DNA of 58,329 bases, the filler included, from Jimgerdemannia flammicorona (lineage: Eukaryota): the NCBI GenBank assembly GCA_003990765.1. It is 2 parts of 2 records of this genome, joined end to end, with 100 filler letters (N's around TTAATTAATTAA, not from the genome) between each part and the next. Parts side by side here need not be neighbours in the genome. Positions count along the whole stretch, not along the records: positions 29,222 to 58,329 come from RBNJ01000517.1; 1 more part is not named here. The stretch is one strand, 5' to 3'. Of the stretch, positions 1 through 58,329 are shown one piece after another. The first letter of the stretch is position 1. Each line of letters starts with the position of its first letter. The position numbers and the translations under genes are program-made. Under the pieces are notes generated by a model that was not told the DNA's origin, did not search any database, and saw nothing but the letters and a program-made list of their open reading frames with translations.

Positions 1-3000
1 AAAAAAAAAAAAAGACTAGAGGGGCTATAACTAGAAATAGAGATAAGATTACTAATAGTATTATGATAGAAAATCTGGAAAAAAATATAAATATAATTAC
101 TGATAAGAGTAAGAAGACTTCAAAGGGCTCAGGTCTGATATATATGTAAGAGCAATCTGTTGAATAGAGTGATGAAACTAGTGGTAGCTCCATTATTTAA
201 GAAGTTAATTTCAGAGTTTATAGTTATATTGAGTTTCTGAGAACTAGTAGTAATGGTGAGGATAATCTTAGAGTTACTCAGCAATTAGTTGAGAGATATA
301 GTCTTAGTGAAGTTCCTTAAAAGATTGAAGAGAGTAGAGATTAAATTTATTAAGAAGAAGTATCTGATAGTAGTCTTGATAAAAGAGATAATAATATATA
401 GAAAAGATAGTACATAGTATCAATAACAAGATGCCTGAGATGAGACTCCAGAGTAGTATATCTGATAGTTAAGGAGGTCCCAATGATATCAATGGAGGAG
501 ATAAAGAGTAGAGTAGAAATAGTGATATAGAAATATAGAAATATCATGAATATCAGATTTTAGATATAAGAGATAAAGTTCAGAACTAGGAAAGTAAAGA
601 TAAGATTGAGGTTAGTCAGAAAGGAGATATAAGGGAAGACTAAAGATTGGCCTCAAGTATTGAAGTAAGAAACTTTTAAGTATAAGATATCAAGAATGAA
701 AAGATTAAAAGAGGATGAGAAGAATCTATTTATAGTATTTTAAGAGCTAGATAAAGCAGTTTAGCAATAGTTAAAGATATGAAAGACCTTTGAGGATATA
801 TAGGATAATAGTAGAGAAGATGAATAGCAAGAAGATAAAAATAGATAAGAAGGCATAGAAGAGAGTATAGAAGATATATTTGCAAAGAGAGCTATTAGAG
901 AGCTATAGATAAGTCAGGAGATTTAATAGAGAAATTCTCTAAGTAGACTGGAAGTTTGGAGACTTCTTAATATATTTCTTAGTATATAAGAATTATTGAA
1001 GAGAATAAATCAGAGTTCTTTATTGATCTGGATAAGAAAGTAGAGAAAGAAGAGCAGCAGCTGACAACCTCAGATACTAGAGTAGAGGCTAATATAAAGA
1101 TAGAGAATATGGTAATAAAGAGTATACAGAATATACAGTTTAGAGTAATAGATGCTGAGCAAAGAGATATTATTATTGGAGTTGAGAAGAAGGAGCTAGG
1201 AGGAGTTAGCTAGTATTGAGATAGAAGGTAGCATAATAGAGAAGATGAGACTAATAACTTCAGGTATGAGATTATATAAGAGAAGAGATATAAATATTAA
1301 AGGTACTTAGAGATTTGATAGCAGATAAATTGATAGAGATGGATTTCAAAATCCTTAATGAGAAGGTGTAGAAGAGATATTTGTCTAAAGATAGCATTAT
1401 AGATAAGTTGAGATTAGAGGTTCTGGTAGTTTTTCTAGAGGAGGAGAGTTATATAGTAGATGTGACTAAGAAGACTAAATTATTAAGTATGGAGCAAATA
1501 GTTGCTAAATACTGGATAGTAAGAAATAAAGCTAAGATATAGAAAGATATTAATGAGGACTATAGAGAGAAGATGAAAAAAAAGGCAAATATAGCTAATC
1601 AGAAAGTTCTGATAGAATTAGAGACTAAGAAAATAGAGAAAGCTAAAGTAAAGACTGAATGTCAAATAGATCTATTAAGAATAGATATGAAATTATGAAA
1701 GATTTGGAAAATATATGCAATACTTTAAAAATATTTTTTTTATAAATAATATAATATCTATTTTCTTAATGAATATCAATAGATTGTGAGATAGTATATA
1801 ATCTTGGAATATTTTTACTTCACTGAAGAATTTGGAGGCAGATCTGTTTCTACTTTAGGATATATAATATAATAATACTTTGAATAGACAGACTTGGACT
1901 AGAAAGTAGAGAGAGGAGGTAGAATAGTGAGAAAAGATTAGAATTCTGATATAAAAAGAAAAAAAGTGAGTTAAGAAATATTGGAGAATGAGAAAAATAA
2001 TTGCTATATAGAAGTATAGACTAGACTGGAGTGGAGTCCTATAGCAATTGGATATTATTATTGCTCTACTGTTCAAGAAGTAAGAGTGGAGTGATTGGAG
2101 AAACTGTTAAATAGTAATATACTGGTAGAGGTGAGGGGTAGACTTACTAGGTAGTAACTTTAATATAGTACAAAATACTACAGTAGATCAGTCTGGTATA
2201 GGGCTGAATATAGTTAGCAAACTGCTGGGAGATGAATATTTGGAAGAAGCTGGAAGTAGTGTAGTATCTTTAGTCAGATTATTGAATAGTACTAGAGCAG
2301 AGTAACTTTGGAGAGAGTGGAGATGAGTCTGAATATTAGTAGCTTAACTATACTCTTTTAGAGAATAGAGAGATATACAAGAAATAGAGTAGAGATATAA
2401 CTATACTTATTGGTTAATGGAGAGAGAAGAAGCTTCCAGCTGGAGTCTATTGATTGAAGTTAAAGGAGACAGTAAGGTCCTTCTGGAGAGAATTGGAGAG
2501 AGTGAAGGGTAGACTTAATAGAAAGAGAGTTGGATAAATCTTATAGTATTTGGAATAATTACTATTAAGGTTATCAGATCTATAAGAAAGGAAGAAGTAG
2601 GAGAACTAGTTGACAGAGAGAGTACAGATAGAAATAGAAGAACTTAAAGAGATCTTATATCAGGAGGAGGGGGAGCATATTTAGATATTAGTAGTAAGAT
2701 TGAGGTAGCAGTAGCTAGAGAAGAGTGAGAGATCAATAAAGTATCTTTCTAGAATACTATATATGAGGAGAGTATAGCAGTAATAAAAAGAAATTATTAG
2801 AGAGAATAATACTATAGTGACTGGAGTCCAGGGAATCCTGGACTTATTTAGAGATCAGTGAGAAACTTTGTGGAGTAAAGAGAAAGAAGAGGAGGATAGA
2901 GAGACCATTGAGACATTTCTGAAAATTTGGAGTCCTCTCTAGATAGAGAGTATTGAGAACTGGAGTAACTAGTTAAAAAGAAAGATATTTTGAGTATTCT

Positions 3001-5040
3001 CTCCACTATGAAGCTAGAGATAGCCCTGAATGAGAATAGTCTGCCCTGGGACTTCTGAAAGAAAATAGTGATAGTTGAGAAAGTTCTTCAGAAAATAAGA
3101 AAGATATATATATAATATAATTATTAATTCTGATAAGTAGCTAAGAGGTTAAAAGGTAGAGCTGGTGGTACTATTTTATAAAGACAAAGGAAGGAGAGAG
3201 AATTGAAAGAACTGGAGACTAATTATACTTCTGAATATAGACAGGAAATTTATAATTAAAGTACTTATAGTAAGACTATAGATAGTAATCTAATAGATTC
3301 TTAATGAGAAGTAAAAGGTCTATATTAGTGAATAGTTGATCAAAGATAGTATAGTATAGATACATGGAGTTATTGAAGAGATAAGGACTACTAGAGTAGA
3401 TGGAAGACTAGTCTTCTTAAACATATAATAGGGATTAGCAAATTTGACTTAGAAAAGTCTTAATAAGAATTGAAATCTCAGATAGACTGAGTAGATCACT
3501 TATCTTTCTTCTGAAAAGGAGCAAGGTAGTAGTTATAGTAAATAGACATTAGGGCACTTTATTTTCTTTGAAATAAGAGATAACACAGGGAGACTCATTA
3601 TTATCTATATTCTATATTCTATTACTGAAGCTATTGTTGAATAGAATAAGACAATAAGTTGATGGACTGATGATCCTGAGGGTAAATTGGAAAGTGGGGG
3701 TCTTTATAGATAATATAATAGTGAGTCTGAAGTCTATTGAGAATGTGGCTGAACTTAAGAAGATAGTTGATTAATATGAATAATACTCTGGACAGAAATA
3801 GAATTAATATAATTATAAGATAATAGTGCTAAAAAATAAAATAGCTAAAGAGAATATTATTAGTTCTATTATTCTCTCTAGAGAGACTATATATTATCTT
3901 AAAATATTCTTCTCAGTATATGGATCAGTACTGCCTAAGGTCTAGTGAAAGGGAAAAGTAAAGATCTGAAGAGACTCTTTGGAGAGCTGAAAAGAATATC
4001 ATATCTCTGGCAAGCAGAGTGATGATCATGAATATTTGCTGGATACTAAAGTTATAATACTTAATATATTATTTAGACTTTCTGGTTTAAGTAGTAAAGA
4101 AATTATTAAAGTTGACTTAGGATTAGATCTGGATAGATAAATAAAGTCAGATTAGCTAGGAGATATTATTATTACTAATAGAAAGAGAGAGAGAACTAGA
4201 TCTGGTAGATTTTCTAAAAAATCTATACTGTCTTTAAGTCTAGTAACTGAAGAGAATAGTAGAGTTAAAGAGAGGTAGATGAATTTCTTTAATATAGAAG
4301 ATATAGAGAACTCAATATACTCTCAGAGATACTTCTGGAGATTTACTAGTAATCATTAGAGGAGGGAGAAGTCAGAGGTTATAATATTGAGATTTTTGAT
4401 ATAGAGTAATTAAAGGTACTCATTGGATTGAACTCCATTAAGAAGACAATGTAGAGACTAAATAGTGATATCTAGAGATATAGCAGTGATATATATAAGC
4501 TACTATTAGAGAGTTCACCAGTAATTGAATTTAATATAAGGGTAGAGATAGAGAGTCAAGTATAGATCAAAATCTGTGACTAGAGAGTTGATAGTATATA
4601 AAGATTGATAAAGAGTGAAATTAGATGAAACTATAGATCTAGAGAGTAGAATGAGGAAGTAGATTCCCTCTAAGTTTTGGGTGGTCTGATAGAGATTACT
4701 GAGGTGGAATATTGTATTGAATTTCTGATCAGAGTACTTAATTATTTGTATATAAGAAGTGTATAAGTCAGATAAGAGAAAGGAGAAGTGTAGACTCCAG
4801 AATACTGATTAAGTTCTTGGTAGTTATTGGAAAAAGATAGAAAGATATTTGGATAGAGGCTTTAGAGAATAAGAGATTAGATATTAGAATATATTGAGAT
4901 AATATATACTGACTGACAAAGAAGTATCTGTTAAATCAGAAATGAAAGAGAAGAAAGTTGAAAACTACTTAGAGAAATAGTAAATATAAGAGATTTCAGA
5001 TCTTTGAGAGTATATTATACATATATATAATCATAATAAA
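1..5040 (+). mobile_element. Heavily mutated L1/Tx1-like LINE (ORF1 + APE endonuclease + RT), same family as 14092-20047
   Basis: The translation near 250-350 (VMVRIILELLSN*LRDIVLVKFLKRLKRVEIKF) aligns to ORF1 of the 14092-20047 element. LPWDF*KK near 3040 and NWRLIILLN near 3210 are RT motifs. Many stops and essentially no CpG. The ends are approximate. Confidence 0.85.
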
Positions 5041-7300
5041 GAAGGTATATAAGATATAAATGAGCTCTTCACTAGAGACTAATAGATTGTCCTGGGAATT
5101 TTGGAAGAAATTCTAAGTGGAGTTTAGAAGTTAGCTAGCTGAAATAATAAATAAAGTAATAAAGTATAATATCTAGTTGAATAATAGTATCTTGGATTTA
5201 GTTTTATTGATTTATAAGAACAAAGGTAACTAATAAGTCTGGCATAATTAGTAGCCTATAATGCTCTTGAATATAGATTGCAAAATAGTATTAAAATATT
5301 AGTAAGATTATTGCAAGAGAAAATAGAACATATTATTAGAAGAGATTAGAGGAGCTTTATAAATAGAAGACAGATCTAAGATAGTATGATATGAGTCCAG
5401 AATATCTTAGAGAGTTGCAGAAGTCAATATATAGATATAAGACTAATTTTTCTCAATTAAGAGAAGATATTTAATAGAGTATATTAGAGATACTTAAAGA
5501 TAGTATTAGAGAAGGTGAGCTTTAGTTACTTGGCAGAAAACTGACTAATGAGATTACTAAGAGGTGATCAGACTACCATCTTAATAAATAAATAATGTAG
5601 TAAAGAGTTTAGATTAGACAGGGGAGTATCTGAGGAGACCCACTATCTCTACTATTATATATTCTCTCACTAGAGCCCCTGCTTGATAGATTGTAATAAT
5701 AAATATCTAGACTATACTTCAGTGAGGTAGTTTGATAGTTGGGAGCCTTTATCAATAATATAGTGACTAGATTGAAAAGAATAGAGAATATTGACTTTAT
5801 TTAAGAAGAAATCCAGTAATATAAGAAGAGATTTGAGGCTAAACTAAACTGAGATAAGTATGAAATAATAGATATTTAAGAAAAATTGGAAGAGGACAGG
5901 AGATTTAGCAAAACAATTTCTAATAATAATATAGTAAGATATCTAGAGATCTGGTTTTCTATCTATAGAACTATACTGAAAAAAAACTAGTGAAAAAAAA
6001 TAGTAAAGATATGAAAGATAGTACTATAAGGATGGACAGAAAGAAACTTCTCTCTAATAAGTCATATGATGGTTCTAAATATTTATTAGCTATCAAAATT
6101 GTAGTATCTTAACTATTATCTGAATTTTTCAAAATGAGTAGTAAGGAGACTACTAAAGACAATAGCTGAATAATTATAAAAGGAGAAGAGACTACAAGTA
6201 AGTTGGAAGATCTTGATGCTAAAAGTTAGAGATAGAGGATTGGGTGTTATTAATCTAAGATAATATCTTAAAGTTCTTCAGAGATAGTAAAGAAAGTGAA
6301 TAGTTGAACTAGATAATAAGAAGTAATACAGACTAATAAGAGATAATTGGAGAATCTGATTCTACTCTAAAGAGAAGAATGGCTAAGATTTCCAGAATAT
6401 TCTTCAAGTTTAAGATATGAGAGAACTATATTATATGAAATTCTGATAGGGAATAGTGAAAGCATAGATTAATATAAGAATGAGAGAACTGAAGGAAATA
6501 GAATAGAAGGACCAAAAAATAGTTGATTGGAATATAAAGAACATTTGTCTAAGTGAATAGAAGTTATTAAAATATTCTTTAGAGGATATAATAGAGTAGC
6601 TAAGAATTAATTCTCTAGAGAAGTAACCTATAGGATAGTAGAAGGCAGGGCTTAGAGAGGAGTGAAGCTGGTTAGATATTTGGTAGTAGATTAAGAAAAT
6701 ATAATGTTTCATACTTTTTAAGTATTGAGTAGTATAGTAATAGTTCTTAAGATAAAATATAATATTAGTATATAGAATAGATTGAATATATGAGAATAGT
6801 CAAAGAGAGTATAAATAGTATAAAGAGCTAAGAGATATCCATACTCAGACTCTGGAATATATCTTGATGAATTGTTAAGATATAGAAGGATACTGGTATC
6901 AGTTAGAAGAAATATAGCAAAATAGAAGCTAGTAAGTAGAAAAGACAGTAGTCATTATAATATAGAGAAGATTGATTGATAATATTGATGATATATAAGG
7001 TAGACTAGAAAGGATTATTGGATTATAGGTATTAATAGCAATAACTAGAGATAGATATTTGAAAATAATCAGTAGATAGACATTGAAGATCTAGTTAATA
7101 AATAGAAAAAATTAGTAAGAGAGACTATCTAAAATTAGTAGTATCAAGAGAGAGAGAATGGTAAGATAATGCCAAGAAAGATGGTAAAAATAACACTAGC
7201 TAGTTAAGAAAGACTAATACTAAGAGAAAATAGAGTACATACTATAGTTTTGAGTAGATCTTTGAATATTTATATAGAGGAGAATTAGGAGATAGATACT
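5040..7300 (+). mobile_element. Second degenerate LINE fragment (RT to 3' end)
   Basis: A second RT start (LSWEFWKK near 5085), GVSEETPLSLLLYILSLEPLLD (QGDPLSP-like) near 5620 and GAFINN (xADD-like) near 5745. Boundaries are approximate. Confidence 0.75.
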
Positions 7301-7786
7301 TCAAAAATAGATAGTTGTATAGTTTCCAAAAGGGATATCTTTCAGTATAATGTAATTTCTATTTATATCTCAGCAGGGTAAGAAGAAAGGTCTGACTTTC
7401 TGATAACTTTGATAGTAGCTCTACTAGTAAGTATAGGTATATTTATAGATAATATCAATATGATTAAAAGTGGTAAATATGACTGATAGTTTTAGAGAGA
7501 GTAAATAACCTCAGAACAATAGTAGAGATAGATAGCACTGATACAGAATAGAGGTCTGATAGATGTTTACTAGCAATATACTCCAGAAAGATCTGATGAA
7601 ATAATAAAATAGATAATTACTAATAGTAGAGTTGTGGGGTCCCATATTAATCAGATATATACTAGTAAGGAGTAGATTGAACTTATACCTAACACTACTA
7701 TCTTATATTACTCCTACTTTAATCATAAAGATATTAAGAATTGTATTCAGTATTTATAGAATAAGAAGATTAGAAATAGCTATTAG

Positions 7787-8164
7787 TAGTGCTCCCAATG
7801 AATCAAGGGTCCAATTCAATTCAATTCAAATCGAATCAAAGGTCTAATTCAATTCAAAGTTTGATTCGAATCTTAATTTTCAAAATGTAATAACTCGACG
7901 AAAACTTATCCAAATTTAACATATTTTAGCTTGTTAGATTTATCATATTAATTTAATTCTAACAAGCTAAAGTACGTTAGATTTCGATGAGTTTACGCTG
8001 AGTTAATGCATTTTGAAAATTAGGGTTCGAATTAGACCCTCAATTCAATTCAACTTTTGATTCGATTCGAATTGATTTGAATTGAAAAATCCCCAATTTG
8101 ATTTGACTCATTTAACCCTCAATTCGATTTGATTTGAATTGATTTGACTCGTTTGGGAGCACTA
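7787..8164. mobile_element. hAT-type foldback MITE (least mutated copy)
   Basis: Terminal inverted repeats (TIRs) TAGTGCTCCCAA...TTGGGAGCACTA. Perfect 8-bp TSD GCTATTAG at 7779-7786 and 8165-8172. Subterminal ATTCA/TGAAT repeats and a central inverted repeat. Retains CpGs. Confidence 0.93.
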
Positions 8165-9055
8165 GCTATTAGTAACTCAATATAGCTTTATTGAAAAGAG
8201 AGATAAGAGTCCAGAAGTTTTATGATTAGTAGAAAATATACTCAGTTAAGAGAGAAAAACCAGTGGTAGAATAGAGGCAGTTTAAGTCTTGAACTTAGGC
8301 TTTCTTTATAGAAGAAAGAGAATTTATAAGATAAAGTCAAAGAAGATACTTAAGTATCTTAAGAGAAGGCTGTAGGAGTTATCTGCTCAAATGACTAAAG
8401 GAGAGAAGATCAGTGAGGATAATATTACTAAGAGAGTACTACTAATTACTGAACTTTATATATAAAAGAATAAATATATTGAGAAGCTTCAGATCTGAGT
8501 TCAGATCAAGTGGGTAGAAGAGAGAGAGAGATCTACTCAGTACTTTTCTAAGTATATTAGAGCTAAGTATATCTACAAAAGTATGTCAGGAGTATTGCTA
8601 GAGAATGACCTTATAATTATTATAGAAAATATAATGATAGTAAAAAGAATAAGATAATTCTACTCTAAACTATATAATAGTAGAAAGATAGTAGATGAGA
8701 CTGCTAAAGTATTATTGAAAGCAATATCTATAAGAGTGGATCTAAAGACTCAGACTCAGATAGACTAAGAATAAAGAAGAATATTCTGTCAACTATAGGT
8801 ATATAAGAATAAGACAAATAGTACTCTAGAAGATGATAGACTTTTATAAAATTTCTATAAGACATTTGCTAAGATTGTAGCCTCTATACTGATCAAGCTG
8901 CTCACTCAGATAATATGTTAAGAAGTTCTTATATCTTATAGCCTATATCTTACTGATCTATAAAAATAAAAAAAGAGAGGAAATTTGCAATCTATTTTAC
9001 TGCTTAACTACAACTGTAAAATTCTTATCAGGATTCTGGCAGAGATTATATAGAG

Positions 9056-9365
9056 TAGTACTCTTAAATAAATTGAATCAATTCAAATCAAATTAAATTG
9101 GAAATTTTTTAATTCAAATAAAGTTCAAATCAAATTAAGAGTCTAATTTAAATTCTATTTTTTGAAATATAATAACTTGATGAAAACATATCTAAATTTA
9201 ATAACCTTTAGCTTGGTAGATTTCTCTTATATAGCAGAATATAATAAGCTAAAGATTGTTAAATTTGGACATATTTTTATCAAGGTATTATATTTCCAAA
9301 AATAGAATTCAAATTAAATTGAATTAGATCTTTGATATAATCAAATTGATTCATTGAGAGCACTA
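9056..9365. mobile_element. hAT MITE copy (opposite orientation to 7787)
   Basis: TAGTACTC...GAGCACTA termini, TSD ATATAGAG/ATACAGAG, same central hairpin. Confidence 0.9.
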
Positions 9366-9419
9366 ATACAGAGGACTATAGCTAGTATTATTTATGTCAG
9401 CTAAATAAGATTCATTAAA

Positions 9420-9425
<6 letters not shown>

Positions 9426-9456
<31 letters not shown>

Positions 9457-10450
9457 CTATGTTTATTTATTCAGAATATAGTTATATAGTGAACAGTAGG
9501 AAAATATCCTCTAGATTTCCTGACAAAAAAGTAAGTGGGATTAGGCTATATAATAGAGTAGCCTTAGATTACTTAATACCTAATCTTAGTAAGGTGGCTA
9601 GGGCTTAGTTCTCTCTATCTTGAATCACTTCTATCTCCTCCTCTCTACTAATAACAATGTCTCCACTAAGACCACAATTAGCCCCCTTATATAAATAATA
9701 TATAGTATTTATAAAGTAAGAAAATAAAGTAGTATATAGACCTGATTCTTAGATCAGAGTAGTTTTAGAATACTCTATATTTAATTTGACTAATGCTAGA
9801 TAGTAGAGGCCTGATTCTCTCTAAAAGAGTAGTCTCAGGATACTCTTTATCTAATTTTATCTCTAGGAAAAAATCTCAATAATGAGTAACTCTACTCCTC
9901 CTTAGCTGCTCTATATTAGCCTATATATCTAATAAATAGATTTGCTATCCAACTACTACTCTCTCTATCTAACTTTGAGTTAGAAGTTACTATCTGACTT
10001 ATAATATTAGTATCTTAAGTAAGTACTATTATTATACTCAACCTTACCCCAAAGGACTATTGGATATGTATAATCTCAGTATCTTGAGTATTCCTATAGT
10101 ACTGTATCAGGCCTACTAATTTACCTCTCTCTAAAGCAGTGAAATAGTCACTCTATTGATTATTTTCTTAATTATTATATTATCACTGGTCAATTCTCTA
10201 ACTCAATTATTACTGCTATCTTATATTATACTATTTGTTATCTGCCAATCATCTATTGCTATTACTCTATATATCAAAATCACCTCATCTACCTTGATCA
10301 ATTATCTACTATATCTTCTAAAATTCTCTAAGCACCTTCTAAATTTACCCAATATATCTTTATATTTTAAAGATATAGTGAAAGTTTCCTTAGTATAAAA
10401 GAAAGCCTAAGAGTCTAACCTATATCTCTGAGTCTATTAGAGTATACTAA
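9426..10450 (-). mobile_element. 3' end of a degenerate poly(A) retroelement (LINE)
   Basis: Poly-T at about 9426-9456 followed by TTTATT (AATAAA on the minus strand), then CT-rich CpG-free sequence. The right end is approximate. Confidence 0.5.
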
Positions 10451-10779
10451 TGAGTTGAATACTTACTACAAAGCTGACTACTTTATCAGAAGAGTGATTC
10501 CTTATCATTTTATATGTATTATTATCAGTAGCTCTTAGAGTTTATATTATACTATCTGGTTTCTAAAATATTGAAACCTTGAATTTTTGAAAACTGTAGC
10601 TTGAAGTTAGAGCAACTTGATACTATTAGACTTCTCTTCTCTTGTTGCTTTAAATATACTCAACTTTAGAGTACTAATGGTCTCTCTTTTCCTATATCAT
10701 AGAGATTTAATTTCTACTTAAGTCTTTTTACTAATATGATTTATTATTGAAGAGAGACTTATTTAGTATAATATTATAA

Positions 10780-11045
10780 TAATTAATCAGATTTTGATTT
10801 ATTATTAGTAAGTAGAAGAAAAGGATATACTCATCTTTCTGAATTAAGAGAAAGTATTAACAAGGTACTAGAAATACTTAATACTAGACTACTTATAATT
10901 TAGATTTTAGAAGAGGATCTATCAAGCTATAGAGTCATATTAGAGCAATTAACATAGTTAATAGATTTGTCAGTAAAGAGTTCCCCATTAAGTAAGATAT
11001 TCTACAGAGTGACTCTATATCTCCAATCCTATATAATATTATTTT
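10780..11045 (+). mobile_element. Short LINE RT relic
   Basis: ILQSDSISPILYNI (RQGDPISPxLY-like) near 11000. Confidence 0.5.
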
Positions 11046-12057
11046 AAAAACTGTATAATAATTTGTCTAATTTTTTTAAATTTTATCTATATAATATTAA
11101 GACCTTTACTCTTTATATCTTTATTTTTTTCTTAATTCTTCTGGTAATTCTTAATTTTTAGAATTTGATTCTTATTGAAGAATTTTCTTAGTAAGTGAGA
11201 TTTATACTTCTATTAGAATTGATATATAATTATTGATAAATTTCATAGATAATTTTCTCTTTTTCTAAATATTCTTAAATAGCTTTGATGTCAGATATTT
11301 TAAAAACATAAGAAGCAATTTTCTTGCCTTATTCTTGTTTTAAAATACTTCTGATAGTACTGTAATTTTTGGACTCCATCATAGATTTGATGTAAATAAG
11401 TTTCATATTTATATTTATATGGAGATAGTCCTATATCATTTGAGTTATCAGTGATTGCTTATCAGTACTTTCAGTAAGACAGCTTTTCTTTGAAAACTTA
11501 TAAGGCGCCAACGAACAAAAACATCATAATTACACGAAATTTGGCTTTCCAACCAAAGATTCCAACAGCGAAGAGCTGAAACAATGATAAACCGTTCATT
11601 TTGATCTCGACCCCATGCCTACAGGCACTCACCAGGCGGCATCTTCTTGTCTTCTATTTCTTCCAAAACGTGTTTATCTCCATCCTGCGTTTCTTTTTCA
11701 GCCATCCATCATCTGCAGCACAAAAAAGGCCAGAATGACGGCCTCGATTTTCTTTATCTCCCTATAGCTCTTTTGCAACCTAGTTGGCCGCCACTGACGT
11801 TTGAAACTTAAAAGGTTTTAAATCGCTTGAGGCTCTTTCTAAGTTTTATATGAAACACCTCCGCTTGGTAATCATCCTTTAGTTGTATAAAATATCTGTG
11901 GGAAGCTTCATCTACTCCAAGATGATGGTTGAGAAATATATAAAGGCGGTTTTGAGAATAATTAGGCCATGATGCCCCAGAAAACCTCTGATGAGAGACT
12001 GTACTCCAGTCCATTAAAGCGATGTCACATGATTTATTGCAGCTCACGTAATTTCTT

Positions 12058-14089
12058 ATGCCGCCCTTCATTCCCACTGACTGAGTATCCACTGAGTATG
12101 CTGCCCTTGACGACTACGTGCTTCAAACTCCTGCAAGCGAGTGGTCTTTATCAGGCTTCCTTGAACATCGAGCGAATAAGAAGGATTTCACTAGACAGAA
12201 AGATAAGGAACATTTTCGATACCAGAGGTGTTTGGCTGCCGTGCAATCATCAAACGAATTCAACGCAGCTGAGAAGGAACAAGCGGAACACTGCCTCAAA
12301 CATTTTCCGGTAAGTATGACAGGCGATACCATATCCCTTTTTTCGGGATCAAAATGGCTTCGTGCTGCTCCCACAACACGGACGGAAGCTTCGTGCTGAA
12401 GTTCGCGCTTCGTGCTGCTTGTGGTTAAATCACCATGGAGGCTTCGCGCTATTCCTGCAACAAGGAGAGCGGCTTCGTGCTGCTACTCTGAAGGCTTCGC
12501 GCTAGTTGCGGTCCATATCTCTCTGGTCATGGTTCAATGATAGGTCGCGTTATTTTTCGCGTTCATATTAGGACGAGATCGCTAACGAGAATATCAATCA
12601 TTTTTGGCGGCTCACCGCGTTGGAGAAAAACAAGGTAGCGTCGTTATTCTGTCTTGTATCGTTCACTAGTAGGGAATTGCCTCAAATGGTCCTGGCCGTA
12701 GTGGTCATTTTTTGCGCGGACAGGTTTTTTTTTTTTTCCAACCCAGAGAATTAATTCCCTTTTTCTCCCTTTCCGCAGACAAAGCTAATGGCTCTCGAGA
12801 AAAAGATGGATGTCTCGAAAAAAGAGAAGGAACTGCTGATTGAACGTACAATGCTTCAGCATGTACGCACCATTTCTTTCTCATGAGCGTGAACGTTCGG
12901 GTTCTCTCTCTTGTGCTTTTCTAATTAGTTGCGTTTTACAGGCCGAGCTACTACATATCACAACACAGGAAGCTGGAAAGCAATCCCATATATTACAGAA
13001 AGGAATTACTCGCGCCGTACGCAAACGGTGTCGAGACGAGGATGCGGAGATACCCGTGAACGCCATTGAACGAAATCGCGGCTCGATCGGTTTCGATGCG
13101 GACAACACTGTTGAAAGACGTGAAGGACTCGAAGGCCAGGAGCAATTCGACGTTGTCGAATGTGACATGGAGCTAGGGACCTCGCTTACTTCCAAAGAGT
13201 CGACTCCATCTTGGATCCATGAAGCGTGCAGTGCGGTAGAAGAAATTCGAAAACTTACTAACGGTGTAGAAAGGTAAGAAATAAGTCGTTTGTTTTCGTT
13301 TAATGATACTTGCTTATTCCATTTCTTCCAGCCCCATGTGGTGGCGCATTCTGGACCTTCGTCCGGAAACTGACCGGGTAGGTGTTGCCAACAAACGAGC
13401 CAAGGAATATCTCAAGCCTGATACACTGAAGAGACTTGTACCACCAAGGCTTGCCTTACAACAAGGCATCGCGGATGAACGAACAATCATGGTGTTGAAC
13501 ATCTTGCAGGTACGAAAACCTCCTATGCTTAGATTGCCGACAGGCTTAGCAACGACCTTGCTCATCTCTTATTCCTCATCATTTTAGAGTATGCCCTCTT
13601 CCAAGATGATTGCACAATTTCGCAAATTTCCAGTCATCGGAACATATGGAATATCAGGATGTGTTCTCAACCAAGAATAAGATGCAGGCAAAATGGGATG
13701 ATTTGGAAGAGTTGCTGGAGAAGAGAGCGAATGATGGAACGCCGGTTGACAACACGGATAAGTCCGATGCGGAAACCGAACGCCTTTCATCTTTAGCTGG
13801 AGAGAAATTGGAAGAACTGACGCGACACAAGGACATTATCGGGCTCTCTCAGTGTGTTTACGAAACGTAAGTATATATTCTATTGCTATTTCGACACGAC
13901 GACGGAGAGACAGAAGACGAACGGCGTGAGCCTAGACTCTGGGCTTGATGATGCAATCATTAGGTTGGTTTCTTTCTCTTTTTTCTTAAATTTTACTGTC
14001 TCACCATACTTACTACCTTCGTCTCTTCTACCCAGGCTTCTCTCTCACGGCCAAGCGACCACACAATACCCGTCATGCCTTTGGCTTGT

Positions 14090-14134
<45 letters not shown>

Positions 14135-17100
14135 GTCACTTGGACTCTATTTTTTATTAATACTCTTGTCTATCCTCTATATAATACACAGTGCCCCATC
14201 CCTATCTGATCCTTCTAGAGGGCCCTCTCTCTCTTCCCACTACTCTCTCTCCCCACTCTCTCTTGATGAAAGATTACTTTGTCAAACACCATCTCCACCT
14301 GCTTATCACTCTGTTTATAGATTTTTTTTACTAAATAGTGATGTTGCCCACCCTGGAGACTTCAACCAATTCACTACTCAGTCAGTAGATTTTTTACTAA
14401 AGTTTTCCACCTCAATAACTTCTTCTGTATTTTTATTTGTTGTTCTTTCTTAAAAACAAAGAGCTAATACTCAGCTAAACCTATTTATACTGTTATAATT
14501 TACCTTACTGTGAGTTATTTATTGTTAATATCTTTTATCAGTTTAGATTTTAAATCCTCCTAGTAATCTCTCTTGTTATTTGACCTCTTTTTTATATTCA
14601 ACTGGGTCTTTATAGTTATTTAAAAGTTCTTTAAAATCTCATATTCTCTCAGTCAATATTCTGGCATCTGTATAACTCTTTCAATATATCTGATATTATA
14701 ATACTTCTTACAATCCAGTTGGTTATCATCTATCAGATGTCTAGCATAGAAATTCAATATAACATTCTTCTATAGTATTTGTCATTAAATTACCCAGAAC
14801 TTGAGAGGAAGTTATCTCTACACCTCTGTACTCTAGGATTAGATCTCTGCTCAGTCCCACTTCTTACCAATCCCCACTGTCTGTCAACCCTTTGATCAAA
14901 GATTCTGGCCAAGTTCTTGCTGATACTTCACTTCATTGCCAATATCAAACTCAGTAAGCAAAGTTCTCTCTAGAAGCAGTTGGTTTCATCTCCACATAGC
15001 AGGGCCCCACACCACCTCTCTCTCATTGCTACACTAGCACAGACCTATCTGGTATGCTCCATCCACCACTCTCCATCAGAAGCTCCTATATTTTATCTGT
15101 TGACTTTTATTCAGATCACCAGAGAGAGCAAATCACCTGAGGATCCTTGAGGAGAGAATCTCATCTCCTATATCTTCTGCATTAGTGGTATCCAATCTTC
15201 TCTCTACAGCTCTACTGTCCTTCTCAACCACCAGGCTTGCAGATAGTATAGCCACTTAGGGAAATCTATCAGACCTAGTTCTTCTCTAATCCCCAGCTCC
15301 ACAAAGGTATCTCAACTGATCTGGGACCTTCTTCTTATCCAAATCCAATTCCTAGTCAGTTTCATCAGCCTCTTCACCATCCAGGCTGGAAAGTCTAAGT
15401 GATATGCCACATACCACAGCTTGGGGAACCAGTAAACATTTAAGATCAATACCCACTCTGCCAGGGAGATGTGATGACCTCTCCAACCTCTAAGAACCTC
15501 CCCTCAAACAGCTACCTTCCACTCCCATCATATCTATAGTAAGACCAACCTATTTACAGAAAGGAAGATACCAAGGTACTGTACTACCTCTTCTGTGGGG
15601 ACAATTGTTCCAATGATATTCCCTCCCATTAGCCCATTTCCCAACACCATCATCTCATACTTATATCAGTTGAGTTTTGTCCCAGAGTGTATCTCATATC
15701 ATTCCACCATTTCCTTAAGTATCTCTACATCCTCTACTAATCCAAGTTCAACTACCATATCATCTATAAAGGCCCCCAACTTCCACACTATACTGTATAC
15801 TGAGAGTCTGGCCACCTTCCTATGGATCCTATCCATCAAAGGTTCTAGTGAAAGGGCATAAAGAATAAAAGACAGTGGGTCTTCTTGGGAAACTCTCCTT
15901 CCCAAGGGAAATGCCAAATCTCTGTTACCATTGCACATTAGTGCTGCCCTACTGCCCTCTAACAACTTCAATATAGAAGCTCTAAACTATTGTAGAACAC
16001 TAATTCTATCCAGTACCTTGCCCAGTCATACCTACCAAACATGGTCATAGGCCTTCTCCTGGTCCAGAAATACCAGTCTACTATTCAGTCTACAAGTCTG
16101 GGCCCCTTCTATAATACCATACACCCAGGCAGTTCCATCCCTGATAAGTCTTCCTCCTACAAAGCCCTGCTGCTCCTCACCTAGCACCTGTTGAGCAACC
16201 TTCTGTAGCCTTGCAACAATCACCTTAGTCACCAACTTCTGGTCCATATCCAGAAGTATGATTGGCCTCCAGTTCTTCCAGTCCTCCCACCTACCCTTGT
16301 CTTTATACAATAAGGCCACCAGCTCTAAGTCCTGCTCACCAACCCACTTGCTATTCAGAAGAACATAGTCACAGAGAGCAGCCATCTCTCCCAACACTTC
16401 AGAGACTTTTATCATCTTCTTCCAGAAGTCCCAAGGTAACCCATCCTCCCCAGGTACCATCCCAAGCTTAGTTGCTGCAAGGACCCCCTGAATCTCCTTC
16501 TCTTGGACTAGTAAGATCAGATCACAAAGTCTCTCTACCTGTGGTAGCTCCTACTCTTCCAGAGCATCACCAATTACCTCTTCCTCCACACTCTCTTCTT
16601 CCTTACTCCACAGACCCCACCAACTCTCCTTCAAAACTTCCAAGATCTATTACATATCATGTACTATATTTCCTTTAGCATCTAAGACTCCATCTCACTA
16701 ATGTTATATTCTCTTAGCTTTGAGGAGTCTAGACAAGTACCTAGTAGGCTGCTCCCCCTCCTCCAGCTCCCACCACCATAACCTGGCAGTCATCCCTCAC
16801 ATATGAATCTCTTCCTTCTCCCTCAACACCTGTTGTAGATCTACTATCTCCAGTTTCACCCACTCTAACCTCCAATCATCCATCTCAACAGAAGAAAGCA
16901 AGTCCACCCATTCCATCTGCAATCTCATCAGCCTATTTGAAGCACACCATATGCACTTCCTCCTCTGTCTCCCAGCCTCTCTACTAGCTCCACCCCAATA
17001 AACCCTTGTAGCCTCCTTCAATCTCATCTACCAGACACTCACAAACAAACCCTCATGCCTCCAGATAGGAACCTTCACCTGTACATCCTCCACCCATGAG

Positions 17101-20100
17101 TCCCACAACCCCTTTTTGGCTAGCAGAGAGGAGTTAAGGCACCAATGTCTAGGTCCATCTCCACTTCCCCCAAACTGCCCTTGCCCCAACAGTCCCCAGT
17201 GATCAAACCATGGGCACCACTCCACCTCTAAAGTCTTCCAAACATCAGCACCCCAACATTCAGCTGTCAGTATTCAGTCAATTCTCATACCTAAGCTATT
17301 TATCCAATGTGTGTAGACTCTGGTATTGCCCCATCATATTCTGCCCATATCTCCTAAGGAACTAAGATTCTCCACCTCCTCCTATGCCTCCAGGTCACTA
17401 CTCTTCCCACCTGCAGTTCTCTCTCCATCAGTTCTATCCAGATGGGGATCCTGAATCATATTAAAATCACCACCCAGAATATTGACTTCTTTCTCTAAGA
17501 GAATACCCTCCTCCAGCAGCTCTCTAATCTATATAATCTTCTCACCCCTTACTGCAGGGCAGTAATAAGAGCCAACCCTCACCAATTCCCACCCTGGCTG
17601 AATCCAATCTCCTCAGACCAATCGATCACCCCAGTTCCTGATTCCCCCCAGATCACTTCTACTCTTCTTCACCAGAATTGCCACTTTGCCAAACTAAGCA
17701 GTAGCTTCACCTCATTCTCTAGTCCACTCTATCCAATTATCTTCATCCTCACACCTTATATTCTACAGTAAAAAGAGATCAGCCTCCAATCCCTTAAGCC
17801 AAGTAAAAATATTCTTATGCCACCCAGAACCCCTTAATCCATTCATATTCAAAGAGAAAATGTTAATTATACTGTTCATAGGAAATAATATTATATATTG
17901 CTCACATTCTCTATAAATCCACATTCAACCCCTTCTGTACCAAGTCTAAGTCTTGTTCTGCTGCTAGTTCATTCTTCTCAGCTTCCTGTGCCTCCAACCC
18001 TCCTAGCAGTTCAGCCATTGCCCCATCCTCTCTCTCCTCAAAGTCTTTATGATACTCTAGACAGGCCTCCTGCCAGAGCTGTAAACCATGATGCTCTGCC
18101 CAATAGTAGGCAGCTTGCTCACCAGCAATAACTGCCAGCTCCTCCTCTCTCATCTTATCAACCTTGTATCTCTCCTCCTCTATGAAAATTGCCAAAATCT
18201 CCACTTTCAGTGCCTCCACCACCCTATTGCCATACAGAATCCACACCCAATGCTCCTCAGGCATCATACATAGATCTACCTCTCTCAACTCCTCAGCCAT
18301 GAGGTTATCCATCACCTTACTCATCCACAGCAGATTCCCCACCTCCTTCCCTCCTGGAGTCCCTGACCTCCCTGCATCCAACATTGTGGTATCAGCTCCT
18401 ATACTGGCAGCCTCATCCTACTTCTCCTCAGGGACATCCACTAGCTCATCCTTGCCAACCACTACTACCTGGCCCCCTTTCATCACATCAGAGACCCCAA
18501 AGTACACTTGCTGGGCCCCCTTCATCAGTACATCCTCTGTTACCCCTCTCTTCACAGCCAGGTCCCTCCTGATAAGAGGGGGGGGGGGGGGTAGTATCCA
18601 AATCCTACTCCCAGACTTCAAATATACCATCTGCATAGAGGTCTTTGCTCAGTACCTCCCCAGCATCTTTCTTGTTTGTCTCTATATCCCCTTCTCCTTT
18701 ACTAGCTCAGACACTGGCTTCAATACCCCCAGACACCTCAGCCTCATCTACCTTCTTCTTTGCCCCTCCTTTCATACTCACCAATAGCTCCCTCTGCCTC
18801 TTGCACCCCTGGGCCTGCTCTCACTGCCTCTTGTCAGTGTGAATATGCTTCCTATCCACAATCTCCAGATGTGTTGACTCCTCAAACACTCTCCAGGCCT
18901 TTGCCCTCCTCTCCACCATACCACTCAACTCTTCCAGAGCCTCCAACAAGTCCTCCTCCTCTTCTTCACTCCCTTTCACCCTCAATACCTTACAGACAAA
19001 AGCCCCCTACATTAGTACCAAGGGTCAGTCACTTGCCTTTCCAGTAGCCTCCTTTTCTGCCAGCTGAATCCTGACATTGACATCATCCATCCTGAATATG
19101 GTCCCCTCCCATATCTGGAAGCTAATATCCACCATATCACTATACTCTACTATCACCTTCTCTACCCTTCTCCTAGTTTCCTCCTTCATCACTGTCAGCA
19201 CCCCCCTCACCAGAAGCTACACCACTCTGGGGTTCCACCTCAAGCACCACACTATAGGGACCACTACTTCTCCAACTACTACTCCAGTCTTCAGGACCTT
19301 GTCCAGTGGGCCTGCCTCCTCAAAGTTCACCTCAACTCCCTCCAGACCCTTCAGGAACTTCACTGAGGCTGCCCCAGCCACCTGTTTCGAAATAAGCCCC
19401 AGGACTATCCCCACCATCACTGCCAAGCCTCAAAAGTACATGGTAGCCACAAACTCTGAGATCGACTTCTTGAGCAATGGGGCCACAACCAGCCCCATTA
19501 TACTATCTGTCAGGTCCCCCTTCTACATTGGGACCCCCTGCCCCACCTGGCCATCAGCTATTACATCTCTTTTTTTTTCCTAATTCTCCATCACACTCCC
19601 ATCAATAATCACACTCCCAGCCATAGCCCTTCCAGCCCCTATACTCCCATTCCCCCTGAGGGCCACTCCCATCTCCCCCCTGAGGGCTACTCCCCCTCCT
19701 AATGCTAGCCTTGCCCTTCCCCTCAGCAGTGCCAGCCCTGGTTCCAGCAGACCATCTACTCACCTTCACCTTGTTGGTGAAGCTGGAGGGACCAGGCCAT
19801 CCCCCAGATCCACCAGACACCGGTCCTCTTCCAGAGTCTTCACTACCCTTTGACCCTCCAAAAGCCCCCATCTCCAATCCATACCCTCTCCCTACATGCT
19901 GCCAGCTGAATGCCCCAGGTCCACCCAACCCAGCATGCCCATCAGAACTCTTGCTTGATGACATTTTTATAATACCTTTTCTCTGAGTTGTGTTGAAAAC
20001 CATTGCTTGAAGTTTGTGTAATGTGAATTGTACAGGAGAAAAAGAGTTGCCTTTGGCTTGTCATTATCAATCCTCATCACGCGTTTCACCTCATGAAATT

Positions 20101-20438
20101 CTTCAAACTGTTTTGAACTAACATCTAATGGCGATTTCACCGCAGCATACAATACTTGGAATCTAACATCCAGCTCACAAGCGTAGGGGAACGCACGATG
20201 GACATGGCCGTCTTTAAGTCACTCTTCGACATATTGAAAGAGCGTGACCTTATCCAGATTCACTAGTAAGTGGGAAGGGTTGTTTTACTTTATTCTTTCC
20301 TTCGTAATAACTCTTGATATGTTTGATGATAGCGGAGAAGCGGAGAGCCGCGCATCACAGACATGACAAGAACGAATAATCCGGAATCTCTCGCCTTTGT
20401 CCAAGCCACACGGAGATCACTTCGATTGGCTATGCACG
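12058..20438 (+). pseudogene. 8-exon gene, probably a Crinkler-associated/PD-(D/E)XK REase-like family protein; disrupted and 3'-truncated
   Basis: Phase-consistent GT-AG exons 12058-12309, 12572-12634, 12779-12862, 12942-13273, 13332-13509, 13634-13866, 20146-20265 and 20333-20438. Recognisable motifs EWSLSGFLEHR..KDKEH.RY, INHFW, SPMWWRILDLR and YGEAESRAS..G..FDW. In-frame TGA at 12082 and 20364. Ends against the hAT relic near 20500. The family assignment comes from motif memory only. Confidence 0.7.
14092..20047 (-). mobile_element. Full-length (~5.95 kb) L1/Tx1-like LINE with poly(A) tail and TSD, inside intron 6 of the host gene
   Basis: TSD TGCCTTTGGCTTGTCA(TT) at 14076-14091 and 20048-20063. 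Poly-T 14092-14130. ORF1 runs about 19964-17911. ORF2 starts at ATG 17879 (MNSIINIFSLNMNGLRGSG, APE endonuclease start) with RT motifs PGEDGLPWDFWKK, NWRPIILLDMDQKL, LDQEKAYDHV, QEDPLS and AFIDD. Multiple stops. Confidence 0.95.
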
Positions 20439-20504
20439 GTATGATCTCTCGCCTTTGGACGAGACCTCGATTCTCAGGTTTTTGAAAAACAGTTATCTTA
20501 CATT

Positions 20505-23613
<3,109 letters not shown>

Positions 23614-25990
23614 ATAAGATATCATCTCAGTATATTATAAACTATATAAAGAGTTAGCTGATCTTAGATATTAAGTACTAGTAAAGGTTTTAGCTAGTAC
23701 TCCTAATAAATTAAATTAAATTAAATTAAATCCAAATTTGAATTAATTTAATCAAATCAAAGATCTAATTTAATTTAATTTGAATTGAATTAAAGATCTA
23801 ATTCAATTTGAGATTTGATTTAAACTCTATTTTTAAAAATAGTATTTAAATTGGATCCTTAATTTAATTTGATTTAAATTGAAAATTTTCTAATTTGATT
23901 TAATTTGAATAACTCTCAATTTAATTTAATTTAAATTAACTCAATTTATTTGAAAGTACTAGTTCTAACAAGTCTTTAGTATCTATAGCAGACTCTCTGA
24001 GCTTTGATAGATTTTCTGATAAATATAATTCTAGTATAGTGACTATTATTCAGATATTATCAGAATGAGAAGAAATAATAACAAAGTATAATAAGGTAAT
24101 GGATATTGGTTTCTAGATCTAGAAGAGGACATATTTCTAAACTAGCAATATCTTCAGCTTACTGAGAGCAAGGCTACTGAAAAGGCTCAGAACTAGTCCT
24201 CAATATTAATGTGAGAGATATTTATCTGTAAGGTATCAAGAGTGAAGGGGAGTATAGAGGAGAAGGAGAATCTGTTGTAGATCTTAGAGAACTCAGTTGG
24301 ATAGTTAAGCATTAGATAGCAGTATGGAGAACTTATGAGAATTCAATATACTTAGAGGTAGTAAATAGAAAAAGATAGTGAGTTGATAAGATATTATAAA
24401 AGAAGGTCTAGGAGAGAAAGTGGCAGAAGAAACCATTAGTAGATCTGAAAGATGAGTTTATAGATAAGGCTAATATAGTCTCTGGTAGAATAATAGTAAG
24501 TGTTTGGGCTGAGAATAGTACTGGAGAGATATTGGGAGATAGAGCAGAGAGTCAGAAGATTAGAGACCAGTAGCTTTATGATAAAGAAGTACTAGAAGTC
24601 TGAGAGGAGGGGAAGAGACTGAAGGTAAGAACTGATACTTAGAGTAGAGAGTATAAGATGGATGTAGAAATAAGGAGCACTTATAGAGTTTATTTTAGAG
24701 TACTAGATATAGCTAAGAGTAGACAGATAGTTAGTATTATAGAAGAGAAGCTGCAAGATGTTCTAAAGAAAAAGTGGGATGAGTTAGCTAGTACTAGTAT
24801 TAATATCTCAATATTGAGAGAAGAGAGGCTAGTGATCTCTGAGAGTAGGAGAATTGGAGACCTGATATAGATAATTAAGATAATGAATGGCCTGATAACA
24901 GAGGAGCTGAAAGAGGTAAACTTGTGGATAATGTATAAGTGAGGAGTATTAAGAGTAAGTATTGAGAAGAAATAGACTAGTGAAGAAGCTAAAGATAGAG
25001 ATACTGGCTATACTATTAGAAGAGATGAGGTTGATATAGCTAGGGAGACTGAATTAGCAACTATTGTAGAAAAGAGAACTATATTCTAGTTTAAGTAATG
25101 ATATGGACTGTAGTTCCAACAGAAGACTTATAAGGAATATAAAGAGAAGAATGATAAGATAATTACTGAGATTTTAGTTGGTTTGGAGAAAAGAGAAGCT
25201 GTAAAGATAGCTATAGAGATAGAACATAGTCTAGACTTAGCTTAAGAGAAGATAAGTATAGAACTATAAAGAGTTAGATTACTCTTATAACATTATTACT
25301 ATAAATAGTATAACTAATATTTTCTTACTAAATGTTAGTAGCTTGAGGAGTTTTGTAAGGTATTAGAATATTTTTGCTTAGCTAAGAGATCTAGAAGTAG
25401 ATCTTTTTCTATTATAGAATATATACTGTAAGGAGGATATAAAGAGATAGAATTAAACAAAAGAATAGAGTAAGATAGCTATCTGATATAGTAAGATAGA
25501 AATTTTAATATAATAGAACAAAGGAAACCTTAGTAGAATTAGTAGTTGAGAGGAGTAATTGATTTAGAAAGAGTGGTAGAAACTGAGTTGAGAGCTAGTA
25601 GTGATTGACTCTTGTTACTACCTGGTAATTTGAAAGAACTAGATAAAGTGATTAACTAAACTTTATAAGTACAGTATCTTAGCTAAGGCTGGGATAGATA
25701 TATTTAATAGAGACTTTAATATAGTATAAGATGTAAAGCTGGATAGGACTGATAGAGAGAAATACTTTAGGATTAGAGTAGTATTCTAGATATATATCTG
25801 AGAGGAAGTAGAGCAGTTAAGTTCTTTAATGAATACTGGTAGGTCAATTTGAAGAAATAGAAGAGTCTATACTTATTGAGTAAATAGGCTTGAGATATAG
25901 ATTAACTGGATATTAACTGCTGATTGCTGAGATTTAGATATTTAGATAAAGCTTAAAATAGAGTAATATCTGTAATCAGATTATTGAGAA
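23614..25990 (+). mobile_element. Degenerate LINE (ORF1 + endonuclease), same family as 14092-20047
   Basis: Near 24090-24140, MDIGF*I*KRTYF matches ORF1 MVDISFQIWEGTIF. ORF2 start near 25300 (NIFLLNVSSLRS). Contains the 23695 MITE. Confidence 0.8.
23695..23961. mobile_element. hAT MITE copy lacking the central hairpin
   Basis: TAGTACTCC...GAAAGTACTA termini, TSD GTTTTAGC/GTTCTAAC. Confidence 0.85.
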
Positions 25991-25991
25991 C

Positions 25992-26316
25992 TAATAATTT
26001 TAATAAATCAAAGGTCTAATTCAATTTGATTTAAATCAAATCAAAGGTCCAATTTGATTTGAAATTTAATTTAAACTCTATTTTTTAAAATTCAATAATT
26101 CAATAAAAACATATCCAAATTTAATAATCTTTAGCTTGTTAGATTTCTCTATATAATAGAAATCTAATAAGCTAAAAATCTTTAAATTTATATGTATTTT
26201 CATTAAGTTATTATATTTCTAAAAATAGGGTTCAAATTGAATTCTCAATTTAATTTAATTTGAATGACTCTCAATTTAATTTAATTTGAATTAATTTGAT
26301 TCATTTGAGAGTACTA
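25992..26316. mobile_element. hAT MITE copy (left end degraded, no matching TSD)
   Basis: Same subterminal repeats and hairpin. Right end GAGAGTACTA. Confidence 0.8.
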
Positions 26317-26418
26317 TATACTAGTATTACTGAAGTAAAAATAGTTAAATATGTTATTTTTTACAAAAAGATATATATATAGCTTAGCTCACTTTATATA
26401 GTTTGAGTAAAAAAAGTC

Positions 26419-26453
<35 letters not shown>

Positions 26454-26589
26454 TAATTTTTTTTTTTTTTTTTTTGTTCTATGAACACTAAGTCTCTTTA
26501 TTAACTAATTTATAATAAATATATAGTTCTTATATCATACTAGTAGCTCTAACCTAATTTCATCCTACTCTATTCTAATACTCTCTCTC

Positions 26590-27280
26590 TTTCTTATTCT
26601 CTTAGTAGGTAGAAGAGAGATCAGTCTGATGAACTTCTTAAAGAGATTATACAGTCTTTAGGCTTAGTAACTGAAGAGAGTTATTGAGCTGTTGAGAGAT
26701 AGATAAGTACTATTAATATATATAGAGAGTCTGAGAGATAAGATTTTCTCTTAGAGAATTCTCTAGTAATTTACTATCTATAATTAATATAAGAAATAAT
26801 AGATACTTATAGTACTAGAGATTCTAATGAGAAGTAGTAGAGAGTACTTATTGTATTGACTTATACTGATATAATAATGAGAGTAAGATCTAGTAAGATC
26901 CTATAATATAGAGATAAGATAAGCTTCTATTAGATAGTATACTACTAATAGACTTTAATATTAGTAAAGGAGTTAAGTATCAGTAAGGAATAGATCAAGA
27001 TCTGTGACTAGTGAGTTAGCATATAATAGATATTAGTGAGGCTTAGAACTAGGCTAGAGTCTGATACTTAGTAGAAAGGATTTATAAGAAGAGTTATAGA
27101 TAGATAATAGTATAGTTATATTTAAAAGAAAGAAGATTGGAAAAAGAGAATATATTAGAGTAAGATAGAGTAGAGTAAATTAGATAGAACTACTGATATA
27201 ATAAAAACTATGTATTTATTATAGACTAGTTAATAAAGTAAGTTTGAGTAACTATGAATATATATATATATTTAAAATAA
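26590..27280 (+). mobile_element. LINE ORF2 C-terminal relic
   Basis: Aligns with 4450-4900 (e.g. TAGATCAAGATCTGTGACTAG near 26990 vs TAGATCAAAATCTGTGACTAG near 4563). Confidence 0.6.
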
Positions 27281-27712
27281 GATATATTACAAGACTATTA
27301 TATTTTTTATATATTAGTTTAATGCTATTATCATTCTATTCTTCAAGATAAGCAGTATAGTAATTATAAAACATAGGAATTACTTATTGAACTATCAGAA
27401 ATATACTTAACTAAGCTCACTTTTACTTTAGACAATATCTGATATTAAAAGCTGAGAAGATAGATATTATGTCATCATCTAGAATGAGACTTATATATTG
27501 AAGATATATAACTAGTATAGGAATATATAGATGATAAAAAGATCAAAAATATATGACTATCATAGCTGTAAGATTAAGATAGATAGAGATAAAAATGAAG
27601 CTTAGGGAATTTTCCTCCAGACATCACTTGATAGAGCCTTGGTTCTCTATAAAGAAGATGATAGCTTTATATAGTAATGCCTAGTAATGTTTATTATTAA
27701 TGTATTACAATC

Positions 27713-28907
27713 TACAGTCTCTTTCTCCGTTATCTTACTGGTCACAAGGTTTGGTAGGCAACCTTCTGAGTCCCCTTTTCTCTAATATTACCCCCTCTAT
27801 CTCAGGTTGGTTTGCTATACCTATATAGATATAGTGGGAAGAGGGCAATAGTGATGAGTTGCCCCTTTATCAGTATCAGATTGGTGTCTTCTCTACTTTT
27901 TTGTGGTTTCTGATGTCTTTGGCTGTGTCTGGAGTATATTTGTTTTGATGTGGTATCTTTTTCCTTTTACCATCACCAACAAGGTGCTGTCTTGATATAT
28001 CTTGGGCTATATAGAGAGTCAGCCAACCTTGGGCATTAAGTATTCAGTATAGGTTACCTACAGGTCCTTAGTACCTGTGGTAAGGCCCTCTGGCTTTGGT
28101 GAGCTTTCTGGTGAGTGCGGTTCTGATATGTATAAGTGACTGTTTTTTGGGTGTTGTCAGGATGGGAGAGGAGATGGCCATCATAGATAGGAGAAAGGAT
28201 AATAATGGTGAACCAGTAGGATGTCAGGCTGGGGGTAGTCGTTGGGGCTGGGGCAGGTGCTGCTTTGGTGGGGCCTTTTGATTGGTGCAGTACAGTTAGG
28301 TGGTAGGTGTCACTCTCGGTTTCTTTTGGCAGTCAGCGGGGTTGGGTCCCAGTCATCAGGGGGGGTCAGGGGGCCTGAGGCTATTCATTTCAGGCATCTT
28401 GGCTATACTCAACTGGAACCGAGAACTGACATAGCAACATGATTGAGGCCCACAGACTTGAGTAGTGGGATATTGGGGGTTTCCTCTTACCTCATGTATA
28501 AGTCCTTTACTTATCTCAACTAGAAGAACCAGGCTCTACCCACTGTGTTGTACTTTGATGAGGATTTTTCTTTGTCTGTCATTCTCTTTGGAATGGCAGA
28601 GGCTATTCTATTCAGCTTGGGTGTGGCCTTATACATATGTTGGGTTCTCAGGCATGTACTTTCAGTTGTTGGCATATGGTTGGGTTTCCTCTGGTGGTAG
28701 GGAGAGCATAGTACACAGAATGAGGTATGGGCCTACATCAGCCCTACTGTGCCTGGTATGGTCAAGCTGCTGGACAATAGCTAGCCTAGGTTAATGGGGG
28801 GGCAGTACTTGGTAGGTGGTGGGGGAGGGTTTTGGCCTATATAGTCTAGGTTCCCTTCCAATAAAAATCCGCGGGACATGAGTCCGTTAAACAAAAAAAA
28901 AAAAAAA
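27713..28907 (+). mobile_element. ~1.2-kb poly(A) retroposon (5'-truncated LINE of another family, or SINE-like)
   Basis: 14-bp TSD AATGTATTACAATC at 27699-27712 and 28908-28921. AATAAA at 28860 and a poly-A run at 28893-28909. Confidence 0.85.
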
Positions 28908-29121
28908 AATGTATTACAATCCATCTGACTCATGGAAATGCCACATTCAAACGGCTCTGCGAATGGTCCTATTCTTGGGGCTGGTCCAGAAAAGAAACGG
29001 TTCAACTGTATAGGCTCTACCATCACGATCCGCCATTAAAGTCTGAATTATTGTCTAGAAGAAAGCTCGATTGTAATTATATATACAACCCATTTGTTTT
29101 TTTTTTTTTTTTTTTTTTTTT

Positions 29122-29221
29122 NNNNNNNNNNNNNNNNNNNNNNNNNNNNNNNNNNNNNNNNNNNNTTAATTAATTAANNNNNNNNNNNNNNNNNNNNNNN
29201 NNNNNNNNNNNNNNNNNNNNN
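29122..29221. other. Assembly gap with artificial six-frame-stop linker TTAATTAATTAA
   Basis: A 100-bp N block with TTAATTAATTAA at 29166-29177. Confidence 0.97.
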
Positions 29222-29506
29222 TACCTTCTATTCTTCTATCAGATAGAGTTATCCCAAGGTTGGATTTTGGAAAACCTCTGAAATAAGATATTTTGGAAAA
29301 GTTTGTAGGCTTGCTGGCTTATATAATCAATATAAAATAAGGAATTGATATACTTTAAGAGATATTCAAGAGCTCTTATTATAAGAAATAATAAGAGCTA
29401 TAATATTTCTATTTTTCTAGAAGCTCTCCTCTGATAAGTTAGAAAATATATAATCAAATTTTTCAGTTTCTTCCTACTATTTTGGTAGGTTTTTAGGAAT
29501 TCTTGA

Positions 29507-29547
<41 letters not shown>

Positions 29548-29812
29548 GTGGGGGTTTTTAATTATTTAACCTTTTTTTTTTTAAATTTTTTTTTTTTTTA
29601 TTTTATTTTTTAGAAAGTAAAGAAGGATTGATATAAAGTGCAATTGATAGATTTTTTAGATTAATAATAGCAATACTAAGAATCTCAAGGCCAAATTCAT
29701 TCAGACTTAATTCTATATCTTAAGTCTACTGGATTTTAAAATACTGAGAATTCTGTGACTTGATCTTCCAGAGAGCTAGACAACAATACTCTATATATAG
29801 GATTGAGAGAAA

Positions 29813-30156
29813 TAGTACTTCCAAATAAATTGAATTGGGGATTTTTCAATTCAAATTAAGTTCAAATTAAATTGAATTTGAACTAATTTGAGGGCCCAAT
29901 TTGAACCCTATTTTTCAAAATATAATAACTCAATAAAAATACATCTAAATTTAATGATCTTTAGCTTGCTAGTTTCCTCTTATATAGGGAAATATAACAT
30001 ACTAAACATCTTTAAATCTGAATATATTTTTGTCAAGTTATTACATTTTGAATAATAGAGTTCAAATTGAATATTGAATTAAATTAGTCTTTAATTTGAT
30101 TGAATTGAATCAAATTTGGGTCAAATTCAATTCAATTTTATTTATTGAGAGTATTA
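29813..30156. mobile_element. hAT MITE copy
   Basis: TAGTACTTCC...GAGAGTATTA termini, TSD GAGAGAAA/GAGAGGAA. Confidence 0.88.
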
Positions 30157-31549
30157 GAGAGGAAGTATAATATTAGCATCCTGTTAGATTATTAAAAAAG
30201 AGATATCAAAATTAATTTCAAACTGCAATATTTTTAAAGTCTTCTACTTTACTAGCTGGCATCCTAAATTTACATCACAATTACATTATCTTAAATACCA
30301 ATATGAGAGAAGTTGTTTTAATAGTTTGGAGAGAGATGTTAAAAGATCAAGTAAATTAGAATTTAATAAATATTTACAAGAAGGTATTTAAATTTCAAAA
30401 AGCCAGTTTATATGGCAAAGCTCAAACTAAAACCAGTTCTTATATATTAGCTGGTCATACTTTGATCTATCTAATAGAATATATTACTGTATCATATCTC
30501 TCAACAATTTTAAACCAAAAATTGAATAAGATAAATAAGAGAAATATAAAATAGCTATTATAGAGATAGCTTTACTTCTCTTCAATACTTTCTATCAGAT
30601 ATGATAACAAATTCCTCTATTTCATTCAATTTAATGCTCTCTATTATCTGTCACTTAAGGAAATTTCTGGATATATCTCAATATCCTCAGTATCCTTAAT
30701 ATCAGTACTAGAGTTCTCAACTTTAGTATTAGCATTCTCTTTAGCTTTGAAATTACCTAGAATAGATGGAGATCAGATGAATCTAGATTAATCTAGAGTG
30801 CATTTTTAACTTAGAGAATTTCAGTTTGAGCAGAATGTGGCAAAAGTCAGCAACATATTTTTTGGACAATATATAGGCTCTCTTACTCATATTAATTAAG
30901 ATATATACCCATTTTACTATATATTATTAAATATAAAGAACAGTATACTTCAAAATCTGAAGGCCTGTTCTAAAATTTAGCTTATAGTATTGGAATTTCT
31001 CTAGAGTCTAATATGATGATGATATTTCATTTAAATCAACCATATGGCTCAATAATTATAAGAGATAAGAAAGTTTTAAATAGTTTATTATTGAGTATTT
31101 ATCATAAAACTTTGAAAGCTATATACTATTATAATAAATTTTTTGAAAACTTAAAAAAGCAGAAAAATCTATAGATATATATATTACATGTTTATTAATT
31201 GATTTTTATTTTATATCATAGTTTAGATATTTAGCAGAAATTTCATTTGTTCAGTAAGAGCAATGTCTTTTGTTAGGGAGGTTTTTTTTATAAAAAAATT
31301 ATCTTTTTTAATAGGCTTACTGACTAATCTATACTGGTAGACTTAAGATTCAGTTTGTTAAATGAAGATTCTATCTTGAGGGTAAATTTGAACTAATCTT
31401 AAGATAGATTTATATCAACTTGAATTCATCACATAATAAATTTCAATTAATTTGAATTCATTACATAATGATTCAAACTGACTCAGATCAGTTACATGAT
31501 TGGCAAATTTGAATCAGGTTTAAATTTCTCTGACTCAATTAAAGTACTA

Positions 31550-32090
31550 TCTATAGATAATCTATACTGCTACTTAATGTCTAAGGTTAGCTAACTCTCT
31601 ATATAGTCTATGATATACTATAATGATATCTTATTAATGATAGTAAAAGAGAGAAAATACTATACCAAAATAAGTATACTCTAGATATAGCCAAAGATAT
31701 CAGAAACTGCAAAAAAGTAGAGAAATTACTAATTCAATACTGATAAAAGAGCAACCTATTACTATTATCTCTCTCCTACTACTCTGCTCAGATATACTAT
31801 ATTTAGTATTACTACTATACAGAAGGTGGGTTTGGTATCTTAAATTATTGAATAACACTATACTTCTATTCAAAGTACTGCTAAATTATATTTCTCACAT
31901 CTTTGATCATTATATCTCTCTTTATCCTAAATTATATAAAATATTATCAATGTCTCCAACTATAATCTCTTCTGATAAGCTTACTGTCTAGTTCATCACT
32001 ATTAATCCTATTACCTAATATACTCTTACTCTTAACTCTATAAACCTCACCTGGAAGCTTGGTCTGCTTAAATAGAACAGCTTTGAGAAC
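31550..32090 (+). mobile_element. LINE post-RT relic
   Basis: EGGFGILN motif near 31820. Confidence 0.5.
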
Positions 32091-32129
32091 TGATATAACT
32101 TTAGGCATAGAAGATATACTGTGATATAA

Positions 32130-33210
32130 TTTTTTTTTTTTTTCTAGTCTATAACAAATATATGATTATTATATCACACTGGTCGCCTCAACTCAACTCC
32201 ACCCTATTCCACCCTAACACACTCCCTCTCTCTCACTCTCATCTTCTTAAAAACTACTAAAGAATTAATTACTATAATCTATCCACTACTCCTCTTGTAT
32301 ACCCCTTCTATCAGATATCTACAATGACTCTCTTGAGGGCTCCACCACCTCTACCAGTCTGATAGAATATCCACCATCAACTTCTCCAATCTTGTCATCC
32401 TTTCTTCTAAAACTATCTGTCTTCTATCCTCAAATATATACTATTAGTATCCAGTCAACTCTATTCATATTACTAACACCCACTCAACAGTAAGTCACTC
32501 ATTACTAATATATCTCCCCAACTACTCCCTCAAGTTATTCCATCTCTCTCTCTTCTTACTATCATATCACTATACTCTTAGCCAACTTCCAACTATTACT
32601 CAAAAGTTACTAAGTATTTTATACTCTCTCAACCAATGTTCTGATATCTGTACAATTCTCTCCTCTTACTTTATATTATAACAATTCTTATACTCAAAAA
32701 TTCCTCCTTCTATCAAGTATCTTAATCTAAAGTTCAATATAATATTTTTTTCTCAAGATGAGTCACTACATCACTCAGAACTTTAGAGAAAACTACTGCT
32801 ATATCTCAGTACTCTAAGACCAGATTCCAGCTCAGTCCTATATCTTATTAATACCTGCTGACTATCAGTCTATTGGCCATAGATTCTGTCTCACTCTCTA
32901 TTAATACTCTATGCTAGCACTAATGTCAAAGTTTATCAGCAGTGAACTATCCAATAGAAGCCTGTCCTATCTCTATATTACAGGGTTCCATTGTATCTCT
33001 CTCTCATTATCTCACTAATATAGACTAACATAGTGAGCCCCCTCTACTACTCTTCAAAAGAATTCTCTATATTATAGTATAAACTACATATCTCTCAGTC
33101 TAACCATTGATAATAAATTACTGAAAGAACCTCTAGGGGAGAACCTTGTCTCTCAGATTCCTATATTAAAGATATCTACTCTCTACTCTATAACTCAAAA
33201 GCTCTTATTT
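32130..33210 (-). mobile_element. LINE 3' fragment with poly(A), truncating the Gypsy 3' LTR
   Basis: Poly-T at about 32130-32143. The sequence is similar to 14150-15250. Confidence 0.7.
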
Positions 33211-35718
33211 ACTATTATCTCTGAGATATTTTATATAAGTTAGTTACTATCTTAGTTACTATCTGGATAATTATAGAATATATAGTATGGCTAAATATAA
33301 TATATAACTTCCAGAATACAGTATATTTGAGATACAGTATCTTTAAGATTTAGTTATCTCAATTTGGTTATTTGTGCTATTTATATAATTTCTATAGTAA
33401 CTGGTTAACTATGTAAGTAACTATAGTATACTAAGTATTCATATCATCTAGTTATACAATATATATTATTTGCATACTATATATCAGTCCTTACTAAAGG
33501 ATGGTCTGTCCTCAGACTGTTTTTTAGTCATTATTCCAGTAGGTTTCTTATAGTTTAATAGCCATTTGAGAGCAGTATGATCAGTTATCAGAGTGAACCC
33601 TTATCTGATAAGATAGTACATAAATAGAGTAACTGTCTAAATGACTATAAGGTATTTCATTTTAGTACTACTATAATTAGTTTGCTACTAGTTAGTAGCT
33701 TGGCTTATATAAGCTATTATATAGTACTATTGATCAGATCTTTCTTAGACTAGAACTGCTCTAAGGCTAGTTTTGGAAGCATCTGTATATAAGATGAATA
33801 GCTTTTGCAGGTTGGATTATATAAGAATTAGTACTATAGTCATAGAGTACTTGAGTTCTTTTAAGGATAATTCTTATAGTTCTATCTATTTATATAATAC
33901 TTCTTTCTTGAGAAGAGTTCTAATTGAAGCAGCAATTTGAGTGAAATCTTTAATCAATCTTTTATAATAGGATACTATATAGCATCAGAGATAATACTAT
34001 TTCCTTCTAAGTCTTAAATACTAGTTAGTTGTTGATCTTCCCAGTTTTCTTTGGTTCTGTATGAGTTCCTTTTTAATAAACTATAAACTTAAGGAATTTG
34101 AGTTTCTGTTTTCCAAAGTATCATTTCTTAGCATTAAATCTCAGATGGTTCTTATAGATAAGCTAGAAGAATTCTTCTAAATAATATAAGTATTTTTTGA
34201 AATTTGCTGAATAGATATTAGAGTTATCTATATATATAATCAAATAGTAATAGATTAGTGAGCTATAGACTAAGTTCATTATTCTCTAGAAGATTGGAGA
34301 TATATTACAGAGTTTAAAGGATATTTAGATATATTAAAACAGTTTTTCTAGGATAAGAAAAACTGTTTTCTGAATGTTCTTAAGGTTTATAGAGATTTTG
34401 TAGAATTTTGCAAGAGATCTATACTGCTGAAATATCTGACATCTTGTAATTAGTCTAGGAGATCATCAATTCTGAAAAAGAAGTAGGCATCTTTTTCTAT
34501 AACTGAGCTAAGCTTTCTGTAATCTATATAGAGTCTCTATCCTCCTTTCTTAGACATAATAAGTATAGAGCTGGTCCAGAAGCTAGTAGTGGGTTAGATA
34601 ACTCTATTGTCTAAGAGTTTCTAAATATATTCTTTCTCAAATATCTTTAGATAATAAGATATTCTATAAGACTTCTATCAGATAAGTATTGAATATTCTG
34701 TATTTATATATGCTATAGTAATATAATGAATTATATGATAGATTTCTATAGTCTGTAATAAAGATGCTCTGATATTTATGAAGGAGTTCTGCTAGTTGCT
34801 ATTATTACTAAGATGTCAATTTTTCTCCAATATTAGTAGAAGGCTTTACTTTCTCCTAGATCACAGAGAGGTTTTTTCTTTCTTCTGAGATCTTCTGCCA
34901 TTTTCCAATAGGTTTAGTTTATAAACTTCTCTATAAGTCTGGTTGAGATAGAGCATAAGATGATCTATAATAGTTCCTTTTAATAGAATGAGGCTTTCCT
35001 AGCTTTGGTTAATTGCTTGAGAATACACAGAATTCATCTTGTCAAGAAATATATATCCTTTTATATCTAGGTTCTTGATATTCTCATTAAGTTCAAAGAA
35101 GAGATTTCTAGAATCAGATAGTATAAAGATTTTTGAAGATAGTCTGCTCTTCTGATTCTAGGATGAGGTTCTTATATAGCTTAACTGATTGATAGTATAC
35201 TTGCTAGAGAGTATTTTTCTTAAAGTGGTTAATCTGGAAGAGATATACTTCTTTCTTATCTGAGCTTTCAAATCCTTCAGTTTGTCTTATACCTTGAGTT
35301 AGTTTGGAGACTTCTTATAGTTGAGGAGTTTTGACCTTCATGAAGACTACTTGTACAATCTTTTATTCTTTATAGATTTAGTAGTATTCTATACTGCTGT
35401 TGTTCAGGATGATCTTGATTTTGTCTATATATTCAGAGTTTATAGTTTCTTTTTCTACTATTATTCCTTTTCTAGTAAGTTCAGATCTTAAGATTAGTTA
35501 AATATAAGTTTCTTTGGATAGCTATATAGCTAGTCTTATACTGAGTACCACTGTTCTTCCAGATTTAATAAATTTATTCTTAAGGCTGTAATAGTTATAT
35601 CTTATATCTTTCTGATGAGCTTTGATTAGGAGTTTGGCCTTAAGATATAGCAGGACATACTTGGTAACATTTTTACTAAGTTTGGATTATTCTTGGGCTG
35701 AGACTTAGTTGATATAAG

Positions 35719-36075
35719 TAGTGCTCTCAACAAATTGAATCAAATCAAATTTAACTCAATTCAATTAAATCAAAGACTAATTTGATTTAAGATTTAATTT
35801 AAACTCTATTTTTCAAAATATAATAACTCAATAAAAATATATCTATATTTAATAATTTTTAGTCTGTTAGATTTCTCTATATAAGAAGAATCTAATATAT
35901 TAAAGATAATTAAATTTAGATATGTTTTTATTGAGTTATTATATTTTACCTCAATTTAATTCAAATTTGATTCAATTTGAACTTTATTCAAATAGAAAAA
36001 TCTCCAATTCAATTTGATTTGAATGACCCTCGATTTGATTCAATTCAAATTGATTCAATTCATTTGAGAGTACTA
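35719..36075. mobile_element. hAT MITE copy inserted in the Gypsy pol region
   Basis: TAGTGCTCTC...GAGAGTACTA termini, TSD GATATAAG/GATATGAG. Confidence 0.9.
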
Positions 36076-39000
36076 GATATGAGCCCCCAGGCTCTAAAGT
36101 TGAGGTGAAGCCATCTGACTCCAGTAGAGAGATCTTGGAGATAATTGATTTCTCTTTATCTTATAGGATCTAGAGTCTCTATGAAGTTGATAATATCTTC
36201 TATCTATTCTTGATAGGTTTTATATCTAATAAGGGCTAGAATGTTATTTTCTAGATTATATATCTTGAGAGTCTTTTTCTTTGATTTTTGGTCTGGTTTC
36301 TTTGAATCTGAGTTCTGTTATCTTCTTTCTTCAGTAATAGATAGTAAAATCTTAGCTGAGGTGAATTTTCTAATATAGACAGTTTTGGTAATCTGAGTAT
36401 TTTTTATGATTATAATATCCCATTGCTTAAAAATGTAGTTCTCAGTTATTGACTTCTTACTACCTTGGAAATCAATATCTATTCTTATCATAAGTTAGAG
36501 AAAGGGTGGCTAAGAGCTATACTTCTGTTTGAGTAAAGTGATCTTATTTATTAGCTTATCTTTTTAACATTATAGTAGTTTTTTAGAAGATAGTTATCTA
36601 TGTAATTGTAATTTGAGATCCTGGTCTGTAGTATCTCTATCTTTTATTAGTTCAATATGTAGAATTGATAGCAGTAGTCTTAGAGAGTATGAAAGACTAT
36701 TTGATCCTAATATCTTTCTAGCTAAAAGGCTCTTTTCTGATATGTTTCTTGTCTTTAGACAATGGTGACTATACTTGGCCCTTCTTCAGTATTCTATAGA
36801 TCATCATCTTCTAGTAGTATCTAATAAGAGTTATCTCAGAAAATAAGTTCAAGGAGTTCTTTCTGCTTGGGGACTTTTGTTTAGAGATTTCTTTATCAGA
36901 TATTTCTTAATTCCAGATTATCTCTGTAGCCTCAGATATAGGTATCTTCAGAGAGTGGTTATATTTCTTCTTTCTTTCTAAATTCAGAACAGACTGTTCC
37001 AGGTGAATTCCTTGTTTTAATAATCTTAGAGGAGTGTTTGAGATACTTGTTTCTCTTTAGGTAGTTAGGACATCCTCTGGCTTATTCTGTAATAGCTCTG
37101 ATTGTGATGAAAATAATATCTTTAGTCCATATATTATCTTTTGGTCTATCATCTACTACTTTAATTTATAGATTGAGTCTAGGATTATTTTTATTTTCAG
37201 ATTCTTCTTCTTTCTCTATAGTAGATTCTTTACTACTGAAATACTCTTTCTAGATAGTAATCTTCTCCTTCTTCTTCAATTACTTATAGCTTGTCAATTT
37301 TATTCTATACTTCTTTCTTCTATAATTGAATTTGAGTATCTATTGATCAATATCAATAACTATATTCATTTTTTTTCATCTAGTTAGTACCAAAAATCAT
37401 ATTATAAGTAACAGCTTTAGTGATATAGCTTTTGAGATAGAGAATTAAATATGTTCAAAGAAGATAATGATATTTTATACTTCTTTAAGGAGTTGAGTTT
37501 GGGCTCTATCTGCTACTATGATGCTGAGATTAGATAATCTATCAATAGACTACTAGAGGATATCTAGAAATCATTTGACAATAATACAGATAGCTACTTC
37601 TATATCAATGAGGATTTTTGTCTTTTGTCCTCTAATATCTCCATACTGGTATTTGCTGATATATTTTTCTGCAGCTTAAATAGTGATTGATACTAGTTTT
37701 TATTGTAGAATTGAGACTTGGCAAGTGCTGGACCTGGTGGTTCTTAATAGTTTATTTTGAACTCTAATAGGTATCAGTTATAAGAACTATAGAAGAGAGA
37801 CTTTCATCTTAGCTTCTTGAATCTTTTGCCAGGCTTATTATAGATATCTCTAGATATAATCTTTGGAGTATTTCTCTTGAGCTTTGGAATAATAGACACT
37901 TGTTCTTCTTGCTCTATTTTTTTATTCTCTAATAGTAGTTTATTTGTTTTGAAGACAAAAGATGAGAGAGATCTGGAAGGTATCTCAACTTACTCCTCTT
38001 TATCTTTTTTATCTTTTTTTTAGATAATTCTTCTACTAGTATTTCTGGATGGCCTTTCTATTGATCTCTTCCTTTTCTCAGCTATATAGACTGTTTTTTT
38101 AGTAATGATCTTGGTTGAGTATAGATCTAGATTACTATAGTCTTCACTATTACTTTCTTCTTCAAAGTCTTTGACAGGATGAGTCTCAGTCTTCTTGTAC
38201 TGAATTGCATTCTTTTAATTTAGTGGTTCTGAGTCTCTTTAATTACTTATTCTGTCATTATATTCAGTAGCATAGTGTCCAAACTATCTACAGTGAAAGT
38301 ATTGAACTTGAGCTCTATCTTGAACTAAATACTTTCTTTCTTTTTGTGACTGGTAACTCCTGTCCTCTCTGAGTAAATAGTCTTGATTCCTTCATGATAT
38401 GTATCCTCTATTGTTCTATAGATAGTCTCAATTTTTATATATGGTGAGTTTTTCAATTTGCCTAACTAATGGAGTTGAGGTCTTGGATTTTATTTCTCTC
38501 ATTCTTCTACTCCTTGACTGGTTTTCCTTCTTCTGGTTTTCCACATTCTTAAAGGAGTCCTTATAGGGTTTTGACCAAGAGATCTTTCTTGTTATCTTTC
38601 TTATCATAATTACTCTAGATAATTCCTTATCTAATATTAAAAAATTCTTGAGCTATATCTACTTGTTCTTTAAGCTTTCTGATACCTAAAGTGCAGACAT
38701 ACTGAGTGATATTTGGATGAATCCCATTCATAAAGATTATAGAATCTATAATATCTTGGTTGGTAATATTGAATCTAGCTATATATATTCTTTTCTGAAT
38801 TCTGATAAAGAATGCGTTAGTGATTCTCTAAGATTCATCTTCATTTCTATAATAGATTCTTGATTTTATAGTGGGTTTTATTTTTTGCATATTTTTCAAT
38901 AAGCTAGTAGATTATGATATTATATTCTACTTCTTAGGTTAGTATTTTATAGATGGCTGATCTAAAGTCTGAATGTATATCACTTGCTGCTTAGTTGAAA

Positions 39001-39763
39001 ATTTCCTTGGCTGGTTCTCTGAGTTGAGACTTATAGATAGCAATCTTTCTCTGAGCAGAGAGATTCTTTAGAGCTGTGATTCCTTCAATTCTATCTTGGG
39101 TTTTCTTCTGGGTATCCTGTAATAGTTGTTATTAAGATCATCACTGTCCTTTGTTTTCAATTCTGGTTCTAATTCTGATTCTGATTCTGGTTCTGATTCA
39201 CTTTCTAAGTTGTTACTGAAGCTTGGGATGTTTAGCTATCTTGAAGATATATCATATTATTGATCTTGAGCAAGGTGCAGTAGGTCTGGGAATTTTTGAA
39301 GAAACTATTTCTGATCCTTCTGATTCTGTAGTTGCTGGTCCTAGTAATGGTTCAATGGGAGAGACTGGTGGAGCTTCTGAGGGGAACTATGATTATATAA
39401 TGAAATCTTCTAATTCTTGTATATATAAGCTCATTGAAGTTTTGGGCAGAGCTGTCTGTATTGTCTGGTTGATCTAGTTGATCTAATTGATCTGGTTGGA
39501 TCAGGTCTCCTGATAGTAAATCTGTTGGTACTGGTTGAGGATTCTATGCTGTACTGGCTTCTGGTTGGGATCCTTCTGATGCTGGATAATTGGCAAGTCT
39601 TGTGGTGATTACTTTCCTTCCTGTCCAAATGCTGGTGATCACTCATTTTTCTGTAGTGGCAGAGATTGGTGTTGTATCAAATATATCCAGTTTGGCTGTT
39701 GGGTTCTTGTGAGCTGAAAAGTCATGTAGATTTAAAGAAAATCTTCCCAGTTGAGCCCCCAAA

Positions 39764-40476
39764 TGTAACATGCCAGCTCAATGGAGGCAAATTACAAGGT
39801 TGGGGGTTTGTGTAGTTTGGCTTGAGTTCCTAGTACTTTGTCAAAGCAACAAAATGTTCAATGGTTTCTGGTATCCTTGTTGGTGTTTAGCGGTATAATA
39901 GACAAATCTGGATACAGCGGTTGAATCTGGTGGATTTCCTAATCGGGACGGTTCTTGAGTGTAGCGGCGATTTGTATGATTTCCTTCTTGAGTGGCGGAC
40001 GATCTCTGTGTAGCGCGAGTGGATTCCTTATGTGTGCGATTTCTGCGTGACGATCTTGGTGGGTGGATTTCCTTATGCGATTTCTGCGTGACGATCTTGT
40101 TCGTTACGCGGACGGTTTGGCGGACTTCTTTATTAGGCGGATGGTTTACTGGAAAATGGCGGACGACGCGGATTACTTGAAAATAACTGAACCGGCGGAC
40201 TTCTCAAATGCTCGAAAAATGGCGGACTTCTTGAAAATGGCGGCTCTTTCTTAAGCGGCAGATTACTTTGACTGACCTGACAAAGTTACGTCAAAGACTG
40301 GCTTCGTTTGCGCGAATGAGGTTTATTCACTAGGGTTGTTGTCTCTGGGGTATTTTATACAAGTTGGTTGCTATCTTGGTTGCTAATGTCCCTACCATCA
40401 CGAGACTGTGATGTCACCAGAGTTACAGCGTCTCGAAACTGACCGTCCGATGTGATTTCGCCATACTTTTGGCACA
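39764..40476 (-). repeat. 5' LTR of the Gypsy element (713 bp), CpG-rich
   Basis: Reads TGTGCC...GTTACA on the minus strand and is homologous to the solo LTR at 52167-53380. Confidence 0.9.
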
Positions 40477-42071
40477 GATTGCTGTTGCCCCTGTCTTATG
40501 GCTGTGGGCAGGGCTTTCAGGATCCAGGATACCAGGATACCGGGTTACTAGGTCACCAAGTCACCAGGGCGAAGAGCGCCGGTGGGATAGGGCGGCGGGC
40601 GCTATAAAAATACAGCTGGTTTTCCTATTCTTATTTAGTAATAAAATAATAGTAATAAAATAAACTAATAAAATAATAATAATATTATAATAATGCCTAA
40701 AAAAAGTGGTGACCTCCCAACGATATCTTGGCATCTAATCTTCGAAATTTCAAATTTCGCAGGAAACAGACGAAGTCGAAAAGTCAATCGCTACCCAGCC
40801 GCCATGCGTCTCCCAACTGCAAATCTTCATTCAACAGCAAGTCGTCGCATAGCCGCAGAGCGTCAACCTTAGTCAATCTCTCGGCCGATAATCGTCGGCG
40901 ACTATTTGCCACCCCCAACGAGGCCGATTGTTATCCAGCGAGGTTAATCGTCGCTCAGCGGCAAAGCGTCGCAAGTCGTCGTCTAGTTGCAACAAGTCGC
41001 CCAGCAGTAAAGCATCGCCCAGCGAGGGTGATTGTCACCCAGTGGGGTCAGTCATCGCCCAGCTGAAAAATGCCGTCCAGATGAACCGTAAATCGTCGCT
41101 CAGCGGCAAATCGTCGCTTAGCGGTAAATTGTGGCCTAGCTGCAGGAGACTGAAACTGGGTATATATACATGGGCAAGGAAAGATCCCGGGAAAGGTGAA
41201 GGGGAGGCTAGGTCAGTCGGCGATGTTTATGATATTATCGAGTGGGAAAAGATCGGGGGTTATTCGGATGGGCGTGTCATAGCGTGGTGAATACGAGTGG
41301 ACGGATACGGACAGCCGCTTCAGCTATAAAATCAATTGTTGGAATACAAATATCACGGACAAGACGAGCTCAAGGACCTAGGCCTTGAAGATAATTTGTA
41401 CCGAGCTTGACAACTTCAAGAAGGTGGACCTCAAGGCGCGTAACCTCTTCACCATCCCGATTTCCTTCGTGGTAAAGCCTTCGCGATCATGTCCCTCGAC
41501 ATCTCTAAGAACAGTTGCCGATCGACTTCTTCCAGATGTTGACGCGCGGCTGCGCGAGCTATGCCGACATGGTCGATCCCATGCTCGTTTTGTTGCAAGA
41601 TTGTTTCAAAGTCGTCAACGGCGGTGTTTCCTGGTATCGTGCATGGCAAGCCATCTAAGATGGTTCCCGCCAATCTGTTGTATTCAGGTTTGTGTATAAG
41701 TTGAACCGCTCTTACATTTCTTCCCCTAGTTCATCACGCGGCTTCGTTGAGTGGAACCTTTTGTCGTTCCCGATATTTTAGTCTTGGCATTCCCATGCCC
41801 ACGACTACCCCCCTGCTATCCTGTATCCCTCTATCGCAAAAATTGCGAAGATTTAAAAAACGAGTAATTGAGAGCAAAAACAATGGGAACTAGAAATATT
41901 TGTGCCAAAAAGAAAAATATCTCAAAATAACTCGAAGATGCCTGAAAGGAAAATACCCACAAATCCCTGTAATAGATGTCAATCATATAAGAAATGAATA
42001 AAGAGTGGTTGTATTCAATATGCAAAATTAGAAACGATCTTTTATGCGATACTTAGTTTGAAAGCCCAAAG

Positions 42072-42500
42072 TCACGGTCCTCCCGAAAGGCTAGTCCATG
42101 CGATCCCATGGTTAATGTCATTGATGGAGAAGGCGTAAGTATGGTTGACCTTATCCAGATGGAAAGTCACTACATCGCCGCGTTCTGAAGACGGACGCCA
42201 TAGTCGCACACACCACCCGACCCAGTTACTTATAGATGTCGGCCAGTCCATGAGTAGAATGCCCATGCCGATGAATTTACAATCGAAATTTGTGAACTCC
42301 TCCTCCACCAACCGCAAATCACAGAAGCGATTAGACTCGCCATACAATCCAACGGATTCAACGACAATGTCCCATTCATAAACCCCATCCTACGTCATCG
42401 TCCCGGAGACAGACATCCTCGCCGTCTGCAACACCGTCGCCGACTAAACGACCTTCGATTTATCCCGCTGATCTGCCCCGTTGGACACGGGAGTTCTTAC
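42072..42500 (-). pseudogene. B30.2/SPRY-domain pseudogene fragment
   Basis: The pattern GVYEWDIVVE...GW...GDVVTFHLDKVNHTYAFSINDINHGIAWTSL is typical of SPRY. In-frame stops lie upstream. Confidence 0.6.
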
Positions 42501-43153
42501 ATGCATGGTAAAAAAATGACATGTAGTGCGGAGATGTCTTGCAAACTCGTCAACTGCCTCCGTGAGGCTCTTCACACGATGGAGTGAGGTCCACATACTT
42601 TATCATGTTTAGCTGGGATTATGTATTAACTATTATGTTCAAATGGCTGAGCATATTAGTCCCTATACGTTTGTAATAGTGGGGCATGTATGACACCGAC
42701 ATATTGCCGTTGAGCCTGTCAATGTGTGGTTCGTGGCGAGTATGTTGTCCTTGGGGGATGGAAGCCCCCATATATAATTCAAAGCCTTCTAACTGATTAC
42801 GCCGCTATCCACGTGAATCAAAAACGGCAATTGCGGCATGTGATGTTGCAAATTTTCTATTTTTACCGCCTCATGTATTTTTCGAGACAGCTGGTTGTAA
42901 GAGGGATAGATAAATATCTGGAGAATGTTACAAAAAGTGAGGGAATTCATCGGGTGGCTTTCAACCATGAAAGCTTTGGCTCGAGTTCAGATCACCAATA
43001 CCGGGCTGGTTATTTAATCAGTAAGTTTGCTCTCGGCTTGTGTATATCTGTGTTGTGTGAATCACCATGGGGAATTCCTTATACGGGTATAATCGATGGT
43101 TACTTAAAACCCGAATATGACGACAATTAAGATATCTGAAATGAAAAGTTGTT

Positions 43154-43440
43154 TCAGTTCCTCGTAGGCAAATTATATGCAATTCCTAAAGGTAAGTTCC
43201 TTGTATGCTTTCCAGGTTTATACCGGATGATAATCTTTTCCTTTTTCTCCTTTTTCTCCTTTTCCTCCTGTCGATTATTTTCAGCGACACTTTGGTGTGC
43301 TAAAAGGAAATCTTCACCCACGCCAAAATTGACAAACGAAATGTCACCATACTCCATGCTTTTGAAGGTGAAGATGGCGAGACCGTGCTCAAACTCAAGG
43401 GAGGCCGTCGATTCCTTTGTAAGTTTCTGCGATCCTCTCT
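43154..43440 (-). CDS. Possible exon of an unknown gene
   Basis: Protein-like open frame (STASLEFEHGLAIFTFKSMEYGDISF...) preceded by a possible CAG acceptor. The full model could not be resolved. Confidence 0.3.
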
Positions 43441-44177
43441 GATAAAGAGTTGTTCGACGCATGCAAATCGCACTAATATATATACAAATTAAAACATTTT
43501 GCACGGCAGCTTTGTCACAGCCCTCCTAGCAAGGGTAAATTATCTTGAACCACATAATTACGTCATATTCCAACTTGGTAGACTCGAGGTTCGAGTAAAG
43601 TAGGAGAGTTCATATGAAACTGCGGGCTTCGAGGACAACGGAACGGTGGAAATTGCCCGTAAACTTGCGGAGAGCCAGGACGGACGGTTTTCTGGCTTAG
43701 AAGAGATTATCGTGTCATAACAAAGAGATTTTCTTCAGAATAATCGAGGATTTTCTAACATGATTAATAGAAGTAGGGCAAAACTTCTAGGTGAAAAATA
43801 GCTCACTGCCAATCGAGGTGAGCACCTTGACCGTAATTCGGAGATTTTTTTCATTCTGATGAGACTGTTACAACATATTATGCTTTGTCTCTGCACCAAA
43901 TCTCCATAGCCATGTTTCAATCCCTGAAAAATCCACCCTTTGTCTAATTTTAGAAAAGACGGAAGCTAAAGTAAGTGTCTATGCAACATTCTGGAAACAA
44001 CAATCAGACATAAGGAATTATGACTCGCTGAAATAAGCATGTAACAGCTTGCTAAATATGCCTCTAAACAAAGCCGCTTATGCGTAAGCGAATTGGCTGG
44101 ATGTAGCATGCTGCCATCACAAATACATAAATAAGCTTTTGATTACGAGATCCTCCTTTGCCGAGAAAATCTATACA

Positions 44178-45689
44178 ATGCTTACTAATACCGGAGAAAA
44201 TGACGCTCAACCAAACCGCATGAGCCAGCTGAATAAACCAGCCATAATTCTCGTCGGAAAGACAGGTAATACCATTCAACGATGCAAGAAAATCCATTCA
44301 ATTCTACTATCACTGAAATTCTGTTAATGTTTGCGTAAAGGCGTCGGAAAGTCAGCCTTTGGGAATCAACTCATCAACTTCTTGACCAGGACTTCCGAGG
44401 CCATTTTCAAAGTGGGCTCCAGCATGGTATACTCCCCATTTCCATTACGTATATATATTTGTCTTTTACCTTATGAGTGGGCTGCTGTCCCGTATTTTTT
44501 CGCCAGTTTTCGGAAACAGAGATCGCTCAGAACCATGCTGTCGCAATCGCGGGCAAAGAATATGAACTCGTCGATATGCCCGGTAGGTTGTGGCAGCGAA
44601 GTCATTACTCTACAAAAGACGTCCACAGACCAACGTCATTGCTACTGTGCTAGGTATTTTCGACACGTGCGGTACCGATGGGCAAATACTTGCCGAGATC
44701 ACCAATGCAATTCAAATGTGTGCTTATGATATTCAGGCGGTTCTGTTTGTGCTAGGTAAGAAACAATCGTAGAGGTCTGCTTTTTTTTTTTTTTTTTTCA
44801 GAAATTGACGCAAAGACATAACACAACACATATCTAACCTGTATAAAAATCGCGTTAATTTCCCGCAGAATTCGGTCGTATGACCCCTGAGGAGTGTCGC
44901 GTCGTCTCTCAAATACTAGGCTTCCTTGGCGCTGAAGTCAAGACGAACTTAATTCTGGTGTTCAGCAAAACCGTCAGTGCCGACATGACTATTGAGCGTG
45001 GCCGGCTCGAGCAAGAGCTCATGAGGGAACCACCTGTGCGTGGGGGAAGGTCACCCATCAACCCGCTAAAAGAGCTTGTGCTCGCCGTCGACAAGCGATG
45101 GGTTATTTTCCCAAATCTCTCCATTTTCCCTGGCCCCGAAAACCCCATCTGGTTGCGCGAGGCCGAGATTTTAATTCAGTACATAGCATCCTTGGAAACG
45201 CTATACACAACCGATATTTTCGTATGTATCGTTGCAATCATGAGATTGAGTATTGGATGTTTTTGTTTTACTAAATGCAGCCCACATACTACGCTTAATA
45301 TATCTCAGGAACGATTCCGTGAGGAGCGTGAACGCCAAGAAAACGAAAAGCGCCTCGCGGAAGAGGAAGAAAAAGGCAAGTTCCGCAAACTTCAGGAGCA
45401 CCAAGAGGAATTGCTCGAGCTGGCAAAAAAGAGCGAAAACCGCCAGCAAGAATTGGAGAAAATGATGGAGCAGCAGAAGAAGGAAATCCTAAATGCAGCC
45501 CGCGAGTCCGCTCAACTCCAGGAGAAACAAAGGAAAGCGCACAATGAAGAGATAAAGAAGAAGGCCCATTCCGAATCCATATTAAAAGGCCATAAAGACC
45601 GAATCAAGCAACAACAAAATCAATTGGAAGCTATGCAGAAAGATTTCGAAGAATTCAAAAGGAAACAATCGGGGTGCATCATTTCATAA
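44178..45689 (+). CDS. AIG1/GIMAP-like P-loop GTPase with coiled coil and C-terminal CaaX (CIIS)
   Basis: Phase-consistent exons 44178-44265, 44341-44426, 44507-44582, 44654-44755, 44869-45221 and 45309-45689. G1 GKTGVGKS, G3 DMPG-IFDT, AVLFVL, GRMTPEE, G4-like ILVFSK, an E/K/Q-rich tail and GCIIS*. The start could instead be ATG 44220. Confidence 0.88.
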
Positions 45690-46869
45690 ACCGGATCGTG
45701 TTGTGCAAACTCTGACTGACGGCTTGTTTCCAGAGCAATATACGCGCTTTTTCAATTTTTTTTTTTTTTTTTTTTTTTTAGCTCGGAGTCGCATTATGTC
45801 ATGTTCGGTTGACTCTTTCAATTCATGTAAATCCCTATAAAACGACTAGTTCGACTTCGGAAAATCTCTTTGATCCATATTTAAGATGATGGGCGCATAT
45901 ATGGTTGTCAAGCAAGGATTCTCGAACCGCCGGACTGACACGTATCTGAACCTTGAACTAACACGGTGCCGAAGGCTACCATTCACTAGCACGACATTCT
46001 TCGGCGCTTCCGTGCATCGGGACGTTTCAGTCAGCTAGAATTCGTTGTATTCATTGTCACCTTTGTCAGGAAAAAAGTTGCGCAAAAGGTAGTTCCATCT
46101 TTTAAACTGGGCGAACAATGATTCAAATACAAAATACGCAGAAGGCAAATATACGTTAACGATTTGCAATCCTGACGTAACACGTTCAATAAACCAATTC
46201 CACAATATGCCAATCGCACAAAGGCAATGAGACGAACTTGCGATATAAACGAAGCGAGCTATTTTTATTGTTGGATTCAACAACGTATGACCTCGTCCTT
46301 TTAATTGCATATACCTTATCGCAATTTTACACTACGAAAGCGAGTATATGGCGTGAAATTGAGCGTCTCCCCAAAGCAAGGTCAAGTAAGTTGCTACAAA
46401 TTCTTTAGGTGAAATCCCGTCGCTCATTCTACAGTGTCTCTTGCAACCTTTAATCACAGCTAACTATATGTCACATATCTTCCGTAATATTCCCGGTGAC
46501 CAGTTGGATACTTACAACGAGCAAGTTCTCCCTTAATATACTGATACACTAATTTAGTTGAAACAAACAAACAAGGAAATGTTCCCAGAACAAAACGAGT
46601 ATAATTAGTATCGGTTCGCGTAGCAAAAAGAGCCTGATAAGTATCGATTCCCGGAACATAGAGAATGGAGATCTTTGTGAAGCTGATGGAGCAAGTAACG
46701 CCAGAATAACAATGTAACAGATCTCAGAAAATTAAATACAGCTAATCACAACATACCAGACGGTATGAGAATCAGAAACAGTGACAGCAAGAAATGCAGC
46801 AAAAAGAATGTATCGGGTGTCGTGAAACCAATAGTGCACTTCACTTCAAAGAAAGGACGGGCGAGGATT

Positions 46870-47600
46870 TAAGGAATATGGGTGTGCTGAATTCCATGTA
46901 AGTCGGAACACGGATCTCGGACTATAAATTGTAATACGGGTGTCGTACTATCGGAATATGGGTTTCGCGCTTAGTTCCGAGTAAATTAGAATACTGACAT
47001 CGTGCTGGCTCAGAGTACGGGTTTCTTGCTGAATTCCGCGTATGTCATAATATGGTTAGGGTTAGGGTTAGGGTTAGGGTCGTCGTTCTGCCTAAATTCC
47101 GCGTAAGTCAGAATATCGATGTCGTTCTGCTTAAATTCCTTGTAAGTCAGAATACCGAAAGTCAGAATACGGACGTCGAGCAGGGTCGGAATACAGTATT
47201 CATTCTTAGCTGTACGGCGGAATATGAGAAGTCAGAATACATACTGGATGGGAATACGGGTGCCGTGCAGAATTCACTGTAAGTCAGAATATGGACGTCG
47301 TGCTGTAAATCGGAATACGGGCGTCGTGCTAGGACGGAATATGGGTGTCGTTCTTAATTCCCTGTACGGAAGTCGGAATACAGGCTAGATGGGAATACGG
47401 GTGTCGTGCTGTAAGTCGGAATGTGGGTGTCGTGAGCTGAATTCCCTGTGAGTAGGAATATGAGAAGCCGGAATACGAGAAGTCTGAATATGGGGGGTCG
47501 TGCAGGATCGGAATACGGGTGTCGTGTTAAATTACTTGTACGTCAAAATATGGACGTCGTACTGTAAGTCGAAATATGGTTGTCGTGATGGGTCGAAATA
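46870..47600 (+). repeat. Complex modular minisatellite (GTCGGAATAY / GGGTGTCGTGCT / GAATTCCYTGTAA modules)
   Basis: Roughly 25 degenerate copies of (G/A)AATAY(GG) with shuffled downstream modules. Confidence 0.9.
47056..47079 (+). repeat. Interstitial telomeric repeat (TTAGGG)4
   Basis: Four perfect TTAGGG units. Confidence 0.95.
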
Positions 47601-47943
47601 TAAAGCAAACGAAGGTACGGATACCCTCATCTGAAAAATAACGACATGTCCTTGGCATACATACGGATTATGATGCTATCAATGCTAAAGTGCAAAACCA
47701 TTGACATGGCCGCGAGACATTCGCAGTCTCAAGCCGCACGACTTTGTACGAAATCCCCACACCTTTGTATGTCTAATTGGTACTCTTGTAGAATTCTCAT
47801 AAATCAAGGAAATGAGAGAATTTTAATATTAACAGTTGGAAGCTCAAAGATGGAATCTTTTCCACACCAGCGATTGGTCATCAACTCTTCCTACAAGAGA
47901 ATCAACTTCTTCATTGCTTTGCACCCATTCCACCTTTCCCAAC

Positions 47944-49540
47944 ATGCTCATCACCGCGCTCTACTTGCTCTGTGTTTTCCTGGCCGCCTTAGCTCGAGTA
48001 TCGCCTGTTAACGAATCAAATATTGGAGACGATGATTTCGAAGCTGCAGAGTGTGAGTGACCTATCCGTGGACAATGATTTTCCATCCATGGAGGCGTGC
48101 GCGTCAACATCCATGTGACCAATTCTTATCCAGGTTCAGTTGGTGAAGTCGCCCGCGTCGGTCCGAATGGCTTCTGTAAAAGGAAAGGACGAGGCGATAA
48201 TTAGCAATAAGATAATTAACTTACTGCCTCGTCAGTAGTAATGGAGGAACTTTCTTGATTCCAGTTTAACGTGAAGGCGGAATAGAGCTTTTTGTAGTCG
48301 TTGGTGTGCGTTTTGTACAAGGTACTGTACGGATTTGCGGCGGCGGCGGCAAGAGTGGCAGAGACCTTGGCATGAGGATCAGCACCCTTGAAAGAATAAT
48401 TAGCGGCTGCATTTCCGTTGCTTTGATTATAGTTCGTTCCAGCAGCTAAGATGAGATATCCTTGCTTTGCACCCGTCACTTGAATGGTACCACCCTGGCA
48501 GCTTGCGGAGCCACCTTCGGTAATAACCTGAACCAAAAAAAAAACGGGATCAAAATCGTCGTCATTAGTAATGCCACGATTGGGTTCTGCGAACAAGGGT
48601 TCTTAAGTAAATTGTCTTTCCTATCTCTTCCTTTCTATTTTACAGTTTGCCCTCTAATCTCAATTACACTGTTAAATCTCAACAGTTTGCCGCCCTTGTG
48701 TAACGGGTACTGGCTTCAATATCAACTGGTAAAGATTTTATGACACGATTCGGAATTATGCACTCACAAAGTGTCCCGCGCATGAGGAGGCTAACGTGAG
48801 ATGAATAGTGTTCTATATAAAATGAATCTAATGTGGGACATGGGTTTGGCTCAAAGGAAGCATACGCTTCCGAAGGCCCGCCAATCGCATTCGTATGCGA
48901 AGAGGCCGGGCGCACATTTATTGTTCCAAAGGGGGATGGGTGGGAGGGGTGCGTGAAATCGATTGATACGAATTACTAACGACGATTGCTAGAGTATGTT
49001 GAGGGAAATGTGTGGCCGCTGCCTAACTCTTGGGCATGCGGTTGGAGCTCGGGCTAGCTAAGGTAGGGTGCAGAAAGCGATTGAAACTGACTAAGCTAAG
49101 ATGGTGGATTGCATGATTACGTTGCATGAATGTTTAAGCGCATGGTAGGGTGCAGGAAGCGATTGAAACTGACTAATCTAAGATGGTAGTTGCATTGCGC
49201 GATGAATGTTAGACGCACAAGTGTTAAGCGCAATGGCCACTTTGCTGCATTTTGAACTACGTTCACAACTATATCAATTTTTTCTCACTCGCCCGAGACA
49301 TACAATCATCGGTTCAGCAATGGTGCGTTTCCGTCGTGCTGCAAAGAGCAATGTAGGCCCGGAGACTCCAGAGGGGTAGAGGTTTCCCGCAACAACCTCC
49401 TTGCGAAACTCGGTAAACTTAAAGTATCGAAATCCATCAAAACCGCCAAGGGACGGCCTCTCAGAACAAGGAAGCAGGCCAAAGAATTCAAAGCGAATCG
49501 TTCTAAGAAAACAAAACCGAAATCGAGGGCTGTGACGTAA
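47944..49540 (+). pseudogene. Small secreted Cys-rich protein, copy 1 (disrupted)
   Basis: Signal-peptide-like MLITALYLLCVFLAALARVSP. Exons and introns are homologous to 50244-50839. Exon 2 is interrupted by the 48178-48566 insertion and intron 3 is expanded by about 500 bp. The last exon reads CNGAFPSCCKEQC followed by a K/R-rich tail. Confidence 0.8.
48178..48566 (-). pseudogene. Captured fragment of a GH95 (alpha-L-fucosidase-like) gene: one exon plus flanking intron sequence
   Basis: AAGTNYNQSNGNAAANYSFKGADPHAKV...YSTLYKTHTNDYKKLY matches the fungal GH95 N-terminal pattern. It is bounded by TTCAG| and |GTAAGT on the minus strand. Confidence 0.8.
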
Positions 49541-50243
49541 AAAGCCGTAACCAAGGCGTAACGCGAAATCTTAACGCTTGTCTTGCAAAGTTTTCAAACA
49601 CTTTTAATTGAAGTGTATCTGTTTTAAAGGTGCCAATATGTACCAGTGTCATGTAGTTCAACATACTCAACATATAAATAAAGGAAAATATCAAAGATCG
49701 AGCACGCGTTCTTTGGTAAGGAGAAAAATATGGTGGTTTTGAACCAAAAAGGGACCATCCATAGCGGGATGATTCATGCTCATCATTCGGTGCTACCTTG
49801 TGTTTCACAAAAATATCAATTCAATCTGCAGCTAAGGCTGGAGGATGTCGAACAAAAAAAGATACCAATATTCTGATCCTAAGCCCTGGTTTAACACTGG
49901 CATACATAAGATAGTCTGTGATGCTCTCTGTACAAAAGTGCAAAGATCATTGATGTGGCCACGAGAATTTCATAAGATCAAAGTATATGACTTTATATAG
50001 AATTCTTACAATTTGTACATTTGATCTGGTGCTGTTGCAGAGGTTTCATAAATAATAGGGATGACATTAAAAATTGGAATTTAAATGTTAAAATACGATA
50101 AAATCAGCGATAAATTCATCAACTCACATCCAACAAGTAAATAATTTTCACCAACGCGAGAGGAATGGCTTTGAATTTGTATTAAAATAGGCGCCAAAAC
50201 TCTTCGTCTCCATTCCACCTTGTTCAGTTCCCATTTCCCCAAC

Positions 50244-50839
50244 ATGCTCATCATTGCATTCTGCTCCCTCTGTGTTTTCCTGGCTGCCTTAGTTCGCGGA
50301 TCGCCCAATATTGGAAACAATGATTTCGAAGGTGCAGAATGTGAGTGGACTCGGATTTTTGTCCATGGAAGTGTGTGCACCCACGTAACAAGACATTTTT
50401 CAGGCCCAGATGGTAAAGGCTCCTGTTTCGGTCCGTTTGGCCCCTGTGGTACCACCACGCTCAAGTTCTATGATCAAAGGACCAGTTGTAAATTTTCTTT
50501 CCTCTCTCTTTCTGTTCTATATTACAGTTTGTGCTATAATATCCGTCATCCCAACAAGTTGCAAATTTTGTGTAAACGAATTTGGCTTCAATGACGACTG
50601 GTAAAGATTTTATGGTGCGATTCAGTATCTTTCACTCAATTTATGCTTACTCACCCGAGACGTACAATAACCGGTTCAGCCGTAGCACGTTTTCGACATG
50701 CTGCTCATCGGGCTGCAATGCCATAGAGCCCCAAGCAGATCACTCCTTGCGAAACCGGACAAACCCAAAGTATCAAACCCTCTCAAGTCGCCAAGGGATC
50801 CAAGAAGCTGGCCAAAGCATCGAAAGCAAGGCGTCCTAA
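50244..50839 (+). CDS. Small secreted cysteine-rich protein, copy 2 (~137 aa, 10 Cys in the mature part)
   Basis: Exons 50244-50340, 50404-50487, 50528-50600 and 50680-50839 are phase-consistent, with splice sites conserved in the paralog. Hydrophobic N-terminus MLIIAFCSLCVFLAALVRG-SP. Intron 2 is only 40 nt. Confidence 0.72.
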
Positions 50840-52166
50840 GAAATCAAAATCAAAACCGAAGGTGCACAAGTAAAATCGTAAACCAAAGTGTAGCGCGAAA
50901 TAAACCGTAACGATTGTCTTGAATTTTCCGATTGTTGCAAAGTTTTTTCAAACACTTTAAATGGAAGTGTTGTCGGTTTCTCAGGTCTCAAAATCAACCA
51001 ATATCATGTAGCTCAACACGCTCCACATGTGAATAAAAGAAATAACTCGAAGCTCGAACACGCGTTCTTCGGTAAGATCTTATCACATGTGGGTTGGGAA
51101 TACGTCAGCTGTAACTACAGCAATTTTTCGTTTAGGTGCACAGCATAGCAACCAAATGTTCTTCGTATTATTGGATGTAAATTGCGGGTCAAGTAGAATA
51201 CAAATTAGTGTTGTCCACGATGAAGGGACACGATTTCATAAACTCTCCACCTGATACAGGAGAATAAAACCGTTTACATCATTTGTATATTAACGTCCGC
51301 ATTGGCGGAGATTGACGAGGTGAAGGATGCGATCAATGGATTTAAGCTCGACAGGCGAGATTTGCAGGCTACTTTTTGTAATATTTCCAGGTATAAACCC
51401 CTGCCGCCCACTGCTGCCGTCGTTAGTGTTTCCAACGTCATGATCTTGAAACTGTAGGATAATCATTTTGGGATTATGTTTGAAGGTTTCGACACAATCG
51501 ATCGTGACTATAAAAATCGACATTTGCAACTATTGGCTTGTCAAATCATCTATATTAGGGAGCCGTCATGTTTCGCATGATACCAGTTAACCGAGTTTGC
51601 ATCCGCAAAATCGCTCTAACAGTATGATAACGCATAGCGTGAGACCAGAAGAATAGCGGTCACGACATCGCCATTCATCGCATCTTCAGGCAAAACAAAT
51701 ATATTTAATTGATTGAAAGACAGGATGACCCTGTAGCATTGCGCACATTGAAAAGAATAGCCCCCAATCCAGCTACGTGCTATCACTGGATTTCTTTATG
51801 AGAAATGTGAGATTTTTTGTTATTTAAATCACGAATTTATTTGTTCGTAATGTTTGTAACATTGCATGCTTGTTGACCAAGAGTCTGTGCAAAGTAGCGA
51901 GGTTCATGTTAGACCCTCATATCCTGTTGAATGAATGGATTCATTTTGGTGAAACGCCTTCTGGTACCTGCTTAGCAGTTAGCTGTATAAACTCCAGTGA
52001 GGTTTCTGTAACATTCCCGAATGTGTGAATTCACTATTCTTTGCGCAAATTGAATCAAGATGAATTTTATTTCAATCGAAGCAAACGACATAAAGGAAAA
52101 TATCAATTACGATGCTCATCTGAAGATAGCAATGGACATATACAGTAGGTTCTAGACAAAGAATAC

Positions 52167-53380
52167 TGTGCCAAGCCAAAACGTACCACTCGAATTATAA
52201 CTTAGTCAGATGACATGAACACATAGCAACACAGCAACCATTGCTGCGGAAAACTGTATAAATAGCCAGACTACCAGAAAAGGTATACCTGTGCAGGACC
52301 TGCACACCTGCACACTTGTGCTGGACCTGCACAATTTGCCATAAATAGCAAATCTATAGTTAGCCACATAATAACCAGATAGCAACCACAATGTATAAAA
52401 TACCCCAGAGACAAAAGTTCGCTTTCCGATACAAAGAAGAGTCCGAATTGAATCCAAAGCAAAAGTCAAGTCTGCCTACCACACTTCAAGAGGAACTCTA
52501 CAGCCACTGCTAGGAGATTGTGAGTAAAGTATTCCTTTCCACTCTGGTCCACTTTCCGATACAAAGCCTTGGTTCGCTTGCCAGATAAGCCTGAAGATTT
52601 GCTGCCAAAAGTTCAAGGAAGAACTTCGCCGCCTTTTGAAGAGAAACCCGTTTTCAAGAGAAGTCCGCCATCTTGCACAAAGCCAGTCTGTTGACGCAAC
52701 TTCGCAGTGAACTTGTTCGCGCAAACGAAGCCAGTCTTGACGTAACTTTGCCAAGAACCCACATTCCCAGAAGCCCGCCGATTCAGGAAGGATCCGCGGC
52801 ATCCGAGTTATTGAATTACCCACCCTCCGAGTTATCTGAATATCCGCCACCCGAGTTATTCATCCGTTCCCAGTGAGCCCAATTCAGAAGAATCCGCGCC
52901 ACCCGTTATTCCCAGAAGAACCGCCGAGTTATTACTCCCAGAAGCCCGCCGATTCAGGAAGAATCCGCCGCCAGTGTAATTCCCAGTGAGCCGATTCAGG
53001 AGAATCCGCACCAAATCGAGTTATCCGCCAAATTGTCAGAACGTCACGCATAAGGAATCCGCCAGAGATCGTCGCGCTACACAAGAGATCGTCACGCAGA
53101 AATCGCATAAGGAGAACCGCCAAATTGCCAGACCGTCACGCATAAGGAACACTCGTGCCACATACACAAATCGCCGCTACACCCAGAGAACCGTCCCAAT
53201 AAGGAAATCGACATACAAATCGACCGTTGTATCCAGACTTGACTATTATACCACTAAACACCAAGGACCTCAGGAACTCTAGAACATTCTGTTGCTTTTG
53301 ACAAAGTAACTGGGGGCTCAAGCCAAACTACATCAACCCCCAACCTTGTAATTTGCCTCCATTGAGCCAGGCACGTTACA
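52167..53380 (+). mobile_element. Solo LTR (1214 bp) of the same Gypsy family
   Basis: TGTGCC...GTTACA, 4-bp TSD ATAC (52163-52166 and 53381-53384). Removing it restores sequence homologous to 55020-55130. Confidence 0.92.
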
Positions 53381-53429
53381 ATACCAATGTTCCACAACTA
53401 TATATATATATATGGCATTACACTTTCGC

Positions 53430-53745
53430 AATAGAAAACACCTCGTAATCGGCGACCGTAAAACTTTGCGCACCAGCGAGAGTCGTGTTCGATGCACCGG
53501 TACCGGAATAACAATTTGGTAAGTTGCTGCTGCATGATGCCACGTTCGCCTTATCCTTAATCCAAATATCATTCCCCGTTCAGAATTGTAGCTCGCATAT
53601 GCAGGATTGGCGAATGTGAATTTCACCAGTTGTTGTCGATACAATCCATCTTTCAAAGCAACAAAAAGTTTTTACTGGACTGAGCCCAGCTATGTTCGAT
53701 TGCCAAGATTTGAAGTTGACACCGCCAAAAAGATGTCCGTCGGAA
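53430..53745 (-). pseudogene. 3' fragment of a BTB-TLDc paralog (TLDc C-terminus)
   Basis: Clear nucleotide homology to 55110-55465, with a deletion. Truncated by an AT-rich block at 53746. Confidence 0.85.
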
Positions 53746-53823
53746 TTTTTTATAAATAATATAATTATATAGTATATCTGTTATTAATTATAAGATAAGA
53801 GTAATAGTGGTCACCATAATACC

Positions 53824-53843
53824 TTTTTTTTTTTTTTTTTTTT

Positions 53844-53888
<45 letters not shown>

Positions 53889-54502
53889 TTTTATATTTCT
53901 GTTTTATTTATCTTTTAAAATTGATTATACTCTCAAATACTCATTACAAATGATATATGATTTTGTAAATTTACAGTTTTTCGACCTTGAGACCATCCTT
54001 GAAGAATGTGAAATAGGGAGTGACACCATCCTCACGATAGTTCAACAAAGCAACCATGGCCTCAGGATCCATACTCTCACCAACGAAGAATTCGTAATCC
54101 TTGAAATTTTCGAGGATCCTCTTAACACGGGTAGCGGCATTCTTTTCGAAGGTGGCAACGCGATCAGGGTTGGAGCTGGCGAGTTCTCCCTTAAGCTTCT
54201 TCATGTAACCTTTGATGTAGGTCATGTAGGACTTTTTATCAAAGACTGTTGACTGCAAGCGAAAAGAGTACACGACGTTGTTGACCGTTTCGACACCGTC
54301 CTCCCACCCTCATCGGCCTCCTCAGCAGATGGGTTGGCACCAATGTCAACATCGGCACCTTGCTTCACTTGAATCATCTTGCAATCGACCTCATAAAGGG
54401 TATCATCGATTTCTTTGACGGGGAAAGCGTCAGAAAAGAGCTCGTCGCCGGAAAGAATATCACGGTAGAGAAGCATGGTGACAGATTGCTGAAGCTTGAG
54501 TT
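53824..54502 (-). pseudogene. TCTP: Processed retrocopy of translationally controlled tumour protein (TCTP/Tma19)
   Basis: Intronless [16 protein letters not shown]...[10 protein letters not shown]...FFVGESMDPEAMVALLNYREDGVTPYFTFFKDGLKVEKL, from ATG 54476 to TAA 53971 (506 nt, one-base frameshift near 54304). Poly-T 53824-53885 and a 17-bp TSD GTGG(T/C)CACCATAATACC at 53807-53823 and 54503-54519. Confidence 0.95.
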
Positions 54503-55097
54503 GTGGCCACCATAATACCATTCATATCATCTTTAGACTAAATAAATATATTTTATCAATTGGAATATATAACACTATATATATACTCAAAATGGATATA
54601 AAAGAGAATAGCCTACAATCTTTATATAATATTACTAAATTTCTTTTTGAAAAATATGAGAGATTTTTGAGATATAGGTCACTTTTATAATATTTATAAC
54701 ATTATAGATCTGTCAAACAGAAGTTTATACAAAATGATGAGATTATATAAAATGCTCAGTTTCTTGTTAAATTGAACAGATTAATTTAATATATATATAT
54801 ATAGTAAAACCTCCTATATTGTCAGCTCAGGGGTTAGCTTATATAAACTCAGGTTTTATAATATTTCCATGTATGTGAATTAATAATTCTTTACAGATCT
54901 CATCATCTGTGCACACAAATTGAATCAAGATGAATTTAATTTCAATTGAGGCAAAATACATAGAGAAAAATGGCAATTCAGATACTAGTCTGAGGATAGC
55001 AACATAATCATTGGTCATATACAGTAGGTTCTAGAAAAAAAAAAAAAAATAACAATATTCTACAACTATATATACTATTCTGCAACATTACATGGCA

Positions 55098-56786
55098 TCA
55101 GACATTAATAATAGAAAACACCTCATAATCCGCGACCGTAAAATTTTGCGCACCAGCGAGAGCCGTGCTCGATGCTCCGGTACCGGAATAGCTAGTTGGT
55201 AAATTGCAGGTTGATAATGTTCCGGTGTTCGCCTGATCGCCAATATGTATGTCATGTCCACGTCGAGTTTCGTACCCGAATGTCGGCCCGTAGTTTGGAT
55301 CGCTGAAGCTCGCATATGTTAAATTGGTGATGATGAATTTCGCTGGCTGTTGGCGATGCAGTCCATCTTTCAAAGCAAACAAAAAGTTTGCACCGGACTG
55401 AGCAAAGGAGCTCCTCGATTGCCAAGGTTTGAAATTGACACCACCAAACAGATGTCCGTCGGAACTTCTTACGAGCACGAGTGTGGGTCCTTGATTGTCG
55501 CACCTTTGATGGAAGGTAGAGGCTTGGAAGCCATGAATGGAAGCTTGGTATAGCTTATTGAACCGCAAATTTGCCGAATTACATCCAGCTATCCCATTGG
55601 CTTCTATAATCCACGTTTTCAAAAGCTTCCATGACTCGTAATTGGCAATGTCCGAAGTGAAAGCGCATTTATCTTCGTTCCTATCCTCGCTCTTAACCCG
55701 GCTCTTTGTCCTCGGGGTCTCAATCGATGTATTGTTCGGCCGGGAGAAAAATAGCTGGATCTCGATAGTTCGACGCATCGGGAGGAAAAATGTGAGAGTT
55801 TCGACAGACTGAATATACTGCTCCGGTTCGAAGAGGGTGAAACGGATAGCCGGAATCAGTGATCTAAGAGCGGCTTTTAGCTCCACGAGCTGCTGGGCTG
55901 AAATTAGCGGCTGGTCCATCCCCCCGGCGCCCGCATCGGATGGCACGTTACTTGACGTCGTCTCCTGCGTGTCTTCGTCCATTTCGCTGGCAATGTTTAT
56001 CTTCACCTGTGATTCGACCATGGGTTTTGAGACCTTGGTATGGTGACACGCCCAGTTCATAGTCAAATTCCAGACATCAAATTCGGCTAAGGGGAGGTTG
56101 TCAGAGGCAAGGATCTGTTTGAAAAGTGTGAGAGGAATTTCATCGAGGAATGTGGCGAGCGTGACGCTAGACTCGAGGATGGTTTCCATATGAACAACAA
56201 TGAAGGCAAGAAGTTGGTGGAAGAATCCGGTAAGAGTATGTTGATGTGCCATGATTAATCCAGGGATGGCATATTTGCTGACTGCGAGGTTGAAGGGAAG
56301 GCGCTCCGGCATTCTGTTCTCGTCATAATCATCGCCTTCTTTTGAGTCAATCTGTTTCAGCACATCCATCACGTTGGCTTGGCATTCAAGACTCAATTCG
56401 TCTAGTTCCATTTCTTCAGCAGCAGCGATCAGATCGAGAAGAATTGTCTTGTCGTTTACCTCAACGCTACCGGTGTAGATATAGCGCAGGAGTGCATGGA
56501 ACGCGACGTGTGAAATGTTGGGCTTGCGAATTATGCCACTGGTCGTCTCCTTCCAATCGTTGCTGAACAGTGTATTGAAGTATTTGGAGCGACAGCGGAG
56601 AATCGGCGAGTGGCCGTACATTGTAACTTGTTCAGCATTATTGCGTATATCGTCGTCCTTCTTTGCGTCAATTCCACCAACCAAAAAACGAACATCGCTG
56701 CCGGTGGGGTCATTGACAAGTATGGCCATGTCCTGAGAAAGTTTGATGGCACCAGAGGCGGAGGTACGAGGTTGGGTATTTGACAT
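55098..56786 (-). CDS. BTB/POZ-BACK-TLDc domain protein (562 aa, intronless)
   Basis: BTB: SDVRFLVG..HSPILRCRSKYFNTLFSNDWKE..FHALLRYIYTGSV. BACK-like: EFDVWN..WA, LIPAIRF. TLDc: LYQASIHGFQASTFHQRCDNQGPTLVLVR..FGG..GPTFG..DYEVF. Confidence 0.93.
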   Translation of the reverse strand: MSNTQPRTSASGAIKLSQDMAILVNDPTGSDVRFLVGGIDAKKDDDIRNNAEQVTMYGHSPILRCRSKYFNTLFSNDWKETTSGIIRKPNISHVAFHALLRYIYTGSVEVNDKTILLDLIAAAEEMELDELSLECQANVMDVLKQIDSKEGDDYDENRMPERLPFNLAVSKYAIPGLIMAHQHTLTGFFHQLLAFIVVHMETILESSVTLATFLDEIPLTLFKQILASDNLPLAEFDVWNLTMNWACHHTKVSKPMVESQVKINIASEMDEDTQETTSSNVPSDAGAGGMDQPLISAQQLVELKAALRSLIPAIRFTLFEPEQYIQSVETLTFFLPMRRTIEIQLFFSRPNNTSIETPRTKSRVKSEDRNEDKCAFTSDIANYESWKLLKTWIIEANGIAGCNSANLRFNKLYQASIHGFQASTFHQRCDNQGPTLVLVRSSDGHLFGGVNFKPWQSRSSFAQSGANFLFALKDGLHRQQPAKFIITNLTYASFSDPNYGPTFGYETRRGHDIHIGDQANTGTLSTCNLPTSYSGTGASSTALAGAQNFTVADYEVFSIINV

Positions 56787-57949
56787 GTTGACCGTGAGAG
56801 ATGGCTTGAAGGAGTGGATATACGTAATACAGTAGAGTAAGTTGTTCACTCTGGAGAAGACGCGGCGACATGGGATTTTTATGGTATGAGTTTTTCAAGA
56901 CCTTATCTCCCAATGAAATTTACGCATTCATATGCGTATTACGACAGCGGATATACGTAACAAATACAAATATTACGCATAAGTTACCTTTCCAATGAAT
57001 ATCAAGCCCAAGTAACCTTTTGATTGAATATTACGCCCAAGTCAACTTTTGATTGCGACAATCTATTTCTAGTATCCCGCTGAAATCGTGACACGTCAAA
57101 ATGATTTTGACCCAACTACGTCACTGTGTCAATAGCTGAACTGAGTAAATATTACCTTGCTCGTGGTATAGCTGTTCGCTTTCAAGCTATACTCCAAGCG
57201 GCAAGCGGATGTGATGGACGAAAATTTGATTTCCTTTTCATCTAGGAAATACCACGGCGCCTCCCCCCAAATGACATTTGGACAGGAACAAAGGATCCCA
57301 TGAGATCGTCACAGGTTCTTCTCGGATATGTCGACGCCGTCGCGTGAGGGGAAAATTGTTCTTGGTAAATAATTATGTCATCCCGAAATTGGTCATGTTG
57401 ACTTGTCCCCACCGCAGCCCCAGCCCAGATTTGCTCTCCGGTCCATGAATGGGAAACTACTACCGCCACGTCGTGTCCAACGCAAATAAGTGAACAGTTG
57501 TCTGGCCTGGTGTCGACATGTAAGGGGGGTTTTTTTTTAATACGTCCTTTCATTAGGTTGAAGGGAATTCTTTGAATATTGTGTTAAAATCCGATGCCCC
57601 GTAAAACAGACCCCCCCCATATTATCGTAACTCTTTCCCCGTAATTTCCTCAAACCCTGGAAAAGTGGGCTGCACCGGGACGCATGTCTATGCTCGACAA
57701 TTGACAGCAGACGGTCGGTGCAACCAGGTAACCAAATGTTTGTTGTCATACTGTTTCCATCTCAGACGATGCAATCGCCCATCCGTGGGAGCCAACACCA
57801 GCTTTTTGAATGATGCCGGTTTGTCTAGGTTGTGTCAACAAAATCACTTACCCATAACAAGACGATTATGACAACTAATTGCGATGTTGGAGGAATAATG
57901 GCTGCGACAGTGCCATTTATCTTACCCAATAAATTTAATTGATATTGGA

Positions 57950-58310
57950 AGATAGGGTGACCATGTAGCGATGAGATCGGCAAGGGGTTGTTTCGCAATG
58001 CGAAATGTACGCTGAGGAAAATGGTTTCAACTCCTGCCACGTGCTATCGCTGGATATCTTTGTGAGAAGTATAAGACTTAGTGATGTGGATCACTTATTT
58101 ATTCATTTTTACTGTTAGAAAAGCTACATATCTGTCAGCCGGGAGTCTGTGCAAAATGACGAGGTTCGTGTGAGATGCTCAGGTTCCCGTTGAATGAATG
58201 GAAAATCATGGCGGAACATCTCGTTGCGCCAACTCAGCAGTTAGCCTTTTGCAAACGCCTAGGTATTGTCAGAGGGGTTCTGTAATATTCCCACATGAGT
58301 GAATTCACGA
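57950..58310. repeat. Third copy of the BTB-TLDc downstream flank (homologous to 51715-52040 and 54820-54890)
   Basis: Shared blocks such as ACGTGCTATC.CTGGAT, GAGTCTGTGCAAA, GTTGAATGAATGGA and GTGAATTCAC. Confidence 0.8.
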
Positions 58311-58329
58311 TTTTTTTTTTTTTTTTTTT

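Follow-up and report, generated by a model that had tools for sequence, protein, structure and literature searches.

In Neurospora, RIP targets CpA far above CpT, CpG and CpC, and in vertebrates the CpGs of transposons decay through methylation. The fungal literature, in its accessible parts, credits mutagenic genome defence to ascomycetes, apart from a CpG-centred form in some basidiomycetes. RIP is described from Neurospora and other Pezizomycotina, where it depends on RID and/or DIM-2, and RID is reported only from Pezizomycotina (PMC9963178). Among basidiomycetes, CG methylation is known on transposons (reviewed in PMC13297926), and in Pucciniomycotina hypermutation at TpCpG was seen by aligning copies, according to the available text of Horns et al. 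(2012, PMC3318451). The accessible account of Rhizophagus irregularis describes high CG methylation at most transposon loci and an expressed DNMT1-related enzyme (PMC8647823); the same account stated in 2021, citing Venice et al. (2020), that no RIP signatures had been detected in Mucoromycotina. RIP-like composition was reported for Entomophthorales (Zoopagomycota), which are transposon-rich, non-Dikarya and carry DNA methylase genes (eLife 2024, PMC11105155), but from a composite index alone and, in the text available, with major caveats stated by its authors. For Endogonales, the accessible literature on RIP or RIP-like signals in that order or in Mucoromycota reports no such hypermutation, although the supplements of a 2025 survey may list J. 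flammicorona (PMC12543289).

The DNA analyzed here is one window of 58,329 nucleotides (58 kb), to which all counts below refer. Jimgerdemannia flammicorona has a 240-Mb genome with >77% repeats reported (PMC10386755), and the window appears to span the border of a transposon island in it. An earlier note had suspected a non-Dikarya host, and this was borne out: the TCTP exon used for species identification (53971..54309, minus strand) is 100% identical to J. flammicorona over 112 aa. The exon places the organism in Endogonales, Mucoromycotina, and identifies it as J. flammicorona or a very near relative. Rfam returned no match.

The earlier note had read CpA-to-TpA hypermutation from two LTRs flanking one element at 33213-40385. 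By its sequence, this element is a degraded minus-strand Ty3/gypsy with a dUTPase and no integrase seen. Its parts and relatives are as follows:

32001..33212, minus strand: LINE-family fragment adjoining what is left of the 3′ LTR; matched by 14616-14907; plus strand poor in G
33213..33261, minus strand: shortened 3′ LTR (copy C); hypermutated first 49 nt, a 6-nt gap, ~11 nt more, then the LINE fragment
33262..39751, minus strand: internal region, degraded Ty3/gypsy
33535-34773: RT-RNaseH block; single frame, 29 stops in 413 codons
35261-35638: dUTPase, in the Ty3 internal region
35719..36075, no strand assigned: MITE m6, nested in the Ty3 element; 8-bp duplication with one A/G mismatch
~38251-38298: gag zinc-knuckle-like motif, seen by eye
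39752..40385, minus strand: 5′ LTR (LTR A), ~634 bp, with the 49-mer at its outer end (40337-40385)
52144..53390, plus strand: unmutated relative in the genic part; LTR B (52373-53390), preceded by ~230 nt from the 3′ end of the internal region (52144-52372)

Within the internal region, RNase H was recognized by two profiles (PF17917, E = 2.8e-19; PF17919, E = 1.3e-14), RT motifs were read by eye in the same frame, and PF00078, PF17919, and PF17917 are all present in the best homologs. No rve match was found in the element at E values up to 5, and similarity to the homologs stops just after RNase H. The description of two LTRs flanking one element was correct for the ~634 bp 5′ LTR, but of the 3′ LTR just 49-60 nt remain before the LINE fragment. 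The remainder of the 3′ LTR was not found in four A+T-rich stretches searched on both strands (scores of 42-51.5; shuffled sequences averaged 49 and reached 63 at most). LTR A has a variable tandem-repeat region in its outer part.

The two LTR starts, 33213-33261 and 40337-40385, align without gaps and, as previously described, are identical at 40 of 49 positions, with 9 differences that are all G:C to A:T and 0 transversions. At eight of these the 33213 copy has A where the 40337 copy has G, and at one it has T for C; read along the Ty3 element's sense strand, these are C>T changes. Within the window, only these two sites show the purine/pyrimidine pattern of the 49-mer. Among the 18380 49-mers from 39901 to the end, 3 have purine/pyrimidine-perfect partners in 1-39700, and these are presumed to be overlapping registers of the LTR-start match. 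On the opposite strand, 52373-52414 holds a third copy that has diverged further. A metagenome scan with a degenerate 23-nt LTR-start motif gave a single match (L001), which BLAST did not align to the window and which was dismissed as chance. With the G+C-rich copy as reference, the sites changed were 7/8 at CpA/TpG, 2/5 at CpC/GpG, and 0/6 at CpT/ApG, so that a CpA excess does hold for the 49-mer itself (7/8 vs 2/11 in other contexts; Fisher p = 0.0055). The contexts given earlier, 7 CpA/TpG and 2 CpC/GpG, are therefore right, but the accompanying statement that none fell at CpG is true and uninformative, since the 49-mer has no CpG.

Two further transposon families lie in the island:

11..5405, plus strand: older A+T-rich copy of the LINE family; G+C 29-30%, 0 CpG, 57% identical to 14075-19640
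14093..20047, minus strand: LINE; APE endonuclease 17250-17855 and RVT_1 15567-16280 in the same frame
7787..8164, no strand assigned: MITE m1; 8-bp duplication perfect; 12 CpGs, 8.7 expected
9056..9365, no strand assigned: MITE m2, mutated; 0 CpG; duplication with one T/C mismatch
23695-23961, 25993-26320, 29813-30156: sister copies of m2

The LINE at 14093..20047 has a perfect 17-bp target-site duplication (14076-14092 and 20048-20064) and a 40-nt poly(A) tail (14092-14131 on the plus strand). Its EN-RT stretch is a single frame over 1000 codons with 32 stops, compared with 79 and 86 in the other frames; like the RT-RNaseH block, it has kept its frame despite stops, as expected of damage by point changes.

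The CpG map separates transposons from genes. The transposon blocks hold 34 CpGs, compared with ~854 expected, while the genic part (39889-58329) has 917 vs 863; depletion is confined to transposons, and genes are spared. Counts against expectation are 12 vs 208 in 1-11400, 139 vs 132.9 in 11401-14075, 4 vs 239.5 in the LINE (14076-19900, at a G+C of 45%), 24 vs 29.6 in 19901-20700, and 18 vs 406 in 20701-39888, with 2 vs 142.9 in the Ty3 internal region. The intervals 11401-14075 and 19901-20700 are the two sides of a CpG-normal stretch that the LINE splits. CpGs at 14020, 14048, 14056, and 14071 lie just beyond the LINE's 17-bp duplication, and the flanks are normal. The mutated zone ends ~137 nt inside LTR A, short of the repeat's end: the inner part (39752-39888) has 0 CpG with 5.9 expected, and the outer part (39889-40385) has 36 with 25.3 expected. 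LTR B has 57, compared to 57.2 expected. Observed/expected ratios are nearly all-or-none: most elements stand at ~0, and MITE m1, LTR B, and outer LTR A at ~1, with a single block at 0.21; the 12 CpGs of m1 are the only ones in 1-11400.

The direction of change was read in several ways. In sister sequences, where the G+C-rich partner gives the direction, all 14 differences are transitions, with 0 indels: 9 in the LTR starts and 5 across five MITE duplications. The latter (5 mismatches in 40 positions of five 8-bp duplications) agree with the earlier claim that mismatches in MITE duplications are all transitions, and 0/90 shifted control flanks reach 6/8 identity; the TCTP duplication pair named in the same claim could not be located. 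For comparison, seven duplicated segments in the genic part show 175 transitions and 120 transversions. The MITE bodies are not transition-only (507 transitions, 221 transversions over 15 pairs; ratio 2.3), nor are their hairpin arms (53 and 35). Of 95 differing positions in RT-RNaseH, 34 fit C>T/G>A alone and 2 the reverse, with ancestral states taken from a consensus of 16 distant homologs, a weak proxy whose best protein is 39% identical; in the LINE, 156 changes are C>T/G>A and 42 the reverse. Directional C-to-T hypermutation of transposons is thus upheld. Majority-rule polarization of MITE singletons was abandoned as ambiguous (24 C>T/G>A, 44 T>C/A>G, 30 transversions), because independent hits in most copies would turn the mutated base into the majority base.

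Sequence context was scored in four comparisons from three families, all with ancestor proxies that are relatives rather than ancestors. The percentages are those at CpA/CpC/CpT:

LINE against six close fragments (ENA contigs, 49-71% identical): CpG 24/38, CpA 39/173, CpC 45/243, CpT 13/115 (23/19/11%)
G+C-rich to A+T-rich LINE copy: CpG 2/2, CpA 163/325, CpC 135/317, CpT 138/403 (50/43/34%)
Ty3 copy B to C, with the unmutated, genic 52144..53390 as proxy for 33215-33521: CpG 5/5, CpA 19/34, CpC 4/15, CpT 8/21 (56/27/38%)
MITE m1 to four copies, which share ancestry: CpG 37/57, CpA 56/110, CpC 18/46, CpT 23/70 (51/39/33%)

The order is CpG well above CpA, CpA equal to or above CpC, and CpT lowest, and the MITE, a DNA transposon, shows the same spectrum as the retroelements. 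The CpA-specific, RID-type signature proposed earlier is not supported by these counts: CpG is the most mutated context wherever the proxy has CpG (24/38, 5/5, 37/57, 2/2), and in the larger data sets the CpA preference is weak, only ~1.2- to 2-fold over CpC and CpT. The outcome is RIP-like; the signature is other than that of RID-type, CpA-specific RIP. Nor is the change restricted to CpG, as 11-56% of non-CpG cytosines are converted, varying by context and copy, with ~25-50% converted in the A+T-rich copies.

The composite RIP index, computed per kb, is positive in many A+T-rich intervals. However, simulated context-free C>T change on the CpG-free LINE copy already moves the product index from 0.93 to 1.04 and the substrate index from 1.38 to 1.12, and the index was therefore not used as evidence; its values above 0 are in part a by-product of prior CpG loss. 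Unlike in the Entomophthorales report, direction, context, strand symmetry, and element-confined boundaries here come from sister or relative copies, and the index is shown here to be confounded by CpG loss. As in Pucciniomycotina, a CpG-centred C-to-T change in transposons is seen outside Ascomycota, again by aligning copies, but the phylum is another and, compared with the available description, non-CpG sites are also heavily hit (PMC3318451).

The commonest changes in the LINE relative to its close relatives (G>E 23, W>stop 18, G>S 11, G>R 9, D>N 9) are all sense-strand G>A, many of them in GG. These, with the untouched LINE flanks and duplication, brought up the idea that an AID/APOBEC-like cytidine deaminase acting on single strands, for example on retroelement cDNA, had edited the copies, which would then have arrived pre-mutated. 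APOBEC-like cDNA editing was rejected by the per-site strand test, in which both strands are hit without significant bias (88/443 for sense G>A and 33/126 for sense C>T; p = 0.14); G>A events are more numerous because the sense strand is rich in G (32% G, 13% C). Both strands are also hit in the LINE pair (G>A 317/787, C>T 121/260). Moreover, MITEs share the spectrum without a cDNA stage, transitions also occur in the MITE duplications, which are host DNA, and the C>T sense of the 49-mer changes is opposite to that of cDNA editing. We consider such a deaminase a very improbable source of the pattern.

Untargeted neutral decay of old transposons under an ordinary A+T bias is hardly more credible. 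It would suit the old LINE pair, which is rich in transversions (385, with 601 transitions, at filtered sites) and in gaps (609/5785 columns), and the low transition/transversion ratio of the MITE bodies. Against it stand the sister sequences, with 14 transitions, 0 transversions, and 0 indels; the 9/9 G:C>A:T differences, for which a hand estimate under the long-term LINE spectrum is ~4e-4; the 34:2 and 156:42 directional ratios; the CpG deficit of transposon blocks beside CpG-normal genes; and the survival of CpGs in the flanks, 5-70 nt outside the LINE. Neutral decay is largely refuted as far as the Ty3 element and the young LINE are concerned.

The best explanation, to which we give about an even chance, is transposon-targeted cytosine methylation followed by deamination, a mechanism that we infer from the mutation pattern. 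Under this explanation, DNMT1/DIM-2-class enzymes would have marked the Ty3/gypsy, LINE, and MITE elements by cytosine methylation, predominantly at CG but in part at other sites, and the methylated cytosines would have been deaminated to thymine. The change would have come after insertion, on both strands and within the elements; it would have cleared virtually every CpG and, at a slower pace, cytosines followed by A or C, with those followed by T the least affected. At the insertion of the Ty3 element both 49-mers would have been identical; since then the inner one, contiguous with the island, would have taken 9 C>T hits and the outer one, beside genes, none. DIM-2-like homologs are present in Endogonales and Glomeromycota, according to the part of PMC9963178 that is available. 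The locus resembles methylation-driven CpG decay of transposons in its observed/expected CpG ratios of ~0 in transposons and ~1 in genes and in the mild product excess of the G+C-rich LINE copy (CpA 1.11, TpG 1.17), but differs in its ordered non-CpG conversion (CpA equal to or above CpC, then CpT) and near all-or-none CpG states. The latter count against methylation, since steady decay predicts more intermediates, as does the CpG-intact MITE m1 within a CpG-free block. The fall in G+C from ~45% to ~29% would also call for extensive methylation outside CG or for deamination by an enzyme. Copies A and C of the LTR may come from different insertions, which would weaken the explanation, and CpGs may already have been scarce in the LINE lineage before the 14093..20047 copy inserted.

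Several of these features would fit a homology-triggered, repeat-induced process, likely acting near the sexual cycle in the sporocarp, with enzymatic deamination by a DNMT-like, non-RID protein and its own context order (CpG > CpA, CpA equal to or above CpC, CpC > CpT); we hold it to be possible, if somewhat unlikely. The mutation is confined to elements and breaks off sharply at the LINE's duplication, and CpG states are nearly all-or-none. The LINE, young-looking by its duplication and tail, already has 32 stops per 1000 codons, and frames stay intact while stops build up. Short or diverged repeats (MITE m1, 392 bp; LTR B; outer LTR A) are spared, and the 49-mer has its CpA excess. In Neurospora, DIM-2, a canonical methyltransferase, is able to perform RIP, as the accessible text of 10.1101/2021.04.05.438447 has it. 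However, in that same text DIM-2-dependent RIP favours adjacent non-repetitive DNA, and the LINE flanks here are untouched. The mutated zone stops ~137 nt into LTR A rather than at the repeat's end, CpG is the top target with CpA preference weak in the larger data sets, and RID is reported from Pezizomycotina only (PMC9963178). A kingdom-wide k-mer survey found repeat-directed signatures in ascomycetes only, Jimgerdemannia being absent from its main text (PMC12543289). The likeness to Pezizomycotina RIP extends to C:G to T:A change only in sister sequences, on both strands and confined to transposons, to stops without frameshifts, to A+T-rich relics beside G+C-normal genes, and to the CpA excess of the 49-mer; the differences are the Mucoromycotina host and a prime target that is CpG, not CpA.

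Tentatively, and at well below even likelihood, Endogonales may run an active, RID-independent, transposon-confined C-to-T defence, probably of the DIM-2/DNMT1 class, with the order CpG > CpA, CpA equal to or above CpC, CpC > CpT. If so, RIP-like mutagenic defence would not be an ascomycete invention, and would either predate the Dikarya/Mucoromycota split or have arisen more than once. Were the pattern genome-wide, it would provide a test case for the origin of such defences from ordinary cytosine methyltransferases, would show composite RIP indices to be misleading where CpG is already lost, and would help explain how this symbiont tolerates so many transposons.

Across 112 aa, the TCTP exon at 53971-54309 (minus strand) is 100% identical to one protein of Jimgerdemannia flammicorona and 99% identical to another from this species; the next matches reach at most 84% (Endogone sp., 80%). 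We therefore take the window to come from J. flammicorona or a very near relative, placing it in the Endogonales (Mucoromycotina). The earlier note had suspected a non-Dikarya fungus, which this match bears out, and the ascomycete origin that it named as a refuter is ruled out. Elsewhere in the genic part are a BTB and TLDc domain gene (55098-56894, minus strand; nearest homologs 49-56% identical, JGI or Logan records), with a partial duplicate beside TCTP (53380-53752, 71% identical); an ORF at 48216-48602 (minus strand) that matches glycosyl hydrolase family 65N/95 models weakly, below threshold, and has a paralogous stretch near 50488-50638; and diverged repeats, tandem or dispersed and each about 100-130 nt long (46865-47601), with CpG kept.

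The window comprises two compartments. CpG is normal from 39889 onward (917 versus 863 expected; G+C 43%), whereas the transposon blocks are nearly CpG-free.

CpG dinucleotides in the transposon blocks
1-11400: 12 found, 208 expected
14076-19900: 4 found, 239.5 expected
20701-39888: 18 found, 406 expected

All 12 CpGs of 1-11400 lie within one MITE, m1. A G+C-rich island retains normal CpG (11401-14075, 139 versus 133 expected; 19901-20700, 24 versus 30). This island (11401-14092 and 20048-20700, within the transposon block) has no ORF above 176 aa, and the sole ORF scanned there (12881-13411, 176 aa) gave no Pfam match. A G-rich block at 28001-29100 shows an intermediate CpG deficit (observed/expected 0.21) and adjoins two 44-N assembly gaps (29122-29165 and 29178-29221).

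The island is split by a LINE (14093-20047), which is flanked by a perfect 17-bp target-site duplication (14076-20064 overall) and has a poly(A) tail of 40 uninterrupted nt. CpGs outside the LINE reach the duplication (14020, 14048, 14056, 14071) and are gone inside it; the loss is therefore limited to the LINE itself. Endonuclease and reverse transcriptase share a frame with 32 stops per 1000 codons, where the two alternative frames have 79 and 86; the damage is point change, not indels. Purines are strongly in excess on the sense strand (32% G against 13% C). Very long homopolymer runs occur at 22566-22674 (109 A), 53846-53885 (40 T), 29510-29546 (37 T), and 9425-9456 (32 T), some of which are probably LINE tails.

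The 49-nt pair described in the earlier note belongs to a degraded Ty3/gypsy element.

Features of the element and its relative
33213-40385, minus strand: degraded element
about 39752-40385, minus strand: LTR A (5' LTR)
near 38251-38298: zinc-knuckle-like gag motif, found by eye
35261-35638, minus strand: dUTPase, E = 3.6e-16
33535-34773, minus strand: RT-RNaseH block, one frame, 413 codons, 29 stops
33526-33810, minus strand: RT-RNaseH match, E = 2.8e-19
52373-53390, opposite strand: LTR B, longer relative of LTR A, preceded by ~230 nt of internal sequence

The dUTPase domain sits inside pol, upstream of RT, and the nearest database relatives have dUTPase or NUDIX domains at the corresponding place. 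No integrase was found in the element; similarity to homologs stops directly past RNase H.

The 49-nt match corresponds, in element sense, to LTR nucleotides 1-49: 40385-40337 opens the 5' LTR and adjoins host DNA, and 33261-33213 (copy C) directly follows the internal region, where a 3' LTR should start, with upstream internal sequence common to copies B and C. The claim of two LTRs flanking one element thus holds for the 5' LTR and the 3' LTR start, but the latter is truncated after ~60 nt by a LINE fragment, and a search for its remainder found nothing. Alignment reproduced the gapless pair (40/49 identical), and at each of the nine differences the 33213 copy has A or T and the 40337 copy G or C (plus strand: eight G/A, one C/T). 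With context read in the G+C-rich copy, the reported seven changes at CpA/TpG (of 8 sites) and two at CpC/GpG (of 5) were recovered, with 0/6 at CpT/ApG (CpA versus rest, Fisher p = 0.0055). That none fell at CpG is true as a count but uninformative, since the 49-mer contains no CpG. Copies A and C agree in purine/pyrimidine at 49/49 positions, a pattern found at these two sites only in the whole window; between copies A and B there are mismatches, transversions among them, and single-base gaps. This fits A and C being sister LTRs, short of proof. Partners in 1-39700 with full purine/pyrimidine agreement exist for 3 of 18380 49-mers of the G+C-rich side, which we take to be registers of this one match.

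The MITEs form a hairpin-like family; their terminal inverted repeats are 12 bp long and their target-site duplications 8 bp.

MITE copies
7787-8164 (m1)
9056-9365
23695-23961
29813-30156
35719-36075

CpG-intact m1 has 30% G+C versus 17-22% in the others. The five mismatches in the host-derived duplications are all transitions, as the earlier note had stated.

Polarity was read at 177 Ty3 RT-RNaseH positions conserved among 16 homologs: 95 differ, of which 34 are explicable by C>T/G>A alone, two by changes in the opposite direction, and 20 by a single transversion. Against six close fragments from ENA contigs (49-71% identical), the LINE differs at 406/954 positions (156 C>T/G>A alone, 42 reverse, 208 otherwise). 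Its most frequent changes were G>E, W>stop, G>S, G>R and D>N. They suggested cDNA editing, which we rejected for want of strand bias per detectable site (sense G>A 88/443, sense C>T 33/126, p = 0.14); G>A events are more numerous because the sense strand is G-rich. The spectrum of the retroelements recurs in the MITEs, which are DNA transposons.

Altered sites by context
LINE versus close fragments: CpG 24/38, CpA 39/173, CpC 45/243, CpT 13/115
LINE copies, G+C-rich to A+T-rich: CpG 2/2, CpA 163/325, CpC 135/317, CpT 138/403
Ty3 copy B to copy C: CpG 5/5, CpA 19/34, CpC 4/15, CpT 8/21
MITE m1 to four other copies: CpG 37/57, CpA 56/110, CpC 18/46, CpT 23/70

The proposed CpA-type signature did not survive these comparisons: CpG is the most altered context in all four, and CpA leads the non-CpG contexts only modestly; CpT is least altered in three and CpC in Ty3. 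Context-free C>T simulated on the CpG-free LINE copy was enough to shift the RIP indices, with CpA observed/expected at 0.82, the product index at 1.04 and the substrate index at 1.12; RIP calls made from such indices are confounded here as a result. The actual A+T-rich copies go beyond the simulation at CpA/TpG (0.56-0.74) and CpC/GpG (0.64-0.94 versus 1.05-1.63 simulated), with CpT/ApG spared.

The process is a transposon-confined C>T change on both strands, with CpG the prime target. Plain decay of old transposons, acting alone, is at odds with the sister sequences (LTR starts and MITE duplications), which hold 14 transitions and no transversion or indel, unlike the duplicated segments of the genic part (175:120 transitions to transversions). 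The many transversions in old copies indicate ordinary divergence layered over the C>T process. The C>T pattern suggests that transposon cytosines would be methylated and then deaminated to T. A survey reports that Endogonales possess DIM-2-like homologs and that RID is limited to Pezizomycotina (PMC9963178), and most transposon loci of the related Rhizophagus are described as having high CG methylation (PMC8647823).

Some features fit a homology trigger: the nearly all-or-none CpG states, the CpG-intact MITE within a CpG-free block, the heavily mutated yet young-looking LINE, and the sharp element edges. Others fit a chromatin domain, namely a boundary 137 nt inside LTR A, a gradient across 38900-39900, and LTR copies that escaped mutation next to the genes. 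Neurospora DIM-2-dependent RIP, as outlined in 10.1101/2021.04.05.438447, favours adjacent non-repetitive DNA, whereas the LINE flanks here show no such pattern.

Our literature search returned no account of such hypermutation in Endogonales. A 2025 survey gives repeat-directed signatures in ascomycetes only (PMC12543289), and a 2024 paper reports RIP-index-positive windows in Entomophthorales with stated caveats (PMC11105155). The nearest alignment-based precedent, as presented in PMC3318451, is basidiomycete TpCpG hypermutation. The hypermutation described here was read from this one window.
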